Below are positions 1 through 64,000 of a DNA stretch of 64,000 nt, in pieces; within the stretch, counting starts at the first letter, position 1, and every line of letters starts with the position of its first letter. A program made the translations under genes and the position numbers. The notes beneath the pieces were generated by a model. That model had not been told where the DNA came from. It worked only from the letters and a program-made list of their open reading frames with translations, and ran no database searches. This stretch comes from an uncultured Endomicrobiia bacterium. Its GTDB lineage: Bacteria > Elusimicrobiota > Endomicrobiia > DTEH01. The DNA is taken from the NCBI GenBank assembly GCA_937936785.1, contig CALDDQ010000004.1:66801-130800 (forward strand). Reading direction: 5' to 3'.

Positions 1-2
1 GA

Positions 3-305
3 TTGAATACTGATTCTTCAGTTAGACGTTTAAAAGGAAGTTTGCGTCCTATAAATAATCAGATAGATAGAGCAAAAATTTTAGATAGTATTAAATTTGT
101 AGATTATGTAGTTTTGTTTTCTGAGGATACACCATTAAGGGTGATTAAAGAGTTAAAACCGGACATTTTGGTTAAAGGTGGAGATTATAAATTGGACAAA
201 ATTGTTGGTTACGGTATTGTGCCCAAGGTTGTGCGAGTAAAACTTGTTAATGGAAAGTCTACAACAGATTTGATAAAAAAAATTAAGAATTTATATAAAA
301 AATAA
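3..305 (+). CDS. 5'-truncated C-terminal cytidylyltransferase domain of bifunctional heptose kinase/adenylyltransferase (HldE/RfaE domain II-like)
   Basis: The translation 'VDYVVLFSEDTPLRVIKELKPDILVKGGDYKLDKIVGYGIV...STTDLIKKI' matches the recalled C-terminus of HldE/RfaE2 (the ADP-heptose pathway). The ORF runs off the window's 5' end. Confidence 0.6.
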   Translation: MNTDSSVRRLKGSLRPINNQIDRAKILDSIKFVDYVVLFSEDTPLRVIKELKPDILVKGGDYKLDKIVGYGIVPKVVRVKLVNGKSTTDLIKKIKNLYKK

Positions 306-325
306 ACAGTTTATAAATTTAAAAA

Positions 326-721
326 ATGGAAAAACAAATTTTGAGAATAATAGATGCTAATTTTAATCGTGCTATTGAAGGTACACGTGTAGTTGAAGAT
401 ATTTTACGGTTTGTTTATGATGATAAAAAAAGTTATTTGCAATTAAGAAATATTAGACATCATCTGGCAAAAATTTTTAGCAATATGTATGAACAACTTT
501 TAACAACTCGTAACAGTAAAATTGATCCAGGCAGAAAAGTTGAAGAAAGAAAATATAAGAATTTAAGTGATATATTAATTTCTAACCTTCATCGTGTTGA
601 AGAATCATTACGTGTGCTGGAAGAAGTTTGTAAACTTGAATTTGTAGAAAAAGTTTTAAAAATAAAAGTGTTAAGATACAAAATTTATGATATTGAAAAA
701 AGGTTGTTAAAAATTAAATAA
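326..721 (+). CDS. Hypothetical protein, possibly a ThiD2-like thiamine-associated domain protein
   Basis: 131-aa ORF immediately upstream of thiC. The motif 'IDANFNRAIEGTRVVEDILRF' resembles the N-terminal domain seen fused to ThiE in some bacteria. This rests on memory of the family only. Confidence 0.35.
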   Translation: MEKQILRIIDANFNRAIEGTRVVEDILRFVYDDKKSYLQLRNIRHHLAKIFSNMYEQLLTTRNSKIDPGRKVEERKYKNLSDILISNLHRVEESLRVLEEVCKLEFVEKVLKIKVLRYKIYDIEKRLLKIK

Positions 722-822
722 AAATTTTTATTAAGATATTAATTTAAAATAAAATATTGTTAAATAAAAAATTTTAAGAATTAGAATAAGTACTATGTAA
801 TAATATTAAATAAGGAAAAATA

Positions 823-2100
823 ATGACAATAATAGAATATCTAAAACAAAAAATATATCCAAAACATTTAGAAACAATTTGCGGGGAAGAGAAAATTTCT
901 AAAGAAACACTTATAAAAAATATTATTAGTGGTAAGATTGTAGTTTCAAAAAATATTAATTCTAAACGCAAATATATAGCCATAGGAAAAGGGTTAAAAA
1001 CAAAAGTTAATGCAAACATTGGTACCTCACCAGACAGTATGAACTTGAGACAAGAATTAAAAAAGATTGATGCAGCTATAAAAGCCGGGGCTGATGCTGT
1101 TATGGATCTTTCAACAGGAGGAGATTTAGATAAAATAAGAAAAGAAGTTTTAGAATATTCTACAATTGCTGTCGGAACAGTTCCGATTTATCAAGTGATT
1201 TGTGATACAGTGTTTAAACAAAAAGAAATTAAAGATGTTGCAGTTAATGAAATTTTTGAAGTGATAGAAAAACATGCTGAAGACGGGGTAGATTTTATTA
1301 CAGTACATTGTGGTGTAACAAAAAAAAATTTAAAAATTTTGAAAAATAAAAAACGTATTTGTGGAATTGTTAGTCGTGGTGGTTCATTTATGGCGGAGTG
1401 GATTGTAAAAAATAATAAAGAAAATCCATTATATGAAAATTATGAAAGACTTTTAAAAATTGCCAGAAAATACGATGTGACACTAAGTTTAGGTGATGGG
1501 TTACGTCCAGGTGCAATTGTTGATGCGAACGATGAAGCACAGATTGATGAGTTAAAAACACTTGCAGAACTTGCGACAATTGCTAATAGAGAAGGTGTTC
1601 AGGTGATGTTAGAAGGTCCAGGACATATGCCATTGAATGAAATTGAACAACATATAAAATTAGAAAAAAGGATAAGCGATGAAAAACCTTTCTATCTTTT
1701 AGGTCCTCTGGTAACTGATATTGCAGCTGGGTATGATCATATAACTTCTGCAATAGGTGCAGCAATAGCAGCTGCTTCGGGAGCAGATTTTATTTGTTAT
1801 GTTACCCCAGCAGAACATTTACGATTACCGGATGAAAAAGATGTTTATGAAGGGGTAATATCAGCACGAATTGCTGCACATGCAGGTGATATTGTAAAAG
1901 GTGTTCCTGGAGCAAAAGAAATAGATATTGAAATGTCAAAAGCAAGAAAAAAATTAGATTGGAAAAGACAGATTATGTTTGCACTTGATCCAAAGAAAGT
2001 TAAAATAGAACGTAGAAAATTTTTTCCGAAAGAAAAAGATGTTTGTTCAATGTGTGGAACATTTTGTGCAATGAAAGAATCTAGTAAAATTGGAATATAA
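823..2100 (+). CDS. thiC: Phosphomethylpyrimidine synthase ThiC (short clostridial-type form)
   Basis: 425 aa with 'NANIGTSPD', 'GPGHMPL' and the C-terminal 'CSMCGTFCAM' Fe-S motif typical of ThiC. Confidence 0.9.
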   Translation: MTIIEYLKQKIYPKHLETICGEEKISKETLIKNIISGKIVVSKNINSKRKYIAIGKGLKTKVNANIGTSPDSMNLRQELKKIDAAIKAGADAVMDLSTGGDLDKIRKEVLEYSTIAVGTVPIYQVICDTVFKQKEIKDVAVNEIFEVIEKHAEDGVDFITVHCGVTKKNLKILKNKKRICGIVSRGGSFMAEWIVKNNKENPLYENYERLLKIARKYDVTLSLGDGLRPGAIVDANDEAQIDELKTLAELATIANREGVQVMLEGPGHMPLNEIEQHIKLEKRISDEKPFYLLGPLVTDIAAGYDHITSAIGAAIAAASGADFICYVTPAEHLRLPDEKDVYEGVISARIAAHAGDIVKGVPGAKEIDIEMSKARKKLDWKRQIMFALDPKKVKIERRKFFPKEKDVCSMCGTFCAMKESSKIGI

Positions 2101-2139
2101 TTTTATTGTAACTGTTTTTAAATATACAATTAGGTAACT

Positions 2140-3066
2140 ATGAATATAAAAGTTAAAGTTCCTGCAACAACAGCAAATTTTGGTCCTGGGTTTGATTGTT
2201 TAGGTGCAGCGTTAGATTTGTATAATGAATTTGAAGTTAAAAAGTTAAAAAATCAAAAGTTGAGAATTGAAGTTTTTGGTGAAGGAGCAGATGTTATTGC
2301 TAAGAATGAAAAAAATATTGTTTACAAAGCAATAAAAAAAGTTTGTTGTATTTGTGATAAAAGTGTTCCAAATATTAGTATAAAAATTGTAAGTAAAATA
2401 CCGATAGAACGCGGGTTAGGGTCATCAGCATCTGCGATAGTTGCCGGAGTGTTATTGGGAAACATTTTATGTGGAGAAAAGTTAAGTGTGGATGAATTGA
2501 TAAATATTGCAACAGAGTTAGAAGGACATCCTGATAATATAGTTGCAGCTATAAAAGGTGGGTTATGTATAGCAAGAGAGGTTAGGGTAAAAGTTAAGAA
2601 TTCAAAAGTTGTCCAGGTTAAATATATTAAATTAAATATGCCAGATGATTTGTGTGCACTAATTTTTATACCTGAGGTAAAGGTTTTGACCGAAAAGGTA
2701 AGAAGTGTATTGCCTAAAGTAATTAATTATGAGTCAGCAGTAAAAAATCTTGGTAATACAGCGTTGTTGATAGCAAGTATTTTAAATAATAAATATAGTT
2801 TAATAAGTTTTGCAATGGAAGACTATTTACACCAACCTTTTAGAAAAAAAATTATGCCTTGGATGCAAGAAATATTTCAGTTGTGTTTAAATAATAAATC
2901 TTTAGGAGTTGCACTTAGCGGTTCTGGATCAAGTATTTTAGCATTATATAGGAAAGAAGTGTTAAACAAAAATCTTGCTGAAAAAATAAAAAAGTTAATT
3001 GATGAAAAAGTAACAGTAGAATATAAAATTTTAAATTTTGTAAAAAATGGTGCACAGTTGATATAG
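2140..3066 (+). CDS. thrB: Homoserine kinase (GHMP kinase)
   Basis: N-terminus 'VKVPATTANFGPGFDCLGAALDLYN' and the GHMP motif 'PIERGLGSSAS'. Confidence 0.88.
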   Translation: MNIKVKVPATTANFGPGFDCLGAALDLYNEFEVKKLKNQKLRIEVFGEGADVIAKNEKNIVYKAIKKVCCICDKSVPNISIKIVSKIPIERGLGSSASAIVAGVLLGNILCGEKLSVDELINIATELEGHPDNIVAAIKGGLCIAREVRVKVKNSKVVQVKYIKLNMPDDLCALIFIPEVKVLTEKVRSVLPKVINYESAVKNLGNTALLIASILNNKYSLISFAMEDYLHQPFRKKIMPWMQEIFQLCLNNKSLGVALSGSGSSILALYRKEVLNKNLAEKIKKLIDEKVTVEYKILNFVKNGAQLI

Positions 3067-3115
3067 ATTATTTATCTTAAATAGTTTATACAAAATTGAT
3101 TTTTTTGGGGGAAAA

Positions 3116-3853
3116 ATGAAAAAAATAAGTCCTTTAGTGATGAAATTTGGTGGTAGTAGTGTGGCAAATGTGGATAGAATAAAAAATGTAGCAAGTATTA
3201 TTATAGAGCAGAAAAGAGTTTTTAAATATGTTGTTGTGGTAGTATCTGCTCCGGGAGATACTACTGATGATTTAATAGAGAAAGCAAATCAAATCACGCA
3301 AAACCCTGACAAACGTGAACTTGATATGTTACTAGCAACAGGAGAACAAATGTCAATAGCATTACTTTCTATGGCTATTAAAGAAATTGGACATGACTCA
3401 ATATCACTTACAGGTCCACAGGCAGGTATTTATGCAGACGAAATTCATACAAAAGCAAAAATTATTGATATTGATACAAAAAGAATAAAAAAATATTTAA
3501 AACAAGATAAAGTTGTAATAGTTGCAGGATTTCAAGGAATAAATCCAAATGAAGATATAACAACCCTGGGTCGTGGCGGGTCTGATTTAACTGCTATTGC
3601 ATTAGCTGCAAAACTTAAAAGTCCAATATGTGAAATATATACAGATGTAGACGGTGTTTTTACAACAGATCCAAGAGTTGTCCCTGAAGCAAAAAAAATT
3701 GATTATTTAACATATGAAGAAATGCTTGAAATGGCAGGTACCGGCGCACAGGTTATGATGGCAAGATCAATTGAAGTTGCAAAAAAATACAATGTAAAAC
3801 TTGAAATAAAATCTTCACTTACAAGAAAATCAGGAACAATAGTTTATAAATGA
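3116..3853 (+). CDS. Aspartokinase, catalytic amino-acid-kinase domain only (no ACT domains)
   Basis: 245 aa. Has 'VMKFGGSSV', 'VVVSA.GDTTD' and 'GRGGSDLTA', and ends exactly where ACT domains normally begin. Its stop overlaps the start of the next ORF (ATGA). Confidence 0.85.
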   Translation: MKKISPLVMKFGGSSVANVDRIKNVASIIIEQKRVFKYVVVVVSAPGDTTDDLIEKANQITQNPDKRELDMLLATGEQMSIALLSMAIKEIGHDSISLTGPQAGIYADEIHTKAKIIDIDTKRIKKYLKQDKVVIVAGFQGINPNEDITTLGRGGSDLTAIALAAKLKSPICEIYTDVDGVFTTDPRVVPEAKKIDYLTYEEMLEMAGTGAQVMMARSIEVAKKYNVKLEIKSSLTRKSGTIVYK

Positions 3854-5373
3854 TAAAAAGAATTTATTGTTTTGTTTTTGCTATTATTTTATTTTTTATT
3901 TCATTGTCAGAAATAAATCTTACAAATTCAGACATTGGAAGACATATAAAAAACGGTGAAATTATACTAAAAAATTTTTCTGTTCCAAAAACAAATCTGT
4001 ATTCGTATACTTATCCAGATTTTACTTTTTATAATCATCATTGGTTAAGCGGTGTAATTTTTTATCTTGTAAAAATCATTTTAGGATTTAAAGGACTTAC
4101 AATATTTTTTTCTATACTAACATTTTTTACATTTTTGTTTTTTATAAAAGTAGTTGAAAAAGATATAGATTCTTTTTGGCTATTAGCAGTAATATTTTTA
4201 TTAACAGTTGTTTTAATTTGTGTAAGAAAAGAAATAAGACCTGAAATTTTTAGTTATCTATTTTCTTCTATTTACTTTTTTATATTATACAAATTTTTAT
4301 ATGAAGAAAAAAATTTTCTTTATATCTTGCCAATTTTACAGATAATATGGACAAACTTACATATTTATTTTGTTATAGGATTAGTTTTAATATTTTTTAG
4401 TTTAGTAGAACTGTTAAGCAAATATTTAAAAAATAAAAGTGAACTAAAAATAAAAAAACAATTAAAATACTTATCCTTTATTCTTTTTTTAAATATTATA
4501 AGTTGTTTAATAAATCCTTATGGTGTAAAAGGAATTCTTATACCTTTTAACATTTTCAAAAATTATGGATACAAAGTTTTTGAAAATCAATCTGTATGGT
4601 TTATTGATAAAGTTGTAAGAAATTATATACCAAATTTAAATTATAAAATATTACTTGGTATTCTTATTTTAAGTTGGGGGCTAAAAATTAAATATAAAAA
4701 AACTAATTTCGCTATATTTAATTTTTTAATCTTTTTATTTTTTAGTATTTTATCATTATTTGCAATACGTAATTTTGCTATCTTCGCTTATTTCTGTATT
4801 CCTATTTTGATATTAAATCTTAAAGACATAAAAATTATAAAGAATAATTACTTTTTGTTTTTCGTTACAACAATATATTTTTTGTTTTCATATAGGATAA
4901 ATTCTTATATTTGGAACTTTGATATTAACTTAATCGGGTTAAAAAAAGGAAATGAATCTGCAGCAAAATTTTTTTTAGATAACAATTTAGAAGGTCCTAT
5001 TTTGAACAATTATGATATAGGAGGATATCTAATTTATTATCTGTTTCCAAAAGAAAAAGTTTTTGTTGACAACCGTCCTGAAGCATATCCTGAAGAATTT
5101 TTTAAGTCTATATATATACCTATGATGGAAGATGAAACTAAATGGTATGAATTGGAAAAAATTTATAATTTTAATTCTATATTTTTTTACCGGCACGATT
5201 ATACTCCCTTTGGACAACAGTTTTTAATTAATCGTGTATTTGATACTAACTGGGCAGTAGTTTTTGTTGATCAAGATTGTATAATATTATTAAAAAGAAA
5301 CGAAAAAAATAAAAAAATTATAGAAAAATTCGAAATACCTAAGGATATTTTTAAAGTAATAAAAACAAAATGA
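3850..5373 (+). CDS. Polytopic membrane protein of unknown function (possibly a GT-C-fold glycosyltransferase-like protein)
   Basis: 507 aa and very hydrophobic, with many predicted TM helices and a soluble C-terminal domain. Start and stop overlap the flanking genes. Confidence 0.5.
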   Translation: MIKRIYCFVFAIILFFISLSEINLTNSDIGRHIKNGEIILKNFSVPKTNLYSYTYPDFTFYNHHWLSGVIFYLVKIILGFKGLTIFFSILTFFTFLFFIKVVEKDIDSFWLLAVIFLLTVVLICVRKEIRPEIFSYLFSSIYFFILYKFLYEEKNFLYILPILQIIWTNLHIYFVIGLVLIFFSLVELLSKYLKNKSELKIKKQLKYLSFILFLNIISCLINPYGVKGILIPFNIFKNYGYKVFENQSVWFIDKVVRNYIPNLNYKILLGILILSWGLKIKYKKTNFAIFNFLIFLFFSILSLFAIRNFAIFAYFCIPILILNLKDIKIIKNNYFLFFVTTIYFLFSYRINSYIWNFDINLIGLKKGNESAAKFFLDNNLEGPILNNYDIGGYLIYYLFPKEKVFVDNRPEAYPEEFFKSIYIPMMEDETKWYELEKIYNFNSIFFYRHDYTPFGQQFLINRVFDTNWAVVFVDQDCIILLKRNEKNKKIIEKFEIPKDIFKVIKTK

Positions 5374-6923
5374 AAAAAATTTCAATTCTTCAGCTAGTTT
5401 TAATATTCATTATAACATTTATAGTTTATAGTAATGTGATAGATGGAAAATTTTTGTTTGATGATGAACATTTTATATTAAGGAATGTCTACATAACTGA
5501 TTGGAAATATATAAAAAATATTTTTTTCTCAAATGTTACTTCAGGAGCAGGATTAAAAGATAATTTTTATCGTCCTTTGTCTACTTTTATGTGGTTAGTA
5601 ATAAATAAAATCTTTGGTTTAAATAACAAAGTTTTTCATATCGCAAATATACTGTGTCATATAACAAATACTATAATAATATATTTGATCATATTCAAAA
5701 TGTTCAACATTAAAACAATATCAATCTTTGCAAGTTTATTTTTTTCTCTGCATCCTGTTAATACAGAAGCTGTATGTTATATTTCAGGTTTAGCAGATCC
5801 GTTATCGTTTATTTTTGTACTTTTATGTATTTATCTTTATATTTTATTAAGAGAAAAAAATGATGTTATAAAAATTTTTATTTTTGTAGCCAGCAATATT
5901 TTAGCAATTTTATCAAAAGAACGTAGTGTTGTTTTACCGGCTTTGTTAATAATAACAGAAATTTATTTTTCTATAAAAGAAAAAACAACATTTTTATATT
6001 TATTAAAAAGAAAAACTTATCTTATAACGACCTACATCATTTCATCTTTATTAAGTATCTTGTGGTTTATATCAAGAATAACAATATTTAATTTCCAAAA
6101 TACATTTAATTTTTTCAAATTACCAAATGTTTATAGCCAGAATTTGTCTGTAAGAATTTTTACATTTTTAAATGCTTTTAAAGAATATTTGAAATTAATA
6201 GTAAAACCATATCCTTTGTATATAGAACGAACAATACCTGTGTTTTTAAATTTTTTTAACTCTCAAGTAATATTAGGATTTTCTTTAATAATAGGATTTA
6301 TGATTTTAAGTATTGTAAAACTAAAAAAATATCCTGAAATTTTTTTTGCTTTTAGTTGGTTTTTAATATGCCTTTTACCAACTTCAGGAATAATACCTAT
6401 CAACTCATTATTTATGGAACACTGGTTATATTTTTCAATGTTTGGGATTTGTGTTTTTGTATCTTTATTGTTAAAAAATTATAGCTGGTTAAAGATTTTT
6501 ATATTTTTCATATTAATAATTTTTGGTATACTTACATATAAACAAACTCTTATTTGGCTTGAACCATATACATTTTTTAGACATATACTTAAATATAACC
6601 CTAACTCAGTTGCTGCAAACAACAATTTTGCAATGGCAGCAGCTGAAAAAGGAGAACTTGAAACTGCAATTTTTCATTACAAAAAAGCAATATCCTTAGA
6701 TGACACTTTTCCACAACCACATCATAATCTTGCAAGAATATATATCTTGATAGGAGAAATTAACAATGCCATTGAAGAATACAATAAAGCTTTAAAAATA
6801 GATCCTGATTTTATATATTCTCATTTAGATCTGTTTAATATATACACTCAACTTAAACAAAAAGACAAAGCAGATTTTCATAAGATAAAAATAGAACAAA
6901 TATCAAAAAAGATTTATGAATAA
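5370..6923 (+). CDS. TMTC/PMT-like membrane glycosyltransferase (GT-C) with C-terminal TPR repeats
   Basis: N-terminal 'FLFDDEHFILRN' matches the F-x-F-D-D motif of the TMTC/DUF1736 family. The protein is multi-TM, and the C-terminal region contains TPR repeats ('AIFHYKKAISLDDTF...EYNKALKIDPDF'). Confidence 0.6.
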   Translation: MKKISILQLVLIFIITFIVYSNVIDGKFLFDDEHFILRNVYITDWKYIKNIFFSNVTSGAGLKDNFYRPLSTFMWLVINKIFGLNNKVFHIANILCHITNTIIIYLIIFKMFNIKTISIFASLFFSLHPVNTEAVCYISGLADPLSFIFVLLCIYLYILLREKNDVIKIFIFVASNILAILSKERSVVLPALLIITEIYFSIKEKTTFLYLLKRKTYLITTYIISSLLSILWFISRITIFNFQNTFNFFKLPNVYSQNLSVRIFTFLNAFKEYLKLIVKPYPLYIERTIPVFLNFFNSQVILGFSLIIGFMILSIVKLKKYPEIFFAFSWFLICLLPTSGIIPINSLFMEHWLYFSMFGICVFVSLLLKNYSWLKIFIFFILIIFGILTYKQTLIWLEPYTFFRHILKYNPNSVAANNNFAMAAAEKGELETAIFHYKKAISLDDTFPQPHHNLARIYILIGEINNAIEEYNKALKIDPDFIYSHLDLFNIYTQLKQKDKADFHKIKIEQISKKIYE

Positions 6924-7464
6924 AAAAAGTTCTGTTTTATTACACATTTGTTGTGGGATATGTTCAATTGGTAGTATACAAAATTTGCAAGAGGAAGGAT
7001 TTGATGTATACGGATTTTATTTCAATCCAAATATTTATCCTAAAGAAGAATATTTGAAACGGTTAGAAGTATTGAAAAAGTTAAAGTCTATTTTTAAAAT
7101 AAATTTAATTGAACAAGGTTATAATTATGAAGAATGGAAAAATTTTTGTACATCGTCAGTAGATTATGAAAAAGAGTATGAAGGTGGCAAACGGTGTATG
7201 TTATGTTATGGGTTTAGGTTAAAGAAGACATACTTTAAAATGCAAGAATTAAATTTAAGTTTTTTTACAACTACACTAACAATCAGTCCATATAAAGATA
7301 GTAAAAAAATTTTTGAAATTGGTAAAAAAATCGGTGGCGAAAGATTTTTAGATATAGATTTTAAGAAAAGAAATGGATTTAAAAAAAGTGTAGATATTTC
7401 AAAAAAGTATAATTTTTATAGACAAAATTATTGTGGTTGTGAATTTAGTATGATTAGAAAATAA
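6916..7464 (+). CDS. queH: Epoxyqueuosine reductase QueH (DUF208)
   Basis: 'LLHICCGICS', 'GFYFNPNIYP', 'GKRCMLCYGFRL', 'FTTTLTISPYKD' and 'YRQNYCGCEFS' match QueH signatures. Confidence 0.8.
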   Translation: MNKKSSVLLHICCGICSIGSIQNLQEEGFDVYGFYFNPNIYPKEEYLKRLEVLKKLKSIFKINLIEQGYNYEEWKNFCTSSVDYEKEYEGGKRCMLCYGFRLKKTYFKMQELNLSFFTTTLTISPYKDSKKIFEIGKKIGGERFLDIDFKKRNGFKKSVDISKKYNFYRQNYCGCEFSMIRK

Positions 7465-7471
7465 ATTTTTT

Positions 7472-8437
7472 ATGGAATTTATAAAAAGGTATTATTCATT
7501 TAATGATTATTTAAGAGAAAAATTTGGTGAGCGGGTACATAGAATAAGTATTGATGCAGGTTTTAGTTGTCCAAATCTTGATGGAAGTTTGAGCAAAGAT
7601 GGATGTATTTATTGCAACAATAAAGCGTTTAGTATGCACTTAAGAAGAAACAGTGATGATAACTTATATAATGAAACTGGCAGGATAGAAGGTATAAAAG
7701 AACAGATAAAAAGCTCAATAAAATTTTATAAAGGAAAGTACAAAATAAAAAAGTTTGTTGCTTATTTTCAGAGTTTTTCTAACACATATGCAGATATAAA
7801 CACACTAAAAAAAACTTATGATGTAATTAAAGAATTTCCAGAATTTGTTGGTTTATTTATCTCTACAAGGCCAGATTGTGTTGATGAAGAAAAGTTAGAT
7901 TTGATAGAAAGTTATAAAAAATATGATAATATCAAAACTGTTTGGATAGAGTATGGATTACAAACTACAGATAACAAAATATTAAAATCTATAAATCGTG
8001 GGCATACATATGAAGATTTTTTAGAAGCGTTAAAATTAACTAAAAGGTGTAATATTAAAGTTGGAGTGCATTTAATTTTAGGTTTACCGGGACAATGTTA
8101 TAAAGATATTATGTCTGATGCGGTTAAAATTGCAAAGTTACCTATTGATGGAATAAAATTTCATGTTTTGCATATATTAAGAAATACATTGTTGGAAAAA
8201 ATATATTATGAAAAAAAAATTAAAATTTTTTCTGATAAAGAATATGTTTCAACAGTGTGTGATTTTATAGAAAGAATTCCCAAAAATTTTGTAATATTGA
8301 GATTAATTTCAAATTCAAAAAAAGAATATTTAATTTCTCCTCAGTGGATTAATAAGAAAAATGAAATTATAACAGAGATTAAACAAGAATTAGAACGAAG
8401 AGATACGTTTCAAGGTAAATTTTTAAGTAAAGATTAA
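7472..8437 (+). CDS. Radical SAM protein, TIGR01212 (YhcC-like) family
   Basis: 'VHRISIDAGFSCPNLDGSLSKDGCIYCNN' is the characteristic N-terminal Cys motif of the TIGR01212 family. Confidence 0.8.
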   Translation: MEFIKRYYSFNDYLREKFGERVHRISIDAGFSCPNLDGSLSKDGCIYCNNKAFSMHLRRNSDDNLYNETGRIEGIKEQIKSSIKFYKGKYKIKKFVAYFQSFSNTYADINTLKKTYDVIKEFPEFVGLFISTRPDCVDEEKLDLIESYKKYDNIKTVWIEYGLQTTDNKILKSINRGHTYEDFLEALKLTKRCNIKVGVHLILGLPGQCYKDIMSDAVKIAKLPIDGIKFHVLHILRNTLLEKIYYEKKIKIFSDKEYVSTVCDFIERIPKNFVILRLISNSKKEYLISPQWINKKNEIITEIKQELERRDTFQGKFLSKD

Positions 8438-8532
8438 CTTTGTAATTTTACATTTTAAACTTGACCTTAGATTAAAAAAATTGTAATTCAAAAAGCTAAA
8501 AGGTTAGAAATTTTTATATCAGGGGTATAACT

Positions 8533-9030
8533 ATGGTTAAAAGAATTCAAAAGAAAAAAATGGAAGAACCTGTCGTTACTGCAGTAACATTTGATAAAAA
8601 TCAGGTGAAGATGTCAATTTTAGATGTTCCAGACAAACCAGGTGTTGCAGCATATATCTTCGGAGAGTTAGCAAGAGAAAATATTAATGTAGATATGATT
8701 ATTCAATCAGCAGCAAGAGAAGAAACAAACGATATTTCTTTTACAATTTCAAAAACAGATTTAGATAAAGCAAAAGAAGTTATGTCAAAAGCAGTTAAAG
8801 AGTTAAAATCAGATGGATTGATTTTTTCTGACAATGTATGTAAAGTTTCAATTGTAGGTGTTGGTATGAAAAGTCATCCAGGTGTTGCTTATAAAATGTT
8901 TAAGACGTTGTCTGACAATGGCATAAATATAGAGATGATTTCTACTTCTGAAATAAAGATATCTTGCATAATAAAAAAAGAACAGTTAGAATTAGCAGTG
9001 AAATCCTTACACAAAGAATTTATCGGGTAA
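8533..9030 (+). CDS. Aspartokinase regulatory subunit (tandem ACT domains; beta-subunit-like)
   Basis: 165 aa. 'EEPVVTAVTFDKNQVKMSILDVPDKPGVAAYIFGELARENINVDMIIQ' is the canonical start of the aspartokinase ACT region. The ORF has its own RBS (AGGGG) and an ATG start. Confidence 0.85.
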   Translation: MVKRIQKKKMEEPVVTAVTFDKNQVKMSILDVPDKPGVAAYIFGELARENINVDMIIQSAAREETNDISFTISKTDLDKAKEVMSKAVKELKSDGLIFSDNVCKVSIVGVGMKSHPGVAYKMFKTLSDNGINIEMISTSEIKISCIIKKEQLELAVKSLHKEFIG

Positions 9031-9047
9031 GTTCTAAAAACTTAAAT

Positions 9048-11126
9048 TTAGAATCCAGTATTACTTTCTTCTATATCGGGAGTATTTTCCATCGGAACAT
9101 CATAAAATTCTGGTGAATATTGTGTTGGTTCAGTACCTTGAATAAAAGTTTCTACATATACACGTTTTGAACTGGAAGAAGGCAAAAGTCCAGTGTTTTT
9201 ATCAATAGTAACTTCAACAATTGTTGTTGGTTTATCAAAATCTTTATTAGGCAAATCTTTTGTTGCAAGTTTCATAAATTCTGTCCAAATAGGACAAGAA
9301 ATTCTACCGCCAGTAGCATCTTTACCTAAAGATTTTTTTGTATCAAATCCAACCCAAACACCGCAGGTAATGTCTGGGGTATATCCTATAAACCATGTGT
9401 CAGTATTATCATTGGTAGTGCCAGTTTTTCCAGCACAAATTTTTTTCAGATTTTTTGCATATTGTCCAGTGCCATTTTGGACTACACCTTTAAGTAACGA
9501 GGTAATAATATAGGCACTTTCGTGCGAAATTACTATGTTTTCAACAGGTTTATATTCTTCAAGTATATTTCCAAACTTATCTCTGATTTCAATTATACCA
9601 TAAGGAGTTGTTTTTATCCCATTATTTGCAAGTACATTATATGCAGAAGTTAGTTCTAAAAGGTATACTTCAGAAGCACCAAGAGCTAAAGAAAATGTGT
9701 TTGTAAGAGGAGTTTTGATTCCAAGTTTTCTTGCATATTCTATTACGTTTGTAGGTCCTACTTCCATTATTAGTCTGATAGAACAGGAGTTTAATGATAG
9801 TTCTAATGCTTGTCTTAATAAAACTTTTCCATAGTATTTATTTTTATAATTTTCTGGTTGCCAGATATTTTTAGGATCTGTTGGAAGTTGCTTTTTAGGA
9901 AAGTTTTCAACTGGAATTTCGGCAAAGTTTGTTGTAGTTGCAACTAATCTCCAATCAATACCGTCATTGACAAAAAATAGTGGAGTATCTTCTATTATTG
10001 AAGCTGGTGTAAAACCATGTTCTATGGCTGCTAAATATACAATAGGTTTAAATGAAGAACCGGGTTGTCTTAAAGCTTGTGTTGAACGGTTAAACTGTGA
10101 TTTTCTAAAATCTTTTCCTCCGACCATTGCAAGTATTCCACCAGTTTTAGTATCCAAAGCAACTAATGCTCCCTGGACATCTATAGTAGATTTTACCACA
10201 TTAGAAAGTTGTGATATTTGTGCAACTAAAATTTCTTCTGCATAACGTTGCATTTTAAAATCAAGAGTTGTTTTTATAACAAGTCCACCTTGATATAAAA
10301 CCTCATCAGGGTAACGAGGTTCAAGTTGTTCTTTTAGGTATTCAATAAAATAAGGTGCTGTCGCAGAAGATGTTGGGAAAGTTACAATTTCAATATCTTC
10401 TTTTATAGCCGAATTATATTCTTCTTGTGAAATAAATTTTAATTCCAGCATTCGTTTTAGTACAACATTTCTTCTCTTAATTGCGCGATTATAGTTTCTT
10501 ATAGGAGAATAATAATTTGGTGATCGCAACATTCCAGCTAACAAAGCAGATTCTGCAATTGTTAGATCTGATACATTTTTAGAAAAAAATATTTTTGAAG
10601 CTTGTCCCATTCCATAAGCTCCATGCCCGAGATAAATTTGATTCAAATACATCTCCAAAATTTCATTTTTAGAAAAGTTGTATTCAAGTTTTAATGCTAG
10701 TGCTAATTCTTTTAATTTACGTGTGATAGTTTTTCTTTGGGACAAAAAAGCGGTTCGTGCAAGTTGTTGTGTTATAGTAGATCCGCCAGCTGCAAACCTT
10801 ACTTTGATAAAATTGTCTATGAAAGCTTTTAGTATACGTTTGAAATTTATACCCCAATGTTTATAAAAGTTATGATCTTCAATTGCTAAGACAGCATTTT
10901 TTAAACTATCAGGGAATTCTTGATAAGTTGTCCAGGTTCGTTTTTCAGTAAAAAGTTCAGTAATAAGTAGTCCATTTCTATCCAGTATTTTTGTAGATAA
11001 AACAGGAGTATAATTTTGTAGTTCATCTCCTGAAGGTAAATTTTTGTATAAATTAAAAAAGTAATATATTCCCAACACAAACAACAAAAATAATGTTGCG
11101 GCGATATAGCTTAGATATTTTTTCAT
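9048..11126 (-). CDS. mrcA: Penicillin-binding protein 1A (bifunctional transglycosylase/transpeptidase)
   Basis: Signal-anchor at the N-terminus, GT51 motifs ('EDHNFYKHWGI', 'GGSTITQQLAR') and a transpeptidase 'SSFKP' motif. Confidence 0.9.
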   Translation of the reverse strand: MKKYLSYIAATLFLLFVLGIYYFFNLYKNLPSGDELQNYTPVLSTKILDRNGLLITELFTEKRTWTTYQEFPDSLKNAVLAIEDHNFYKHWGINFKRILKAFIDNFIKVRFAAGGSTITQQLARTAFLSQRKTITRKLKELALALKLEYNFSKNEILEMYLNQIYLGHGAYGMGQASKIFFSKNVSDLTIAESALLAGMLRSPNYYSPIRNYNRAIKRRNVVLKRMLELKFISQEEYNSAIKEDIEIVTFPTSSATAPYFIEYLKEQLEPRYPDEVLYQGGLVIKTTLDFKMQRYAEEILVAQISQLSNVVKSTIDVQGALVALDTKTGGILAMVGGKDFRKSQFNRSTQALRQPGSSFKPIVYLAAIEHGFTPASIIEDTPLFFVNDGIDWRLVATTTNFAEIPVENFPKKQLPTDPKNIWQPENYKNKYYGKVLLRQALELSLNSCSIRLIMEVGPTNVIEYARKLGIKTPLTNTFSLALGASEVYLLELTSAYNVLANNGIKTTPYGIIEIRDKFGNILEEYKPVENIVISHESAYIITSLLKGVVQNGTGQYAKNLKKICAGKTGTTNDNTDTWFIGYTPDITCGVWVGFDTKKSLGKDATGGRISCPIWTEFMKLATKDLPNKDFDKPTTIVEVTIDKNTGLLPSSSSKRVYVETFIQGTEPTQYSPEFYDVPMENTPDIEESNTGF

Positions 11127-11283
11127 AAGTAAGACACATAATACAAAAAAAAGTTTTATTAAGCAAGGATAGCAACTTTAAATGTTTAAGATTTTAAATT
11201 TGAGTTTTAAAAAATTGATTTTTAGATAATAAATTTGTATTTTACAAAAATACGCTCATGATAATTTTCGGAGGTTTTTAATA

Positions 11284-11976
11284 ATGAAATTTAATTTACC
11301 GATATCTTTTTTTAAGAAAGGTGGAAAAATTACTATAGGACAAAAAACTATCCAAACAGTTACTACGCAAAAACAATCAATCCTGCATCCTGAAATATCA
11401 AAACAAACAGAGACAGAATTAAACCTCAACACAGTAGATGCTTTAATAAAATCTCTTTCAGAGAGAGATCCATTTGTTAGAGCAATTGGGTGTGAAGTTT
11501 TAGGCAAAATGCGAGAAAAAAAAGCGTTAAAACAAATAATGATGTTATTAAAAGACCCATCTAAATATGTAAGAGAGAAAGCAGCGATAGCTTTAGGACA
11601 GATAGGAGATAAAAGAGCAGTTCCTATATTGGTTGAAGTATTAGAAAAAGATGATGCAGAGGAAGTTAGAGTAACAATTGCAGGTGTTTTGGGACATTTA
11701 AGAGATAGAGAAGCAGTTCCTGTTTTGATAAAAACTTTGGAAGATCCTTCACCTACTGCAAGAATGAAATCTGCAATATCGTTGGGATTAATAGGAGATG
11801 TTAATGCTATTACACCGTTATATAAAGTTTTAAAAGACCCACATGAGTTAGTCAGAAAATATGCTTGTGAAGCTTTAGGTAACATAGGTCGTGCAGCAAT
11901 ACCAGCATTACTTATGGCATTAAAAGATGAGAATGTTAGATCTCATGCAGCTCAGGTATTGATAAAGATTAAATAA
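11284..11976 (+). CDS. HEAT / PBS-lyase-like repeat protein
   Basis: Repeated 'VR..A..ALG.IGD..AVP.L...L.D' units. The true start may lie downstream of 11284. Confidence 0.65.
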   Translation: MKFNLPISFFKKGGKITIGQKTIQTVTTQKQSILHPEISKQTETELNLNTVDALIKSLSERDPFVRAIGCEVLGKMREKKALKQIMMLLKDPSKYVREKAAIALGQIGDKRAVPILVEVLEKDDAEEVRVTIAGVLGHLRDREAVPVLIKTLEDPSPTARMKSAISLGLIGDVNAITPLYKVLKDPHELVRKYACEALGNIGRAAIPALLMALKDENVRSHAAQVLIKIK

Positions 11977-12042
11977 AAATTTTTGTAAAAAACAGTTTTT
12001 GTTGTTAAACTAAAATATTTTAAAAAGGATGAAATTATAAAA

Positions 12043-14490
12043 ATGTTTTGGGAACAAAATTTTTCAGAGTTAGAGTTAAAATGGCAAAAATATTGGGAAG
12101 AAAATAAAATTTTTGAGTCACAGATTTTGAAAGATAAAAAGAAATTTTATTGTTTAGTAATGTTTCCCTATCCTTCAGGAAAAATTCATATGGGACATGT
12201 TAGAAATTATGTTATTGGAGATGTTATTGCACAATATAATAGAATGAAAGGGCATAATGTTTTTCATCCTATTGGTTGGGACGCATTTGGACTTCCTGCA
12301 GAAAATGCTGCAATAAAAAATAATATACATCCTGAACAATGGACAAGAGAGAATATATCTTTTATGCGCAAACAGTTAAAAAGATTAGGTATTAGTTATA
12401 ACTGGTCAAAAGAATTTGCAACCTGTGATCCAGAATATTACAAATGGAATCAATGGTTTTTTATTAAGATGTATGAAAAAGGGTTAGTATATAGAAAAAA
12501 ATCTGCGGTTAATTGGTGTCCAAAATGTGAGACAGTTCTTGCGAATGAGCAGGCACAAAACGGGACATGTTGGCGGTGTGATAGTGAAGTTTTACAAAAA
12601 GAAATTGAGCAATGGTTTATAAAAATTACAGATTATGCTCAAAGGTTACTTGATGGACACGAATTGTTAAAATCTGGTTGGCCACAAGAAGTTATTACAA
12701 TGCAAAAAAATTGGATTGGCAAATCTATCGGAGCAGAAGTGAAATTTAAAATAAAAGGATTAAATAAAGAACTTATAATTTTTACAACTCGGCCGGATAC
12801 ACTTTTTGGTGCTACATTTGTTTCTTTAGCACCAGAACACGAATTTTCGTTGGAAATTGCAAGAACTAATCACGAAGTAGCAGAGTATATTGAAAAAGTT
12901 TCAAAAGAAACAGTACAAGAACGTAAACTGTCAAAAGAAAAAACAGGTGTGTTCTCAAATTATTATGCGATAAACCCTGTAAATAACAGAGAAATTCCCA
13001 TATATGTTACTGATTATGTTTTAATGGAATATGGCACAGGGGCAATAATGTGTGTTCCTGCGCATGATAGACGAGATTTTGAGTTTGCCAAAAAGTTCGG
13101 GCTAGAAATTATTGAAGTTATTAAACCAAAGGAAGGTAAAACTTCATTACCAAAATCTGCATTTGAAGACGTAGGAATAATAACAAATTCTGGCGAATAT
13201 GATGGGTTAGAATCAGAGTTAGGTAAAGAAAAAATTGTTTTTATGTTAGAGAAAAAAGGTTTAGGAAAACAGAAAGTAAATTTTAGGTTAAAAGATTGGT
13301 TAATTTCTCGTCAACGTTTTTGGGGAACACCAATTCCAATGGTATATTGTGAAAAGTGTGGAATTGTTCCTGTGAAAGAAAACGAGTTGCCTGTGGTACT
13401 TCCAAAAGATATAAAAATTACTGGTTCTGGTGATTCTCCATTAAAAAATTCTAAAGATTTTTTGGACACAAAATGTCCAAAATGTAGTTCTTCTGCTAGA
13501 AGGGAAACTGATACAATGGATACATTTGTAGATTCTTCTTGGTATTATGTTCGTTATTGTGATCCAAAAAATTCTCAAGAACCTTTTGAAAAAAATATTG
13601 CAAAATATTGGTTACCAGTAGATCAATATGTAGGAGGTATAGAACATGCCTGTATGCATTTGATATATTCACGTTTTTGGCATAAGGTTATGTATGATTT
13701 AGGTTTGGTAGATACTGAAGAACCATTTTTAAATTTGTTAACCCAAGGAATGGTAACTTTAGGTGGAAGTGCGATGTCAAAATCTAAAGGTAATATTGTA
13801 GAACCAGATGTTATTATTACGAAATATGGTGCTGACACTACAAGATTATTTATATTATTTGCAGCACCACCTGAAAAACAACTTGATTGGAATGATAGTG
13901 GTGTTGAGGGTTGTTGGAGATTTATTAACCGAGTTGATAGGTTAGTAGAAAAAGTTTTAAATAAAAATTTTAAAGAAGAAAAAAGTGAAGAATATAACAT
14001 TGCTAAAAATGGTTTATTGAAACAGTATAATAAACAACTTAAAAGTATAACTGAAGATATAGAAAAAAATTATCAATTTAATACTGTTATAGCGAAAATT
14101 ATGGAACTTACAAATTATTTATATTCATACAAATACTTAGGAGACAGTGTTTCAAAAGAAGTGATAAAAAATTTGGTTGTAATATTAAGTTTATTTACTC
14201 CACATATGTGTGAAGAGTTATGGAAAAAATTTAATGAAGAAGAATCTGTCAGGGTGAAACCATGGCCGGTCTATGATTCTGAATTTGTAAAAGATGAAGA
14301 AGTTGAAATTCCAGTTCAGGTTAATGGTAAGTTACGTGCAAGGATTGTTGTTGAGCGTGGTTTGGATGAAGAGAAAGTTAAAGAAAAAGTTTTATCTGAT
14401 AAAAAAATTAAGTCTTTGATAGGTTTGGACAAAATTGTTAAGTGGATAATAATTCCAGACAAACTTATTAACATAGTAATTCGGGGGTAA
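12043..14490 (+). CDS. leuS: Leucyl-tRNA synthetase
   Basis: 815 aa with 'FPYPSGKIHMGHVRNY' (HIGH motif) and 'KMSKSKGN' (KMSKS motif). Confidence 0.95.
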   Translation: MFWEQNFSELELKWQKYWEENKIFESQILKDKKKFYCLVMFPYPSGKIHMGHVRNYVIGDVIAQYNRMKGHNVFHPIGWDAFGLPAENAAIKNNIHPEQWTRENISFMRKQLKRLGISYNWSKEFATCDPEYYKWNQWFFIKMYEKGLVYRKKSAVNWCPKCETVLANEQAQNGTCWRCDSEVLQKEIEQWFIKITDYAQRLLDGHELLKSGWPQEVITMQKNWIGKSIGAEVKFKIKGLNKELIIFTTRPDTLFGATFVSLAPEHEFSLEIARTNHEVAEYIEKVSKETVQERKLSKEKTGVFSNYYAINPVNNREIPIYVTDYVLMEYGTGAIMCVPAHDRRDFEFAKKFGLEIIEVIKPKEGKTSLPKSAFEDVGIITNSGEYDGLESELGKEKIVFMLEKKGLGKQKVNFRLKDWLISRQRFWGTPIPMVYCEKCGIVPVKENELPVVLPKDIKITGSGDSPLKNSKDFLDTKCPKCSSSARRETDTMDTFVDSSWYYVRYCDPKNSQEPFEKNIAKYWLPVDQYVGGIEHACMHLIYSRFWHKVMYDLGLVDTEEPFLNLLTQGMVTLGGSAMSKSKGNIVEPDVIITKYGADTTRLFILFAAPPEKQLDWNDSGVEGCWRFINRVDRLVEKVLNKNFKEEKSEEYNIAKNGLLKQYNKQLKSITEDIEKNYQFNTVIAKIMELTNYLYSYKYLGDSVSKEVIKNLVVILSLFTPHMCEELWKKFNEEESVRVKPWPVYDSEFVKDEEVEIPVQVNGKLRARIVVERGLDEEKVKEKVLSDKKIKSLIGLDKIVKWIIIPDKLINIVIRG

Positions 14491-14492
14491 AA

Positions 14493-15047
14493 ATGAAAAA
14501 TGTTTTAATAAAAAATTTTTTTGTTTTAATTTTAATATTCTTATTTGGTTGTGAAAGTTTTCAGCCATCGGTTCAGGTTTTACCTTCTCATATTAAGAAA
14601 CTTTCCGTGCAACAGTTTGTTAACAAAACAAACATTTTTGGATTAGAAGAAAAACTTAAATTAAATACAATTAACGAATTTTTATTAGATGGACGGTTTG
14701 AGATTGAACCTGAAACTAAGGATAGTGATGGGTATATTACGGGAGAAATTTTGTACTACATTTTACAACCAATATCTTATGGACCAAACTATGAACCTCA
14801 ACAGTATAAACTTAGATTAATTATAAACTTTTATTTTGTTGATAAGGCTAACAATGTAACTTTATGGTCTGAACCTAACATTGAAGAAGTTTTATATTTT
14901 TTATCTGCAACATTTCCTGGAGGACTTACAGAAGAAGAAGCTAAAAATACTATTTTGATTAATATGGCAAAAAAAATTTATATAAGGACAATTGAAGGAT
15001 TTGGTTCTGTTACTGGAACTTCGCATAAAAAAGTTCCTCAAAAATAA
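14493..15047 (+). CDS. lptE: LptE-like outer-membrane lipoprotein
   Basis: Signal peptide with lipobox 'LFGC'. It sits in the conserved position between leuS and holA. Confidence 0.5.
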   Translation: MKNVLIKNFFVLILIFLFGCESFQPSVQVLPSHIKKLSVQQFVNKTNIFGLEEKLKLNTINEFLLDGRFEIEPETKDSDGYITGEILYYILQPISYGPNYEPQQYKLRLIINFYFVDKANNVTLWSEPNIEEVLYFLSATFPGGLTEEEAKNTILINMAKKIYIRTIEGFGSVTGTSHKKVPQK

Positions 15048-15051
15048 TTTT

Positions 15052-15963
15052 ATGAACAATTATTCATATAAACAGTTTAAAAAAAATTTTGATCTTGTAA
15101 TTAAAAAAGAAAAAAAATATTTTTTTTATGGTGAAAACAATTTTTCTATGATTGCTATGGTAGATTTTATGATAAAAAAACTTGTTAATGCATATAAAGA
15201 AACAGTATATGCAGGTGATTTGGCTATAGAACAAATTTATTCAAAATTATCTACTGCAACATTATTTTCTGAAAAAACGGTTATAGTATTACGTAATTAT
15301 GACATTTCTAAAAAAAAGTTTCGTAGTTCGTTAATAGATTTTATAAAAAATTATACTTGTGAACAATATTTTATAATAATGTATGAGAAAGAAATACCTT
15401 ATTATGAAAAACAAAAAGATGATACAATTAAATATTTATTAAACAACACAGTTGCAGTAAATTTTTCAAATTTCACAAAACAAGAAATTATTGATGAATT
15501 TATTCCAGAAAACTGTAATAAAGATATTACCCAGGAAGGAAAAGAGTTATTGTATGAAAATGTTGGGCATGATATGTGGTTGTTATATAATGAGTTACAA
15601 AAAATTTCTTATTGCGATATAAGTACAAATATAGTAACAGAATCTGATATTAAAAAACATTGTAGTGTATATGAAGTGTCAGAGATTAAAGATTTATTAT
15701 CCAACATTGAAAACCATGATATTTCAAAAAGTTTGGCTGTACTAAACATACTATTTTCTACCGGGATAGAGCCTATACACATTTTAGTCGCAATATATAG
15801 ATATTTTAGAAAACAATTTTTATGGGGAAAGTTTCAGCCAACAAAGTCGTATAAAATACTTAAAGAACTTTATGATACTGATTACAAACTAAAATCTACA
15901 AACAACAAACACTACATTATAGAAACTTCAGTTTTAAATTTATGCAAAATTATGAATAGTTAA
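15052..15963 (+). CDS. holA: DNA polymerase III delta subunit
   Basis: Delta-like sequence downstream of the lptE-like gene. The ATG at 15052 was chosen over the overlapping ORF start at 14992. Confidence 0.7.
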   Translation: MNNYSYKQFKKNFDLVIKKEKKYFFYGENNFSMIAMVDFMIKKLVNAYKETVYAGDLAIEQIYSKLSTATLFSEKTVIVLRNYDISKKKFRSSLIDFIKNYTCEQYFIIMYEKEIPYYEKQKDDTIKYLLNNTVAVNFSNFTKQEIIDEFIPENCNKDITQEGKELLYENVGHDMWLLYNELQKISYCDISTNIVTESDIKKHCSVYEVSEIKDLLSNIENHDISKSLAVLNILFSTGIEPIHILVAIYRYFRKQFLWGKFQPTKSYKILKELYDTDYKLKSTNNKHYIIETSVLNLCKIMNS

Positions 15964-15968
15964 TTTTT

Positions 15969-16250
15969 TTATTTTAAACTTTTAGCAATACTTTTTGCAA
16001 CTTGTGATTTTAATCTTGCAGCTTTGTTTTTATGGATAAAATTTATTTTAGCAGCTTTATCAACAATTTTATAAAATTGTTTAATAAGATCTTTTAGTTT
16101 TGTAGAATCTTTATCTGAGATAAGTTTTATAATTTGTTTTTTTAACTGTGATATTTTTGTTTTAAATTGCAGGTTATGTTGATGTCTTTTTATAGATTTT
16201 CGTGTTTCTTTAATACTGGAAGTGTGTCTTCCGGTTTTAAGTTTTGCCAT
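15969..16250 (-). CDS. rpsT: 30S ribosomal protein S20
   Basis: 93 aa, very basic. 'MAKLKTGRHTSSIKETRKSIKRHQHNLQFK...AKSIAKS' is a typical S20 sequence. Confidence 0.9.
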   Translation of the reverse strand: MAKLKTGRHTSSIKETRKSIKRHQHNLQFKTKISQLKKQIIKLISDKDSTKLKDLIKQFYKIVDKAAKINFIHKNKAARLKSQVAKSIAKSLK

Positions 16251-16324
16251 AAAAATTTCTCCTTAAAAATTAAGTTTGTTGATTGGTAGTAATATAAATA
16301 TTTAAATGTTAAAGTCAATAAATT

Positions 16325-17881
16325 ATGAAAAAAAGTAACAATTTGTTAAAAGAGATGTCATTTGTTTCTTTAGGCACGATGTTTTCACGTGTGATGGGAT
16401 ATTGTAGAGACATGTTAGTCGCAAACGTTTTTGGAGCAAGTTTTTTTGCAGATGCATTTTATGCTGCATTTAGGATACCAAACCTTTTTAGACGACTTTT
16501 TGGCGAAAGTTCGCTTAATGCTGCGTTTGTTCCTGTGTTAAGCGAATATTTAGGTGTGAAATCAAAGAATGAAACTGAAGAACTAATTTCAGCAGTTGCA
16601 ACTGTTCTTTTTGTGATTTTAGGGATTATAACTATTTTAGGAATTATATTTTCATATCCTATTACAAAAACAATAACATTTGGCTTTCCTGAAGATAAGT
16701 TAACGTTAACGTCAAGGTTGTTACAAATAATGTTTCCATTCATGTGGTTAATATGTCTTTCAGCGCTTGGGCTTAGTATTTTAAATTGTATGAAGGTATT
16801 TTTTATTCCAGCGGCATCATCTGCATCATTGTCTGTTACAGAAATAATTTTTATATTATTTTTTTTAAATTTTTTACCACCAGAAAAACGTATTGAAGGT
16901 TTGGCGGTGAGTGTGGTTGTTGGTGGAATGTTACAATTAGGCATAAATTTTTATTTGGTTAAATTAAAAAAGTATTCTATAAAAATAAAGATAAAAGATT
17001 TTTTCAATTTATTGAATATTGAATCAGTAAAACGAGTAATAATGTTGTTTATTCCTGTGATAATAGGTTTTTCTTTAGACCAGATAAATGCTTTAATAGA
17101 CACATTATGTGCTTCATTTTTAAAAGAAGGTTCCGTGACTGCATTATATTATTCAAATAGATTAATGCAATTACCGTTAGCATTATTTGGTACGGCACTT
17201 GCTACAGTTGCTTTACCTAAAATGTCTAAAGATTTTGTTGTAAATGAATCAAAAGATATTAGTGAAACAATAAATAGTGCTATACGTAATGTAATTTTTT
17301 TTCTTTTTCCTGCTTCAGTAGGTTTAGTAATTTTAGGTAAACCTATAATTGTAACACTTTTTGAACGTGGAAATTTTTTACATTCAGCATCGTTGATGAC
17401 ATATTCATGTTTAACATACTATTCTTTAGGATTAGTGTTTTTTTCAATATCAAAGATATTAATTAGTTCTTTTTATGCAATGAAAACACCTTCGGTTCCG
17501 GTAAAAATTGTTTCATTTTGTATTGTTATAAATTTGTTTTTTAACATAATTCTGATGAAGTATTTAGAAGTTGGTGGACTTGCATTAGCAACAACAATTT
17601 CTTCTTTTATTGCTTGTATTTTGTTGGTTAATAGATTAAAGAAAAGAATTGAGATAAAAATATTTAATACAGAGATGAAAAAGTTTTTAATAAAAATTTT
17701 TATAATAAATGTATTTATGGCCACAATAATATATGCAATAAAAATATATTTTGCAAAATCTTATTTTTTTATTACTTTTGTCGGAATTCTTTTATCAGTA
17801 ACATTTTATATTTTTGCAACAAGACTGCTAAAAATAGAAGAAACAAAAATAATCTTTTCTTGGTTAAACAGAATTTTTTAA
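16325..17881 (+). CDS. murJ: Lipid II flippase MurJ
   Basis: Multi-TM protein with 'TMFSRVMGYCRDMLVANVFGAS...DAFYAAFRIPNLFRRLFGE', matching the MurJ/MviN N-terminus. Confidence 0.9.
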   Translation: MKKSNNLLKEMSFVSLGTMFSRVMGYCRDMLVANVFGASFFADAFYAAFRIPNLFRRLFGESSLNAAFVPVLSEYLGVKSKNETEELISAVATVLFVILGIITILGIIFSYPITKTITFGFPEDKLTLTSRLLQIMFPFMWLICLSALGLSILNCMKVFFIPAASSASLSVTEIIFILFFLNFLPPEKRIEGLAVSVVVGGMLQLGINFYLVKLKKYSIKIKIKDFFNLLNIESVKRVIMLFIPVIIGFSLDQINALIDTLCASFLKEGSVTALYYSNRLMQLPLALFGTALATVALPKMSKDFVVNESKDISETINSAIRNVIFFLFPASVGLVILGKPIIVTLFERGNFLHSASLMTYSCLTYYSLGLVFFSISKILISSFYAMKTPSVPVKIVSFCIVINLFFNIILMKYLEVGGLALATTISSFIACILLVNRLKKRIEIKIFNTEMKKFLIKIFIINVFMATIIYAIKIYFAKSYFFITFVGILLSVTFYIFATRLLKIEETKIIFSWLNRIF

Positions 17882-17889
17882 GGGTTTAA

Positions 17890-19230
17890 ATGATAACGAA
17901 TTTTAATACAATTCCAAATCTTCCTGGTGTATACATAATGCGTGATGCAAAAAATACTATAGTTTACATAGGTAAGGCGAAAAATTTGAATAATAGAATA
18001 AAATCATATTTCTATGGAGAAAAAGGTGGTAATCGTATTATAAACATAATGTTTTACAATGTAAAAGAAATTGACTATGTGGTGTGCGGGTCAGAGCAGG
18101 AAGCATTGTTGTTAGAACAAAAATTAATTCATGCAATTAAACCTTTGTATAATGTTTCCTGGAAAGATGATAAATCATATCCTTTTTTAGAGATAACTTT
18201 GGAAGATAATTTTCCAAAAATAAATTTTATTCGAAAAATAATTTCAGTAAGTGATAATGAAAAAATTGTAAAAGAAAACAAAAATAACAGATATTTTGGC
18301 CCGTATCCAAGTGCACAAAAGTTGAAATATTTTATTTTATGGTTATCAAAATTTTTTAGGTTAAGATTATGCAAATATGATTCAGCTAAGTTTCCAGGTA
18401 GAACAAAAGAAGAACAATTTTTATATGAATCTTGTATTTATAACCAGACAAATCAATGTTTTGCTCCGTGTTTAAATAAAATATCTAAGAAAGAATATGA
18501 CAAAATTATAAAAAATGTGGTCTTATTTTTAAGAGGAAAATGGAAACGATTGTTGTCTAAGTTAAACAAACAAATGCAAGAATATTCAAAAAATAATGAT
18601 TATGAGAAAGCTATAGTACTAAGAGATATTATTAAACATTTTTATTCTATGAGAGAAAGATTTATTGTGAAAGAGACTAATGAAAAAAAATTAATAAATA
18701 GTACAATAAATATTATAGAAAAACTGAAAGGAATTAAGAAAAAGTTTGATTTAAAGGAGACTCCTGTTATTATGGATGCAGTTGATGTTTCAAATTTTTC
18801 AGGAGATTATGCAGTAGGTTCTGTGGTAAGGTTTGTTAATGGTGTCCCGGATAAAAAATCGTATCGTAAATTTAAGATAAAAACAGTTTTTGGACAGAAT
18901 GATTTTAATATGATGCAAGAAATAGTTTTGAGAAGATATTTTCGTCTAATGGTAGAAAAACAACAACTGCCACATCTTTTGTTAATTGATGGTGGTAGAG
19001 GACATTTAAATGTTGTGTATAAAATTATTAAAAAATTAAATTTATCTGAAAAAATAGATTTGTTATCAATTGCTAAAAAAAATGATGAGATATATTGTTT
19101 AGATAAAAACACTCCTGTTAAATTAGATAATTCTGAACAAGATAACATTTTAAGATTTTTAAGAGATGAAGCACATAGGTTTGCTATTAGTTACAATCGT
19201 AAAATTAGGAAAAAAAATTTGTTTGTTTAA
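17890..19230 (+). CDS. uvrC: UvrC-like excinuclease (GIY-YIG, UvrBC-interaction and RNase H-like nuclease domains; lacks the C-terminal (HhH)2)
   Basis: GIY-YIG motif 'PGVYIMRDAKNTIVYIGKAKNL', a UVR-like segment, and the UvrC nuclease-domain motif 'LLLIDGGRGHLNVV'. The protein ends right after the nuclease domain at 446 aa. Confidence 0.75.
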   Translation: MITNFNTIPNLPGVYIMRDAKNTIVYIGKAKNLNNRIKSYFYGEKGGNRIINIMFYNVKEIDYVVCGSEQEALLLEQKLIHAIKPLYNVSWKDDKSYPFLEITLEDNFPKINFIRKIISVSDNEKIVKENKNNRYFGPYPSAQKLKYFILWLSKFFRLRLCKYDSAKFPGRTKEEQFLYESCIYNQTNQCFAPCLNKISKKEYDKIIKNVVLFLRGKWKRLLSKLNKQMQEYSKNNDYEKAIVLRDIIKHFYSMRERFIVKETNEKKLINSTINIIEKLKGIKKKFDLKETPVIMDAVDVSNFSGDYAVGSVVRFVNGVPDKKSYRKFKIKTVFGQNDFNMMQEIVLRRYFRLMVEKQQLPHLLLIDGGRGHLNVVYKIIKKLNLSEKIDLLSIAKKNDEIYCLDKNTPVKLDNSEQDNILRFLRDEAHRFAISYNRKIRKKNLFV

Positions 19231-19288
19231 ATTTTGTTTTTAAGTCAAGGATTGAATTTTAACAGGAATATATTATATAAAAAAATAT

Positions 19289-20197
19289 ATGAACAAAATA
19301 TTTTTAATATTACTGACAATAATTTTTGTAGTAGGGTTGATATTCATAAATTTATTTGCAAACATAAAACTAAAATCACCAAAAACAAATATTAAAGAGT
19401 TGGTTTATAGTAATAGTTTGTACATTAATACAAGAGATGATACTGTAGAAAATTTGTTGGAAGACTTAAGATTAAAGGTTATCCGCAACTTAGATAGGTT
19501 AGTAATAAGTGACTACACTTATAAAAATAATGAATCATTAAATACAATTGCAAGTATGTATGGTACAGATGTTAATACTATTTGTAGCACAAATTATATA
19601 GAAGCAATTGGACTTTTGTATACGGGGAAACGTTTAGTGGTTCATAATAAGAGAGGTTTATTGTATAAAGTTAAACCAGGAGAAACATTAACTACAATTG
19701 CAAAAAAATTTAAAAAGTCAGAGGAAGAATTGTTGTTAGCTAATGACAAACCTGGAATTTATGAATTTCAAACAGGGGAGTATGTTTATATTCCTGGAGC
19801 ATATTTAAGATTTAAAGATTTTATGGTTCCTATGTTTAATTCAAAGATAACTTCTGGTTTTGGTAACAGAATTCATCCCATATTCGGAGTGTTAAAATTT
19901 CACGAAGGGATAGATTTAAAACAAAAATATGGTACACCAGTTAGAGCATCCTGTGATGGAAAAGTAATTTTTGCTGGTTGGGCAGAAGGTTATGGCAAAC
20001 TTGTTATATTAAAACATTTCAAAGGATATACAACATATTATGGTCATTTGTCTAAAATACGAGTTAAGGTTGGGACATATGTTAATAAAGGACAAATAAT
20101 AGGTAACGTTGGTGCTACAGGATGGACAACAGGACCACATTTACATTTTGAAGTTAGAAAAAATGGTGTTCCAGTAGATCCAAGAAAAGTTTTTTAA
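19289..20197 (+). CDS. M23 family metallopeptidase with a LysM domain
   Basis: LysM-like segment plus M23 motifs 'HEGIDL', 'YGHLS' and 'GPHLHFEV'. Confidence 0.85.
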
Positions 20198-20238
20198 AAA
20201 AAGATTGTGTAATTAAGAAAAAAGGGAGAATTAACAAA

Positions 20239-20553
20239 ATGAAAGAAAAAATACATCCAAATTATGTAGATTGTTTAGTAACATGTGCTTGTGGATACAA
20301 ATTTAAAACCAAATCTACAAAACCAGAAATAAAACTTGACATATGTGGAAACTGTCATCCATTTTTTACTGGAAAACAAAAATTAGTAGATACCGCAGGG
20401 CGTGTAGAGAAGTTTAAGAAAAAGTATGGAGAAAAAGTTGAAATAGGAAAACAACGTGGCAAAGTTAAAAAAGAAAAAAAGACTAGAGCTGAAAAAATTA
20501 AGAAAACTACTGAAAAAATATTAACCACAACACCTAAAAAAAAGAAAAAATAA
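20239..20553 (+). CDS. rpmE: 50S ribosomal protein L31 with a Lys-rich C-terminal extension
   Basis: 'MKEKIHPNY' start and Cys residues of the zinc-ribbon type. It is followed by about 35 aa of K/E-rich tail. Confidence 0.85.
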
Positions 20554-20671
20554 TTTATTGATTTTTTTAATTATTCTTGAACTTTCAAGTTTTTTAGTGT
20601 AAGATTTCATAATTAGGTTCTTGTTTGAGGAAATTTATTTTTAGAAAATCTAAACAATTCATTTCTATAAT

Positions 20672-21757
20672 ATGTTAGACAAATCTATAATAAATAAGTG
20701 CAAATTATTTGTTGAAAATAAGGTGGAGTTGGAAAAAAAACTTTCATCTCCTGAGTTAATAAATAATCCTTTAGAATATAAAAAAACAATAAAAGAATAT
20801 AATCATGTTAGCGAGATAGCAAAAGTTTACAGTGAGATAAATGATTTAGAAAATAAAGTTTCTGTTTTAACACAAGAAAAAATTGTTGCAGATAGAGAAT
20901 ATTCGCAGATGGTTGATGAGGAAATAGATGTGCTAAAAGGACAATTATTAGTTTTAGAAAACCAACTTTTATCTTTATTAGTTCCACAAGACCCTAACGA
21001 TGATAGGAATGTTATTTTAGAAATTCGTGCTGGGACAGGTGGGGATGAAGCGGCGTTATTTGCAGCTGATTTGTTTAGAATGTATTCTAAGTATGTTACA
21101 AACAAAAATTGGAATTTAGAGATTATGGACATAAATGAAACAGGATTAAAAGGTATGAAAGAAGTTATATGTTATGTTTCTGGAAAAAATGTATACAAAT
21201 TTTTGAAATATGAGAGCGGAGTGCATCGTGTACAACGTGTTCCTGATACAGAAGCAAGTGGTAGAATACATACTTCTGCAGCAACAGTTGCAGTTTTACC
21301 TGAAGCGGAAGAAGTTGATGTAAAAATAGATATTTCAGAACTTGAAATTGACACACATGGAGCTTCTGGTCATGGTGGACAACATCTTCAAAAAACAGAA
21401 TCTGCAGTAAGAATAAAACATCTACCAACAGGAATAGTTGTAAAATGTCAGGATGAACGATCTCAAATTAAAAACCGAGAGAAAGCGATGAAAATTTTGA
21501 GGTCAAAGTTGTATGATATTAAAATTCAAGAGCAACACAATACTATTTCACAACTGCGCAAACAACAGGTGAAATCTGGTGATAGGTCGGACAAAATTAG
21601 AACTTACAATTTTCCTCAAAGTAGAATTACTGATCATAGAATAAATTTTTCGGTGTATAACATTCAAGAAGTTTTAGATGGTAATTTAGATGTTTTAATA
21701 AAAGCATTAATGGATAATGATATAAAGAATAAGTTAGAAGAATTTTGTAAAAAATGA
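20672..21757 (+). CDS. prfA: Peptide chain release factor 1
   Basis: GGQ motif 'SGHGGQHLQKT' and the RF1-specific 'PDTEA' (PxT) tripeptide motif. Confidence 0.95.
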   Translation: MLDKSIINKCKLFVENKVELEKKLSSPELINNPLEYKKTIKEYNHVSEIAKVYSEINDLENKVSVLTQEKIVADREYSQMVDEEIDVLKGQLLVLENQLLSLLVPQDPNDDRNVILEIRAGTGGDEAALFAADLFRMYSKYVTNKNWNLEIMDINETGLKGMKEVICYVSGKNVYKFLKYESGVHRVQRVPDTEASGRIHTSAATVAVLPEAEEVDVKIDISELEIDTHGASGHGGQHLQKTESAVRIKHLPTGIVVKCQDERSQIKNREKAMKILRSKLYDIKIQEQHNTISQLRKQQVKSGDRSDKIRTYNFPQSRITDHRINFSVYNIQEVLDGNLDVLIKALMDNDIKNKLEEFCKK

Positions 21758-22596
21758 ATGTTAGGATGTTGTTTGAAAAAATCTGTATTGATTTAAAAGA
21801 ATCTGGAATAAACTGGTTTGAAACAGAAGCAAGAATTATTTTAGAAAAAGTTTTAAATATATCTAAAGAGCTTATATACACTTTTCCTAAAAAAAACGTT
21901 TCGCTTAATGAATTTTTTGAAATAAAAAAAGTAATAGACAGAAGAATTTTACGTGAACCTTTAGAATATATTTTAAATGAAACAGAATTTTATGGATTAA
22001 AGCTTTATATTAACAATAACGTTTTAGTTCCAAGACAAGAAACAGAGTTGATAGTTGAAAGAGCAATTTTGAAAATTAAAGAAAATAATTTTAAAACAAT
22101 TGCAGATATTGGGACTGGAAGTGGTAATATTGCAATAAGTATTGCTAATTGTTGTCCAGAAACAAATATTTTTGCAGTTGATAATTTTAATGAAGTGTTA
22201 GATGTTGTAAAAAAAAATGTTTTTTTATACAAGTTGGAAAAAAGAATAAAAATTATAAAATCTAATTATTTAGAGTATTTTAAAAATAAAAAAATAAAGT
22301 TAGATTTAATTATATCAAATCCGCCATATGTAATTAGTAAAGAATATGAAAGCTTGCAACCAGAAATATATTATGAACCAATAACATCTTTAGTTTGTGA
22401 TGAAGAAGTTTGTTCTTATAAAAATATTGCAAGTAATATAACTAAAGTTTTAAATAAAGGAGCAGTTTTGATTGTTGAGATTAATCCGAGATTAAAGGAT
22501 AAAATAAAAGATATTTTTTTAGCTAAAAAACTTAAATTGAAAGAAATTATTAAAGATTACAAAAATACGATTATAGGTTTAGTTTTTCAGAATTAA
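21754..22596 (+). CDS. prmC: Release-factor glutamine methyltransferase PrmC/HemK
   Basis: 'DIGTGSGNIAIS' and 'NPPY' motifs. Its start overlaps the prfA stop. Confidence 0.85.
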   Translation: MNVRMLFEKICIDLKESGINWFETEARIILEKVLNISKELIYTFPKKNVSLNEFFEIKKVIDRRILREPLEYILNETEFYGLKLYINNNVLVPRQETELIVERAILKIKENNFKTIADIGTGSGNIAISIANCCPETNIFAVDNFNEVLDVVKKNVFLYKLEKRIKIIKSNYLEYFKNKKIKLDLIISNPPYVISKEYESLQPEIYYEPITSLVCDEEVCSYKNIASNITKVLNKGAVLIVEINPRLKDKIKDIFLAKKLKLKEIIKDYKNTIIGLVFQN

Positions 22597-22601
22597 ACAA
22601 T

Positions 22602-23873
22602 ATGGACAAATTAATTATTCAAGGTGGTAAGAAATTAGAAGGAGAAATAAATATATCTGGAGCGAAAAATTCTGCATTACCAATACTTTTTGCTACCATG
22701 TTAACAGATGCAGATGTTGTGTTAGAAAATGTGCCTAAACTTATGGATATTTATGGTGCAATTTCTATAATAGAATATTTAGGCAAGAAAGTTGTTTGGT
22801 TAGGAAATACATTAAAAATTGTTTCAAGTAAAAGTATACCAAAAGAAGGAAAGTATGTTGTTGCACCATATGATTTAATTCGTAAGATGAGAGCAAGTTT
22901 TTTGATTTCAGGAGTTTTGTTAGCTAAAAACAAGAATATAAAAGTTGCTTTACCTGGTGGTTGTGCTATAGGGGTAAGACCTGTAGATATTCATATATCA
23001 GCTTTTGAACAGTTGGGTTGTAAACATTATTTGCAAGAAGGTTATGTGGTTTTTAATAGAGAAAAATTAAATTCTGCAAAGGTAAAGTTCAAATATCCAA
23101 GTGTTGGTGCGACAGAAAATGTTATGTTGTTAGCGAGTGGTATTGATGGAGAAACTATTATAGAGAACGCAGCACAAGAACCTGAAATTGTAGATTTGGC
23201 AAATTTTTTAAAAAAGATTGGAGTTAAAATAGTTGGAGATGGTAGCAATAAAATTAGTATATACGGGGCTAAAAAGTTTAATAATACAAAAATTGTTCAC
23301 AGAATTATTCCTGACAGAATAGAAACTGGCACATATGTCATTGCAGTTTCAGCGACCAAGGGTGAAGTAATATTAAAAAATGTAATATTTCAACACAATA
23401 AAACTTTGATAAAAAAACTAAAATCTTGTGGGATAAAAATATTTTTAGAAAATAATAGTATTTATATTAAGTCAACGAAAAAAATAAAATCTAAAAATAT
23501 TGTAACATCTCCATATCCTGGTTTTCCAACAGATTTACAGGCACAGTTTATGGTGTTAATGAGTTTGTCTAAGGGAAAAAGTGTAATTAAAGAAACAGTT
23601 TTTGAGAACAGATTTGTTCATGCTGCAGAACTACAACGTATGGGTGCTAATATAAGAATTAAAGGTAATAGTGCTTATATTTATGGTGTAGAAAAGTTAA
23701 TAGGTTGTCCTGTTATGGTATCAGATTTAAGAGCAGGAGCTGCACTTGTAATTGCAGGTCTCGCTGCTGAAGGTAAAACTATAATTAATAGAATATATCA
23801 TTTAGATAGAGGTTATGAGATGTTAGAACAAAAACTTTCAAAATTAGGAGCAAATATTAAAAGAATAAAATAA
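22602..23873 (+). CDS. murA: UDP-N-acetylglucosamine 1-carboxyvinyltransferase
   Basis: '[24 protein letters not shown]' and the catalytic-Cys region '[15 protein letters not shown]'. Confidence 0.95.
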
Positions 23874-23893
23874 AATTTTGTAAAATTAAACTT

Positions 23894-25099
23894 ATGGATA
23901 GATTATATTTTAAGGTAAATAAGATTATTTCTGAAGTTAAAAATTATGGTGATTTAGCAGTGGTAAAGTATACAAAAAAATTTGATAAAATTATTGATTT
24001 TGATAAAAGAAAAATAAAAGTTAAGGTTAAAGATATAAAAATAAAAGATGAGGATTTTATTTCGTCAATAAAATATGCAATAAACAATATAAAAAAGTTT
24101 CATTTAGAAGAAAATAAAAGAATAAAAAAGTCATGGAATATTTATTATGAAGGGATGTTTTTAGGTCAAAAGATCGTTCCTGTTGAAAGGGTTGGAATTT
24201 ATGTCCCTGGTGGTAAGTATGGGTTTAATTATATATCATCAATATTGATGTCTGTTATTCCGGCACAAATTGCAAAGGTAAAAAAAATAGTTGTTGTTAC
24301 GCCACCAGGAAATATTTCGGAAGAATTTATTTTTGTATGTAAATTGTTAGGTGTGAGAGAGATTTATGCAGTTGGTGGTGTTTGTGCAATTGCAGGGTTA
24401 GCTTTTGGTACTGATATTATTCCTAAAGTAGATCTAATAATTGGTCCGGGTAATATGTGGGTTACGGAAGCAAAACGACAATTGTATGGTGTTGTAGGAA
24501 TAGACTTGCTTGCAGGACCGTCAGAGGTGGTTGTTGTTGCAGATAAAAATTCAGATGTTAATGAAGTTGTGTATGAACTTTTAGCACAAGCAGAACATGA
24601 TAAAAATGCTAAGTGTGTATTAATAAGTTTAGATAAACTATTGATTAGTATAGTAAGATCAAAAATTAAAAGTTTGGATAAAAAATATTTAAAACAAATT
24701 AGTTTTATATTTTCTAAATCTATTTATGAAACAATAAATTTAATAAATACAATTTCGCCAGAACATTTAACATATTTGTCTGAGAACAATGTTGAAAAGA
24801 TAATAAGAGGAGTTATAAACGCAGGAGCAATTTTTTTAGGTAAACATGCTTCAACAGTTTTTGGGGATTATGTTGCAGGTCCTTCGCATATTTTACCAAC
24901 AAACAAAACTGCAAATTTTAGTTCTGGAGTTTCTGTTCAGACATTTATGAAAAAGATTAGTTTAGTAAAATTTGTAAACAAAAAGTTAACTTCAGTAATA
25001 AAATCAGCTTCTATAATTTCACAAAAAGAAGGAATGAAATTTCATAAATTAGCTGCTTTATCAAAAATTAAATATTATTCTGGGAGTGTCAATGAATAG
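23894..25099 (+). CDS. hisD: Histidinol dehydrogenase
   Basis: Reads as HisD-like; the C-terminal region contains 'DYVAGPSHILPT'. Confidence 0.88.
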   Translation: MDRLYFKVNKIISEVKNYGDLAVVKYTKKFDKIIDFDKRKIKVKVKDIKIKDEDFISSIKYAINNIKKFHLEENKRIKKSWNIYYEGMFLGQKIVPVERVGIYVPGGKYGFNYISSILMSVIPAQIAKVKKIVVVTPPGNISEEFIFVCKLLGVREIYAVGGVCAIAGLAFGTDIIPKVDLIIGPGNMWVTEAKRQLYGVVGIDLLAGPSEVVVVADKNSDVNEVVYELLAQAEHDKNAKCVLISLDKLLISIVRSKIKSLDKKYLKQISFIFSKSIYETINLINTISPEHLTYLSENNVEKIIRGVINAGAIFLGKHASTVFGDYVAGPSHILPTNKTANFSSGVSVQTFMKKISLVKFVNKKLTSVIKSASIISQKEGMKFHKLAALSKIKYYSGSVNE

Positions 25100-25676
25100 A
25101 AAAGTGAAATTATTAAGAAAAACAAAAGAAACTGTTATAAAACTAAATTTAAATTTGGATGGGAAAGGAAAAAGTAAAATAACGACAACAATACCTTTTT
25201 TTGATCATATGTTAGATTTGTTAGTTTTTCACAGTGGGATTGATCTTTTGCTAAATGCAAAAGGAGACACAGAAGTTGATGAACATCATTTGATTGAAGA
25301 TTTAGGTATATCATTAGGTATTGCTTTTAATAAAGCATTAAAGAATAAAAGAGGTATTGTGAGATATGCTGAGGTTTTGACACCTATGGACGAATCTTTA
25401 TCTTATGTCGCAATTGATATTTGTGGTAGAGGATATTTGAGTTATAAAATAAAATTTTTTCCTGAATATAAAAAATCAAATTTTGATTATAATTTGATAA
25501 AGGAGTTTTTGGTAGCATTTGTTAACAATGCAAAAATAACTTTACACATAAAAGTTTTAGAAGGAGAAAATAATCACCACATTTGTGAATCAGTATTCAA
25601 AAGTTTAGGAAGGGTTATTAAAAAAGCTATATTTATTGACACAAAAAGAATTCCTTCTAGCAAGGGGGTTTTATGA
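25086..25676 (+). CDS. hisB: Imidazoleglycerol-phosphate dehydratase
   Basis: 'DHMLDLL..HSGIDL', 'DEHHLIEDLGI' and 'NHHICESVFKSLG' motifs. Confidence 0.9.
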   Translation: MSMNRKVKLLRKTKETVIKLNLNLDGKGKSKITTTIPFFDHMLDLLVFHSGIDLLLNAKGDTEVDEHHLIEDLGISLGIAFNKALKNKRGIVRYAEVLTPMDESLSYVAIDICGRGYLSYKIKFFPEYKKSNFDYNLIKEFLVAFVNNAKITLHIKVLEGENNHHICESVFKSLGRVIKKAIFIDTKRIPSSKGVL

Positions 25677-26401
25677 TAATAATACCTGCAGTAGATTTAC
25701 ATCAAGGCAAATGTGTTCGTTTGACACAAGGAAAGTTTGATGAAGAAACAGTATATTCAACAGAGCCTGTTTTTATATCTCGTTTATGGCAGGCAAAAGG
25801 TGCTCAAAGGTTACATTTGATAGATTTAGATGGAGCGTATTGTGGCACAGTTCAACATTGGAATATAATAAAACAGATTCGTGAACAACTATCTATCATA
25901 ATAGAATTTGGTGGTGGAGTTAGAACTTTAAAGACTGTTGAGAAACTTGTAGCCATAGGTATAGATAAAATTATTATTAGCACGATAATGATTAGCAATC
26001 CTGTTGAAGGAAAAAAAATTTTGCAAAAATATAAAGATAAAATTATGTTAGCGATAGATGTTCGTGATGGTAAAGTAGCAATTGGTGGATGGAAAGAACA
26101 AACACCAATTAATGCAAAAGAGTTTATTAAAAATTTGGAAGATTTAGGTGTAGAAGAGATAATTTTAACTGATATTGTCAAAGAGGGAATGTTAGAAGGA
26201 ATAAATTTAGATACTATAACAGATCTTATAGAAAATACAAAATTTAAAATAATAATTTCAGGTGGTGTTACAACATTAGATGATTTGAAAAAAATAAAAA
26301 CTCTAGAATCGAAAGGTGTTTTTGGTGTAATAATAGGAAAAGCGTTTTATGCAGAAAAAATAAGTTTTGAAGATGCACGAAAAGTAGTTGAGGAAAAATA
26401 A
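25673..26401 (+). CDS. hisA: ProFAR isomerase HisA
   Basis: 'IIPAVDLHQGKCVRL' start. It overlaps hisB (ATGA). Confidence 0.88.
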   Translation: MIIIPAVDLHQGKCVRLTQGKFDEETVYSTEPVFISRLWQAKGAQRLHLIDLDGAYCGTVQHWNIIKQIREQLSIIIEFGGGVRTLKTVEKLVAIGIDKIIISTIMISNPVEGKKILQKYKDKIMLAIDVRDGKVAIGGWKEQTPINAKEFIKNLEDLGVEEIILTDIVKEGMLEGINLDTITDLIENTKFKIIISGGVTTLDDLKKIKTLESKGVFGVIIGKAFYAEKISFEDARKVVEEK

Positions 26402-26807
26402 TAATATGAATAAAAAAGTGATAGATTTTATAGAAAACATAAAATATGACGATAAAGGATTGGTGCCAGTAGTTGCACAGGATTATAATGATAATACAGT
26501 TTTAATGGTTGCTTTTATGAACAAGGAAGCTTTAATAAAAACTTTTGAAACTTTTAAGGTTCATTATTATAGCCGTTCACGAGGAAAATTATGGTTAAAA
26601 GGAGAAACTTCTGGCAATGTTCAGATTGTGAAAGAAATATATTTTGATTGTGATAAAGATTGTTTATTGGTAAAAATTGAACAAGTGGGTATTGCGAGTT
26701 GTCATACAGGACATAGAAGTTGTTTTTACAGAACCATATCTAAAGATGGAGAAATTTCTATAGTTGCAGAAAAAGTTTTTAATCCAGAAGATGTTTATAA
26801 AAAATAA
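26388..26807 (+). CDS. hisI: Phosphoribosyl-AMP cyclohydrolase (monofunctional HisI; no HisE domain)
   Basis: 'YYSRSRGKLWLKGETSGN' and 'DCDKDCLLVKIEQ...CHTG..SCF' motifs. The protein is only 139 aa. Confidence 0.85.
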   Translation: MRKNNNMNKKVIDFIENIKYDDKGLVPVVAQDYNDNTVLMVAFMNKEALIKTFETFKVHYYSRSRGKLWLKGETSGNVQIVKEIYFDCDKDCLLVKIEQVGIASCHTGHRSCFYRTISKDGEISIVAEKVFNPEDVYKK

Positions 26808-26811
26808 TAAA

Positions 26812-28299
26812 ATGTTAAATTTAAGTATAGAAGAAGTAAAAAAAATTGTAAAAAAATATTTACATAAAAAATGTGATGTAGTTGTGCCTTTATATAAAGA
26901 GATTTTAGTCGACACAGAAACGCCTGTATCTTTATTTTTAAAACTTGCTGTTGATGAAGAATACGCTTATTTATTAGAAAGTGCACAGACAAGTCTGCAT
27001 TGGGGACGGTATTCTTTTATATCATTTTCTCCAGCAAAACTTATTAAAATAGATAGTATAAGGGAATCTATTTTGCCAAGATTGAGACAAGAATTAAATA
27101 AATATTATGTTCCACAAGAGTTGGTAAAAAATTTGCCAAGATTTTTTGGCGGATTTGTTGGATATTTAAGTTATGAATTAGTTCACGAAATAGAACCAAA
27201 AGTTAAACGCCCGAAGAAAACATATTTGTGTTCATTTCCTGAGATTTTTTTTATGTTCAATTCTGTTACAATAATATTTGACCACTTTTTAAATAAGTTA
27301 AAAATAGTAAATTTAGTTATATCGGATAAAATTGAAAATATTGATGAGTTATATAGATTTTCGGAAGAAAAAATTGATCTTTTGATAAACAAAGTGTTTC
27401 AAAAAAAGTTAAATGAAAAAAGTTTGAAGTATAAAAAAAGTAACGAAAAAAATTTAATTAAAGAATATTATTCTAACATATCAAGAAAAAATTTTATTAA
27501 AAAAATAAAAAAGGCAATAGAATACATTAAAAAAGGAGATGTTATACAAACTGTAATTTCACGAAAATTAATGAAAAAAACTTCTGCAGATACTTTTGAC
27601 ATTTACAGAAGTTTAAGAATTATAAATCCATCCCCATATATGTTTTATCTCAAATTTAGTGATATGTGTTTAATAGGTTCTTCTCCTGAAATTCTTATAA
27701 GGAAAGAAGGAAATATTGTTGAAACAAAGCCTATTGCAGGTACAAGACCAAGAAGTGCAGATGAGATAAAAGATAAAAATTATGAAAAGGAACTAATAAA
27801 TTCTGAGAAAGAAAATGCAGAACATATAATGTTAGTAGATTTAGCAAGGAACGATCTGGGCAAAATTTCGGAGTATAAAACAATTTTTTTGCCTGAACTA
27901 AAAGTTATAGAACGATTTTCACATGTTATGCATATAGTGACTTCAGTTAAAGGTGTTTTGAGAAAAAAATATGATAGTATAGATGTATTATCAGCAGCGT
28001 TTCCTGCTGGTACTGTTAGTGGTGCGCCAAAGGTTCGTGCTATGCAGATAATTTCGCAGTTGGAAGAATATGTTAGAGGACCATATGCTGGTGCAGTTGG
28101 ATATTTTAGTTTAACAGGTAATATGGATATGGCGATTACAATAAGAACAATTGTTTATAAAGATAAAAAAGTTTTTATACAATCAGGGGCAGGAATAGTT
28201 GCAGATTCTATTCCTGAAAAAGAATATGATGAAACATTAAACAAAGCAAAAGCTCTAATGATCGCAATAAAAATGGCTGAAGTAAAAATTAAGGAATAA
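26812..28299 (+). CDS. trpE: Anthranilate synthase component I
   Basis: Chorismate-binding motifs 'SRKL', 'GSSPE' and 'IAGTRPR', and the 'GAVGYF' region. The ATG at 26812 follows the hisI stop and is preferred over the overlapping ORF start at 26764. Confidence 0.88.
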   Translation: MLNLSIEEVKKIVKKYLHKKCDVVVPLYKEILVDTETPVSLFLKLAVDEEYAYLLESAQTSLHWGRYSFISFSPAKLIKIDSIRESILPRLRQELNKYYVPQELVKNLPRFFGGFVGYLSYELVHEIEPKVKRPKKTYLCSFPEIFFMFNSVTIIFDHFLNKLKIVNLVISDKIENIDELYRFSEEKIDLLINKVFQKKLNEKSLKYKKSNEKNLIKEYYSNISRKNFIKKIKKAIEYIKKGDVIQTVISRKLMKKTSADTFDIYRSLRIINPSPYMFYLKFSDMCLIGSSPEILIRKEGNIVETKPIAGTRPRSADEIKDKNYEKELINSEKENAEHIMLVDLARNDLGKISEYKTIFLPELKVIERFSHVMHIVTSVKGVLRKKYDSIDVLSAAFPAGTVSGAPKVRAMQIISQLEEYVRGPYAGAVGYFSLTGNMDMAITIRTIVYKDKKVFIQSGAGIVADSIPEKEYDETLNKAKALMIAIKMAEVKIKE

Positions 28300-28301
28300 A
28301 A

Positions 28302-28907
28302 ATGATACTAATAATAGACAACTATGATTCTTTTACTTACAATCTTGTACAGTATTTAGGAGAATTATGTATTGAAAACGAAAGTGTTTCTCAACCAATA
28401 AAGGTTTATCGTAATGATAAAATAACTATATCAAAAATTAAAAGTTTACGACCAAAGTATATTATAATTTCGCCTGGTCCGTGTACTCCAAAGGAAGCTG
28501 GTGTTTCAGTCAAGGTGATAAAAACTTTTGCAACTAAAATACCTATTTTAGGTGTATGTTTAGGTCATGAATGTGTAGTGGAAGCATTTGGAGGTAAAAT
28601 TATTAAATCAAAGGAAATTTTTCATGGCAAAGTTTCAGAAATATTTCATGATAAAAAAACAATTTATAGTGGATTACCAAATCCTATTAAAGCTACAAGA
28701 TATCATTCATTGATTGCAGAAAAAAAAACTTTGCCAGATTGTTTAGAGATAACTTCGTGGACTAAAAATGGTATAATAATGGGAGTGCGACTTAAAAATA
28801 GTGATTTAAAGAAGTTTTGTGTTGAAGGAGTGCAGTTTCATCCAGAATCGATAATGACACCGGAAGGTAAAAAGTTGTTACTAAATTTCTTGATTTTAGG
28901 CAAGTAG
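28302..28907 (+). CDS. trpG: Anthranilate synthase component II (glutamine amidotransferase)
   Basis: 'ILIIDNYDSFTYNL', 'ILGVCLGHE' and 'VQFHPES' motifs. Confidence 0.9.
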   Translation: MILIIDNYDSFTYNLVQYLGELCIENESVSQPIKVYRNDKITISKIKSLRPKYIIISPGPCTPKEAGVSVKVIKTFATKIPILGVCLGHECVVEAFGGKIIKSKEIFHGKVSEIFHDKKTIYSGLPNPIKATRYHSLIAEKKTLPDCLEITSWTKNGIIMGVRLKNSDLKKFCVEGVQFHPESIMTPEGKKLLLNFLILGK

Positions 28908-28915
28908 AAAAAATT

Positions 28916-29851
28916 ATGGAAAAAAGAAAAGTTGTGGTTATAGACGATGCTGAATCAGTAGCTATTGCTATTCAATATTTATTAGAAACTATGGGTTATG
29001 AAGTTTATGTTGAAAACGATGGTGAAGCGGGTATAAAAAAAGTTTTTGAAGTAAGACCTGATTTGGTAATTTTAGACATAAACATGCCAAAAATGACTGG
29101 ATACGAAGTTGTTGATATAATGAGAAAGGAAGTTTCTACTATGAACACACCGATATTAATGATGTCTGGTTCTACAGATGAGATGGACGAGATTAAAGGG
29201 TTAGAATTAGGTGTAGATGGGTATATTACTAAACCGTTTAATAACGAACTATTTATTGCAAAACTTAAAGCTATATTGATGAGAGCACAACAAAATATTT
29301 CTGTAAACCCACTTACAATGCTTCCTGGTAATATTGCTATTAATAAAGAAATCGAACATAGAATTTTGTCAAAAACAAAATTTGCTGTAATATATACTGA
29401 TTTAAACAATTTTAAAAGTTTCAATGATTATTACGGTTTTGCACGTGGTGATGAAGTTATTAAACATACGGCTAATATTTTGGTTAACGCAATAAAAACA
29501 AAAGGTCACTATAGTGATTTTGTAGGACACATTGGTGGAGATGATTTTGTGGTAGTTTGTATGGTGGACAATGTGGAAAACATTTGTGAGACAATAATTA
29601 AAGATTTTGATAGTTCAATAATAAATTTTTACAATGAGGAAGAAAAAGTTAAGGGTTATATTGAAACTTACAATAGACAGGGAGAACTTAAAAAGTTTGG
29701 TATAATTTCAATAAGTTTATCAGTAGTAACAAATGTTAAACGCGAGATTAAACATATAGGTGAAATTTCTGAGATAAGTGCTGAATTAAAAAGTTATGTA
29801 AAACAATTTGGGAAAAGCAAGTATGTAATTGATAGAAGAGCGGGGACATAA
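28916..29851 (+). CDS. Response regulator with N-terminal REC and a C-terminal GGDEF-like domain carrying a GGDDF variant motif
   Basis: REC motifs 'VVVIDDAESV', 'DLVILDINMP' and 'DGYITKPF'. GGDEF-domain start 'NPLTMLPGN', and 'HYSDFVGHIGGDDFVVV' in place of RxxD...GG(D/E)EF. Confidence 0.85.
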   Translation: MEKRKVVVIDDAESVAIAIQYLLETMGYEVYVENDGEAGIKKVFEVRPDLVILDINMPKMTGYEVVDIMRKEVSTMNTPILMMSGSTDEMDEIKGLELGVDGYITKPFNNELFIAKLKAILMRAQQNISVNPLTMLPGNIAINKEIEHRILSKTKFAVIYTDLNNFKSFNDYYGFARGDEVIKHTANILVNAIKTKGHYSDFVGHIGGDDFVVVCMVDNVENICETIIKDFDSSIINFYNEEEKVKGYIETYNRQGELKKFGIISISLSVVTNVKREIKHIGEISEISAELKSYVKQFGKSKYVIDRRAGT

Positions 29852-29876
29852 TTTTTTATAAAAACAGGGTGAAAAT

Positions 29877-30914
29877 ATGATTAAAGATATGATACAGAAA
29901 ATTGTTAATAGAGAAAATTTATCTGAAAAGGATATGATAGAAGTTATGACAGAAATAATGTCAGGCCAGGCAACAGAATCGCAAATAGCATCGTTTATAA
30001 CTGCTTTAAGAATGAAAGGAGAAACTGTGGAAGAAATTACTGGTGCAGCAAAAGTTATGAAACAGTTTGCTACTCGTGTAGAAATTAAAAAACGAGTTTT
30101 AACAAATGTTAATTATGAAACAATTTTAGACACTTGTGGTACCGGCGGTGATTCAACTAAAACGTTTAACATTTCTACAGCGACTGCTTTTGTAGTATCA
30201 TCTTGTGATGTTTTAGTGGCGAAACATGGTAATAGGTCGGTATCTTCCTTATGTGGTTCTGCAGATGTCGTAGAACAACTCGGTATTAAGTTGGAGATAA
30301 CGAAAGATAAAGCAGAAAAATGTTTGTCAGAATTAGGAATAGTATTTTTATTTGCTCCGATTTGGCATAGTGCAATGAAATATGCGCTTGGTCCACGAAA
30401 ACAAATAGGTATTAGAACAATTTTTAACATTATAGGACCACTTACAAATCCTGCAGGTGCAAATGCACAAGTTTTAGGTGTTTATTCAAAAACTCTTTTA
30501 AAACCGATTGCTGAAGTATTAAAAAATTTAGGTTCTAAACATTCGTTTGTTGTTCATAGTGAAGATATGATGGACGAAATAAGTATTACTGGAAAAACTC
30601 ATATAGCAGAGTTAAAAAATGGTAGTATTTCGTTTTATGACATTGTCCCGGAGCAATTTGGTATAAAAAAATGTTCTATTGACGATTTGAAAGGTGCTGA
30701 TGCTAAAGAAAATGCAGAGATTATTTTAAGAATAGTTTCTGGTAAAGAGAATGGTCCAAAAATGGATGTTGTAATTTTAAATTCAGCATTTGCATTGGTT
30801 GCAGCAGGAAAGGTAAAAAGTATTGAGGAAGGTATAGTTTTAGCAAGAGATGTTATTAACAGAGGTTTGGTAATAGAAAAAATTAATATGTTAAAAGAAT
30901 ATACAAATGAATAA
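29877..30914 (+). CDS. trpD: Anthranilate phosphoribosyltransferase
   Basis: 'ILDTCGTGGDSTKTFNIST' and 'VAKHGNRSVSS' motifs. Confidence 0.9.
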   Translation: MIKDMIQKIVNRENLSEKDMIEVMTEIMSGQATESQIASFITALRMKGETVEEITGAAKVMKQFATRVEIKKRVLTNVNYETILDTCGTGGDSTKTFNISTATAFVVSSCDVLVAKHGNRSVSSLCGSADVVEQLGIKLEITKDKAEKCLSELGIVFLFAPIWHSAMKYALGPRKQIGIRTIFNIIGPLTNPAGANAQVLGVYSKTLLKPIAEVLKNLGSKHSFVVHSEDMMDEISITGKTHIAELKNGSISFYDIVPEQFGIKKCSIDDLKGADAKENAEIILRIVSGKENGPKMDVVILNSAFALVAAGKVKSIEEGIVLARDVINRGLVIEKINMLKEYTNE

Positions 30915-31698
30915 TTTGCATCCAGTATTAGATTCAATATTAGATAAAAAGAGGCATACTATTGCTCATAGAAAAACAATATTGCCAATAGGCAAAATTT
31001 TAAAAGATATTGAATTAAAAAAGAAAGAACATAGAAATTTTTTAAATTCAATAAAACAGGATAAAAAAATATCAATAATTGCAGAATGTAAACGTGCAAC
31101 GCCGTCTATGGGAATAATTAGAGAAAAATATAATTTAGAAAAGATTTTGTTAGAATATCAAAAAAATGATATAGCAGCTATTTCAATTTTAACCGAGGAA
31201 CATTTTTTTCACGGGGATTTATATCATTTATTTCAAGCTAAAAAAACAGTTTTTTTACCTGTGTTGAGAAAAGATTTTATAATTGATAAATATCAAATAT
31301 TTGAAAGTTTATTTTTTGGTGCTGATGCAATTTTGTTAATAAAAAAAATTTTAACTAAAAAAGAGATGTTAGAGTTTTATACAATTGCACGAGATTTAGG
31401 TTTAGAGGTTATCTTTGAAGTTACTAACAAAGATGAGATAGAAGAAGTTTTAGAACTAAATCCAAAAATTATAGGATTGAACAATCGTGATTTGGAAACA
31501 TTTGAAGTTGATGTCTATAAAACATTGAAATTAAGAAAATATGTTCCGGAAAATATTTGTTTAATTTCTGAAAGTGGAATAAAGTCTAAGTCGGATATGG
31601 AGTTGTTAAAAACTGCAAATGTAGATGCAGTTTTAATTGGAACACTTTTTATGCAGTCAAACAATATTACTCAAACAATAAATTCATTAAGAAATTAA
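30907..31698 (+). CDS. trpC: Indole-3-glycerol-phosphate synthase
   Basis: 'IIAECKRATPSMG', 'ISILTEEHFF.G' and 'GLNNRDLETFEVD' motifs. Confidence 0.9.
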   Translation: MNNLHPVLDSILDKKRHTIAHRKTILPIGKILKDIELKKKEHRNFLNSIKQDKKISIIAECKRATPSMGIIREKYNLEKILLEYQKNDIAAISILTEEHFFHGDLYHLFQAKKTVFLPVLRKDFIIDKYQIFESLFFGADAILLIKKILTKKEMLEFYTIARDLGLEVIFEVTNKDEIEEVLELNPKIIGLNNRDLETFEVDVYKTLKLRKYVPENICLISESGIKSKSDMELLKTANVDAVLIGTLFMQSNNITQTINSLRN

Positions 31699-31701
31699 TT
31701 T

Positions 31702-32394
31702 ATGGTAAAAGTAAAAATTTGTGGAATAACAAATAAAGAAGATGCTTTTTGGGCGTCAAGTTTAGGAGCAGATTTTATAGGGATAAATTTGTGCAAACAT
31801 TCTACAAGAAAGGTATCGCTAAAAACTGCAAAAGAAATTGTTAATTCATTACCAAAATATACTACAGCTGTATTAGTATTTGTTAATGAGAGAGAGGAAG
31901 ATATTGTTAAAATTGTAAATAAATTAAATGTTCAATATGTTCAGCTACATGGTGATGAGACAGAAGAGTTTTGTTCACAGTTAAAAATGAAGATTCCAAC
32001 AATAAAGATTATTAAAGTTATAAAAATAGTTTCAGATTTTACTGACGAAAATTTAGAAAAATCAACTATAATTAATGATTATGTAGAAAAGATAAAAAAT
32101 TTTGTCTCTAAAGTTGATTATATTTTATTTGATACATATATAGATAATAAAGAAGGTGGGACGGGAAAAGTTTTTGATTGGAATATATCTAAATTAGTGA
32201 AAGAAACTTTAGAAAAACAAAATTTTAAACTACAATTTTTTGTAGCAGGTGGACTTAATTCAGAAAATGTTAGTAAAGTTATAGAAGTTTTAGAACCGTT
32301 TGCGGTTGATGTTTCTTCTGGTATAGAGAGGTTACCAAGAAGGAAAGATTTTGAGCAAATGAAAAATTTTATAAGAAAGGTTAAAGGAAGTTAA
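31702..32394 (+). CDS. trpF: Phosphoribosylanthranilate isomerase
   Basis: 'VKVKICGITNKEDA' start and 'VQLHGDET'. Confidence 0.85.
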   Translation: MVKVKICGITNKEDAFWASSLGADFIGINLCKHSTRKVSLKTAKEIVNSLPKYTTAVLVFVNEREEDIVKIVNKLNVQYVQLHGDETEEFCSQLKMKIPTIKIIKVIKIVSDFTDENLEKSTIINDYVEKIKNFVSKVDYILFDTYIDNKEGGTGKVFDWNISKLVKETLEKQNFKLQFFVAGGLNSENVSKVIEVLEPFAVDVSSGIERLPRRKDFEQMKNFIRKVKGS

Positions 32395-32397
32395 GGT

Positions 32398-33213
32398 ATG
32401 ATTAAAAAAATAATTCTGTTGATAATTTTAATATTTTTATTTAACAAAAATATTGTTATTTCTAATAACGATATTGTGAAAAAACCAGTTGCTATAGTAG
32501 TAAAAGTAAGGGGTGAAACATATATTATTCGGAAAAAAGAAAAATTAAAAGCTAACATTTATATGCCATTATATATTCAGGATAAAATTCAAACAAAATC
32601 TGCTTCCACATTGGAACTAATTTTTGATAATGGTGTAAGTTTTAAGATTGAAGAAAATTGTGATATCGAGATAAAAATGATAACAACAACGGTTATGGAA
32701 GGAAAAAAACTTTCTTCAGTTGAATTAGAAATTGATGTTGATAATGGTGGTCTTTTAGTAGATGCAAAAACTATTGATAGTGAGTATAAATTAACTAAGA
32801 TGAAAGTTTATACTCCAACTGCGACTGCTGCAATACGTGGCACAGTGTTTTATACATTAGTCAAAGATGATGGTAGAACAGATTTAGCCGTATTTGAAGG
32901 AGAAGTTGAAGGATATGTTGGAAAGAAAGAAGAATTAGATGATTTAGATATTAAAACAAAAATTATAAAAAATCAGCAAACAAATATCACTGAACTAACA
33001 ACAGTTCCGCCAGTAGTATCTTTATCATCTGAAATGAAAGAGTATAGAGATACGGTGGTGAGAAAATTTGTTGAAGAAGTTCAATTATATAGAAAAAAAA
33101 TTGATACTTTAAAACAAAAAAGACAAGATTGGATAAACAAAAATAAGTCAGACTTTGAAAAAGATATAGAAGATAAGAAAAAGAATTTTAGAAAAAAATA
33201 TTTAAATGAATAA
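32398..33213 (+). CDS. FecR-domain secreted protein
   Basis: Signal peptide. 'TPTATAAIRGTVF' is a typical FecR-domain motif. Confidence 0.55.
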   Translation: MIKKIILLIILIFLFNKNIVISNNDIVKKPVAIVVKVRGETYIIRKKEKLKANIYMPLYIQDKIQTKSASTLELIFDNGVSFKIEENCDIEIKMITTTVMEGKKLSSVELEIDVDNGGLLVDAKTIDSEYKLTKMKVYTPTATAAIRGTVFYTLVKDDGRTDLAVFEGEVEGYVGKKEELDDLDIKTKIIKNQQTNITELTTVPPVVSLSSEMKEYRDTVVRKFVEEVQLYRKKIDTLKQKRQDWINKNKSDFEKDIEDKKKNFRKKYLNE

Positions 33214-33232
33214 ATAGAGCAGGAGATTAAAA

Positions 33233-33466
33233 ATGGATCAAAAAATAAAAGATAAAATTAAACAAAAACTTGAAGAAGTAAAACCGATGTTACAACGTGA
33301 TGGTGGAGATTTAGAATTAGTAGAAATTACTGATGATGGTGTTGTGAAAATAAAACTTATAGGGATGTGTGCTCATTGTGCAATGTCTACTATGACAGTA
33401 AAAATGGGAATAGAAAGTGTTTTAAAAAAAAGTTTTTCAGAAGTGAAATCAGTAGAAAATGTTTAA
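33233..33466 (+). CDS. NifU-like (Nfu C-terminal domain) Fe-S cluster scaffold protein
   Basis: 77 aa, with 'LQRDGGDLELVEI...IKLIGMCAHCAMST'. Confidence 0.8.
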   Translation: MDQKIKDKIKQKLEEVKPMLQRDGGDLELVEITDDGVVKIKLIGMCAHCAMSTMTVKMGIESVLKKSFSEVKSVENV

Positions 33467-34313
33467 AATTTGTTTTTATGACAAGCAACTGAATAAATAC
33501 TTTAAAAATTCTAAGATAAAAATTAAAATATTCTCTGTCCATTATGACTACATAAATTTAATTACACAAGACAATATAATAATAACAATTATAAAAGAAC
33601 ACTTACAGAATTTACCTTTTTCAAGTCATAGCATAGTTTTAGATAAAAAAAGTTTAACAGAAGATTTTGATTTTAGAGACAAGATAATTCTAAACGATAA
33701 AATATGCTTTAATAAAACAAAAATAATTTTTTTTAAAAGTAATATAATATTTGATTTACATGGTTCCAAAGCACAAAAATTGCCACAGATAAAAATAAAA
33801 AATTGTAATATAAACCGTCAGTTATTAAATTATTTTTTGAAGTGTTTAATTTTAAGAAAAAAGATGATTACGAGAAATACCTTAGTTTTAAGTATAAAAT
33901 TTTTCAATAATTTAAACATAGATAGTTACATAGAAACGATGATAAAAAAATTTATAGGTTTAGGGACAGGTTCAACGCCAGAATTTGACGATTTCATCTG
34001 TGGTGTATTGACTTCATTTTATATTTTTGATAAAACAAAATCCTTGTCGGAAAAAGGTAGAAGTAAGTTTATGCTAATAAAAAAAACATTAATTAAACAC
34101 AAAGAAAAAACAACTTTACTAAGTCAAAACTTTATCACACAAGTTTGTAATTCAAAATATCCTTTGTTAATAGTTAGATTTGTGGAAAGTTTGTTTAATA
34201 ATAATATTTGCAAATCAGAAAAAATTTTTAATTTAATTTTAAATAAAGGCAATAATTCTGGATGGTGGTTTTTGTATGGATTTTTAAAAACGATGAAATT
34301 AAAAAAAGTTTAA
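33459..34313 (+). CDS. Hypothetical protein, candidate DUF2877 (YlbF-like) family
   Basis: 284 aa. 'GLGTGSTPEFDDF' resembles the conserved Gly/Thr-Pro-x-GDD motif recalled for DUF2877. The gene sits directly upstream of an FdrA homolog. The call rests on genomic context plus a weak motif. Confidence 0.4.
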   Translation: MFKICFYDKQLNKYFKNSKIKIKIFSVHYDYINLITQDNIIITIIKEHLQNLPFSSHSIVLDKKSLTEDFDFRDKIILNDKICFNKTKIIFFKSNIIFDLHGSKAQKLPQIKIKNCNINRQLLNYFLKCLILRKKMITRNTLVLSIKFFNNLNIDSYIETMIKKFIGLGTGSTPEFDDFICGVLTSFYIFDKTKSLSEKGRSKFMLIKKTLIKHKEKTTLLSQNFITQVCNSKYPLLIVRFVESLFNNNICKSEKIFNLILNKGNNSGWWFLYGFLKTMKLKKV

Positions 34314-34328
34314 AAAGGATGATAAAAA

Positions 34329-35882
34329 ATGAAAAACATAATAAAACCAAATTGTTTTTATGATTCTATACTGTTGATGCAAATAGCCAGTGTTTTATCA
34401 AAACAATATTCAAGTGAAGTTACACTTATGATGGGAACGGATGCAAACAAATCTTTGTTAAGAGAGAGAAAAATGTTAACTTCAGATGGAGAAAAAGCTT
34501 CTGTTAACGATTTGATAATATGTTTTGATAAAAATGTTGATGAAAAAAAAGTTTTTGATACTATAGAAACTTTTTCAAAATCTTCTTCAAATCAAAAACA
34601 AGATTTAATTGTAGAAGACAAAATACCTCAGAATACAAACTTGATTTTAGTGTCTATTCCTGGCGAGTTTGTTTTTTATGAAGTTAAAAAAATAATAGAA
34701 GAATTTGTGTCGCAAGGAGAATCAGTTTTAGGACATAAACTTTGTATTTTTATATTTAGTGACAATGTTTCTATTGAGGAAGAAAAAGAACTAAAATTAT
34801 CAGCCTTAAAAAAAAATATTTTAATAATGGGACCGGATTGTGGAACAGCAGTTGTAAATGGTTTAGGATTAGGATTTTCAAACAATATCAGAACAATTTT
34901 TGATAATAACAATATTTCTAAACAAGGTATTGGAATAATTAGTGCAGGAGGTACAGGATTACAAGCAATAATGACTATGATACACAACTTTGGATATACC
35001 ATATCTCAGGCAATAGGTACAGGAAGTAGAGATTTGTCTGAAGAGGTTGGGGGTATAACATTTCTGGAAAGTATAAAATATTTGGAAAAAGATCCTTACA
35101 CTAAAACTATAATATTATTTTCAAAACCACCTTCGGAAAAAGTAGTAAAAAAAATAACTGAGTATATATCTAAAAATTGTAGAAAAATGTATGTTTTAAA
35201 CTTGTTAGGTTTAAATAAGAAACAAGAGGTTAAAAATATTTTTTTTGCACAAACTATGCAAGAAGCAGTTGTTAAAGCAATTAAAGTTATTAACCCAAAG
35301 TTTGAAATAAGAAATAAAATAACAGTATCAACATCTTTTTGGGTAAACAAATTAAAAAAAACTAACAGAAAATATGTCAGAGGATTATTTTCAGGAGGTT
35401 CTTTGTGTGAAGAAACTGCTATAGTGCTAAAAAAATATATTGGTGATGTTTATTCAAATATCCCTATTGAAAAAAATCATAAATTACCAAATCCGTGGAA
35501 AAGTTTTAAAAACACAATAATAGATTTAGGAGATGACATATTTACTCGTGGTAAACCACATCCAATGATAGATTTTACATTTAGAAAAGAAAGAATGATA
35601 GAAGAATCAAAAGATAAAGAAGTTGCTATAATAATTTTTGATTTAGTTTTAGGTTGGGGATCTAATATAGAACCAATAAAAGAAATAAGAGATACAATAA
35701 AACTATCCATAAAAAATTCAAATTCGCAGATACTATTTTGTGCAATAATTGTTGGTACAGAAAAAGATGTGCAAAATTATGCCAATATAGAGAGGCAGTT
35801 AAAAAAATTAGGTGTTATGACATTTAATTCTAATGTTACTATGTCAGAATTTGTAGGAAAAATTTTGCAGGATTTGGGGTAA
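34329..35882 (+). CDS. fdrA: FdrA-like protein (succinyl-CoA-synthetase-alpha-like CoA-binding fold)
   Basis: The N-terminus 'YDSILLMQIASVL' matches the FdrA family's DSV.LM signature, and the downstream segments are Gly-rich. Size is 517 aa. Confidence 0.75.
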   Translation: MKNIIKPNCFYDSILLMQIASVLSKQYSSEVTLMMGTDANKSLLRERKMLTSDGEKASVNDLIICFDKNVDEKKVFDTIETFSKSSSNQKQDLIVEDKIPQNTNLILVSIPGEFVFYEVKKIIEEFVSQGESVLGHKLCIFIFSDNVSIEEEKELKLSALKKNILIMGPDCGTAVVNGLGLGFSNNIRTIFDNNNISKQGIGIISAGGTGLQAIMTMIHNFGYTISQAIGTGSRDLSEEVGGITFLESIKYLEKDPYTKTIILFSKPPSEKVVKKITEYISKNCRKMYVLNLLGLNKKQEVKNIFFAQTMQEAVVKAIKVINPKFEIRNKITVSTSFWVNKLKKTNRKYVRGLFSGGSLCEETAIVLKKYIGDVYSNIPIEKNHKLPNPWKSFKNTIIDLGDDIFTRGKPHPMIDFTFRKERMIEESKDKEVAIIIFDLVLGWGSNIEPIKEIRDTIKLSIKNSNSQILFCAIIVGTEKDVQNYANIERQLKKLGVMTFNSNVTMSEFVGKILQDLG

Positions 35883-35915
35883 TTAAAATTATATTATCTA
35901 CAGGGAGCAAAAAAA

Positions 35916-37343
35916 ATGAAACAGTGTTCATCTACAAAACTTAAAGTTGCGAATTTAGGTGTGAGATGGTTTTATGAAAGTATTTTAAAACAAAAAAATA
36001 TTGATGTTGTTCATATAAACTGGTCTCCAAAAGGTAAGACAAAAAATGTTTATCGTTTATTGGACAAATTATATAAAAATAAAAATTTGCAAAAAAAGAT
36101 TGATGTTGCGAACAAAGTTGTAATTGACAAAATTTCTTCTTCAGCACCATTTTTAGTTGGTATAGAACAAGCATACAAAGTTGTTCCCGAGATGAATAAG
36201 TTTACAATTTTACATGCGGGACCACCAATAGAATATGAAAAAATGTGTGGTCCGATGAAAGGGGCAGTTTTAGGTGCACTTATGTATGAAGGAATAGCAA
36301 AAGATAAATTTGAAGCAGAAAAAATTGTTTTGAGTGGAAAAATTAAGTTTGACTCTTGTCATCATCATAATATGGTAGGACCAATGGCAGGGGTTGTTTC
36401 AGCTTCAATGCCAGTATGGATTTTAAAAAACTTAACTTTTAATAACTATGCTTATACAACACTTAACGAAGGTTTAGGGAAAGTATTACGTTTTGGTGCG
36501 TATAGTAAAGAAGTAATAAAACATCTTAAATGGATGGAAGAAATTTTATTTCCAGTTTTGAAAAAAGTTATAAAATTAATAACAAAAAAAAGTTATGGTA
36601 TAGATATAAAAACCATAACCGCTCAAGCATTAACTATGGGTGATGAGTGCCATAATAGAAATGTTGCAGCAACAAATTTGTTTTTAAAAGAAATATTACC
36701 CTATATGATAGAATTAAATCTAAACAAAAAGATATTTTTAGATATCATAAAATTTATTTCCTCAAACCCACATTTTTATTTAAATATTTCAATGCCTGCG
36801 TGCAAATGTAGCACAGATATTGTAGAAGGGATAAGATTTTCGTCAGTGATATATACAATGGCACGAAATGGAGTTAATTTTGGGATAAGAGTTTCCGGGT
36901 TACCAAAAAAATGGTTTGTTGCACCATCTGGTATGCCAAAAGGATTATATTTTAGCGGATATAAAGAATCTGATGGCAATCCTGATCTCGGTGATTCTAC
37001 AATTTCAGAAGTTGTTGGTATTGGAGCATTTGCAATGGCTTGTGCACCTGCGATTGTAAAGTTTGTTGGTGGTGTTGCAGATGATGCTAAAAAATATACT
37101 TTAGATATGTACAAAATTTGTATTGGTGAACATAAGAATTTTTTAATACCACAATTTAATTTTAGAGGAACACCGTTGGGAGTTGACATAATTAAGGTTT
37201 TAGAAACAGGGATTTCGCCCATAATAAATACCGGAATTGCACACAAAGAACCTGGAATAGGACAAATTGGTGCTGGGATACTTTCAGCTCCGATGGAATG
37301 TTTTATTACTGCATTTGAAGAATTTATGAACGAATATAGTTGA
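35916..37343 (+). CDS. DUF1116 (YlbE-like) protein
   Basis: 475 aa. The call comes from its position after fdrA, as in the E. coli fdrA–ylbE–ylbF cluster. No signature motif was confidently recalled. Confidence 0.55.
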   Translation: MKQCSSTKLKVANLGVRWFYESILKQKNIDVVHINWSPKGKTKNVYRLLDKLYKNKNLQKKIDVANKVVIDKISSSAPFLVGIEQAYKVVPEMNKFTILHAGPPIEYEKMCGPMKGAVLGALMYEGIAKDKFEAEKIVLSGKIKFDSCHHHNMVGPMAGVVSASMPVWILKNLTFNNYAYTTLNEGLGKVLRFGAYSKEVIKHLKWMEEILFPVLKKVIKLITKKSYGIDIKTITAQALTMGDECHNRNVAATNLFLKEILPYMIELNLNKKIFLDIIKFISSNPHFYLNISMPACKCSTDIVEGIRFSSVIYTMARNGVNFGIRVSGLPKKWFVAPSGMPKGLYFSGYKESDGNPDLGDSTISEVVGIGAFAMACAPAIVKFVGGVADDAKKYTLDMYKICIGEHKNFLIPQFNFRGTPLGVDIIKVLETGISPIINTGIAHKEPGIGQIGAGILSAPMECFITAFEEFMNEYS

Positions 37344-37478
37344 TAGTGTTTAGATAAATTATTATTTGAACTAAAAGGTTTGATTTTATTTTTAAGTTTT
37401 TTTTGCTAAAAAATATACGCAAATAAACTTTTATTATAAAAAATATTCTGAAAACATAAAAATAACATTAACCAAATA

Positions 37479-38864
37479 ATGGAGATAATTATGAAAGAAA
37501 AAAAGATATTGTTGTTAGAAAAAGAAATACCACAAAAGTGGTATAATATAACTGCTGATTTACCTGGTCAAATACCACCACCATTACATCCTGTAACAGG
37601 AGAACCTATTGGTCCACAAGATTTATCTAAAATATTTCCTATGGGTCTTATTATGCAGGAAGTTTCACAGGAAAGATGGATAGAAATACCTGATGAAATT
37701 TTAAGAGTATATAACATATGGCGGCCAACACCTTTAGTTCGCGCATATGAATTAGAAAAATTTTTAAATACACCTGCAAGAATATATTACAAAAACGAAA
37801 GTGTATCTCCAGCAGGAAGTCACAAACCCAACACAGCAGTTGCTCAAGCATATTATAACAAACAAGAAGGAGTGAAACGTTTAACTACAGAGACAGGCGC
37901 AGGACAATGGGGTTCATCATTAGCTTTTGCGTGTAACATTTTTGGATTACAATGTACAGTTTATATGGTAAAAGTTAGTTACCAGCAAAAACCGTTTCGT
38001 CGATCACTAATGCAAGTTTGGGGTGCGGAAGTTTTTGCTTCGCCTACGGAAAGAACCAATGCTGGAAAAAGTGTTTTGTCTAAAGATCCAAATTCACCTG
38101 GTAGTTTAGGTATTGCAATTTCTGAAGCTGTAGAAGATGCATCTACGCATGATGATACTAAATATACTTTAGGTAGTGTATTAAATCATGTAATGTTGCA
38201 TCAGACAATTGTAGGGCTTGAAGTTCAGAAACAATTATCAATTGCCGGTGAAAAACCGGATATTTTGATAGGTTGTGTTGGTGGAGGAAGTAACTTTAGT
38301 GGATTTATATTTCCCTTCGTTGCAGATAAAATTTTAGGTAAAAATAACATAAAATTTTTAGCTGTGGAACCTACTGCATGTCCTACATTAACAAAAGGAG
38401 AATATACTTACGATTATGGCGATTCTGTAGGTTTAGCCCCATTAATAAAGATGTATACTTTAGGTCACAACTTTATGCCAGCAAAAATTCATGCTGGTGG
38501 ATTAAGATATCATGGTGATTCTCCTCAATTATGTTTTTTAGTTAATAAAAAGGTTGTAGATGCAGTTGCGGTATCACAAAAACCAGTTTTTGATGCAGCA
38601 ATAATTTTTGCAAAAACTGAAGGTATAATACCTGCTCCTGAGTCAGCTCATGCAATAAGAGTCGCAATTGATGAAGCGTTGAAATGTAAACAAACTAAAG
38701 AAGAAAAATGTATTGTTTTTAATCTAAGTGGACATGGACATTTTGATCTATCTGCTTATGATCAATACATAGAGGGTAAATTGGAAGATTATGAGTATCC
38801 AGAACAAGAAATTAGGAAAAATTTAGAAGAAATTAAAAATATGGTTAAGAAAAAAGATTTTTAG
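37479..38864 (+). CDS. trpB: Tryptophan synthase beta-like protein, TrpB2 (long form)
   Basis: 461 aa with an extended N-terminus, the PLP-lysine motif '[14 protein letters not shown]', and 'GCVGGGSNF'. The true start may be the ATG at 37491. Confidence 0.88.
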
Positions 38865-38953
38865 ACAATGTTGCTTTTTCTAATAAGTTTTTGAACAAAA
38901 AATTTGTAAAAGGAATAAAAAATTGTAATGTGGAATATAAAAATTTAACAACA

Positions 38954-39379
38954 ATGAAAGATAAAGAGAAATTTATTAAAATGCTTAATTATGGATTAAA
39001 TTATGAATATACAGATTTTTTTACATATCGCAAAGAGTCTGCTATGATGCAAAAAAAGATTGTTTCTGGCGAAAAATTAGCCGATGAATTTATAAGGTTT
39101 AGCAACATGGAACTTCGACATGCGGATATTCTTTCCAACAAAATAGTAGAACTTGGTTTTGAACCTATTTGGCAGATGGAAAATATTTTTTATAATGATT
39201 CATTACGAGAAACTTTGTTAAGACATATTGAAAAAGAAAATTTAGCATATAAATTTTATACAGAATTACAAAAAATTAACACAGACCTAACTTTTGAAAT
39301 TGTAATAAAAGGAATTCAACAAGATGAAAAGGAACATTTGAACCGGTTAACAAATTTGTTTAAAAAAATAGGAAACTAA
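38954..39379 (+). CDS. Bacterioferritin-like (ferritin-like diiron) protein
   Basis: The two ExxH motifs 'MELRHAD' and 'DEKEHL' are spaced as in Bfr. An internal ATG was chosen as the start; the ORF as given in the track begins at 38891. Confidence 0.5.
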   Translation: MKDKEKFIKMLNYGLNYEYTDFFTYRKESAMMQKKIVSGEKLADEFIRFSNMELRHADILSNKIVELGFEPIWQMENIFYNDSLRETLLRHIEKENLAYKFYTELQKINTDLTFEIVIKGIQQDEKEHLNRLTNLFKKIGN

Positions 39380-39387
39380 AAAATCTG

Positions 39388-41040
39388 ATGGACCAAAAAA
39401 TATTACCAATAAAAAAAATTGCACAAAAATTGAGTATAAAAGAAACAGAGATTGCACTTTTTGGTGAATACAAGGCAAAAATTAAATTAAATATTTTAGA
39501 TAGAATAAAAAATAACAAACCTGCAAAATATATCAATGTAACTGCAATTACGCCAACACCTTTTGGAGAAGGTAAAACTACTACTACAATAGGTCTTTCA
39601 ATGGCTTTAAATAAAATAGGTAAAAAAACTATCGCAACTATACGACAGCCATCGTTAGGACCAGTTTTTGGTATAAAAGGAGGAGGTGCAGGCGGTGGAA
39701 AAGCTAAGTTGATTCCTTACGAAGATATAAACTTACATTTTACTGGTGATACGCATTCTGTTAGTGTTGCACATAATTTATGTGCAGCATTTTTGGATAA
39801 CAGTTTGTTTAGAGGAAACAAACTAAACATTGATTTGAAAAATATTTTATGGAAACGTGTAGTTGATGTTAACGATAGGGCGCTAAGAAATATTGAGATA
39901 GGTCTTGGAGATAAAACTGATGGAATAAAACGAAATACTGGATTTGATATCACTGCTGCATCAGAGATAATGGCAATTTTAGCAATGTCAAAAAATATAT
40001 CTGATTTAAGAAAACGTCTTGATAAAATAGTTGTTGCGTTTACTAAAAATAAACAACCGGTTTTTGCAAAAGACTTAAAAGTATCTGGAGCAATGGCTGT
40101 GTTGTTAAAAGATGCCTTAATGCCTAATTTGGTACAAACAAATGAACATACACCTGCTATAGTTCATACAGGACCTTTTGCAAACATTGCTCATGGGAAC
40201 AGTTCTATAATCGCAGATCTTATTGCAACAAAGTTGTCTGATTATGTTGTAACAGAATCAGGTTTTGGTGCTGATTGTGGATTAGAAAAATTTGTCAATA
40301 TAAAGTGTCGTTATAGTGGTTTACATCCGGATTGTGTAGTAATAGTATGTTCAATAAGAGCATTAAAAATGCATTCCGGTATTAAATTATTACCTGAAAA
40401 TATTAAGAAAGAAAATCTTAATTTAGTTGAACAAGGATTACCAAATTTGGAAAAACAAATTCAAAATGTAACAATTTATGGAATTCCTGCAATAGTTGTA
40501 ATAAACAGGTTTGATACAGATACTGATAGAGAACTTTTATTTGTGCAAAAAAAATCAATAGAATTTGGTGCTTCAGAGGCAATAGTTACTGATATTTATT
40601 TAAAAGGTTCAAATGGAGGCCTAGAATTAGCCACAGCTGTAATTAGACAATCTAATAAAAAAAGCAAATTAAAATTTTTATATTCGTTAGATTTGCCTAT
40701 AAAAGAAAAAATAGAAATTATTGCAACAAAAATTTATGGTGCTAAGTGTGTAAAATATTCTTCAATTGCAGAAGAAAAAATTAGGTTGTACAAATCTTGT
40801 GGTTGGGATAAACTTCCAATTTGTATGGCTAAGACACATTTATCTTTGTCTCATGAGCCAAACCTTAAAGGAAAACCACAAAATTTTGTTTTACCTGTGG
40901 TAGATATTAGACCATCAATAGGGGCAGGATTTTTATATCCGTTGTGTGGTCAGATGCGGACAATGCCAGGGTTGCCAAGAGAACCTGTCGGTGAACGAGT
41001 AGATATTGACAAAAATGGTAATATTATAGGTTTATTTTAA
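39388..41040 (+). CDS. fhs: Formate–tetrahydrofolate ligase
   Basis: 'TPTPFGEGKTTTTIGL', 'GGGKAKLIPYEDINLHFTGD' and 'HTGPFANIAHGNSS' motifs. Confidence 0.95.
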   Translation: MDQKILPIKKIAQKLSIKETEIALFGEYKAKIKLNILDRIKNNKPAKYINVTAITPTPFGEGKTTTTIGLSMALNKIGKKTIATIRQPSLGPVFGIKGGGAGGGKAKLIPYEDINLHFTGDTHSVSVAHNLCAAFLDNSLFRGNKLNIDLKNILWKRVVDVNDRALRNIEIGLGDKTDGIKRNTGFDITAASEIMAILAMSKNISDLRKRLDKIVVAFTKNKQPVFAKDLKVSGAMAVLLKDALMPNLVQTNEHTPAIVHTGPFANIAHGNSSIIADLIATKLSDYVVTESGFGADCGLEKFVNIKCRYSGLHPDCVVIVCSIRALKMHSGIKLLPENIKKENLNLVEQGLPNLEKQIQNVTIYGIPAIVVINRFDTDTDRELLFVQKKSIEFGASEAIVTDIYLKGSNGGLELATAVIRQSNKKSKLKFLYSLDLPIKEKIEIIATKIYGAKCVKYSSIAEEKIRLYKSCGWDKLPICMAKTHLSLSHEPNLKGKPQNFVLPVVDIRPSIGAGFLYPLCGQMRTMPGLPREPVGERVDIDKNGNIIGLF

Positions 41041-41041
41041 A

Positions 41042-41659
41042 ATGAAATATACTGATTCTAAAATAAAAGATTTTTTAAATGACTTGTCATCTAAAAAACC
41101 TGTTCCTGGTGGTGGTGCTGCAAGTGCATTAGTATGTGCAGCAGGGGTTAGTTGTATTATGATGGTAATAAATTATACTATTGGTAAACAAGGGTATGAA
41201 AAATATAATACTAAATTAAAAGTAACATTAAATAAACTTTTAAAGATAAAAAATGAAGTTAGAAAATGTATAGATTTAGATGTTCTAATTTTTGACAAAA
41301 TAGCCAAAATATATAAACTACCAAAAAATACAAAGAAACAAATAAATTTTAGAAAGAAAAAATTAAGAAAATTTTTGGTTAAAGTTAATTCTGTTGAAAG
41401 AAATATTATAAAATTAAGTTTAGAAGCAATAAAACTAACTTTACCATTACTAAATATTACAAATAAAAATTTAGTTTCAGATCTTGGTTGTGGAGTATTG
41501 TTTTTAAAATCTTCTTCTGAATCGGCGTTGTTAAATATAAAAATTAATGCTAAAAGTTTAAAACATAAAAAAATTGATAGAACAATTTCTATGACAGAAA
41601 AAATTGTTAATTTGTCAGACAAATTTTTAAAACAAATAAATTTTAAATTAAAATTTTAA
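41042..41659 (+). CDS. fchA: Methenyl-THF cyclohydrolase / FtcD-type cyclodeaminase domain protein (FchA-like)
   Basis: 'KPVPGGGAASALVCAAG' is the start of the cyclodeaminase domain. The gene is positioned between fhs and folD, as in acetogens. Confidence 0.7.
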   Translation: MKYTDSKIKDFLNDLSSKKPVPGGGAASALVCAAGVSCIMMVINYTIGKQGYEKYNTKLKVTLNKLLKIKNEVRKCIDLDVLIFDKIAKIYKLPKNTKKQINFRKKKLRKFLVKVNSVERNIIKLSLEAIKLTLPLLNITNKNLVSDLGCGVLFLKSSSESALLNIKINAKSLKHKKIDRTISMTEKIVNLSDKFLKQINFKLKF

Positions 41660-41664
41660 ATATA

Positions 41665-42531
41665 ATGAATAGAATAAATTTTAACGATGGTAAAATTTGT
41701 ACAATAATAGGTTTTTGGATAAATTTTTTTTTAATTATAATAAAATTTGTTGCAGGGATAGTTGGTAAAAGTCAAGCAATGATTGCAGATTCGTTACATT
41801 CGTTATCTGATGGTATTGCTACCATAGCGGTATATTTAGGTATTAGTATATCAGAAAAACCGGCTGATGAAGAGCATCCATACGGACATGGAAATATTGA
41901 AGTAATAGTAGCATTGTTTGTCTCGGTATTGTTGTTAATTACGGGAATGTTTCTTGGATATACAGCAATACATTCTATGATGCATAGACATTTTTCTGTC
42001 CCGGGAAAAATTGCAGTTTATGTGGCAATAATATCTATTTTTGTTAAAGAAATTTTGTATAGATATACAATTATGGTTGGAAAAAATTTGAATTCTCCTG
42101 CGATAATTGCAAATTCGTATGATCACAGATCTGATGCATTTTCTTCGATAGGAGCATTATTAGCAATTTTAGGTGCCAGGTTGGGGATTAAATATTTAGA
42201 TCCTTTAGGTGGTGTTATTATATCAATTTTTATATTAAAGATGGGTATTGAAATAATAACTTCTAACTTAAAAATAGTTATGGATTCTGCACCAGATAAA
42301 AATATGCAAACCCAGATTAACAACAAAATTATGAACACTAAAGGAGTAAAAACTGCTTCTACAGTGAAAATTCATCCTGTGGGAAGAAATTATTTTTTAG
42401 AAGTATCAATTACTGTCGATAAAAATATTACAGTTAAAGATGGGCATAACATTGCAGAAAAGATAAAAGATGTTTTAATGAATATGCAACCTGAAATAAA
42501 AGATGTTACAGTTCATGTAGAACCTGATTGA
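41665..42531 (+). CDS. Cation diffusion facilitator family transporter
   Basis: Six TM segments, 'HSLSDGIAT' and 'HRSDAFSS' motifs, and a C-terminal cytoplasmic domain. Confidence 0.85.
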   Translation: MNRINFNDGKICTIIGFWINFFLIIIKFVAGIVGKSQAMIADSLHSLSDGIATIAVYLGISISEKPADEEHPYGHGNIEVIVALFVSVLLLITGMFLGYTAIHSMMHRHFSVPGKIAVYVAIISIFVKEILYRYTIMVGKNLNSPAIIANSYDHRSDAFSSIGALLAILGARLGIKYLDPLGGVIISIFILKMGIEIITSNLKIVMDSAPDKNMQTQINNKIMNTKGVKTASTVKIHPVGRNYFLEVSITVDKNITVKDGHNIAEKIKDVLMNMQPEIKDVTVHVEPD

Positions 42532-42571
42532 GAGAAAGTAATAATAATTTTTAATTCATAAGGAAGAGTAA

Positions 42572-43450
42572 ATGTTAAGAAAAATCATAGATGGAAAAAA
42601 GATAGCTGCTAAACTTAAAAAGGAAATCATTTATGACTTAGCTAAAATAAAAAAAAATAAACCTTTTTTGCCTAAATTAGTATCAATAATTGTTGGTCAA
42701 AAACCTGAAACAGAATCGTATTGTGTTACACAAAAAAAAATTTGTGTACAATTAGGCATAAGTTTTGAAATAATAAAATTGTCATCTGCTATTTCAAATA
42801 AAAAGTTGATCTCTATAATTAAAAAGTTAAACTTAAATAAAACTGTTAGCGGAATAATCTTGAATTTACCATTGCCAAAACATATTAACCAATACGAAGC
42901 TCAAAATACAATTTTACCTATAAAGGATGTTGAATCTGTTACTGCAAAGAATTTAGGCATACTTTTTTATACTGAAAAAAAACTTTTTATTGTGCCATGT
43001 ACAGCATGGGCAGTTATGGAATGTATAAAAGAATCAGGTATACAATTAAGTGGTAAAGATGTTGTGATAGTTGGTCATAGTGAGATTGTTGGAAAATCGT
43101 TAGCAATGTTAATGTTGAAATCGAGATTAAATTCTGCAACTCCTACAGTGTGCCATATAGGCACAAAAAATTTGTCTAAACATACAAAACGGGCTGAAAT
43201 TTTAGTTGTAGCTGTTGGAAAACCAAATTTTATAAAAGCGAGTATGATAAAAAAAGGTGCAGTAGTTATAGATGTTGGTATTAATAAGTTAGAAGATAAA
43301 ATTGTCGGTGATGTAGATTTTAAAAATGTAATAAAAAAAGTAAAAAAGATAACCCCTGTCCCTGGAGGAGTAGGTTGTATAACACCATTTTTGTTAATAA
43401 AAAATTTGTTGAATTTGTATAAAAAACAATGTAATATGTTCATTAAATAA
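42572..43450 (+). CDS. folD: Bifunctional methylene-THF dehydrogenase / methenyl-THF cyclohydrolase
   Basis: 'IIDGKKIAAKLK', 'VVIVGHSEIVGKSLAMLM' and 'TPVPGGVGCITP' motifs. Confidence 0.9.
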   Translation: MLRKIIDGKKIAAKLKKEIIYDLAKIKKNKPFLPKLVSIIVGQKPETESYCVTQKKICVQLGISFEIIKLSSAISNKKLISIIKKLNLNKTVSGIILNLPLPKHINQYEAQNTILPIKDVESVTAKNLGILFYTEKKLFIVPCTAWAVMECIKESGIQLSGKDVVIVGHSEIVGKSLAMLMLKSRLNSATPTVCHIGTKNLSKHTKRAEILVVAVGKPNFIKASMIKKGAVVIDVGINKLEDKIVGDVDFKNVIKKVKKITPVPGGVGCITPFLLIKNLLNLYKKQCNMFIK

Positions 43451-43653
43451 TTATATCTAAAGTTACATAACAAATTAAATAAAAATCAATAAAAAATTAT
43501 AAGTATAAACGATAGTTATGATTTAAGAATTATTAGATCTAATTTTTTACTTAGAACTTAAAAAGTATAATTTGTTTTGCTAATAGTATAAATTTTTAGT
43601 ATAGAATTTTTTGTTTTATAGTGAATTTGGATATAAATTTTTTGTAGAAAAAT

Positions 43654-43842
43654 ATGATTATATTAAATGGTAAAAAGGTTCGCAATCCTTTAAGTATATT
43701 GAAATTGATTAAAGAATATGGGTATTCAAATAATATATGTATTATACTAAATGGTAAAGTAATAAGAAAAATTTACTGGGATAAAGTAAAACTTAAAGAT
43801 GGCGATGAAGTAGAAATAGTTGGTTTTGTAGGTGGTGGGTAG
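43654..43842 (+). CDS. thiS: Sulfur carrier protein ThiS
   Basis: 62 aa ending in 'GGG' (a Gly-Gly C-terminus), placed immediately upstream of thiG. Confidence 0.75.
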   Translation: MIILNGKKVRNPLSILKLIKEYGYSNNICIILNGKVIRKIYWDKVKLKDGDEVEIVGFVGGG

Positions 43843-43872
43843 TAGTTAGTAAAAAATTTAAAATAAAAATGT

Positions 43873-44640
43873 ATGAATAAATACTTTGAGATAGCAGGCA
43901 AAAAACTAAAGTCAAGACTTTTTATAGGAACTGGCAAACTTCCTACCTATAAAATAATACCGAATATAGTGAAACAATCCGGTGTACAAGTTTTAACTGT
44001 TGCTGTTAGAAGAATAAATCCTAAGACAAAAATAGAGAATGTTTTAGATTATATACCTAAGGATATTATAATAATGGTAAACACTTCAGGAGCAAGAAAT
44101 GCTAATGAAGCAGTTAGAATTGCAGAAATTGGTGCTGAATTGACAAACTCTAATTGGATAAAAATTGAAATAGAAGCAGATACAAGATATTTAGTTCCAG
44201 ACAATGAAGAAACAGTCAAAGCAACAAAAGAATTGGTCAGAAAAGGATTTAAAGTGTTCCCTTATATTACTCCTGACTTGATAACTGCAAAAAAACTTGT
44301 TGACGCAGGTGCTGTATCTGTGATGCCATTAGGTTCATTTATTGGGACAAACAAAGGTATTACAGCAAGATCGCTTATTGAACCTATGATAAAAGAAATT
44401 AATGTGCCAATTATTATAGATGCAGGTATAGGTAGACCTTCACATGCAGCTGATGCTATGGAGATGGGAGCACAAGCTGTTCTTGTCAATACTTCAATAG
44501 CAATATCAAAAGATCCTGTAAAGATGTCTGTAGCAATGTCTAAAGCTGTTATTGCAGGAAGAATTGCATATGAAATTGGAATATTAAAAGAGAAAGAATT
44601 TGCAATGCCTTCATCTCCGCTTACAAATTTTTTAAGATAA
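43873..44640 (+). CDS. thiG: Thiazole synthase
   Basis: 'GTGK', 'VMPLGS.IGT..G' and 'IIDAGIGRPSHAADAMEMGAQAVLVNT' motifs. Confidence 0.9.
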   Translation: MNKYFEIAGKKLKSRLFIGTGKLPTYKIIPNIVKQSGVQVLTVAVRRINPKTKIENVLDYIPKDIIIMVNTSGARNANEAVRIAEIGAELTNSNWIKIEIEADTRYLVPDNEETVKATKELVRKGFKVFPYITPDLITAKKLVDAGAVSVMPLGSFIGTNKGITARSLIEPMIKEINVPIIIDAGIGRPSHAADAMEMGAQAVLVNTSIAISKDPVKMSVAMSKAVIAGRIAYEIGILKEKEFAMPSSPLTNFLR

Positions 44641-44641
44641 T

Positions 44642-45721
44642 ATGTTTTCAGATATAATTGGTTTTGAAACAAAACAGTTTAAAAGAATAAAAAAAATAAT
44701 TAATGATATTGATATATCATATAATGAAACGGATAGATTGCAAATAGTTAAATTTTTAAATTTTGATGTTGATATAGAAAAATTAGCTTTAAGATCGAAA
44801 GAGTTGACCGACTATTTTTTTGGTAAAACAATTCTTTTGTATACTCCACTTTATATTTCAAATTATTGTATAAACGGGTGTCTTTACTGTGGCTTTTCTG
44901 CGTTAAACAAAATAAAAAGAAAAAAACTTAGTTTAAATGATGTTAAAAAAGAAATTATATCTATAAAAGAAAAAGGTTTTGATACAATCTTAATATTGAC
45001 AGGTGAAGATAGAAGAAATTCATCTTTGGAATACATTTTGAAAGTAATAGAAATTGCAAAAAAATATTTTTCAGAAATACTTATAGAAATTTATCCGTTA
45101 GAAGAATATGAATACAGAAAACTTGTGAATAATGGTATTACTGGAGTTACACTTTATCAAGAAACTTATGATAAAAAATTTTATGACAGGATACATAAAT
45201 TTGGTCCAAAGAAAAATTTTAATTATAGGTTGGATGCTGTAGAAAGAGCAATAAATGCAGGTGTGAAAGAAGTTAACATAGGCCCTCTTTTGGGGCTTAA
45301 TAAAAATTATGATTTTGATGTTTACATGACAGTTATTCATGGGCAATATATTCAAAATAATTATCCCGAAGTAGAGCTTGCAATATCATATCCAAGAATA
45401 CAATCATCTGTTTCAAAGATTAAAACATATCCTGTTAAAGACATAGATTTTGCGAAAATTATATTTATTACGAGACTATTTTTAAACAGAGTTGGTATAA
45501 ACATATCGACAAGAGAGCCACAGTATATGAGAGACAATCTTATAGGTCTTGGTATAACCAAAATGAGTGCTGAAGCAAAAACTACTGTAGGTGGGCATGC
45601 AAAAAATTTTTATGATGCGAAACAGTTTGAGATAAACGATAATAGGAATTTAGTTGATATAATTAAGGTTCTTAAATTAAAAAATTATCGTCCAGAATTT
45701 ACAAACTGGGTTAAAATTTAG
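44642..45721 (+). CDS. thiH: 2-iminoacetate synthase (radical SAM)
   Basis: Radical SAM motif 'CINGCLYC'. 359 aa, in thi operon context. Confidence 0.85.
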   Translation: MFSDIIGFETKQFKRIKKIINDIDISYNETDRLQIVKFLNFDVDIEKLALRSKELTDYFFGKTILLYTPLYISNYCINGCLYCGFSALNKIKRKKLSLNDVKKEIISIKEKGFDTILILTGEDRRNSSLEYILKVIEIAKKYFSEILIEIYPLEEYEYRKLVNNGITGVTLYQETYDKKFYDRIHKFGPKKNFNYRLDAVERAINAGVKEVNIGPLLGLNKNYDFDVYMTVIHGQYIQNNYPEVELAISYPRIQSSVSKIKTYPVKDIDFAKIIFITRLFLNRVGINISTREPQYMRDNLIGLGITKMSAEAKTTVGGHAKNFYDAKQFEINDNRNLVDIIKVLKLKNYRPEFTNWVKI

Positions 45722-46426
45722 ATGAGTAATATAAACAATATTTTCAATTTATATTTTTCAAAAGAACAGATAGAAAGAATAAGAAAAACAAAAGTTTTAA
45801 TAATAGGATGTGGTGGTCTTGGGTCAAATGTGTCAAATATACTTGTAAGAACAGGTTTTATAAATTTTACAATTATTGATTTTGATAAAGTAGAATTAAA
45901 AAATTTAAACCGACAACAATTTTTTACCTCAGATATAGGAAAAAATAAAGTAGATGTTTTAAAAAAAAATCTTTTAGAGATAAATCCAGAGTTAAAAATA
46001 AAATCTATAAATAAAGAATTGGATAATAAAAAACTTGAAAATATAATAAAAACATATGATCCGGATGTTGTTATTGAAGCAGTTGATAAAGAATATACTA
46101 AAACAATGATATTTGAAACTACATTAAAAATGGGCAAAACGTTGATAACTGCTAGTGGAGTTGCTGGTTATGGAGATGTAGAAAATATAAAAATAATAAG
46201 AAAAAGAAGCTATACATTAATAGGAGATTTAGTTTCAAGATGTGGTTGTTGTAACGAATGTTATTCTTACAAGGGAACAGAATGTAATATAGAAAAGTCG
46301 CTAAAAAAAGGAGAATATAAGGTGCCACTTGCACCTAAAGTTATTGTAGTTGCAGCTATGCAGGCAGATGAAGTTTTAAGAAGAGTTTTAACCGGTAGAA
46401 CTTATGAAAAAAAAAGAAAAAATTAA
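45722..46426 (+). CDS. thiF: ThiF/MoeB-type adenylyltransferase
   Basis: 'VLIIGCGGLGSNV' Rossmann motif. Confidence 0.8.
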   Translation: MSNINNIFNLYFSKEQIERIRKTKVLIIGCGGLGSNVSNILVRTGFINFTIIDFDKVELKNLNRQQFFTSDIGKNKVDVLKKNLLEINPELKIKSINKELDNKKLENIIKTYDPDVVIEAVDKEYTKTMIFETTLKMGKTLITASGVAGYGDVENIKIIRKRSYTLIGDLVSRCGCCNECYSYKGTECNIEKSLKKGEYKVPLAPKVIVVAAMQADEVLRRVLTGRTYEKKRKN

Positions 46427-47057
46427 ATTTTTTGAAACTCCTAATATATATTGTATAACTGACGAAAAACATTCTAACAATAGGGACAACATAAAAGTTG
46501 TAAAAGAGATGTTGAAATCAGGGGTGAAAATAATTCAGTATAGAGAAAAATATAAACAGTTAGGAGATAAATATAGAGAATGTTTAAAAATAAGAGAATT
46601 AACATTAAAATATAATGCTATATTTATAGTTAATGACCACCCAGACATAGCTATAATGGTTAACGCTGATGGTATTCATATAGGACAAGATGATTATCCT
46701 ATTAGAGAAGTTAGAAAATTGGTAGGGAAGAATTTTATAGTAGGTATTTCAACACATAATCCGAGCCAGTACTTAAAAGCGGTAAAAGAAGGTGCAGATT
46801 ATGCAGGCGTAGGACCTATTTTTGAAACCAATACAAAAGAAAATGTTATCCCGCCAGTAGGGTTAGAATATTTACGTTGGGTTGTTAAAAACAAGAAAAT
46901 ACCTTTTGTTGCAATTGGTGGAATAAAAGAATATAATGTTGATAGTGTGATAAAATCTGGTGCTAGATGTGTTTGTTTGGTGACTGAAATTACTCAAGCA
47001 GAAAATATAAAGTTAAAAATTAAAAATATTTGGAAAAAATTGTACAAGTGTAGTTAA
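46404..47057 (+). CDS. thiE: Thiamine-phosphate synthase
   Basis: 'LYCITD', 'IHIGQDD' and 'DYAGVGPIFET' motifs. Confidence 0.85.
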   Translation: MKKKEKIKFFETPNIYCITDEKHSNNRDNIKVVKEMLKSGVKIIQYREKYKQLGDKYRECLKIRELTLKYNAIFIVNDHPDIAIMVNADGIHIGQDDYPIREVRKLVGKNFIVGISTHNPSQYLKAVKEGADYAGVGPIFETNTKENVIPPVGLEYLRWVVKNKKIPFVAIGGIKEYNVDSVIKSGARCVCLVTEITQAENIKLKIKNIWKKLYKCS

Positions 47058-47213
47058 AGATATACTTTTTAGGCGTAAATTTTACATACTTAAAACAAAA
47101 ATATCAATTATTTATACACGACTAAAATGGGAATTTTTTATTTATAGAAACATATAATGAATAAAAAGGTTGTTAAGATGTAAATTAGATGATCAGAACA
47201 GTTATTATTTGAG

Positions 47214-47351
47214 ATGGAAGAATTGCTAAAATTTATAATAGTTAAAAAAGGAGAAAAGTATAAGATAGAATTTTGTTTTACACGGATAAATTTTTTGTTT
47301 GGAGAAGAAATAAAATTTTTATCAGACATTTTGTTTTTAATAAAAAAATAA
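47214..47351 (+). CDS. Small hypothetical ORF (45 aa). It may be a 5' fragment of a decayed gene shared with the following ORF
   Basis: ATG to TAA ORF not present in the supplied track. It has a weak RBS and ends 1 nt before the next ORF, which is in a different frame. Confidence 0.2.
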   Translation: MEELLKFIIVKKGEKYKIEFCFTRINFLFGEEIKFLSDILFLIKK

Positions 47352-47376
47352 GTTGTTATTAGAAAATGCCAAAGGT

Positions 47377-47709
47377 ATGAATCGACCAATTTTAAAAGTA
47401 GAATTAATTGACAAAGATAAAGCAGAATGGTCTGGTGTTAACGATTTTGTGCAAAGAGGCTCAAACAGATTCTTGAAAAGATTTTACAATTATACTATTA
47501 TGAATTCACCAACATTTTGTATTTGTTATGAATGTATAATTGCATTATTGCCAGAATGTAATGAAGTAACGGTTGTAGATTGCGAATATACTGGAATTAC
47601 ACCGGTAGGTATAAATTTTGATACACTGGCAAATTTGATTAGTGATGTTTATCATACAGAAGGATTTTTAGGTGTTGGGCGATTATATTTAGCAAACAAA
47701 AAATTTTAG
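47377..47709 (+). CDS. Cys-rich hypothetical protein (ORFan)
   Basis: 110 aa from the first ATG (the track ORF starts at a TTG at 47353). It has six Cys residues in 'FCICYECIIALLPECNEVTVVDCEY' and no family resemblance that I recognise. Confidence 0.4.
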   Translation: MNRPILKVELIDKDKAEWSGVNDFVQRGSNRFLKRFYNYTIMNSPTFCICYECIIALLPECNEVTVVDCEYTGITPVGINFDTLANLISDVYHTEGFLGVGRLYLANKKF

Positions 47710-47944
47710 GTTTCTGAAGGTGTATTAAAACGTGTTGTTTGTATGACCAAAAAATTAAAAAGATTTTTGTTTGACAGATTAACAAAACAATTGTGCGATA
47801 TTGCTGATATAGATTTTTTGTCTAAAATTGCAGATTAAACTGTTACTACAGATATAAAAGAATTGGTACATTTTATACAAAAAGTTGAACATTCTGTATT
47901 AAATATGCCATCTTTAATTTAAAACTACAAACTAAAAATTATAA

Positions 47945-48529
47945 ATGAATAAGTTAACAAGAAAATTTTTTTGTAGAGAACCAGAAGTTGTAGCCAAAAA
48001 TTTGTTAGGGAAAATCTTGGTTCGTAGATTTAGTAAAAAGAAGGAGTATTTTAAAATTATAGAAACAGAAGCGTATTCTGATGGTGATGATGATGCATGT
48101 CATGCGGTAAGGTATGGGAAAACTAAACGAACAGAAACATTATTTGGTAAGGTGGGATTGAGTTATGTATATTCTGTTCATATAAACATGTTTTGTTTTA
48201 ACTTTGTTGCACACAAAAAAAATCGTTTTGGTGGGGTATTGATTCGTGGTGTTGAGAGAATAAAAAGTCTGAAACAAGGAACCAAAAATTTTATAGGAGA
48301 AAAAATTTTAGGTCCAGCACGTGTATGTAAAGCGTTAAAAATAGATACAAAATTTAATAAAATAGATTTGTTAAACAACAAAAATTTTTATATATTAAAC
48401 AACTATCCTGTTAGTAATAATAGAATAGTTGTAGGAAAACGAGTTAACATAGATTATGCCAAAAAATCAAAAAATTGGTTATGGCGATTTATGATTGTGC
48501 AAAAATTAAAAAATTTAGATCCAAATTGA
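47945..48529 (+). CDS. mpg: 3-methyladenine DNA glycosylase (Mpg/AAG family)
   Basis: 'FFCREPEVVAKNLLGKIL', 'IIETEAYSDGDDDACHA' and 'SYVYSVHINMFCFN' motifs. Confidence 0.8.
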   Translation: MNKLTRKFFCREPEVVAKNLLGKILVRRFSKKKEYFKIIETEAYSDGDDDACHAVRYGKTKRTETLFGKVGLSYVYSVHINMFCFNFVAHKKNRFGGVLIRGVERIKSLKQGTKNFIGEKILGPARVCKALKIDTKFNKIDLLNNKNFYILNNYPVSNNRIVVGKRVNIDYAKKSKNWLWRFMIVQKLKNLDPN

Positions 48530-48551
48530 ATAATTTTACAAGGATAAAAAA

Positions 48552-49499
48552 ATGGAACAAGTTATAGAAAAGTGGAATTCTGAGATTGTAACAACGGTTA
48601 TTGGTAGTACTAATATTAATGGTGGGACACGTTCTACTGTTATAAAAGTTGGTGGGCAGATGTCGTTGCCAATGTTGAGTTTTGAAGGAAAAATTCCAAA
48701 CAGACCTGTTGTTTTTGCAGAAGTTTTAGATTTTTTATCAGACGATTTGTGGCCACTGTTTTATTCAAACTATAGTGAAATGACAAAAGATTTGTTCAGT
48801 TGGATAAAAGAAATTGAGAAAAATGAACCAGATGGATTATGTATAAGGTTAACTTCTTGTGATCCTGAGACAAAAAATAATTCCACAGAATATATAAAAA
48901 AGATTATCCCGGAAATTTTAAAAATTACAAAATTGCCTTTGATATTTTTAGGATGTGACAATGTAGAACGTGATACAGAAATATTGCCACTTATTTGTGA
49001 AATTACTAGAGGAGAAAAAATTTTGGTTGGTATGGCAGTTAAAGAAAATTATAAAACAATTTCATTGTCTGCATATGCTAATGAACATAGTGTTATTGCA
49101 CAATCGCCTTTAGATATAAATTTAGCTAAACAGTTAAATATTTTAATAAATGATATTGGAGTTCCATTGGAAAGAATAGTTATGCATCATACAACAGGTG
49201 GGTTGGGATATGGGTTTGAATATTGTTATTCCATAATGGAACGTTGTCGGTTAGCAGGTTTGCAAGGAGATAAAGTTGTTGCAACCACAATTATAAATCT
49301 TGTTGGAGAAGAAACATGGAAAACAAAAGAATCTAAGGTAGGATTAGATGAAGAACCCAGATGGGGCAATCCATTACACAGGGCAATAAATTGGGAATTT
49401 GTAACTGCGTTAGGATATCTTCAAGCAGGGTCTGATATTTTAGTGTTAGTTCATCCTGAAAATATAAAAAATGTAAAAAGAATAATAAATACGTTTTAA
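48552..49499 (+). CDS. acsD: AcsD/CdhD-like protein (corrinoid iron-sulfur protein small subunit family)
   Basis: 'GSTNINGGTRSTVIKVGGQMSLPMLSFEGKIPNRPVV' and 'SPLDINLAKQLNILINDIGVPL...GGLGYGFEY..SIMERCRLAGLQGD' closely parallel Moorella AcsD as I recall it. Confidence 0.65.
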   Translation: MEQVIEKWNSEIVTTVIGSTNINGGTRSTVIKVGGQMSLPMLSFEGKIPNRPVVFAEVLDFLSDDLWPLFYSNYSEMTKDLFSWIKEIEKNEPDGLCIRLTSCDPETKNNSTEYIKKIIPEILKITKLPLIFLGCDNVERDTEILPLICEITRGEKILVGMAVKENYKTISLSAYANEHSVIAQSPLDINLAKQLNILINDIGVPLERIVMHHTTGGLGYGFEYCYSIMERCRLAGLQGDKVVATTIINLVGEETWKTKESKVGLDEEPRWGNPLHRAINWEFVTALGYLQAGSDILVLVHPENIKNVKRIINTF

Positions 49500-49515
49500 A
49501 AAATTTTTTTTATCG

Positions 49516-49544
49516 TTGACAAATTATTCAAAAACTTATATACA
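49516..49544 (+). promoter_or_regulatory. Sigma-70-like promoter for the rpsP operon: -35 TTGACA, a 17-nt spacer, -10 TATACA
   Basis: Read directly from the sequence: TTGACA at 49516-49521 and TATACA at 49539-49544. A strong RBS (AGGAGGTGGGAGG) follows about 30 nt downstream, ahead of the rpsP ATG at 49596. Confidence 0.5.
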
Positions 49545-49595
49545 GAAAAAATAACCTTTTTATAGATTGATAAAGAAAGGAGGTGGGAGGATTAT

Positions 49596-49877
49596 ATGTC
49601 AGTTGCAATAAGGTTGCAAAGAGTTGGTAAAACAAATCAGCCACAATATAGAATAGTTGTCATTGAAAATAAAAAACGAACTAAAGGAGAACCGTTAGCC
49701 ATTGTTGGTCACTATGATCCAACGAAACATAAGATAGAGTTAGAACCAGAAGAGTATGATAAATGGATAAATAACGGTGCACAACCAAGTGATACCGTTA
49801 AAAGTTTGTATAAGAAGTTTTCCAAAAAACAAAAGATTCAATCAGAGATTATTACAGCAATATCTTCAAACGTATAA
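49596..49877 (+). CDS. rpsP: 30S ribosomal protein S16
   Basis: 'MSVAIRLQRVGKTNQPQYRIVV' start. Confidence 0.95.
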   Translation: MSVAIRLQRVGKTNQPQYRIVVIENKKRTKGEPLAIVGHYDPTKHKIELEPEEYDKWINNGAQPSDTVKSLYKKFSKKQKIQSEIITAISSNV

Positions 49878-49928
49878 GTTTAAATCTAAAGAAAATCTAT
49901 TATCAAAAGCAAATAGTGAAAATTTACA

Positions 49929-50183
49929 ATGGAGGTTGAGAAAATGAAAGATTTAAAAGAACTGTTAATATTAGTTGTTAAAGCGTTGGTTGATTATCCT
50001 GAAAAAGTTGAAGTTAAAGAAGTAGGTGGTGAACAATCTCTTATATTAGAGCTAAAAGTTGCAGATACTGACCGTGGGAAAGTTATTGGTAAAGAAGGGA
50101 GAATAATACGTTCTATAAGAACGATAATAGGTTGCTCAGCAGCAAAATTAGGTAAAAGAGTAGTAATTGAGGTCATAGAATAA
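49929..50183 (+). CDS. KH-domain RNA-binding protein (YlqC family)
   Basis: 'VIGKEGRIIRSIRTII' GXXG motif. The gene sits between rpsP and rimM. Confidence 0.85.
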   Translation: MEVEKMKDLKELLILVVKALVDYPEKVEVKEVGGEQSLILELKVADTDRGKVIGKEGRIIRSIRTIIGCSAAKLGKRVVIEVIE

Positions 50184-50201
50184 AATATAACTTAATTTTT
50201 T

Positions 50202-50753
50202 GTGATATTAAGGATAGGCAAAGTACTAAGAGCAAAAGGTTTAAAAGGAGAGTTAGTTGGACAATTTTTGTTTTCGAGAATTATGCCTGGTGTGGGAGAT
50301 GATTTGTTCTTTGAAAAAAGTGTAATTTTTAGTGTAGAAAAATCAACTAATATTAAAAATTTTTTTGGTCCATACAAAGTTGAAAAAATAAAATTTTATA
50401 AATGGAGCAAAAATTCTTTTAAGAAGTATATAATAAAATTAAAAGATGTTAATGATTTAAACACAACAACTCTTTTAACTAATACTTTTATAGGGAAAGA
50501 AATTGATTTGTTACCAAAAAATGTTTTTCTTGTCTCAGAATTAAAAAAATGTGAGTTATACGATGATAAGAATAATTTCATAGGAAAAGTTGTGGATGTT
50601 GTTGAGAACAAGAATTACTATGCCTTATTAGTTGTAAAAAAAAATAATAGTGAAGAGATTTTTATTCCTTTTGTTAAAGATGTGATTGAAAAAATTGATT
50701 TAGTACACAAAAAAATTAGTTTAAAAAATGTGGATGGCATTCTTGAACAATAA
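50202..50753 (+). CDS. rimM: 16S rRNA processing protein RimM
   Basis: GTG start. 'LRIGKVLRAKGLKGE' N-terminus, in the conserved operon position. Confidence 0.8.
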   Translation: MILRIGKVLRAKGLKGELVGQFLFSRIMPGVGDDLFFEKSVIFSVEKSTNIKNFFGPYKVEKIKFYKWSKNSFKKYIIKLKDVNDLNTTTLLTNTFIGKEIDLLPKNVFLVSELKKCELYDDKNNFIGKVVDVVENKNYYALLVVKKNNSEEIFIPFVKDVIEKIDLVHKKISLKNVDGILEQ

Positions 50754-50764
50754 AAGGATTTCTG

Positions 50765-51544
50765 ATGAATATTGATGTGGTCACAATTTTTCCGGAGATG
50801 TTCAATTGTGTATTTAGTTATGGGGTAATTTCTAGAGCTATAAAAACAGGTAAGATAAATTTTAATGTACACAATTTACGTGATTATGCCTATGATAAAC
50901 ACAAAATTGTTGATGATAAACCTTATGGTGGTGGTTGTGGAATGGTGTTAAAGCCGGAACCTATTTGCCGTGCAATAAAAAAAATTAAAAGTAAAAAAAA
51001 GGTTTATGTAGTTTATATGTCACCACAGGGTAAAATACTTACTCAAAGTAAAGTTTTTGAACTATATAACAAAAAAAGTTTAATAATACTCTGTGGCAGA
51101 TATGAAGGTGTAGATGAACGTGTAATGCAATATGTTGATGAAGAAGTTTCTATAGGAGACTATGTCCTTACTGGTGGAGAGATTCCTGCAATGGTTTTAA
51201 TAGATAGTGTATGTAGGTATGTTGAAGGTGTAGTGAAAGAAAAAGGATCTTTAGAAAAAGAAAGTTTTTTGAATAAATTTTTGGATTATCCACAATATAC
51301 AAGACCATATAAATATTTAGGCAAGTCAGTCCCTAAAATTTTAGTTTCAGGAAATCATAAAGGAATAGAACTATACAGAAAAAAAGAGAGTATAAGAAAT
51401 ACTTTTAAAAAACGGCCTGATTTGTTAGAAAAAGTGTGTCTTACAGAAGAAGAAAGTAAAATTTTATCAGAAATTATTATGGAGGAAAAAAATGAGTTTA
51501 GATCTTTCAATGTTAGATCAAAATGTAACAAAAAAAATAAATGA
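50765..51544 (+). CDS. trmD: tRNA (m1G37) methyltransferase
   Basis: '[11 protein letters not shown]' start and '[12 protein letters not shown]'. Confidence 0.9.
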
Positions 51545-51869
51545 ATTTTCAGTAGGAGATTTGGTAAAAGTTAATTTTAAATTTAAAGAAGATGGAGTGG
51601 ATAAAAATCAAGTTTTTGAAGGAGTAGTAATTGCAAAACGTGGTCGTGGTATGAACGCAACTTTTACTGTGAGAAAAATTTCTTATGGTGTTGGAGTAGA
51701 AAGAATTTTTCCTTTATATTCTCCATCTATAGAATCAATTACAGTAGTAAAAAAAAGTAAAGTAAGACGTGCAAAATTGTATTATTTAAGAAAAAAAGTC
51801 GGTAAAGAAGCTAAGATGCAAGAAGTTAGAGATACAAAAGAAACTGTTGATAATAAAAAAATACAATAA
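51492..51869 (+). CDS. rplS: 50S ribosomal protein L19
   Basis: '[37 protein letters not shown]' and 'RRAKLYYLR'. A GGAGG RBS lies 7 nt upstream. The gene overlaps the trmD 3' end. Confidence 0.9.
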
Positions 51870-52476
51870 AGTGTCAAGGGAAATATTTGATTTTGATAAT
51901 AGCATTAGAAAAAAGTTTAAAACAGAAAATCTTTGTGGAGTGGACGAGGTTGGACGAGGTAGTATAGCAGGACCTTTAGTTGCTGCATCAGTGGTTTTCT
52001 CATCTAAAAATTATATTTCGCAATTAAAAGAATCAAAAAGTGTTTGTGCAAAAAAAAGGAAAATTTTGTTTAAAGAAATTTTAAACACTGCAAAAGATAT
52101 TTCGTGTTGCATAGTTTCAACTAAATGTGTCAATAAAGAAGGTCTTGGTCAAGCAAATATTATAGCGTTAAAATCAGCCGTAGAAAAGTTAGATACGGAT
52201 TTTAGAATAGTAGTTGTTGATGGATATAAAATAAACAATCTTGATAAAAAACAAATTCCATTAATCAAAGGAGATCAAAAAAGTGCTGTTGTTGCTGCAG
52301 CATCTATAATTGCTAAAGTTATAAGAGACACAATTATGGAATTTTATGATAAAATAATTCCTGAGTATAATTTTTGTAAAAATAAAGGTTATGCTACAAA
52401 AAATCATAGAAAAATTGTTTCTTTTTTAGGTTTAAGTGAATTACACAGAAAATATGCATATAAATTCATATCATAA
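51847..52476 (+). CDS. rnhB: Ribonuclease HII
   Basis: '[15 protein letters not shown]' start and 'DGYKIN' region. Confidence 0.9.
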
Positions 52477-52825
52477 TAGGCGAATTATAGGAAATATAGC
52501 AGAAAAGTTTGTGTGTGAATATTTAATAAAAAAAGGGTATAGAATAATAGAAAAGAATTATCGGGCACAAGTTGGGGAGATAGATATTATTGCTTATTAT
52601 CCACAAAATGATTGTCTTGTTTTTGTAGAGGTAAAATATAGGAAAAATGATTTTTATGGTTTACCACAGGAGGCAGTAACAAAAACGAAACAAGATAAAA
52701 TTATAAAAACGGCAATGATATATCTGAAACAAACTAAAATTAAATATAACAATTACAGATTTGATGTGTTGGCAGTTTTTGACAATAACAAAATAGATCA
52801 CATTGAAAATGCGTTTATGATTTAA
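52436..52825 (+). CDS. yraN: YraN family (UPF0102) endonuclease-like protein
   Basis: 'GEIDIIAY...LVFVEVKYR' PD-(D/E)xK-like core, located after rnhB. Confidence 0.8.
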   Translation: MNYTENMHINSYHNRRIIGNIAEKFVCEYLIKKGYRIIEKNYRAQVGEIDIIAYYPQNDCLVFVEVKYRKNDFYGLPQEAVTKTKQDKIIKTAMIYLKQTKIKYNNYRFDVLAVFDNNKIDHIENAFMI

Positions 52826-52842
52826 ATAAAAGAGATAAAAAA

Positions 52843-54231
52843 ATGTTTTGGTTTAAATACAGAAGAGCTATTGATTTTATAGATAAAGAAAATTATGATG
52901 AAGCATTTTTTATACTATCAAACCTAATTAACAAAAACAAAAATAAACCAGAATTATATGTCTCATTGGCAAAAGTATTATTAACAAAAGGAAAAGTAAA
53001 AGAAGCTAAAATAAAATTGCAACAAATGTTGTCTATCAAAGGTTGGTATAAAAAAGGTATCATTAAAGATATTTTAGAGATAACCAACTGGAAAATGTTA
53101 GTAGAGAATAAATTTTTTTGTAAAGAACCATGTTTTTCTCCTGATGGTGAAAAGATATTGTTTATTATGGCAAACAAAGATACAAATGAAGATGATAAAA
53201 TTAATAATTCTGACAGATGTGGAATATATCAAATAGATCGAACAGGAAAATCAATGACATGTTTAGTTGAAGATAAGTATTATAATTCATCTGCAAAATT
53301 TTCTCCAGATAATAAATATATAGTTTTTTTATCAGCTCGCAGAGATACAAACAACGACAACAAATTAGACAATCATGATGATTTAGGTATGTATATTTTA
53401 AATCTCGTTACGGGAGAAGAAAAATTGTTAGTCGAGGATGTTTATAAACCTAAACATCCATCTTTTTCACCAGATGGGAAGAAGATTATATTTACTTGCT
53501 GGAGATCACCGGGAAGTTTTAGTGGTGTTTATGAAATAGAGATAGAAACTTTAAACATAAAAACTTTGGTTAGAGAAACTTATGAGAATGCTTTTCCTTC
53601 ATATTCTCCTGATGGTTCAAGAATAGTTTATTCTTCTTGGAGAGATGAAAATTTAGCCTATGGTTCTGTTATTGGTAAATCGGCAATTTATGTAAAAGAT
53701 TTATATTCTATGAGTGAAATTTGTATATCTTCAGATAAATATATAAATTCATTCCCAATATTTTCTAATAAAGGTCGTTATATTGCTTATCTTAGTAAAA
53801 GGCGTGATACAAATAATGATGGAGTTATTAATTCGTTAGACAATGATGGTTTGTATATATACGATTTGTGTGATAAAAAAGAATTTTTGATAAATTCTGA
53901 TATGTATTATAATAAATATGCAAATTTTACATTTGATGATAAAAACATAATTTTTTTATCAAATTATAATGAAAATTATAATAAAAAAACTGAAAAAAGT
54001 TATTTTGATTTTAAAGGAATTTGTAAATCTGACTGTAGTGGCAAAAAAAAGTATCAAATTGTTTCTAACAAGTATAACGGTTGTGTGTCTTTAGAAGTAT
54101 CAAAAACAAGAGATGAAATAGTATATGTTTCTTTTAGAAGGGATACTTTAAGAGGTTTATACCTTGCTTATTTAAAAGGTTGGCCGTCTAAGGAAGAAAT
54201 TGTAGAAATTATAAACAAAAACTTAATATGA
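52843..54231 (+). CDS. TolB-like PD40 beta-propeller repeat protein with inserted Asp/Asn-rich loops
   Basis: Repeated 'FSPDGK.I.F' and 'YSPDGSRIVY' PD40 motifs. Three loops read 'RRDTNNDNKLDNHDD', 'KRRDTNNDGVINSLDNDG' and 'KDTNEDDKINNSD'. Confidence 0.7.
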   Translation: MFWFKYRRAIDFIDKENYDEAFFILSNLINKNKNKPELYVSLAKVLLTKGKVKEAKIKLQQMLSIKGWYKKGIIKDILEITNWKMLVENKFFCKEPCFSPDGEKILFIMANKDTNEDDKINNSDRCGIYQIDRTGKSMTCLVEDKYYNSSAKFSPDNKYIVFLSARRDTNNDNKLDNHDDLGMYILNLVTGEEKLLVEDVYKPKHPSFSPDGKKIIFTCWRSPGSFSGVYEIEIETLNIKTLVRETYENAFPSYSPDGSRIVYSSWRDENLAYGSVIGKSAIYVKDLYSMSEICISSDKYINSFPIFSNKGRYIAYLSKRRDTNNDGVINSLDNDGLYIYDLCDKKEFLINSDMYYNKYANFTFDDKNIIFLSNYNENYNKKTEKSYFDFKGICKSDCSGKKKYQIVSNKYNGCVSLEVSKTRDEIVYVSFRRDTLRGLYLAYLKGWPSKEEIVEIINKNLI

Positions 54232-55607
54232 AACGTAAAAATATTTGGTATTTATATGTTTTTACAAAAATTTTAGGAGATTTGTTGTTATCACTGGTAA
54301 TATTTTTTTCTTCGTATTATTTAAGGTTTTATAACAAAATTTTTATATCTTTTTTTCCAGTGGTAAAAGGTATTCCAGATTTTAGTTTTTATTTAGAATT
54401 TGTTCCATTTTATATTTTAGTAATATTTTTCACATATATTTATCGTGGTTATTATAAAAAAATATTGTTAAGTGCAATAGATGAATTTGTTACAGTTTTT
54501 GTTGGATCTATTATTTCAGGAATTTTGTTATTAGCAATAGGATTTTTTTATAGAGGATACGAGTATTCAAGGTTGTTTATTATAATAGTGGTACTAAAAA
54601 ATATTTTTATAATATATTTTTGGCATCAACTCATAAAAAAAATTTATGTTAAATATATAAAATACATTTTTGGAAAACCGCGTATTGCTATCATAGGTCC
54701 AGATGATAGAATAAGAATTATCCGAGACAGAGTCGTTAAAGAAAAAACAATTAGACCATATTTTTTGACAAACGTTAATAAAAAAGAAGATGTATTGCTT
54801 TTTTTGGAAGAAAAAAATATTAGTGAGTTAATAATAGATTATCATATTTTTAACAGTTATATATTCCAAGATTTGTTGCCAGAGATAGATGCAAAAAATG
54901 TTGAAATGAAAATTTTTGTTGATATTCCAGTTAGATTATCAGATACTACAATTGATGCTACTTTAGGTATTCCAGTGATAACAATAAAACCAGTTTCTTT
55001 ATCAGCAACAAATTTTTTTGTTAAAAGAACTATAGACATTTTGGTTTCAATTTTAGTATTGTCTATATTAGTAATACCATTTATTTTAATTGCAATTCTT
55101 ATAAAATTAGATTCTGAAGGTCCGGTGATATATTCACAAGATAGGGTAGGACTGAGAGGAAAAAAATTTAAATTTTTTAAGTTTAGAAGTATGTATAAAA
55201 ATGCTCATAGTAAGTGGTATAGTTTATTAAACATAAGCGAACGAGGAGAAAAAGTTTTTAAGATTAAAAATGATCCACGTATAACAAGAGTTGGTAGAAT
55301 ATTAAGAAAATATAGTATTGACGAGTTACCACAATTTTTTAATATTTTAAAAGGTGATATGAGCATTGTAGGTCCAAGACCACAAATTGTTGAAGAAGTA
55401 AATTTTTATGATAATTATGCAAGAAGAAGATTAATGGTAATTCCTGGACTTACAGGTCTGTGGCAGGTTTCTGGTCGTGCGGATGTGAGTTATGAAGATA
55501 TGTTAAAATTAGATTTATATTATTTAGAGAATTGGTCCATAGGATTAGATTTAAAAATTATTTATAAAACTTTTTCTGCCATTTTTTCAAAAAAAGGAGC
55601 TTATTAA
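54228..55607 (+). CDS. Polyprenyl-phosphate sugar phosphotransferase (WbaP/bacterial sugar transferase family)
   Basis: N-terminal TM region. C-terminal motifs 'FKFRSM', 'DPRITRVGRILRKYSIDELPQ' and 'MSIVGPRP'. Confidence 0.85.
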   Translation: MKRKNIWYLYVFTKILGDLLLSLVIFFSSYYLRFYNKIFISFFPVVKGIPDFSFYLEFVPFYILVIFFTYIYRGYYKKILLSAIDEFVTVFVGSIISGILLLAIGFFYRGYEYSRLFIIIVVLKNIFIIYFWHQLIKKIYVKYIKYIFGKPRIAIIGPDDRIRIIRDRVVKEKTIRPYFLTNVNKKEDVLLFLEEKNISELIIDYHIFNSYIFQDLLPEIDAKNVEMKIFVDIPVRLSDTTIDATLGIPVITIKPVSLSATNFFVKRTIDILVSILVLSILVIPFILIAILIKLDSEGPVIYSQDRVGLRGKKFKFFKFRSMYKNAHSKWYSLLNISERGEKVFKIKNDPRITRVGRILRKYSIDELPQFFNILKGDMSIVGPRPQIVEEVNFYDNYARRRLMVIPGLTGLWQVSGRADVSYEDMLKLDLYYLENWSIGLDLKIIYKTFSAIFSKKGAY

Positions 55608-55614
55608 AAATTAA

Positions 55615-56646
55615 ATGAAAGCGTTTGTTATGGCAGCAGGGATTGGTACAAGGCTAAGACCTTTAACTTATCATATCCCAAAACCTTTAGTTCCAATAGT
55701 GAACATTCCTGTAATAGGGCATTTAATGCGAAATTTGTCCGACCATGGTATAAGTAAAGTTATGGCGAACTTACATTATTATCCGCATATGATAACATCA
55801 TATTTGAACGGTGGAAAAAGATGGGATTTGCAGATACACTATTCATATGAAAAAACCCTTTTAGGAACAGCAGGTGGAGTAAAGTTACAGGAAAAATTTT
55901 TTGATGATACTTTTATTGTTACTTCTGCAGACGGGTTAAGTGATATAAATTTTTCCGATTTGATAAAATATCATAAATCAAAAAAATCTATTGCAACCAT
56001 TGCACTGAAAAGTATTAATGTTAAGTTAGAATATGGTGTAGTTGAGACAGATAAAAAATTTAAGATAAAAAAATTTGTAGAAAAACCTTTTTGGGGAGAT
56101 ATTTATTCTGATTATGTAAACACTGGTATTTATGTTTTAGAACCAGAAATTTTTAAATATATTCCAAAAAATACTGAATATGATTTTGGGAAACAATTGT
56201 TGCCAAAATTAGTTGAAAAAGGATTACCTGTTTATGGATATTTAATGAAAGAATATTGGTGTGATGTTGGTAATTTGCAAGAATATAAAAAAGCTCAACA
56301 CGATTGTTTAGATGGAAAAGTGAAAGTTTTAATAAATGGTGAACAGATTGAACCTAATGTTTGGGTGGGAAAAGGGACTAAAATACCAAAATCGTTGAAA
56401 ATAATTCCTCCGGTAGTAATAGGTAGAAATGTTAAACTGGGAAAAAATTGTGCTGTTGGCAATTATTCTGTTATTGGTAGTATGTCAGAATTTGGTAATT
56501 TAGTAAAAATTAACGATTCTATTCTATGGCCTAAAGTGAAAGTAAAATCGCATGTAAACTTAAATTCTTGTATTATAGGATATTCAGCAGTTGTTTCAGA
56601 AAGTATTTCAATGTTTGAAGGAGCAGTTTTGAATATAAAAGTGTAA
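55615..56646 (+). CDS. Sugar-1-phosphate nucleotidyltransferase with a C-terminal left-handed beta-helix
   Basis: 'AFVMAAGIGTRLRPLTYHIPKPLVPI' is an NTP-transferase start. The C-terminus has hexapeptide-like repeats. Confidence 0.8.
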   Translation: MKAFVMAAGIGTRLRPLTYHIPKPLVPIVNIPVIGHLMRNLSDHGISKVMANLHYYPHMITSYLNGGKRWDLQIHYSYEKTLLGTAGGVKLQEKFFDDTFIVTSADGLSDINFSDLIKYHKSKKSIATIALKSINVKLEYGVVETDKKFKIKKFVEKPFWGDIYSDYVNTGIYVLEPEIFKYIPKNTEYDFGKQLLPKLVEKGLPVYGYLMKEYWCDVGNLQEYKKAQHDCLDGKVKVLINGEQIEPNVWVGKGTKIPKSLKIIPPVVIGRNVKLGKNCAVGNYSVIGSMSEFGNLVKINDSILWPKVKVKSHVNLNSCIIGYSAVVSESISMFEGAVLNIKV

Positions 56647-56682
56647 TAATATCAAAAAAATTATAAAAAAGGAGAAAAATTT

Positions 56683-57861
56683 ATGTATCCAAAAAATATG
56701 TTTTTTACTTCAGAATCGGTAACAGAAGGACATCCAGATAAAGTTTGTGACCAAATTTCGGATGCTGTGTTAGATGAATGTTTAAAACAAGACAAAAATT
56801 CGCATGTTGCTTGTGAAACATTTGTTACTATGGGTCTTGTTATTGTAGGTGGAGAAATTACGACAAAAGGGTTTATTAATGTTCACAAGATTGTTCGTGA
56901 GATAATAAAAAATATAGGTTACACTTCGCCAAGATATGGGTTTGACTATGAAACATGTTCAATTTTAAATGCTATACATTCACAATCACCAGACATTGCA
57001 CAAGGTGTTAATAGAGGGAAAGAAATTGGTGCTGGTGATCAGGGAACAATGTTTGGTTATGCAAATAACCAAACAAAAGAGTATATGCCTTTACCAATAT
57101 CTTTAGCACATAAGTTATCATTAAAACTTACCGAAGTTAGGAAAAAAAATGTTATTCCCTACTTAGGTCCTGATGGTAAATCACAAGTTACAATTGAATA
57201 CAGAGATGGTGAACCAGTACGCACAGATTATGTAGTTATTGCAACACAACATACGGAAGATGTTGTTTCTAAAGATGGTAAACATATGGTAGAAAGTGCA
57301 AAAAAAGAAATTATAAATAAAGTTGTAGAACCTGTTTTGGGAAAATATTTAGATGAAAAAACAAAGATTACAATTAACGGTACAGGAAAATTTGTTGTTG
57401 GAGGTCCTCAGTCAGATACAGGTATGACTGGTAGAAAAATTATAGTTGATACTTATGGAGGATGGTCTGTTCATGGAGGGGGAGCTTTTTCAGGTAAGGA
57501 TCCAACAAAAGTTGACCGCACAGCGTCTTATATGTCAAGATACATTGCAAAAAATATTGTTTATGCAGGTTTAGCAGAAGAATGTCTTGTGCAACTTGCT
57601 TATTGTATTGGTATTATTGAACCAGTATCTGTTATGGTTCACACGTATGGTTCAGGTAAAATTTCAGATGAAAGATTAGCAAAATTAGTTAAAAAAGTTT
57701 TTCCACTAAGTCCAAAAGGTATGATTGAACATTTAAAATTATTTCGTCCAATATATCAAAAAACTGCAGCATATGGACATTTTGGTCGTTTGGATAACGA
57801 TTTTACCTGGGAAAACCTTGATGCGAAAGAAGAGTTGTTAAGCAATATTAAAAAAGTGTAA
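56683..57861 (+). CDS. metK: S-adenosylmethionine synthetase
   Basis: '[24 protein letters not shown]' and '[12 protein letters not shown]' motifs. Confidence 0.95.
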
Positions 57862-57867
57862 GTTTAA

Positions 57868-59166
<1,299 letters not shown>

Positions 59167-59212
59167 AAAAAATTAATTTTTTGAATATTTTTATAAAATA
59201 AAAGGATATTTT

Positions 59213-60733
59213 ATGGAAGAAAAACAAAATCTGCCAATTGAAAATATTATAAATATAAGAAAAGATAAACTAAAAAAATTAAGTGAAATAAAAGTTAATC
59301 CTTACCCAAATAGTTTTAATTTTAATAATACTTTCAAAGATATTTTTGATAAGTATTTTAGTATTAAAGAAGGAGAAGTTTCAAAGGAAACTGTTACAAT
59401 AAAAGGTAGAATAGTTTTAAGGCGTGAAATGGGGAAAAGTATTTTTTGTCACATTCAAGAAGGAACTCACAGGATACAGATTTATTTAAAAAAAGATTTT
59501 GTCGGGGAAGAAAAGTTTAAACAGTTTTTAGAACTTATAGATATTGGAGATATAATTGGTGTTGAAGGTGAAGTGTTTAAGACAAAAACAGGAGAACTTA
59601 CAATAAATACTAAAACTTATGTTTTGTTAAGCAAATCGTTACGTCCTTTGCCGGAAAAATGGCATGGACTAAAAGATGTTGAAATAAAATATCGTCAAAG
59701 ATATCTTGATTTAATAACAAATCCAGATTCTATGAACATTTTTATTACAAGAAGTAAAATAATAAATTCTATTCGCGAAACCTTAAATGAAAAAAAATTT
59801 TTAGAAGTAGAAACACCTATGATACAATCTTTACCTGGAGGTGCTATTGCACAACCTTTTAAAACTTTTCATAATGCTTTAGGGGAAGATTTTTATTTAC
59901 GTATTGCTCCTGAGTTATATTTAAAAATGTTGTTAGTTGGTGGATTTGAAAAAATTTATGAAATAGGAAAATCTTTTCGCAACGAGGGTATTGATAGGTT
60001 TCATAATCCAGAATTTACTATGGTAGAAATTTATCAATCGTATGCAGATTATAATGATATGATGAATTTAACAAAAGATATTATTATTAACTGTTGTGAT
60101 GTTCTAGGTATAAAAGGTAAAATAAAATATAATGTTTCAGAAGAGAAAATTTTTGAAGTAGAAATTAATAATTTTGATAAATTTACTATGGCAGAACTTT
60201 TTGATAAACATGTAAAAATTCCGTTAGAAAAATTTGTTAACGACAAAGTTGAAGATAAAGTTTATGAAGATTTAGGGATTGACATATTTGAAGTTTATCC
60301 AAGTGGACAGAAGATTAGAAAAACAACAAAAAAGTTGGTAGATTCTGTTTTTGAAAAATATATTCAACCAAACTTAATAAATCCAACATTTGTGATAGAT
60401 TATCCTGTAGAACTGTCTCCATTAGCAAAATATAAGTCTGAAGATAAAAATGTTACAGAACGATTTGAACTTTACATTGCAACACAAGAGGTTGCAAATG
60501 CATATAGTGAACTTAACGATCCAATTGAACAGTATAACCGTTTTGTTGCTCAAAAAACTTCTGAAGATAAAATGGCGTTAAACTTAGAGTTTATTACAGC
60601 ATTAGAGTATGGTATGCCACCAGCAGGTGGATTAGGGATTGGGATTGATAGGTTGTGTATGATACTTACAAATTCTCTGTCTATAAGAGATGTAATATTT
60701 TTCCCATTGTTAAAATCAGTCAAGAAACAGTAA
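59213..60733 (+). CDS. lysS: Lysyl-tRNA synthetase (class II)
   Basis: N-terminal OB fold, 'FRNEGIDRFHNPEFTMVE' (motif 2) and 'GGLGIGIDRLCM' (motif 3). Confidence 0.95.
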   Translation: MEEKQNLPIENIINIRKDKLKKLSEIKVNPYPNSFNFNNTFKDIFDKYFSIKEGEVSKETVTIKGRIVLRREMGKSIFCHIQEGTHRIQIYLKKDFVGEEKFKQFLELIDIGDIIGVEGEVFKTKTGELTINTKTYVLLSKSLRPLPEKWHGLKDVEIKYRQRYLDLITNPDSMNIFITRSKIINSIRETLNEKKFLEVETPMIQSLPGGAIAQPFKTFHNALGEDFYLRIAPELYLKMLLVGGFEKIYEIGKSFRNEGIDRFHNPEFTMVEIYQSYADYNDMMNLTKDIIINCCDVLGIKGKIKYNVSEEKIFEVEINNFDKFTMAELFDKHVKIPLEKFVNDKVEDKVYEDLGIDIFEVYPSGQKIRKTTKKLVDSVFEKYIQPNLINPTFVIDYPVELSPLAKYKSEDKNVTERFELYIATQEVANAYSELNDPIEQYNRFVAQKTSEDKMALNLEFITALEYGMPPAGGLGIGIDRLCMILTNSLSIRDVIFFPLLKSVKKQ

Positions 60734-60742
60734 ACTTATTAG

Positions 60743-61951
60743 ATGAAATTTACAACTTTTCTTGCAATAAAATATTTAAAACCACAAAAGAATAAAATTT
60801 TTTCTTATGTATCAACAATAATTGCAGTTTTAGGTATCACAACTGGTGTTGCTACTTTAATAGTTACAATGGGAGTAATGTCAGGTTTCCATAGAGAAAT
60901 AAGAAATCGTTTATTAACGATGTATCCACATATAGTGATAACAGGTGTATCAGATATTCCCGAAGTAGATATTTTAAGATTGAAAGAAATAGATGCTGGT
61001 TCGCCGTTTGTATATAGTCAGGCAATATTAAAATCAAAAGATGTTGTTTATTCTACAGTTGTTAAAGGGATTGATTTTGAGAAAGAAAAAAAAGTTTCAG
61101 GAATAAAAAATATTTTTGTAAAAGATGAAGTTATAGAATTGAAAGATAACGAAATATTTTTAGGCAAAGAACTTGCTCAAAATTTGAATTTAGAGATGTA
61201 TGATGAAGTTGTTATGATTTTACCAACGCAAGTGCGGACACCTTTTGGTGATTTGCCAATGACAGAAAAGTTTTTTGTAAAAGGGATATTTAAATCTGGA
61301 ATTTTTGAATATGATAATAATTTATGTTATATTGATTATAATAAAGCAAAAAAAATTTTTTTTGATAAACAAACTAAAACTTTTAATGCGGTTTTAGGGT
61401 TTGGAATAAAACTTAAAAATGATAATGACATAAATATTGTGGTGAAAAAGTTAAGTACTATGATGGGGTATATTTATAAAATTATGTCTTGGGAACAATT
61501 AAATTATAATTTGTTTTCTGCTTTAAAACTTGAAAGGACTATGATGATTATAATTGTAAGTTTGATAATATTAGTTGCTTGTTTTGTTATTGTTACAAAT
61601 CTTATGATGTTAGGAATACAGAAAAGTAAGGATATAGGAATTTTAATTGCTATAGGATCTACTAAAAATGAAATTAAAAAAATATTTTTTTTGCAAGGAA
61701 TAATTTTAAATATTATAGGTATAATTTCTGGAACTGTACTTGGTTTAGTATTAAGTTTTTTGATAAAAAAATATCAGTTTATAAAATTACCTAAAGAAGT
61801 TTATTATATTGATAAAATACCTGTGTATATATCAATATTAGATCTGATTATAATTTTGTTGATAGCGATTTTGGTTGGAATTATTGCGTCAATATATCCG
61901 GCAAAAAAAGTTGCACAGTTTGATCCTGTGGAAATAATTAGGTATGGATAA
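60743..61951 (+). CDS. lolE: LolC/E-family lipoprotein-release ABC permease (FtsX-like)
   Basis: Four-TM FtsX-like topology with a large periplasmic loop. It is adjacent to an ABC ATPase gene. Confidence 0.75.
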   Translation: MKFTTFLAIKYLKPQKNKIFSYVSTIIAVLGITTGVATLIVTMGVMSGFHREIRNRLLTMYPHIVITGVSDIPEVDILRLKEIDAGSPFVYSQAILKSKDVVYSTVVKGIDFEKEKKVSGIKNIFVKDEVIELKDNEIFLGKELAQNLNLEMYDEVVMILPTQVRTPFGDLPMTEKFFVKGIFKSGIFEYDNNLCYIDYNKAKKIFFDKQTKTFNAVLGFGIKLKNDNDINIVVKKLSTMMGYIYKIMSWEQLNYNLFSALKLERTMMIIIVSLIILVACFVIVTNLMMLGIQKSKDIGILIAIGSTKNEIKKIFFLQGIILNIIGIISGTVLGLVLSFLIKKYQFIKLPKEVYYIDKIPVYISILDLIIILLIAILVGIIASIYPAKKVAQFDPVEIIRYG

Positions 61952-61981
61952 AAATTACAAAAATAATATTAAACAAAATAA

Positions 61982-62668
61982 ATGACTGAAAAGGTTATAA
62001 AATTAAAAAATGTTATAAAAAAGTATACTGATACAAATGTTTCTGTATTAAAAGATTTATCATTAGAACTTGAGCAGAAAAAAATATATTTTATCTGTGG
62101 TCCATCAGGAGTTGGAAAATCGACTCTTTTACATATTATAGGATTAATGGACCATCCTACTTCAGGAGAAGTATATTTATTTGGCGAAAGAATAGATTAT
62201 AAAGACAAAAATAAGATAAGTAGTTTAAGAATAGAAAATATTGGTTTTATGTTTCAGTTCCACTATTTGTTAGAAAATCTTACAGTTTATGAAAATATTT
62301 TACTACCGTACTGGATAAAAAATAAAGTTGTTACTAATATGAATATTAACTTATTTGATTTTGTAGAACATTTAGGTATTAAAAATTTATTGTCTAGGTA
62401 TCCATATGAACTTTCTGGTGGAGAACAACAAAGAGTGTCTTTAGCAAGAGCTATTGTAAACAACCCAAAACTTATAATTGCCGATGAACCAACAGGTAAT
62501 TTAGACCATTATAATGCAATAAAAATTGTTGAACATATAAAAATGATTGTGGAAAAATATAGTATGACAGCATTAATTGCTACACATAATTTGGAACTTA
62601 CAAAATATGGAAATTTTATTATAAATCTTCAATCTGGCGAGATAAAAAATATTATAAAAAATAGTTAA
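61982..62668 (+). CDS. lolD: ABC transporter ATP-binding protein, LolD-like
   Basis: Walker A 'GPSGVGKST', signature 'LSGGEQQRVSLARA' and Walker B 'IIADEPTGNLD'. Confidence 0.85.
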   Translation: MTEKVIKLKNVIKKYTDTNVSVLKDLSLELEQKKIYFICGPSGVGKSTLLHIIGLMDHPTSGEVYLFGERIDYKDKNKISSLRIENIGFMFQFHYLLENLTVYENILLPYWIKNKVVTNMNINLFDFVEHLGIKNLLSRYPYELSGGEQQRVSLARAIVNNPKLIIADEPTGNLDHYNAIKIVEHIKMIVEKYSMTALIATHNLELTKYGNFIINLQSGEIKNIIKNS

Positions 62669-62670
62669 AT

Positions 62671-63117
62671 ATGTATAACAAAAAATTTATGTTAGCAGCT
62701 TTAAAAGAAGCTAAAAAAGCTTATAATAAAGATGAAATTCCTGTAGGAGCTGTGATTGTAAAGAATAATAAAATTATATCTCGTGGGCATAATTTAAGTA
62801 TAACAAAAAATGATCCTACTGCTCATGCAGAAATTATTGCAATAAGAAATGCATCAAAAAAATTAAAAAATTATCGGTTAAATGGGTGCCAGATGTATGT
62901 TACATTAGAGCCATGTCCTATGTGTGCAGGGGCAATTGTGCATTCAAGAATAGAAAAACTTTTTTATGCAGCAGAAGATACTAAAACTGGAGCTTGTAAG
63001 AGCGTTTTTAATATTGTAAATAACAAAAAACTTAATCATAGAATAAACTTTTTTTCAGGTTATTTTAAAGAAGAATCTAAAAGTTTGTTACAAGAATTTT
63101 TTAAAAATAAAAGATAA
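62671..63117 (+). CDS. tadA: tRNA-specific adenosine deaminase
   Basis: 'HAEIIAIRNA' and 'TLEPCPMCAGAI' zinc-binding motifs. Confidence 0.9.
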   Translation: MYNKKFMLAALKEAKKAYNKDEIPVGAVIVKNNKIISRGHNLSITKNDPTAHAEIIAIRNASKKLKNYRLNGCQMYVTLEPCPMCAGAIVHSRIEKLFYAAEDTKTGACKSVFNIVNNKKLNHRINFFSGYFKEESKSLLQEFFKNKR

Positions 63118-63249
63118 AGAAACATATTTCTGGCACAAAAATTTTTTAGTAATTTTTAATATGTGCTTATAACATTGTTAGTGGTTTATGTATAATTGTT
63201 AATTTCTTATAAAATTAAAACAGATAGAATTCATAATAATAGATAGTGG

Positions 63250-63641
63250 GGGGGTGAAATGGTCTCGACAGGAAGTTTAAATGATATTTTGTGCAAGCAG
63301 TGGTTGGTCGAAGGGCCACTTTAAAAATCGGCCAAAAATAAGTGCAAATACAAATTTTGCATTTGCTGCTTAATTAAGCAGATATATTCTGAAAAAAAGC
63401 CTGTATTTTCAGAATGAAGGATTTCAGGTGCCTTCCCTGATAGGTAAAACCAGGGTATTTTATACAACAGGTTCTTATGTTGTATAAAAGAAAATTTTTA
63501 AAAAGAACTTTAGCTAAAAATCTTTTCATAGAGAGATTTTTAGCCGAGAATTCTGACTTTTGTCAGAGATTATCTATGATAAGCTTGTAGGACAAAATAT
63601 TATTTTCTTCTTGGACGCGGGTTCGATTCCCGCCACCTCCA
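63250..63641 (+). ncRNA. ssrA: tmRNA (ssrA), predicted tag peptide ANTNFAFAA
   Basis: 5' end 'GGGGGTGAAATGGTCTCGACAGG' and 3' tRNA-like end 'GGACGCGGGTTCGATTCCCGCCACCTCCA' parallel E. coli tmRNA. The 5' GGGGGUG pairs with 3' CACCUCC to form the acceptor stem. The tag ORF is GCA AAT ACA AAT TTT GCA TTT GCT GCT TAA at 63344-63373. CCA is not encoded. Confidence 0.85.
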
Positions 63642-63879
63642 CTAAATATGTTGCTGTAGTATTTAATTAACTTTAATATCAAACTAAGATATTATAATTA
63701 AGACAACGTTTTAAACATTTTAATTCTGAGATAAAGAAAAAATTATTTCCATTCATATAAAAAAGATATCTTTATAATATAAACTGATAAATTCAACTAA
63801 AAATTATATGTTTGGTTTGAAATAATAATAAAACTTTATTTTTAAATTTTATATGTATATAAAAAATGTTACCAGAATA

Positions 63880-64000
63880 TGGATAAGTATAGTATAGAAA
63901 GCCATAAACTTATTTATCATCCCGGAAGAGTTTATGATTGGTTAACAGGTAAAAATATATATCCTATATATGTTGAAATATCGCCAGTAAGCGGATGTAA
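63880..64000 (+). CDS. Radical SAM protein, 5' end only (runs off the window)
   Basis: '[40 protein letters not shown]...' A pre-core helix and then the first Cys of a CxxxCxxC motif sit at the window edge. Confidence 0.5.

Follow-up and report, generated by a model that had tools for sequence, protein, structure and literature searches.

Aspartokinase (AK) stands at the first step of lysine, threonine and methionine synthesis and, to our knowledge, the catalytic chain of every characterized member bears its own ACT domains. Here, a window of 64,000 nucleotides from an uncultured Endomicrobiia bacterium (contig CALDDQ010000004.1, the whole stretch analyzed) presents the enzyme as two separate genes, a kinase-only and an ACT-only open reading frame, lying 4.7 kb apart with four genes between them (Table 1). 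The locus therefore raises the question of whether these ORFs are the two parts of a single aspartokinase, how they came apart, and whether they still work together. A split lysC of this kind offers a natural test of feedback control without a covalent link. The account that we regard as probable, taken as a whole, is an ancient fission of an alpha2beta2-type lysC that is shared by a clade, has been kept by selection and yields a two-subunit enzyme with its ACT domains acting in trans.

Table 1. Features of the split lysC locus, in coordinates of the window
Feature	Position	Strand	Basis
thrB (homoserine kinase)	2140..3066	+	TIGR00191, 256 bits vs cut-off 168
Predicted catalytic subunit of the aspartokinase (lone kinase domain, 245 aa)	3116..3853	+	Pfam, NCBIfam and AF2
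507-aa polytopic membrane protein, predicted GT-C glycosyltransferase fold	3850..5373	+	AF2/Foldseek
Putative PMT_2-type (GT-C) glycosyltransferase, TPR repeats at the C-terminus	5370..6923	+	PF13231, 29.2 bits vs 26.1, plus TPR families
queH (epoxyqueuosine reductase)	6916..7464	+	PF02677, E = 1e-56
mnmL/ytqA-type radical SAM tRNA-modification gene	7472..8437	+	TIGR01212 (equivalog), 328.9 bits vs 180
Shine-Dalgarno-like AGGGG	8521..8525	+	7 nt ahead of the ATG at 8533
Putative aspartokinase regulatory subunit, 9-aa basic leader + ACT1-ACT2, 165 aa	8533..9030	+	Two ACT domains
Met10, putative relic of the ancestral internal beta start codon	8560..8562	+	Alignment to residue 1 of 2dtj_A and 5yei_D
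Class A penicillin-binding protein, convergent	9048..11126	-	Right-hand synteny anchor of the ACT gene

The two ORFs are colinear halves of one aspartokinase

The upstream ORF is a complete aspartokinase catalytic domain. It matched Pfam AA_kinase over its full length (E = 2e-49), scored above both curated cut-offs for the aspartate-kinase signature (NF005155, 349.2 bits against 346; TIGR00657, 300.4 bits against 208.7) and contained the motifs KFGGSS, TLGRGGSD and YTDVDGV. The NF005155 match ran from position 4 to position 241 of 407, where the ORF stops, and neither Pfam nor NCBIfam detected a C-terminal tandem ACT region in it. Its AF2 model (pLDDT 90) superposed on the catalytic domains of solved aspartokinases, with 5yei_A as the best structural match (TM 0.84). 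The chain ends in GTIVYK, 2-3 residues beyond the end of the catalytic domain, and its residue 243 aligned with residue 241 of Corynebacterium glutamicum LysC alpha.

The downstream ORF matched positions 240-401 of the same 407-position model; together, the two matches identify the ORFs as colinear halves from which nothing is missing, as the sequence-only reading had proposed. Against the ACT-domain families tested at their gathering scores (PF01842, PF22468 and PF13840), it reached 144 bits for ACT_9, 88 for ACT_7 and 74 for ACT, each in two stretches and each against a cut-off of 27. A weak match to ACT_AHAS_ss (PF22629; E = 2e-7) was also recorded; the closest likeness was to AK regulatory regions, with AK beta subunits matching at E = 1e-44 to 1e-67. 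The equivalents of C. glutamicum AK residues D274, A279, Q298, N374, I375, S381 and E382 are kept, and positions whose mutation deregulates the C. glutamicum enzyme are conserved. Alignment to LysC proteins further confirmed that the cut falls at the alpha/beta boundary, where Corynebacterium-type enzymes have their internal start.

The start of the ACT protein had been placed at the residues MEEP, and here the earlier description needs correction. The ORF begins at 8533 and reads MVKRIQKKK-MEEP, with Met10 aligned to the first residue of beta in both C. glutamicum (2dtj_A) and Pseudomonas aeruginosa (5yei_D). Because this position is Ile in 22 of the 28 ACT-only proteins of the clade described below (P0121-P0148), the basic leader is present in all 28, and a Shine-Dalgarno (SD) sequence precedes the upstream ATG, the protein probably starts 9 codons before MEEP. 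The Met10 codon itself has no SD ahead of it. The ribosome-binding site ascribed to this gene is indeed present, and GGAG or GGAGG occupies the equivalent position ahead of the ACT starts of relatives. The proposed TTGACC -35 element could not be upheld, as an acceptable -10 element is absent at 16-18 nt; a promoter scan returned 79 matches against 74.5 expected and is uninformative in the AT-rich DNA found here.

An internal start at the kinase/ACT linker probably predates the split

All 12 full-length Elusimicrobiota aspartokinases compared carried an invariant Met at the cut position, and GGGGAGG or GGAGG stood 6-8 nt ahead of this internal Met in the full-length relatives. In a wider sample of diverse GTDB lysC loci, a start codon lay within two codons of the cut site in 75 of 81; among these 75, an SD-like 4-mer was present in 87% (background, 17%) and a strong SD 5-mer in 67% (background, 3.8%). 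These patterns point to an ancestral lysC with an internal SD and ATG at the kinase/ACT linker that would have produced a free ACT-ACT beta subunit, as in most of the class.

The split is shared by a clade and both halves are under constraint

Homology searches recovered 16 kinase-only and 28 ACT-only protein clusters (the latter 165-172 aa) from independent assemblies, all of which belong to one clade within Endomicrobiia. The top 16 kinase homologue clusters were 74-100% identical and about 245 aa long (237-265), and the matches listed at 70% identity or less were all full-length Elusimicrobiota aspartokinases (about 374-430 aa), except for the 302-aa fragment P0020. A neighbor-joining tree placed the split lineage as monophyletic, with 100% bootstrap for the four genomes in which both halves are known. 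An assembly or sequencing artefact, i.e., a misjoin or a frameshift, has a negligible chance of explaining the locus, given that nothing was found in its favor, that NCBI, JGI, ENA and Logan assemblies of many samples agree on the architecture, with Logan re-assemblies reproducing the NCBI loci, and that the stop codons vary by lineage (TGA, TAA and TAG).

Every clade member has both ORFs intact, and these retain 72-91% amino acid identity despite saturated synonymous sites. Against relatives, and with the unlinked pair described below included, the kinase half gave dN/dS values of 0.05-0.18 and the ACT half values of 0.10-0.25 (dS about 1 or saturated), which indicates purifying selection on both. 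These values, together with the preserved catalytic motifs and ribosome-binding sites, make it very improbable that an insertion broke lysC and left decaying fragments. Such decay does have a precedent, since a truly fragmented lysC (P0020) was found on contig L014, where many neighboring genes are broken too. The ACT half was conserved relative to fused aspartokinases to the same degree as these are among themselves (61.5% against 62.1%), so that no acceleration relative to fused ACT regions was detected. The kinase half was somewhat more diverged (66% against fused relatives, which share 72% with each other). Clade-specific changes at conserved positions numbered three in the kinase and one in the ACT half. 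The suggestion of an ancient gene fission is consequently well borne out, with a split common to the whole clade and halves that are kept by selection.

The genes between the halves do not form one unit

The four intervening genes are co-oriented. The sequence-only reading described ATGA junctions; these were found at 3850-3853 and 5370-5373. Of the remaining junctions, one is an 8-nt overlap (6916-6923) and one a 7-nt gap, while 95 nt separate the last of the four genes from the ACT gene. The first membrane protein gene was without a match in Pfam and NCBIfam, has more than 1,900 homologues and gave a confident AF2 model (pLDDT 92), for which Foldseek ranked DPY19, STT3/PglB, ALG12 and AftA best (E = 5e-7 to 9e-4), a GT-C likeness of fold alone (TM 0.5-0.57, about 10% identity). 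This gene is missing from this position in four relatives (L008, L009, L001 and L096), and the PMT_2 gene from the relatives' loci. Among the loci compared, both were met in this window only, and they are best regarded as lineage-specific insertions. The queH product covers PF02677 from position 1 to 173 of 175 (192 bits against 23.5). Nine clade loci were examined, one of them that of the window, and in eight this gene comes after the kinase gene; in L001-L005, L008, L009, L095 and L096 it is the immediate 3' neighbor. It was not seen in L105, where another gene follows the kinase gene and only about 1.9 kb of contig remains beyond the latter.

The gap therefore varies in content: queH alone in L008, queH and mnmL in L009, other inserts and part of mnmL in L095, and both tRNA-modification genes plus the two putative GT-C genes in the window. 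This variation speaks against the proposed precise insertion of a four-gene cassette. The distance between the halves ranges across the clade from 0.6 to 30 kb, the latter in GCA_017880035.1, where they lie on opposite strands, and in L003-L005 and L096 no ACT gene lay less than 10 kb from the kinase gene. The claim that both halves share an operon is plausible for this window and not general. Adjacent halves were not observed in any clade member found, and in the deeper-branching arrangements both genes belong to one co-oriented cluster.

On the left, the position downstream of thiC-thrB was confirmed, and ThiD2-thiC-thrB precedes lysC in split (L008, L009) as well as unsplit (L011, L012) relatives. 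In the latter two, lysC is intact at this same locus, in the order CTP_transf-ThiD2-thiC-thrB-lysC, and these genes are thus positional orthologues. On the right, a gene with Transgly and Transpeptidase domains, 64-76% identical, follows the ACT gene in L006-L009.

Other split lineages suggest that a stop codon came first

Split aspartokinases with adjacent halves were identified in two further sets of loci, L097-L099 (source-labelled Candidatus Aerophobetes) and L108-L110 (GCA_964622465.1). In these loci the kinase-only gene encodes 241-244 aa and the ACT-only gene 173-179 aa, and the cut falls at the linker position known from the Endomicrobiia clade. The halves of these loci, however, remain in the same frame, with no more than one or two stop codons and 9-24 nt between them, whereas the Endomicrobiia clade has unlinked halves or unrelated genes in the gap. 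The L097 junction reads GTLVN-stop, followed by an SD and ATG, and that of L108 reads GTIVSG-stop-G-stop-K-M. A placement of L108 as sister to the split clade was unsupported (1% bootstrap).

Since these two lineages were split by in-frame stops alone, they suggest, by analogy, a stop codon as the first event and insertions as later ones. It is possible, though in our view doubtful, that the split was made directly, with queH or the whole cassette inserted precisely at the alpha/beta junction of an intact lysC. The near-constant presence of queH after the kinase gene, the simple arrangement of L008 and the failure to find a clade member with adjacent halves would all fit such an event. Against it, the four genes demonstrably do not form a single unit, something other than queH follows the kinase gene in L105, and the stop-only lineages make a one-mutation route viable. 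It is also the less parsimonious course, as the insertion would have to leave both halves complete and bring a stop and a start with it.

A two-subunit enzyme as the most likely function

In the fission that we favor, the starting point is a lysC in a thiC-thrB-lysC cluster with an internal SD and ATG at the kinase/ACT linker. The frame of the clade now closes 2-3 codons past the catalytic domain, and the ACT part stands as a gene of its own, complete with a ribosome-binding site; a stop codon arising upstream of the pre-existing beta start would have been the first step. The new intergenic space then gained unrelated genes (queH in nearly all members, mnmL in some, the two putative GT-C genes here), and in one sublineage a rearrangement carried the kinase-queH pair to the opposite strand at a distance of about 30 kb. 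Isolated beta subunits of known enzymes form ACT dimers, and the 165-aa protein could do likewise; such dimers would bind threonine and/or lysine and attach non-covalently to the 245-aa chain, the presumed catalytic subunit, thereby conferring feedback inhibition. Judging from sequence, the pair most likely functions as an aspartokinase of two subunits in which the ACT protein regulates in trans.

In the alpha2beta2 class, beta binds via the ACT domains of the catalytic chain (PMC4142519). As the present kinase chain has none, the known docking surface for beta is missing, which would favor uncoupled fates of the two halves, namely a feedback-insensitive kinase and an ACT protein kept for another role, such as sensing amino acids on behalf of another enzyme or binding ligands as a free protein. 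The unlinked arrangements, as well as the slightly faster divergence of the kinase half, point in the same direction, and with genes unlinked and on opposite strands in several genomes, stoichiometric co-expression is not built in. We nevertheless consider uncoupling unlikely, since the ACT half displays neither acceleration nor changed constraint, keeps the AK-type effector-site residues, remains closest to AK regulatory regions, and shares a cluster with the kinase gene in the deeper-branching arrangements. A second full-length aspartokinase, for which the 64 kb were searched, may be encoded elsewhere in these genomes.

As a long shot, the free ACT protein could be a diffusible, titratable allosteric subunit. 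The sensitivity of aspartokinase to feedback would in that case depend on how strongly two independently regulable genes are expressed relative to each other. In the unlinked genomes, the threonine/lysine-sensing ACT dimer may moreover have gained further targets, and a stand-alone ACT regulator would then have been derived from the enzyme's own regulatory domain.

Comparison with known systems

The nearest characterized relatives are C. glutamicum LysC alpha/beta (3AAW, 2DTJ) and P. aeruginosa AK (5YEI), to which the kinase part is 44-52% identical and the ACT part matches at E = 1e-37 to 1e-41. As in these alpha2beta2 enzymes, there is a free ACT1-ACT2 polypeptide, with an N-terminus at the same linker. 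In those enzymes, however, translation of beta begins at an in-frame start within the alpha gene, and alpha retains ACT domains of its own, whereas here the genes do not overlap, the catalytic chain is without ACT domains and the old internal Met has mostly become Ile in the clade. The Pyrococcus AspKin_pair family (TIGR02078) is an AK-related family annotated as a possible subunit pair, but it comprises paralogues of ~330 aa and not a kinase/ACT split; the kinase ORF scored 108 bits against its cut-off of 242 and was rejected as a member.

Acetohydroxyacid synthase consists of the catalytic subunit IlvB, itself devoid of a regulatory domain, and a separately encoded ACT small subunit, IlvN, which binds the end-product amino acid, and ilvB and ilvN are normally adjacent. 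By analogy, the split aspartokinase likely shares its working principle with this enzyme. The catalytic fold and pathway are unrelated, and the aspartokinase split is recent enough that fused orthologues persist in sister lineages.

The kinase and ACT genes are colinear halves of one lysC

Aspartokinase (AK) is a standard example of an allosteric enzyme and one of the main targets of strain engineering, and to our knowledge all characterised aspartokinases have ACT domains on the catalytic chain itself. In the window, these two parts of lysC are encoded by separate open reading frames (ORFs). A profile search against the aspartate kinase model NF005155 matched the kinase ORF to positions 4-241 of 407 (349 bits, cut-off 346) and the ACT ORF, which contains two ACT domains, to positions 240-401; the two ORFs are thus colinear and together account for an entire lysC. 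Alignment to solved structures placed C. glutamicum LysC alpha residue 241 at residue 243 of the kinase ORF, and residue 1 of the beta subunits 2dtj_A (C. glutamicum) and 5yei_D (P. aeruginosa) at Met10 of the ACT ORF. The end-to-start continuity at the kinase/ACT boundary, proposed in the sequence-only reading, is borne out by these model ranges and structure alignments. Modelled with AF2 (pLDDT 90), the kinase ORF displayed a complete amino-acid-kinase fold that superposes on the 5yei_A catalytic domain with a TM of 0.84. The close gene junctions described previously were also confirmed: two neighbouring pairs share an ATGA (3850-3853 and 5370-5373), a third pair overlaps by 8 nt (6916-6923), and the remaining gaps measure 7 nt and, before the ACT gene, 95 nt.

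Genes of the split lysC region in the window
Feature	Position	Strand	Assignment or remark
CTP_transf-like ORF	3-305	+	co-oriented run
ThiD2	326-721	+	co-oriented run
thiC	823-2100	+	co-oriented run
thrB	2140-3066	+	co-oriented run
Kinase ORF, 245 aa	3116-3853	+	AA_kinase end to end; NF005155
Inserted gene 1, GT-C-like membrane protein, 507 aa	3850-5373	+	fold only
Inserted gene 2, PMT_2 + TPR protein	5370-6923	+	domain match
queH	6916-7464	+	
mnmL/ytqA	7472-8437	+	
ACT ORF, 165 aa	8533-9030	+	two ACT domains; NF005155
Class A penicillin-binding protein (PBP) gene, convergent	9048-11126	-	

A literature search found no paper on either a split aspartokinase or an Endomicrobia aspartokinase. The database labels "aspartate kinase" and "ACT domain-containing protein" leave the halves unconnected, the latter concealing the tie of the ACT half to lysine/threonine biosynthesis. 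Both the parts and the point where they meet are familiar from a well-known enzyme class; what is new is their full separation, with a catalytic chain devoid of ACT domains and genes that are interleaved or unlinked.

The split is shared by a clade and is under purifying selection

When the kinase ORF was searched against 5.8 billion proteins, the best 16 clusters (74-100% identity) were all kinase-only proteins of about 245 aa (237-265), and the listed matches at or below 70% identity were all full-length Elusimicrobiota AKs (about 374-430 aa), save P0020, a 302-aa fragment. The ACT ORF retrieved 28 clusters of 165-172 aa (69-100% identity), whose source name, where there was one, was "ACT domain-containing protein [Endomicrobiia bacterium]". 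In a neighbour-joining tree the kinase-only sequences formed one clade, with a bootstrap of 100% for the four genomes in which both halves are known. A search of metagenomes with a DNA pattern from the kinase 3' end gave eight matches, two of them real and one of these new (L105).

The split proteins stem from different samples, assembled in NCBI, JGI, ENA and Logan data, and the NCBI loci were reproduced by Logan re-assemblies. In pairwise comparisons, where dS was about 1 or saturated, the kinase half had a dN/dS of 0.05-0.18 and the ACT half one of 0.10-0.25. Identity of the ACT half to the ACT region of the fused relatives (61.5%) was close to that among the fused relatives themselves (62.1%), thus revealing no acceleration after the split, and the kinase half was slightly more diverged (66% to fused relatives versus 72% among them). 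At positions conserved in the fused enzymes, the clade displayed only three changes in the kinase half and one in the ACT half. A pseudogene is strongly disfavoured by the low dN/dS, and the misjoin earlier considered as a possible source of the split is refuted, like any other artefact, by the recurrence of the same loci in Logan re-assemblies and other independent assemblies. How an artefactual or decaying split looks is exemplified by the JGI contig L014, where lysC lies in overlapping pieces and accC, leuA, T2SSE and other neighbours are also fragmented, in either a frameshift-rich assembly or a pseudogenising genome.

The genes between the halves vary among clade members

The sequence-only reading had proposed either that a four-gene cassette was inserted at the alpha/beta junction or that the gene had undergone an ancient fission. 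The contents of the gap, however, differ from one clade member to another, and the four genes do not form one unit.

Gene order around the kinase and ACT genes in clade loci
Locus	Gene order
L008	thrB - kinase - queH - ACT - PBP(-)
L009	thrB - kinase - queH - mnmL - ACT - PBP(-)
Window	thrB - kinase - [GT-C-like] - [PMT_2-TPR] - queH - mnmL - ACT - PBP(-)
L095 (basal in tree)	thrB - kinase - queH - two unknown genes - SSF transporter - mnmL (contig end)
L096, L001, L003-5	RadC - ... - kinase - queH - aroD; no ACT within 10 kb
L105	RadC - kinase - different 547-aa membrane protein

Of nine clade loci examined, the window among them, eight have queH 3' of the kinase gene; it was not seen in L105, whose contig ends about 1.9 kb past the kinase gene. 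It stays with the kinase gene even in the translocated pair (RadC-kinase-queH-aroD). A convergent PBP gene lies 3' of ACT at every locus where ACT was seen. On a single 1.1-Mb contig of GCA_017880035.1, the kinase gene is found at 304,295-305,032 (-) and the ACT gene, still adjoining the PBP gene, at 273,809-274,321 (+).

In the window, two genes for tRNA wobble-position modification, queH and mnmL/ytqA, stand side by side between the halves (6916-8437). The product of inserted gene 1 matched no Pfam or NCBIfam family. Its more than 1,900 homologues (~45% identity, ~510 aa), from Endomicrobiia, Elusimicrobia and Patescibacteria, share 50 invariant residues, among them those of an NHHW motif, in what appears to be an uncharacterised family. 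Its AF2 model (pLDDT 92) resembles the GT-C glycosyltransferases DPY19, STT3/PglB, ALG12 and AftA (E down to 5e-7, TM ~0.5), and BLASTP revealed no similarity between the two inserted membrane proteins.

Fused relatives carry an internal beta start

The nearest full-length relatives are found at L011 (70% identity) and L012/L013 (Endomicrobiales MAG), with the gene order accB-accC-SIS-CTP_transf-ThiD2-(thiE)-thiC-thrB-lysC, then leuA/cimA-ilvD-ilvB. The comparison with related genomes suggested previously thus found lysC intact and fused after thrB, and the upstream order shared with the window makes the split gene the positional orthologue of the fused lysC. A Met was invariant in 12 of 12 aligned full-length Elusimicrobiota AKs, exactly at the Corynebacterium/Pseudomonas beta start, and in L011 and L012 it is preceded, 6-8 nt upstream and in frame, by GGGGAGG or GGAGG.

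We further analysed 81 diverse GTDB lysC loci, recovered by a genome scan with the kinase ORF; the scan used back-translated patterns too conserved to recover clade loci, and the set therefore holds distant full-length lysC only, none from the clade. A start codon lay within two codons of the beta-start site in 75 of the 81 loci. Upstream of it, a Shine-Dalgarno (SD)-like 4-mer was present in 87% of the 75 loci (17% at control in-frame positions) and a strong SD 5-mer in 67% (3.8% at control positions). This near-universal internal SD and start suggests that the alpha2beta2 organisation, in which the beta subunit binds via the ACT domains of alpha (PMC4142519), is much commoner than the few characterised cases. 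In these loci (L015-L094) the internal SD is often AAGGAGG, encoding Lys-Glu-Glu/Val in the linker.

At the break point, the kinase-only ORFs all end 2-3 codons past the GTI(V/I) motif, with stops that vary by lineage (TGA, TAA or TAG). Each ACT ORF has its start 6-12 codons 5' of the old beta start and opens with a leader rich in Lys and Arg (for example MVKRIQKKK-, MKKKKIIKK- or MFKKNLKNKKRK-), which probably descends from the basic linker found in fused enzymes. Of the 28 ACT-only clade proteins (P0121-P0148), 22 carry Ile in place of the old beta-start Met, which the other six, the window's included, keep. The SD now precedes the upstream ACT start; in the window it is AGGGG (8521-8525), 7 nt 5' of the ATG at 8533, and the ATG at 8560 lacks an SD. 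The "MEEPVV..." earlier taken as the start of the ACT protein is therefore a relic of the ancestral start and not likely the present one.

A stop codon probably preceded the insertions

Adjacent halves in the same frame were identified in two other lineages, each in several samples. In L097-L099 (source-labelled Candidatus Aerophobetes; 7251-8522), one stop (TAA) separates them ("...GTLVN* IIKIKEGE-M..."), followed by asd. In L108-L110 (GCA_964622465.1; 5046-6329) there are two stops (TAA..TAG; "...GTIVSG*G*K-MAKIRK...LVEEPVV..."), followed by leuA/cimA-ilvD-ilvB-ilvN-ilvC, a downstream context of the ancestral Elusimicrobiota type. These loci show that one nonsense mutation 5' of an existing beta start suffices for a viable split, and the most economical history of the clade would therefore be a stop codon first and then insertions into the resulting intergenic spacer. 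That the insertion of a gene (queH, or the four-gene cassette) into an intact lysC directly created the split seems less likely, albeit no clade member with adjacent halves was found.

Along the stop-first route, an internal translation start would already have been present in lysC when a stop codon arose upstream of it, leaving the kinase and ACT parts as adjacent separate genes; unrelated genes would then have built up in the gap, and the halves would finally have become physically unlinked. The related loci record this route of gene fission stage by stage and illustrate how in-frame overlapping ("gene-in-gene") coding can make a gene prone to splitting. Fission is recurrent: it occurred in at least three of the lineages seen here, and further cases may lie among ACT-only representatives that are unverified. 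Searched against the representatives of the whole library, the ACT protein returned many ACT-only proteins of 155-190 aa, for which genomic context would be needed to tell fragments from true splits. A placement of L108 as sister to the clade, equivalent to one shared fission, received 1% bootstrap despite the shared EEPVVTAVT motif.

A two-subunit enzyme is proposed

The kinase ORF keeps the family's invariant motifs KFGGSS, TLGRGGSD and YTDVDGV, from which the 245-aa protein is predicted to catalyse aspartate phosphorylation. Isolated AK beta subunits have been crystallised alone (Corynebacterium 2DTJ, Thermus 2DT9, Mycobacterium 3S1T, Neisseria 2RE1) and reportedly form effector-binding dimers. 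In the alignment, D274, A279, Q298, N374, I375, S381 and E382 of the C. glutamicum enzyme (CgAK) all have conserved counterparts in the ACT protein; of these, A279, Q298, I375, S381 and E382 are listed as sites mutated to test the effect on feedback inhibition (PMC10464499). The ACT dimer would likely dock non-covalently, in trans, on the catalytic subunit and confer feedback inhibition by Thr and/or Lys, an arrangement akin to AHAS, where the regulatory ACT small subunit is separate from the catalytic chain. In alpha2beta2 AKs, by contrast, beta docks on the ACT domains of alpha, a surface that the catalytic chain lacks here. Since this known docking surface is absent, appreciable weight stays with the alternative that the kinase is unregulated and the ACT protein is kept for another role. 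With both halves under purifying selection, the split offers a natural test of ACT feedback without covalent connection, and lets one ask which interface carries it.

Transcription and other features of the window

From thiC to ACT, all genes are co-oriented with gaps of at most 95 nt, and the terminator scan found no + strand terminator-like site between 3116 and 9030; co-transcription is plausible. Promoter-like matches occurred at chance level in the promoter scan, leaving the -35 element formerly suggested before the ACT gene unsupported. An Rfam search of 1-9200 detected no TPP or lysine riboswitch even at E<=1, the region upstream of thiC included. Within the 64-kb window, tblastn found no second AK or ACT paralogue, and asd, hom, thrC and the dap genes are absent.

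The only Rfam match in the window is a tmRNA gene (63250-63644; tag peptide ANTNFAFAA). thiE is absent between ThiD2 and thiC (326-2100), its place in the relatives L008 and L012, and is found at 46404-47057 with thiG-thiH-thiF (43873-47057). The trp operon (26764-33213; trpE, trpG, trpD, trpC, trpF) is interrupted after trpG, before trpD, by a response-regulator-GGDEF gene (28916-29851), and a FecR-domain gene follows it in place of trpB/trpA; a TrpB-like gene (TrpB2-type, PRK12391) lies apart at 37479-38864. The latter falls within 33459-43450, where an allH, fdrA-like and allG (oxamate carbamoyltransferase type) cluster is followed by the TrpB-like gene and by ferritin-like, formate-tetrahydrofolate ligase, FTCD_C, cation-efflux and folD genes. 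A lone acetyl-CoA synthase delta-subunit-like gene is located at 48552-49499. A HEAT-repeat protein gene (11284-11976, +) is overlapped by an antisense ORF of 209 aa (11256-11885, -), which is most likely spurious.

Follow-up and report, generated by a model that had tools for sequence, protein, structure and literature searches.

In the window, by which we mean the whole 64-kb stretch of DNA that was analyzed, unrelated housekeeping genes follow one another on one strand with almost no space between them, as in the run prmC-murA-hisD-hisB-hisA-hisI-trpE. A response-regulator gene is embedded in this array between trpG and trpD (Table 1). Pfam and NCBIfam agree on the identities of trpE, trpG, trpD, trpC and trpF, and the probable true start of trpE is the ATG at 26812, directly past the hisI stop codon. 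The sole trpB-like gene of the cluster is of the TrpB2 type. The gene following trpF encodes a FecR-domain protein, for which NCBIfam gives weak similarity to LipL45 and Lsa33. A FecR gene is also found after trpF at five related loci (L081, L085, L171, L172 and L173), three of which have no regulator, and is missing at two others (L169 and L170).

The gaps on either side of the regulator are 8 nt from the trpG stop (28907) and 25 nt to the trpD start (29877), in agreement with an earlier note made on this DNA from its sequence. No terminator-like site flanks the gene and promoter-like sites are not enriched around it; given these features and the short gaps, the regulator and the his-trp genes very probably share a transcript. 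An Rfam search near the operon detected neither a trp leader nor a T-box, nor any other regulatory RNA. The earlier note was also right that no cognate kinase is nearby: a profile HMM built from 15 cognate kinases detects no histidine-kinase core in any frame of the 64-kb window, tblastn finds neither CheA nor a histidine kinase there, and the window holds no che genes.

The regulator has 3112 homologues at E<=0.001 and a dN/dS of ~0.1 against a 78%-identical relative from the same trp-embedded clade, so the open reading frame is not a chance occurrence. The gene is under purifying selection; its dN/dS and its invariant residues exclude a pseudogene or a decaying gene. Its GC content (0.299) and GC3 (0.199) both lie inside the range of the neighboring genes, and recent horizontal acquisition was rejected on this match in composition. 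An antisense reading frame of 139 amino acids (29005-29424, minus strand), which falls fully within the regulator gene, is taken to be an AT-rich by-product.

Table 1. Coordinates of the regulator, its domains and the neighboring genes in the window
Feature	Position (nt)	Strand	Basis or remark
trpE (anthranilate synthase I)	26764..28299	+	Pfam Chorismate_bind, Anth_synt_I_N; NCBIfam TIGR00564
trpG (glutamine amidotransferase subunit)	28302..28907	+	Pfam GATase 2.2e-53
Response-regulator gene, REC + His-x-GGDDF-type GGDEF domain	28916..29851	+	ATG start, 311 aa
Receiver (REC) domain, aa 6-117	28931..29266	+	Pfam and residues read from sequence
Long linker helix from REC to output domain, aa 110-127	29243..29296	+	DSSP on AF2 model
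His-x-GGDDF-type GGDEF domain, aa 131-308	29306..29839	+	Pfam, alignments, predicted topology
GGDDF active-site-loop motif, aa 207-211	29534..29548	+	Sequence
trpD	29877-30914	+	Pfam
trpC	30907-31698	+	Pfam
trpF	31702-32394	+	Pfam
FecR-domain protein, N-terminal hydrophobic segment	32398..33213	+	Pfam FecR 3.5e-10; 3 nt after trpF
TrpB2-type gene (TrpB-like PLP enzyme)	37479..38864	+	NCBIfam NF009057, TIGR01415, 742 bits

Receiver and output domains

The architecture proposed in the earlier note, an intact receiver joined to a GGDEF-like domain, is recovered by Pfam, which finds both domains, and the note's readings of ILDINMP, NPLTMLPGN, GGDDF and HYSD are all correct in the sequence. The Response_reg profile (PF00072) matches amino acids 6-117 (E=3e-25, 89 bits against a cut-off of 30.2) over positions 1-110 of its 111. 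As read from the sequence, the residues for phosphorylation of the receiver are all intact: the acidic pocket D10/D11, the phospho-acceptor D54 (codon at 29075-29077, within ILDINMP at amino acids 52-58), S84, the aromatic switch residue Y103 and K106. D11, D54 and K106 are invariant in an alignment of 25 family members. The best sequence matches in the PDB are the receiver domains of PhoP, YycF and PleD, and the long linker helix that leads to the output domain resembles those of WspR and DgcR.

The output domain is recognized only in part at the level of sequence. The Pfam GGDEF profile (PF00990) matches amino acids 132-225 (E=1.8e-15, 57.5 bits against 23.8) and covers only profile positions 5-104 of 161, and the NCBIfam PleD-family model reaches 111 bits against a cut-off of 474. 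A family profile matches cyclases in the PDB over only about the first 108 of its 183 positions, and the second half of the domain gives no alignment to canonical cyclases even when profile methods are included. The AF2 model of the regulator has a pLDDT of 91, with averages over 10-residue blocks of 83-98 across residues 131-310. It predicts the order b1-a1-a2-b2-b3-a3-b4-b5-b6-a4-b7, the full GGDEF fold with all elements present. The top Foldseek matches are WspR (3bre), DgcR (6zxm and 6zxb) and PleD, with E values from 4e-22 to 2e-18.

Landmarks along the domain are NPLTMLPGN (131-139), D162, K167, N170, D179, HYSD (198-201), GHIGGDDF (204-211), R254, K292/K296, S301 and DRR (306-308). The earlier note had suggested scoring all catalytic residues by alignment, and the outcome is mixed: D162, D209, K167, N170 and D179 are kept, but the Glu of the loop, the flanking Arg, the 'YGH' His and the RxxD tetrad are not. 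The metal-binding residues, D162, which aligns with the Asp of 'D-I/L-D' in canonical cyclases, and D209, the third residue of the loop, are both invariant. The guanine-binding residues N170 and D179 lie in 'FKSFNDYYGFARGDEV', which aligns to 'FKxxNDxxGHxxGDxxL' of cyclases in the PDB; N170 is invariant in the family, and conservation of D179 is complete or at least 90%. The phosphate-binding residue K167 is likewise retained. The base-specifying position, which the note had singled out for its possible Hypr character, holds Asp (D179) rather than Ser, as in at least 90% of the family, and a Hypr/cGAMP reading is thereby excluded.

Departures from canonical cyclases are found around the loop and beyond it. 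The fourth loop position is Asp, so that GGDDF does not fit the consensus [G/A/S]G[D/E]E[F/Y] of active cyclases (PMC8835794). The Arg two residues before the GG is replaced by H205, an invariant His, and the His of 'YGH' by F175. The 'AK..GRN' region at the end of a4 has no sequence alignment, and the second phosphate-binding Arg ('GRN') has no identifiable equivalent because the second half of the domain cannot be aligned. The Lys of this region could be the invariant K296, to judge by its position on the predicted helix; the column four residues after K296 is variable, and S301 is invariant. HYSD occupies the exact position of the RxxD inhibitory site (I-site), with 5 residues from its Asp to the first Gly. 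The earlier note took its His for an Arg-to-His change; since a conserved RxxD is missing throughout the family, this does not amount to a specific mutation. No conserved I-site was found in 120 homologues or in the family alignment; in the 120 homologues the tetrad is variable (KKGD, NSRD, QKGD and others), with Asp common at its fourth position and Arg at its first in a minority only (4 have RKGD, for instance).

The His-x-GGDDF subfamily

The description of the domain as 'degenerate' does not survive comparison with its homologues. His-x precedes GGDDF in 118 of the 120 closest homologues, and 145 of 148 GGDDF occurrences are HxGGDDF when the 148 best-scoring representatives are examined, a representative being a cluster at 50% identity. 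A search with the isolated domain yields 840 representatives at E<=1e-30 and 3095 at E<=1e-10, spread over many phyla. Invariant columns of the family include D162, F166, K167, N170, G178, D179, G204, H205, G207-F211, R254, K296, S301 and R308. On these alignments, a large, old subfamily of GGDEF domains carries His-x-GGDDF as its near-invariant signature, and the output domain appears to be a distinct, ancient branch of the GGDEF fold, defined by the invariant loop Gly-His-[Ile/Val/Leu]-Gly-Gly-Asp-Asp-Phe.

The commonest architecture is a REC-GGDDF protein of ~310 amino acids: 51 of the 148 best-scoring representatives are 280-345 amino acids long, and the ~310-residue proteins among the 120 closest homologues are all REC + GGDEF. 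Representatives longer than 345 amino acids carry HAMP in 28 of 77 cases, consistent with sensor-HAMP-GGDDF proteins, and an EAL fusion in 18 of 77; HD-GYP and MshEN fusions are also found. Fusions to EAL, HD-GYP and MshEN place the domain in c-di-GMP signaling. Members of ~430-450 amino acids with a C-terminal GGDDF also exist, and those that were scanned (e.g. P0017) carry two REC stretches. A histidine kinase lies directly upstream in 19 of 60 species-level loci, and in some family proteins the N-terminal sensor region of the partner kinase is joined directly to GGDDF. Operons of the form FIST(NosP-like)-kinase-regulator occur at 12 loci. In Actinomycetota, a family member is embedded as rpe-regulator-ribD, and one predicted protein (P0475) joins regulator and RibD. 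Orthologues of the window protein include P0088, P0092 and P0104 of Acetivibrio saccincola, a cultured species. Neither a measured activity for any His-x-GGDDF member nor a characterized member was found in the searchable literature, where four relevant papers at most mention GGDDF.

The regulator is most likely an orphan, phosphorylation-activated nucleotide cyclase that is co-transcribed with the trp genes. The main competing explanation to be weighed at the level of the domain is that His-x-GGDDF is non-catalytic, a GTP-sensing (nucleotide-binding) or dimerizing module, and that stand-alone REC-GGDDF proteins act in trans on c-di-GMP enzymes or other partners. REC-HxGGDDF is fused upstream of EAL, of REC-HD-GYP and, in P0376, of a canonical GGEEF domain with an RESD I-site, which is consistent with such trans partnerships; fusions of this kind are also typical of regulatory, non-catalytic GGDEF domains and therefore count against the cyclase reading, as do the Asp at motif position 4, the replacement of the flanking Arg and of the 'YGH' His, and the unalignable second half. 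Degenerate regulatory GGDEF domains, however, usually drift at the loop; in this family hardly any variation is seen, over many phyla, at the loop or at the residues that bind metal and base. The domain also appears as the sole output in REC-GGDDF proteins and in HAMP-accompanied proteins, and the I-site, by which non-catalytic GGDEF receptors bind c-di-GMP, is absent. A non-catalytic role is considered rather unlikely.

Some proteins described in the literature that carry a GGDDF motif may bear on this alternative. PA3258 of P. aeruginosa did not raise c-di-GMP (PMC8835794), and dual-domain GGDDF proteins of Bordetella and Streptomyces are without reported cyclase activity (PMC12805831, PMC6205966). 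As possible characterized relatives of the window protein, PA3258, Bordetella DdpB and the Streptomyces EAL-GGDDF protein were considered. Membership is not claimed for them because the GGDDF domain of PA3258 is N-terminal (I112, A166) and N-terminal GGDDF domains in comparable proteins are without the His signature.

It is also conceivable, although very improbable, that the Asp-Asp loop performs a different chemistry, like the GGDD palm of Cas10 cyclases, and that the product is some other cyclic or linear oligonucleotide rather than c-di-GMP. GGDD(F) is invariant together with H205, R254, S301, R308, F231/D232 and D243, which have no canonical counterpart, the C-terminal half is divergent in sequence, and a few members show weak Pfam matches to Cas10-Cmr2_palm2 below threshold (20.4 bits against a cut-off of 27 for P0017, with two more members also sub-threshold). 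Against this, the guanine-specifying pair N170/D179 is kept as in c-di-GMP cyclases, the closest folds are WspR, DgcR and PleD, and the fusion partners EAL, HD-GYP and MshEN are specific to c-di-GMP. PADLOC gives no defense-system match apart from a weak one to the REC region, and Pfam gives the window protein no Cas10 match. A relationship to Cas10 or to defense systems was rejected, with no Cas10 match for the window protein, the family matches below threshold and nothing relevant in PADLOC.

Under the favored cyclase reading, we infer a kinase, dimerization, catalysis and a product as follows. D54 would be phosphorylated by a kinase encoded elsewhere in the genome. The receiver and the long linker helix would then dimerize, as in WspR, DgcR and PleD, so that two GGDDF domains meet on GTP and form a cyclic dinucleotide, most probably c-di-GMP. 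No product feedback is expected because the family is without the RxxD I-site. Of the relatives, the nearest lie downstream of a Wsp-like CheA pathway, and a GAF or HAMP histidine kinase precedes more distant members.

In c-di-GMP censuses, the loop motif alone usually decides whether a domain is called active or degenerate, and GGDDF is normally binned as inactive. The loop GH[IVL]GGDDF marks a large, strongly conserved subfamily, which two-component, Wsp-like, NosP-like and HAMP-sensor pathways use as their only output. Should its members prove active, cyclases have been under-counted in many genomes and a class free of product inhibition exists; if they are inactive, they constitute a new kind of conserved nucleotide-binding output.

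Placement in the trp operon

Three related lineages (L081/L082, L085 and L086) also have the regulator between trpG and trpD. The trp-embedded copies, on four contigs and with protein identities of 57-78%, form a single clade, and their hosts are a small set of low-GC Endomicrobia-like bacteria. The sister clade (L083, L167 and L168, 50-56% identity) stands at the end of Wsp-like CheW-CheA(REC)-MCP-CheB-CheR clusters. Five further relatives (L169-L173), whose TrpD is 67-72% identical, have trpD-trpC-trpF operons without the regulator. The earlier note allowed either for recurrence of such genes in the trp operons of related genomes or for their absence from all of them; recurrence holds for the three lineages of the one clade and fails in L169-L173, so that the trait is confined to a small clade. 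At about 160 distant loci of the family, no trp operon was found (0 of ~160). Superficially similar cases among these loci were examined and rejected: a chorismate-binding gene ~3 kb upstream on the opposite strand (L029), a GATase gene, 28% identical, ~6 kb off on the opposite strand (L105 and L107) and a TrpB2-like gene ~1.1 kb downstream, past GDT1 and STAS-PilZ genes (L136).

The proposal that the regulator couples second-messenger output to tryptophan or anthranilate flux originates in the earlier note. Coupling could act through sensing of a pathway intermediate, or through expression level, since the regulator would be made only when the trp genes are transcribed. The trpG-trpD position is kept on all four contigs, and the gene is under purifying selection. 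Selection, and not inertia, could be the reason why the position is retained over 57-78% identity, which counts against the favored reading. The regulator is found only at loci that also hold trpE-trpG, a second signaling-type gene (the FecR-domain protein) follows trpF, and the Actinomycetota rpe-regulator-ribD arrangement, with its regulator-RibD protein, is another biosynthetic embedding. However, Pfam finds no ligand-binding domain besides REC and the nucleotide domain, there is no trp leader or T-box, five relatives maintain trpD-trpC-trpF without the gene, and the other family loci have no trp operons. Adjacency says little about function here because the window is a one-strand array of unrelated genes with near-zero spacing. 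The proposed coupling finds no support in these results and is judged unlikely.

The trp placement is instead regarded as hitch-hiking in a tightly packed one-strand genome. The trpG-trpD position would have arisen once, in the low-GC Endomicrobia-like lineage, with a hisA-hisI-trpE-trpG-regulator block placed upstream of a conserved trpD-trpC-trpF core. The full explanation, namely a working phosphorylation-controlled regulator with an ancient GGDEF-fold output that acts as an orphan cyclase and reached the trp operon by hitch-hiking, is given about an even chance of being correct. A bolder combination is that His-x-GGDDF defines a catalytically distinct, phylum-spanning enzyme clade, with either a different product or feedback-free cyclase activity of altered metal or acid-base chemistry, and that it was recruited into the his-trp unit so that a second messenger tracks biosynthetic expression; this is quite improbable.

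A literature search for a GGDEF regulator in a trp operon returned nothing relevant. At present, the trp placement is a lineage-specific curiosity only. Together with the rpe-ribD placement in Actinomycetota, it provides natural cases in which a tie between a regulator of this type and biosynthetic expression can be probed.

Comparison with known systems

GSU1937 of Geobacter sulfurreducens is a Hypr GGDEF protein with a GGDDF loop that is active, as seen only in a chimera (PMC8835794). No other published work shows catalytic competence for a loop of this kind, and it serves as a precedent for the cyclase reading. GSU1937 has the GGDDF motif in common with the window protein; it differs in its Hypr Ser, where the window protein has D179, and in its N-terminal transmembrane domain, where the window protein has a REC input. 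In the NosP-NosK-NosR system, the regulator carries a c-di-GMP-metabolizing output (PMC12570481), and the 12 family loci with the order FIST-kinase-REC-GGDDF place the GGDDF protein in the slot of NosR. The output of Burkholderia NosR is a degenerate HD-GYP domain, not GGDEF (PMC12570481), and the window gene adjoins neither a FIST nor a kinase gene.

PleD of Caulobacter (PDB 1w25 and 2v0n) is likewise a phosphorylation-activated, REC-containing GGDEF protein, and its two REC stretches are matched in the longer family members that were scanned. In an alignment to canonical cyclases, D162, K167, N170 and D179 of the window protein correspond to D327, K332, N335 and D344 in PleD numbering. PleD has GGEEF, R366 and the I-site R359xxD362, where the window protein has GGDDF, H205 and HYSD.

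DgcR of Leptospira biflexa (PDB 6zxb, 6zxc and 6zxm), a prototypic Rec-GGDEF cyclase, is of similar size (chains of 293-318 residues) and has the same single REC + GGDEF architecture. The fold match has E values of ~1e-19 to 5e-20, and the sequences match over REC and the first half of GGDEF. Identity is only ~20%, however, and the C-terminal half-domain of the window family is not alignable by sequence. The titles of the DgcR entries describe crystals with c-di-GMP and of an 'I-site mutant', and the window family is without an I-site.

WspR (P. aeruginosa PA3702; PDB 3bre), the REC-GGDEF output of the Wsp pathway, is the best Foldseek match (E=4e-22) and has the same two domains joined by a long helical linker. 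In WspR the loop is GGEEF, an Arg precedes it and there is an RxxD I-site. The window protein differs in having GHIGGDDF and no I-site, and its gene stands away from che genes and within a trp operon. Its sister clade is nevertheless located as wspR is, at the end of che clusters.

Conservation of the His-x-GGDDF loop

The regulator comprises a receiver domain (residues 6-117, E=3e-25 in Pfam) and a GGDEF domain (residues 132-225, E=1.8e-15) that matches its profile only up to position 104 of 161. All motifs quoted in the earlier note are present: ILDINMP, which carries D54, NPLTMLPGN (residues 131-139), HYSD (198-201), which lies precisely where the RxxD of the I-site would fall, and GGDDF (207-211). 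The receiver is intact, as described there, with a complete set of phosphorylation residues (D10, D11, D54, S84, Y103 and K106). That no histidine kinase is nearby holds for all frames of the 64-kb window, in which an HMM from 15 cognate kinases detects no kinase core and tblastn with a CheA and a histidine kinase finds no kinase.

The word 'degenerate', applied to the domain in that note, is wrong because the GGDDF loop is conserved family-wide across phyla. A search over 5.8 billion proteins yields 3112 homologues, the best 120 of which are nearly all REC-GGDEF proteins of ~310 aa with 40-77% identity; the remainder are two fragments and some longer forms. Their sources include Elusimicrobia, Omnitrophota, Clostridia (Acetivibrio saccincola) and further groups. 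GGDDF is found in 118 of these 120, which differ widely in the tetrad that occupies the I-site position. With the domain alone as query, 1.84 billion cluster representatives yield 840 matches at E<=1e-30, and 3095 when the threshold is E<=1e-10; among the 148 best, 145 of 148 GGDDF motifs have a His two residues upstream. A GTDB scan gives at least 596 confirmed loci, the best 80 of which were inspected in detail, in Elusimicrobia, Omnitrophota, Planctomycetes, Chloroflexota, Bacillota, Actinomycetota (Acidimicrobiia), Acidobacteriota and others. Invariant or near-invariant in family alignments are NPLTxLPGN, Y-x-D162-L-x-N-F166-K167-x-x-N170-D-x-Y-G-F175-x-x-G-D179, F-x-G-H205-[IVL]-G-G-D-D-F211, F231-D232, R254, K292, K296, S301 and D-R-R308. 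This pattern indicates strong constraint on the loop across the whole family.

Features of the window (nucleotide positions) and active-site positions of the regulator (residues, with PleD equivalents)
Feature	Position	Strand	Remark
Regulator ORF	28916-29851	+	311 aa
FecR-domain gene	32398-33213	+	3 nt after trpF; N-terminal hydrophobic segment
AllH, FdrA/AllF-like CoA-ligase-type protein, AllG (oxamate carbamoyltransferase-type)	33459-37343	+	
TrpB2-type gene	37479-38864		TIGR01415
tmRNA gene	63250-63644	+	Rfam RF00023, 162.8 bits; sole Rfam match in the window
Metal-binding Asp on b1 (PleD D327)	D162		kept
Phosphate contact (PleD K332)	K167		kept
Guanine binding (PleD N335 / D344)	N170 / D179		kept
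Loop position 3, metal binding	D209		kept (acidic)
Loop position 4, catalytic Glu (PleD E371)	D210		Glu to Asp
Arg before x-GG (PleD R366)	H205		Arg to His
His of 'YGH'	F175		His to Phe

Alignments to PDB cyclases and one canonical GGEEF domain cover the first half of the GGDEF domain. The residue-by-residue comparison that had been proposed has a divided outcome, with D162, K167, N170, D179 and D209 kept and D210, H205 and F175 changed. A Hypr-type (cGAMP-type) domain is rejected because D179 is Asp. The second half does not align to cyclases by sequence, profile methods included. An AlphaFold model from the family alignment (pLDDT 91) predicts a complete GGDEF topology, with WspR, DgcR and PleD as the best PDB fold matches (E 4e-22 to 2e-18). 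Its position where predicted helix a4 ends makes the invariant K296 a candidate for the phosphate-binding Lys; a conserved counterpart of the Arg of canonical 'GRN' is not found in the family.

The regulator is read, with about even confidence, as a putative orphan nucleotide cyclase of the His-x-GGDDF subfamily, activated by phosphorylation and free of feedback. That the Asp-Asp loop instead performs a distinct chemistry with another product is considered the least probable reading.

Placement among the his and trp genes

The window has a GC content of 27.7%, and its ORFs of >=150 aa lie almost all on the + strand. For MurA, identity is 62-64% to proteins named 'Endomicrobia bacterium' and 56% to the Endomicrobium proavitum protein, which marks the source as an uncultured Elusimicrobiota/Endomicrobia-like bacterium. 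The gene order is prmC-murA-hisD-hisB-hisA-hisI-trpE-trpG-regulator-trpD-trpC-trpF-FecR, with genes overlapping or spaced by <=25 nt; Pfam and NCBIfam both identify the regulator's neighbours as trpE, trpG, trpD, trpC and trpF. From hisD through hisB, hisA and hisI into trpE (23894-28299), adjacent genes either overlap or are a few nt apart. The trpE ORF as listed shares 44 nt with hisI, and the true start is likely the ATG at 26812, directly after the hisI stop. The regulator is separated from the trpG stop (28907) by 8 nt and from the trpD start (29877) by 25 nt, which is the position and spacing reported in the earlier note.

Near the his-trp genes, Rfam shows neither a leader nor a T-box or attenuator; no terminator-like site adjoins the regulator gene, where promoter-like sites show no enrichment either. 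Together with the tight gaps, these results make co-transcription with the neighbouring trp genes, as the note had claimed, likely; the near-zero spacing and the lack of Rfam elements suggest that the his and trp genes form a fused transcription unit. A real coupling of the regulator to tryptophan or anthranilate metabolism is nevertheless improbable, as adjacency is weakly informative on function where unrelated housekeeping genes are packed along one strand. Recent import of the regulator is rejected because its GC and GC3 lie within its neighbours' range.

The trp cluster (26764-38864) holds trpE, trpG, trpD, trpC, trpF and the TrpB2-type gene, with the AllH, FdrA/AllF-like and AllG genes between FecR and TrpB2. 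Neither trpA nor classical trpB is among the annotated genes of 21754-38864, and those identified elsewhere in the window have unrelated housekeeping functions; the final step of Trp synthesis would have to be encoded elsewhere or work differently. The FecR-domain protein, weakly similar to Leptospira LipL45 and Lsa33, is encoded by a second non-biosynthetic gene within the trp operon of this clade.

The regulator's three closest lineages share the trp arrangement: regulator-trpD-trpC-trpF-FecR-NifU-TrpB2 in L081/L082 (77% identity), trpE-trpG-regulator-trpD-trpC in L086 (78%) and trpE?-trpG-regulator-trpD-trpC-trpF-FecR-NifU in L085 (57%, putative trpE at the contig edge). Their proteins and the window's form one clade in a neighbour-joining tree. 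The sister clade (50-56% identity), from genomes of ~38-43% GC, is encoded last in Wsp-like CheW-CheA(REC)-MCP-CheB-CheR clusters. Comparison with L086 gives dN/dS of 0.107/0.947 for the REC domain and 0.204/2.3, with dS saturated, for the GGDDF domain, indicating that both are under purifying selection in the trp clade.

Five related trpD operons (L169-L173, TrpD 67-72% identical) were sampled, and trpE-trpG-regulator is upstream of trpD in none of the five. All five keep the trpD-trpC-trpF-(FecR)-NifU core, and L169 and L170 read murA-hisD-hisB-leuA-like-ilvD-trpD, so the hisA-hisI-trpE-trpG-regulator block, located between hisB and trpD, is a variable cassette. Among ~160 more distant family loci there is no trp operon; three apparent trp neighbours are coincidental. 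The survey of recurrence thus finds the arrangement in three related lineages and not in the five sampled relatives or the distant loci, and the possibility of a lineage accident, absent from the trp operons of all relatives, does not hold. From the single tree clade and these absences, the embedding appears to be a single event, stable in one clade, neither an isolated accident of the window genome nor general in the family or in Endomicrobia trp operons. The cyclase would have descended from the output of a Wsp-like pathway, and its co-transcription with the his-trp genes would follow from the place it came to occupy in a compact genome.

Several local variations accompany these operons. The trpG-regulator gap is ~185 nt in L086 (1637-1825) and the regulator-trpD gap 138 nt in L085 (2167-2306); being wider than those of the window, they make internal promoters possible. 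A FecR gene also follows trpF in L081 (3410-4156), L085 (4816-5592) and the regulator-less L171 (8558-9409), L172 (8544-9407) and L173 (5368-6231), and is missing in L169 and L170. AllH and AllF occupy the corresponding place in L173 (6474-8888) and are lacking in L081. L171 and L172, both without trpE-trpG-regulator, encode a divergent 124-aa single-domain receiver protein (5435-5809, - strand) ~190 nt upstream of trpD.

Contexts and partners of the family elsewhere

Neighbouring ORFs at relatives' loci were called by a crude longest-ORF rule. In Acidimicrobiia and other Actinomycetota, the family regulator lies between rpe (~13 nt upstream) and ribD-ribBA at about 22 loci, including L018 (9325-12196), L020, L028, L043, L049 and L051, and in one predicted protein (P0475, 713 aa) REC-GGDDF and RibD form a single chain. 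It is a second embedding in a biosynthetic operon, independent of the trp one. The starting compound of riboflavin synthesis is GTP, the presumed ligand of the GGDDF domain.

Among 77 representatives >345 aa, the domain co-occurs with REC (40), HAMP (28) and EAL (18), and more rarely with CBS (6), MshEN (2), HisKA (2), HD-GYP (1) and RibD (1); some proteins join the sensor region of the partner kinase directly to GGDDF. In P0376 (642 aa), REC-HxGGDDF precedes a canonical GGEEF domain that has an RESD I-site, an architecture arguing that the two GGDEF types would not be redundant. Such fusions to canonical enzymes leave room for a regulatory role, that of a non-catalytic nucleotide-binding or adaptor module, but GGDDF is usually the sole output domain, which favours an enzymatic role; the module is considered unlikely. 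Activity has been shown for the GGDDF domain of GSU1937 (PMC8835794) and is lacking in other GGDDF proteins (PMC8835794, PMC12805831, PMC6205966), none of these being placed in the His-x-GGDDF subfamily here; PA3258 is probably outside it.

Three proteins of ~750-790 aa (P0406, P0482 and P0504) have an additional GGDDF motif around residue 80-100, without the preceding His, that may mark another, different GGDEF-like domain at the N-terminus; the EAL, CBS and HxGGDDF domains of P0406 are Pfam-confirmed. PilZ is a c-di-GMP receptor domain, and its sole occurrence noticed as a neighbour is at L136 (2209-4223), where a distant member (33% identity) has GDT1 and STAS-PilZ genes downstream of it.

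The directly upstream gene is a histidine kinase, often with GAF or HAMP, in 19 of 60 species-level GTDB loci and rpe in 7 of 60; directly downstream stand ribD (9 of 61) and another REC protein (8 of 61). Twelve loci (L005, L007-L011, L017, L024, L029, L067, L069 and L075) have the order FIST-kinase-regulator, with a GAF-type histidine kinase and REC-GGDDF as the third gene. These kinase and FIST contexts, with the fusion partners, indicate that the GGDDF domain belongs to c-di-GMP signalling. In gene arrangement, the FIST loci resemble the NosP-NosK-NosR nitric-oxide-sensing systems, whose regulator normally has a c-di-GMP-metabolising output (PMC12570481).

Follow-up and report, generated by a model that had tools for sequence, protein, structure and literature searches.

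The best-described relatives of the genes considered here are the AllFGH proteins of Escherichia coli (FdrA/YlbE/YlbF), which were demonstrated in 2024 to act as an oxamic transcarbamylase (PMC11326118). An earlier note on the DNA analysed here had linked fdrA-ylbE-ylbF to oxamate carbamoyltransferase, and it was right; oxalurate phosphorolysis, a carbamoyl transfer, is the sole activity demonstrated in the family (PMC11326118). E. coli also carries a paralogue set, YahE-YahF-YahG, beside a carbamate kinase-like gene (yahI) and an amidohydrolase gene (yahJ); the literature searched assigns YahEFG no function. A more distant likeness is to the alpha subunit of succinyl-CoA synthetase, with which the AllF-type subunit shares CoA_binding and Ligase_CoA domains and weak matches in the PDB (E ~1e-4). 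However, the similarity is very low, a beta subunit is missing, and the activity demonstrated for the family is carbamoyl transfer, not CoA ligation.

We analysed a 64-kb stretch of DNA from an uncultured Endomicrobiia bacterium (hereafter the window), in which three consecutive genes belong to this family (Table 1). The earlier note had placed three genes at 33459-37343, and this was exact; they are plus-strand open reading frames of 284, 517 and 475 aa. It had doubted that the first of them is a DUF2877 protein, and the doubt is now settled in favour of DUF2877: the protein matched the Pfam AllH/DUF2877 model PF11392 at 59.3 bits (cut-off 25), a match confined to residues 165-277 because the model is a C-terminal domain of 109 positions, and it retained 12 of 12 family-invariant columns (GxGxGxTPxxDD...G...G..SG.....G) in an alignment of 32 AllH sequences. 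This subunit shared 42% identity with AllH of the related locus L137 and 33% with that of L003; a word-based search of 5.8 billion proteins returned only the protein itself and one relative, and no solved structure matched it. The AllF-like protein matched CoA_binding and Ligase_CoA in Pfam, PDB entry 3DMY ('Protein fdrA') with E = 1.7e-48 and the NCBIfam FdrA model NF004760 at 368 bits, which is under the model cut-off of 433; in its motif G-x-P-H-P-M-I-D, residues G408, H411 and P412 were invariant in 88 of 88 AllF sequences. The AllG-like protein matched Pfam AllG/DUF1116 (PF06545) at 303.9 bits and PDB entry 3CLQ with E = 5e-125, and retained all columns that are invariant in an alignment of 19 sequences. 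Judged from these matches, the triad encodes an enzyme of the AllFGH/YahEFG family with all three subunits (FdrA, DUF1116 and DUF2877) intact.

Table 1. Features of the triad locus and its flanks (window coordinates).
Feature	Position	Strand	Remarks
Nfu-type NifU-domain protein, 77 aa (flank, not part of the enzyme)	33233..33466	+	Pfam NifU 88 bits
AllH-like subunit (DUF2877)	33459..34313	+	284 aa; most divergent of the three subunits
Segment present in the window and absent from L140 (triad and 135-nt spacer)	33468..37486		blastn
AllF/FdrA-like subunit, succinyl-CoA-synthetase-alpha-like fold	34329..35882	+	517 aa
AllG-like subunit (DUF1116)	35916..37343	+	475 aa; most conserved of the three subunits
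AT-rich spacer between AllG and TrpB2, 135 nt	37344..37478		among the 7 largest of 63 co-directional gaps
Stand-alone TrpB2 (TrpB-like PLP enzyme; flank)	37479..38864	+	NCBIfam NF009057 742 bits, cut-off 366

The triad had been equated with fdrA-ylbE-ylbF. The three protein families are the same and the genes are adjacent in both, but the gene order, the subunit lengths and the boundary between AllF and AllG fit yahE-yahF-yahG. The order is allF-allG-allH in E. coli and H-F-G in the window, and the lengths are nearly those of yahE-yahF-yahG (287/515/472 aa), not those of fdrA-ylbE-ylbF (555/419/271 aa). About 45 C-terminal residues of E. coli AllF correspond to the N-terminus of the window AllG (residues 9-52), and the 45% identity to E. 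coli AllG covers window AllG residues 65-468 only, with 30% identity for AllF and a weak 19% for AllH. In comparison, identity reached 36% to YahF, 45% over the full length of YahG, and 26% over the C-terminal half of YahE. The AllF motif G-x-P-H-P-M-I-D and, in AllG, the invariant Cys-His and D-E-x-H-x-R-N are common to E. coli AllFGH and the window. In a neighbour-joining tree of AllG with bootstraps, the Endomicrobiia sequences were monophyletic (100/100) and, together with neighbouring Elusimicrobiota, stood apart from both YahG and AllG (98/100). YahG fell with a carbamate-kinase-linked clade (L031, L054, L071, L080, L081), whereas the window AllG did not; the Endomicrobiia clade nested instead among the Elusimicrobiota members of a group linked to a PF04199 cyclase. 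We infer that the triad is orthologous to neither E. coli set. Because its AllG clade is separate from both, oxalurate cannot simply be assumed as the substrate. To this extent the doubt about the substrate in the earlier note is fair, although the tryptophan context from which it was argued is not the reason.

The partner genes were considered at two levels. Within the window, every sizeable open reading frame was compared with Pfam and/or NCBIfam, and no carbamate kinase, OTC/ATC or other carbamoyl-phosphate-using gene, and no allantoinase, ureidoglycolate gene or trpA, was found in the 64 kb; a tblastn search using TrpA, AllK and ArgI of E. coli gave nothing below E = 0.1, bearing out what had been noted before about carbamate kinase, allantoin genes and trpA. 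A single amino-acid-kinase fold was present, at 3116-3853, and it belongs to an aspartate kinase adjoining thrB. The window triad thus differs from E. coli AllFGH, with allK and allB/C/D/E not nearby, and from YahEFG, whose yahI and yahJ gene types are both absent. Beyond the Endomicrobiia, a census of 124 loci, biased to the best 80 of more than 583 matches and with an insensitive detection of AllH by BLAST, contained AllB once, AllC, AllD, AllE and AllA never, carbamate kinase nearby in 13, and a trp gene, TrpB2 or NifU in none. In the 47 of these loci that have 8 kb or more of sequence on each side (the same bias to the best 80 of more than 583 matches applies), AllF was found in 44, the PF04199 cyclase in 37, carbamate kinase in 8, allantoin genes in 0-1, and trp genes, TrpB2 and NifU in none. 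De novo clustering of neighbours with Pfam annotation, again in a census biased to the best 80 of more than 583 matches, recovered the large subunit of a molybdenum hydroxylase in 36 loci, its FAD and 2Fe-2S subunits in 30 each, and thiolase-like (23), DUF35-like (15), Xan_ur_permease (15), PucR (11) and CoA_transf_3 (10) proteins. A typical order is that of Anaerocolumna aminovalerica: unk230, thiolase, DUF35, AllH, AllF, AllG, cyclase, FAD subunit, 2Fe2S subunit, MoCo subunit, permease.

Such cyclase-linked AllH-AllF-AllG clusters, an uncharacterised group defined in this analysis, occur in Clostridia, Chloroflexota, Spirochaetota, Elusimicrobiota and others, and are the closest sequence relatives of the window triad (AllG 47-58% identical); their neighbourhood putatively serves the anaerobic catabolism of (nucleobase-type) N-heterocycles. 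In 37 of the 47 full-flank loci (best 80 of more than 583 matches), AllG is followed by the PF04199 hydrolase, which is missing from the window, as are the molybdenum hydroxylase, thiolase/DUF35, permease and PucR genes. These neighbourhoods bear on the reading that the triad is a bona fide oxamate carbamoyltransferase, converting oxalurate derived from allantoin or another ureide into carbamoyl phosphate and oxamate for nitrogen salvage or ATP, with carbamate kinase and the upstream ureide genes located elsewhere in the genome. The only activity demonstrated in the family and three intact subunits with the family-invariant residues are in keeping with it, and the gene survey spans only 64 kb of the genome. 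We nevertheless consider it unlikely, given an AllG outside the E. coli AllG clade, the near absence of allantoin genes and the 13 carbamate kinases among the 124 loci of its own clade (best 80 of more than 583 matches), and usual partners that are a molybdenum hydroxylase and a PF04199 hydrolase rather than all genes.

The earlier note had also seen the triad as tightly chained onto the his and trp genes. The gaps from hisD to AllG are indeed short (-44 to +33 nt), but they include several overlaps, not one, and such packing is the norm of the window rather than distinctive: 65 of 68 genes lie on one strand, the co-directional gaps have a median of 9 nt, and 46 of 63 are no longer than 35 nt. 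The unbroken run that holds the triad also includes murA, his, trp, response regulator, ferritin, folate and thiamine genes, and the triad may well share a transcript with adjacent genes. In GC content the triad is on a par with its flanks (0.273, compared to 0.280 and 0.294). In the 135-nt spacer, no Rfam match of note was obtained and no plus-strand terminator-like site was called. The stand-alone TrpB2 beyond it was confirmed by its NCBIfam score; it shares 86% identity with the TrpB2 of L140 and 75-79% with that of L004 and L141, and lies beside the FTHFS block whether the triad is present or not.

L140, a single 14-kb metagenomic contig, is the closest relative with context. Its gene order is that of the window from the RR-GGDEF gene to FolD, including RR-trpD-trpC-trpF-FecR-NifU-TrpB2-ferritin-FTHFS in identical order, except that the triad is missing. 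By blastn, L140 1-4427 corresponds to window 29115-33467 and L140 4618-5986 to window 37487-38855; the alignment stops exactly at the NifU stop and restarts at the TrpB2 start, a spacer of about 190 nt takes the place of the triad segment of about 4 kb, and tblastn found no triad remnant in L140. The absence could in principle reflect strain-level variation or mis-assembly. Since the window is nearer to L140 than to the triad-bearing L003, we infer that the difference is a loss in L140. Other relatives show further states. L004 and L139 have a lone AllG at the equivalent position, between ArgG and a CooC-like gene; L141-L144 have ArgG, the CooC-like gene and TrpB2 and no AllG. The ParA-like gene found 3' of AllG in relatives is this CooC-like ATPase gene, which belongs with the CODH/ACS and FTHFS block and directly follows AllG in L003, L004, L138 and L139, at the position of the spacer in the window.

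It had been proposed that the triad is functionally coupled to the trp operon, TrpB2 or NifU; it might, for instance, handle a TrpB2 intermediate of the indole, serine or carbamoyl type, or offset the missing TrpA. This would account for a location between trpF and TrpB2, for the order trpF-NifU-AllH-AllF-AllG conserved in two genomes (the window and L003), and for an AllG no more than one gene from TrpB2 in the window and L004; trpA was also missing from the window and from the sequence retrieved for L004, L140, L141 and L143. However, stand-alone TrpB2 genes are well documented away from trp operons (PMC1854888). The coupling is unsupported, and a tryptophan-pathway role is strongly disfavoured by the intact trpD-trpC-trpF-FecR-NifU-TrpB2 synteny of L140, by TrpB2 without AllG in L141-L144, and by the absence of trp genes and TrpB2 from the 124 other loci (best 80 of more than 583 matches). 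To our knowledge, carbamoyl transfer and indole-glycerol-phosphate cleavage have no chemical relationship, which also counts against this reading, the least probable of those we weighed. Because NifU and TrpB2 persist without the triad, neither is dedicated to it.

The NifU and AllH genes share 8 nt at the NifU stop and AllH start, with the same ...GAAAATGTnTAn overlap in L003; because this overlap and the gene order are conserved in both, the triad and NifU are likely co-expressed in the window genome and L003. Such translational coupling could suggest that the Endomicrobiia triad is a metal- or Fe-S-dependent variant matured by the Nfu-type NifU. Within the three available clade sequences, all seven AllF cysteines are conserved, and C9, C65, C139 and C471 occur in 3/3 Endomicrobiia members and in at most 1/85 others, with His or Asn at column 139 elsewhere in the family. 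Even so, we regard this variant as very unlikely: the NifU of triad-free L140 still lies beside TrpB2, and none was found near the other homologues (0 of 124 loci; best 80 of more than 583 matches). Small Nfu proteins are general Fe-S carriers, which also counts against it.

The patchy, partial or absent triad among close relatives, the missing pathway partners and other decay in the genome, such as an ACS-beta fragment at 47353-47709, might instead indicate a non-functional relic heading for deletion. However, all three open reading frames are full length without frameshifts, every family-invariant residue checked is retained, and the AllG identity of 79-80% to L138 and L137 suggests continuing purifying selection, so that a relic is highly improbable.

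We believe the triad is probably an uncharacterised accessory enzyme of the AllFGH/YahEFG family that owes its place to inherited synteny. By homology with the sole characterised member, the E. coli oxamic transcarbamylase, it would most likely split an N-carbamoyl amide (an N-acylurea, for example oxalurate) by reversible phosphorolysis into carbamoyl phosphate and the free amide, a chemistry extrapolated from a protein about 30-45% identical. It belongs to a large clade whose members in other phyla accompany a putative N-heterocycle catabolic cluster. There, a PF04199 hydrolase gene comes next downstream, and the cluster also encodes a molybdenum hydroxylase of three subunits, proteins resembling thiolase and DUF35, a xanthine/uracil permease and the regulator PucR; in Endomicrobiia, the AllHFG module would have been stripped of these partners. 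Its position between trpF-FecR-NifU and TrpB2 would have been inherited in a compact genome with nearly all genes on one strand, and it would have no joint role with the tryptophan genes, TrpB2 or NifU. L140, the nearest relative found, retains this gene order although the triad is missing, so the location next to the tryptophan genes appears to be accidental, a by-product of tight genome packing. In Endomicrobiia, the triad would thus be a dispensable accessory function that is being lost piecemeal, with the full triad, AllG only, or nothing remaining, depending on the genome.

The triad, which consists of three consecutive ORFs encoding AllH-like, AllF/FdrA-like and AllG-like proteins, is a real and intact AllFGH-family set and was found exactly where the earlier note had placed it, on the + strand. 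The succession of DUF2877, FdrA-like and DUF1116 proteins assigns it to the AllFGH type in the broad sense, which includes the YahEFG paralogue of Escherichia coli. The first gene had been called DUF2877 with some doubt, because the Pfam model for AllH spans the C-terminal domain only; the profile search removed this doubt, and all 12 family-invariant residues in a 32-sequence alignment (GxGxGxTPxxDD...G...G..SG.....G) are present in the protein. The DUF1116 profile confirmed the third gene, which retains all invariant columns of a 19-sequence alignment. For the second gene, the NCBIfam FdrA subfamily model (NF004760) fell short of its cut-off (368 bits against 433). AllF contains the G-x-P-H-P-M-I-D motif, and G408, H411 and P412 are invariant in 88 of 88 AllF sequences. 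Solved relatives were identified for AllF (PDB 3DMY, 'Protein fdrA', E = 1.7e-48) and AllG (PDB 3CLQ, 'uncharacterized protein', E = 5e-125); no PDB relative was found for AllH, and a homology search with it returned the query plus a single relative at 42 %. C9, C65, C139 and C471 of AllF occur in all three clade members from Endomicrobiia and in at most one of 85 other AllF sequences, and column 139 is His or Asn outside Endomicrobiia. These four cysteines are a candidate lineage-specific metal site, a weak lead with three Endomicrobiia sequences behind it.

Features of the window with their positions and the matches that identify them
Feature	Position	Strand	Length	Match or remark
Leader before thiC	722-822		101 nt	no TPP riboswitch at Rfam gathering score
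Aspartate kinase, catalytic domain only	3116-3853		245 aa	AA_kinase; adjoins thrB
ORF	3850-5373		507 aa	no Pfam match at E <= 1e-5
Two-ACT-domain protein	8533-9030		165 aa	4.7 kb downstream of the aspartate kinase
ORF	14493-15047		184 aa	no Pfam match at E <= 1e-5
trp cluster	26764-32394
AllH-like	33459-34313	+	284 aa	Pfam PF11392 (formerly DUF2877), 59.3 bits, cut-off 25
AllF/FdrA-like	34329-35882	+	517 aa	Pfam CoA_binding and Ligase_CoA
AllG-like	35916-37343	+	475 aa	Pfam PF06545 (formerly DUF1116), 303.9 bits
TrpB2	37479-38864	+		NCBIfam NF009057, 742 bits, cut-off 366
Leader before thiS	43451-43653		203 nt	no TPP riboswitch at Rfam gathering score
ACS/CODH beta fragment	47353-47709		118 aa	positions 59-173 of a 245-position Pfam model; gaps of 295 and 235 nt
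CdhD-like	48552-49499
tmRNA	63250-63644			RF00023, 162.8 bits; sole Rfam family detected in the window

The assignment of E. coli fdrA-ylbE-ylbF to oxamate carbamoyltransferase in the earlier note was correct. Kim & Kim (2024) characterized purified AllF-AllG-AllH as an oxamic transcarbamylase (oxalurate + Pi <-> carbamoyl phosphate + oxamate), and the allFGHK operon, which includes a carbamate kinase gene, adjoins allECD (PMC11326118). The earlier note equated the triad with this set; the family is the same, but the gene order, the lengths and the subunit boundary match instead yahEFG, the second E. coli set, in which yahE (DUF2877, 287 aa), yahF (515 aa) and yahG (DUF1116, 472 aa) are followed by yahI (carbamate kinase-like) and yahJ (amidohydrolase). 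The triad shares with YahEFG the order DUF2877, FdrA-like, DUF1116 and the long (~470 aa) DUF1116 subunit. By BLASTP, window AllF is 36 % identical to YahF and 30 % to E. coli AllF; window AllG matches YahG over its full length at 45 %, whereas its match to E. coli AllG, also at 45 %, begins no earlier than residue 65. The C-terminal tail of E. coli AllF corresponds to residues 9-52 of window AllG, which puts the subunit boundary where it is in YahF/YahG. Our literature search found no characterization of YahEFG.

The likeness to YahEFG does not extend to the tree or to the neighborhood, because YahG falls in a separate clade linked to carbamate kinase and the window has no such kinase. In a neighbor-joining tree of 119 AllG sequences, with 100 bootstraps on a 48-taxon subset, the six Endomicrobiia sequences formed one clade in 100 of 100 replicates, nested among Elusimicrobiota members of what we name the cyclase-linked group, i.e., AllH-AllF-AllG clusters of Clostridia, Chloroflexota, Spirochaetota, Elusimicrobiota and others accompanied by a PF04199 'cyclase' hydrolase. 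All best database matches of window AllG came from this group; the nearest were Endomicrobiia/Elusimicrobiota MAGs at 79 %, 69 % and 62 %, followed by many phyla at 52-58 %. E. coli YahG grouped with the carbamate-kinase-linked loci and E. coli AllG elsewhere, and the split between Endomicrobiia with neighboring Elusimicrobiota on one side and YahG with AllG on the other was recovered in 98 of 100 bootstraps. The window triad is therefore orthologous to neither of the E. coli sets. It also differs from AllFGH in lacking, within the window, the allK carbamate kinase gene and allB, allC, allD and allE. By tree, operon, linkage and the NF004760 score alike, the triad falls outside oxamate carbamoyltransferase proper in the sense of an orthologue of E. 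coli AllFGH.

The usual setting of the homologues was examined in 80 genomic loci (the best 80 of more than 583 matches), 45 metagenomic loci and the contigs of individual proteins, with locus ORFs annotated by BLASTP against a reference set; no genomic-contig match listed exceeded 58 % AllG identity, and no metagenomic-contig match exceeded 56 %. A census of 47 loci from outside Endomicrobiia, each flanked by 8 kb or more on either side, showed AllF in 44, the PF04199 hydrolase in 37 (mostly directly 3' of AllG), AllH in 31 (an underestimate, as AllH is very divergent), carbamate kinase in eight, allantoin genes in none or one, and trp genes, TrpB2, NifU, CooC-like, ArgG or FTHFS genes in none. 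Across 124 related loci AllB was present once, and AllC, AllD, AllE and AllA never. A survey of this kind had been proposed in the earlier note; allantoin genes proved rare beside the homologues, and no co-occurrence with trp genes or TrpB2 was observed in these loci outside Endomicrobiia.

When neighbors within 6 kb were clustered without supervision and the clusters annotated with Pfam, further partners emerged: the large (36 loci), FAD (30) and 2Fe-2S (30) subunits of a xanthine-dehydrogenase-family Mo-hydroxylase, an uncharacterized protein of ~230 aa (33), a thiolase-like protein (23), a DUF35-like protein (15), a xanthine/uracil permease (15), a PucR regulator (11) and a family III CoA-transferase (10). 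A typical order, that of Anaerocolumna aminovalerica (L052), is the ~230-aa protein, thiolase, DUF35, AllH, AllF, AllG, cyclase, FAD, 2Fe-2S and MoCo subunits, and permease. The cyclase-linked cluster is widespread (loci L005-L088 and L092-L136, e.g., L051 from Alkaliphilus transvaalensis and L022 from Clostridium rhizosphaerae), and PucR, CoA-transferase III or carbamate kinase are frequently part of it. The cyclase partner is similar to arylformamidase, yet its 57 bits lie far below the orthologue cut-off of 223, and the amidohydrolase of some Elusimicrobiota loci is cytosine-deaminase-like. Given these recurrent partners, the homologues usually seem to take part in the anaerobic breakdown of a nucleobase-like N-heterocycle, and not in allantoin or tryptophan metabolism. 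We found no characterization of the cyclase-linked cluster in the literature search. A protein of ~360 aa adjoins AllG in several loci (L007, 8914-9996; L008, 9015-10097; L016; L092-L096), lies between AllF and AllG wherever both genes are visible, and has no Pfam or NCBIfam match.

The window differs from the cyclase-linked group in that no PF04199 hydrolase follows AllG and no Mo-hydroxylase is present. Essentially every ORF was scanned against Pfam and/or NCBIfam, and tblastn was run with reference proteins; the best tblastn match to the cyclase (E = 0.001, 58 aa) lay within murJ, and Pfam found none among all ORFs. Profiles and tblastn likewise detected no carbamate kinase, allantoin gene, OTC/ATC, Mo-hydroxylase or trpA in the 64 kb, which upholds the corresponding absences reported from the first reading. 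The AA_kinase protein might have been an overlooked carbamate kinase, but it is the aspartate kinase beside thrB and we reject this reading. This aspartate kinase is apparently split, with its two ACT domains in a separate gene (see the table).

The close chaining of the triad to trpF had been taken as a sign of coupling to the trp operon, and this argument fails on the packing of the window as a whole. The + strand run leads through prfA, prmC, murA-like, hisD, hisB, hisA, hisI, trpE, trpG, RR-GGDEF, trpD, trpC, trpF, FecR-domain, NifU (77 aa), AllH, AllF, AllG, TrpB2, ferritin-like, FTHFS, FTCD_C cyclodeaminase, CDF transporter, folD, thiS, thiG, thiH, thiF and thiE. The DNA is ~28 % G+C with a GC skew uniformly positive over 64 kb, 65 of the 68 genes lie on the + strand, coding density is ~95 %, and co-directional gaps have a median of 9 nt, 46 of 63 being 35 nt or shorter. 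Genes with unrelated functions sit as close together as trpF and the triad do; the spacer of 135 nt between AllG and TrpB2 is among the seven largest co-directional gaps. With such compact one-strand packing, chaining says little about function in this genome. Co-transcription of the triad with the upstream genes is plausible and has no bearing on function. The promoter and terminator scans carry little information in this AT-rich DNA, with 108 promoter sites against 117 expected and eight terminator-like sites against 5.3 expected; none of the latter lay on the + strand outside coding sequence between trpF and TrpB2. Neither in the AllG-TrpB2 spacer nor around the his/trp genes did Rfam detect a leader or a riboswitch.

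The comparison within Endomicrobiia bears most directly on the proposed coupling. Relatives of the triad are found in L138 (AllF, AllG and CooC-like; AllG 79 % identical to that of the window), L137 (AllH, AllF and AllG; 80 %), L003 (trpF, NifU, AllH, AllF, AllG, CooC-like and RadC; 69 %), and L004 and L139 (ArgG, AllG and CooC-like, followed in L004 by TrpB2 through FTHFS; 62 %). The AllG of the last two (L004, 10001-11431; L139, 936-2369) is full-length and stands alone, with neither AllH nor AllF alongside, and is either an intermediate on the way to losing the triad or a protein that acts without its usual partners.

With TrpB2 as a second query we obtained L140, whose TrpB2 is the closest with context (86 % identical to that of the window) and whose order, RR-GGDEF, trpD, trpC, trpF, FecR, NifU, TrpB2, ferritin, FTHFS, FTCD_C, CDF, FolD, reproduces that of the window gene for gene, minus the triad. 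At the DNA level, L140 1-4427 aligns with window 29115-33467 and ends at the NifU stop, and L140 4618-5986 aligns with window 37487-38855 and begins at TrpB2, such that 4.0 kb of the window are replaced by ~190 nt in which no triad remnant was found. A recent horizontal insertion of the triad into the window lineage could produce the same difference; we reject it because the triad and its flanks have the same GC content and L003, a more distant relative, has the same arrangement. Identity to the window is higher in L140 (TrpF 65 %, NifU 82 %) than in L003, which has the triad (TrpF 48 %, NifU 75 %), and with the matching GC content this makes deletion in the L140 lineage the simplest history. 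Loci L141-L144 carry ArgG, CooC-like, TrpB2, Macro, Pterin_bind, FTHFS and CODH/ACS genes and no AllG, yet their TrpB2 (76-79 % identical to that of the window) is 86-88 % identical to that of the AllG-bearing L004, which indicates a second, independent loss.

The slot 5' of the CooC-like gene and TrpB2 in this clade thus contains the complete triad, a lone AllG or none of these genes, while trp-FecR-NifU and TrpB2-FTHFS are constant in each case. NifU and TrpB2 are therefore not dedicated partners, and the trp genes can do without the triad. The coupling to the trp operon, TrpB2 and NifU suggested in the earlier note is not supported, as L140 keeps all these neighbors without the triad, L141-L144 keep TrpB2 without AllG, and none of the 47 loci elsewhere has them. 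Judged from gene order, the adjacency is explained by synteny. What remains in favor of something unusual, besides the four cysteines of AllF, is the translational coupling of NifU and AllH, whose stop/start overlap is identical in two genomes, the window and L003.

The stand-alone TrpB2 after the triad was correctly recognized, since it exceeds the cut-off of its own model and reaches only 165 bits with the TrpB1 model TIGR00263 (cut-off 392). Neither trpA nor trpB1 was seen in the window, nor in the parts of L004, L140, L141 and L143 that were retrieved. A trpEGDCF cluster with TrpB2 alone and no trpA seen is a curiosity of the clade, independent of the triad; trpA may lie elsewhere in the genome, and stand-alone TrpB2 genes are well known (PMC1854888). 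The RR-GGDEF gene between trpG and trpD and the FecR-domain gene after trpF are both kept in L140 (1-5989).

In four relatives AllG is followed by a ParA-like gene with a Walker A motif (GKGGVGKT) and a conserved C-x-C motif. An Mrp/NBP35 Fe-S carrier acting together with NifU was a candidate identity, which we rejected because the best solved relative is CooC, the CODH/ACS maturation ATPase (3KJE, E = 1.4e-15), including the C-x-C (CYC motif aligned). The CooC-like gene belongs with the downstream Wood-Ljungdahl genes and is absent from the window, where a fragment of ACS/CODH beta and a CdhD-like gene are found; full CODH/ACS genes stand beside FTHFS and the CooC-like ATPase in L141 (14487-16243) and L143 (17393-19609). 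This suggests that the carbonyl branch of the Wood-Ljungdahl pathway is decaying in the lineage, with FTHFS, the FTCD_C-type cyclodeaminase and FolD retained. The 135-nt AllG-TrpB2 spacer may be a result of this decay, through loss of the CooC-like gene.

AllFGH-like triads occur in at least three context classes: with allantoin genes and carbamate kinase, as YahEFG with carbamate kinase, and with the PF04199 hydrolase and Mo-hydroxylase. The window triad is dispensable in close relatives, and its usual partners are absent from the window. If it resembles E. coli AllFGH, the only set whose purified three-subunit complex has been shown to be active in carbamoyl-phosphate-dependent transfer or phosphorolysis, the window complex would catalyze phosphorolysis of an N-carbamoyl amide, or the reverse carbamoylation. 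The carbamoyl phosphate produced would then pass to a carbamate kinase or biosynthetic transcarbamylase whose gene lies elsewhere. As far as conservation can indicate, the invariant His of the FdrA-like subunit may well take part in catalysis. A further reading, which we regard as rather doubtful, is that this third clade has a natural substrate other than oxalurate, perhaps another N-acylurea formed by Mo-hydroxylase oxidation of a nucleobase-like heterocycle and subsequent ring opening by the PF04199 hydrolase, and that the Endomicrobiia enzyme, cut loose and re-used alone, might harvest carbamoyl phosphate from an environmental ureide, possibly with the four-cysteine metal site in AllF.

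For the window, the value of these results is mainly negative: the idea of an FdrA-type enzyme of tryptophan metabolism that might replace TrpA does not stand up to the comparative evidence, and in a compact genome with its genes on one strand, chaining like that of an operon is not to be taken as functional coupling. The cyclase-linked cluster looks like an undescribed pathway of anaerobic N-heterocycle degradation, to judge from its gene content. The PF04199/Mo-hydroxylase class, uncharacterized in the literature searched, is a reasonable target for such a new route, which would conserve energy via carbamoyl phosphate.
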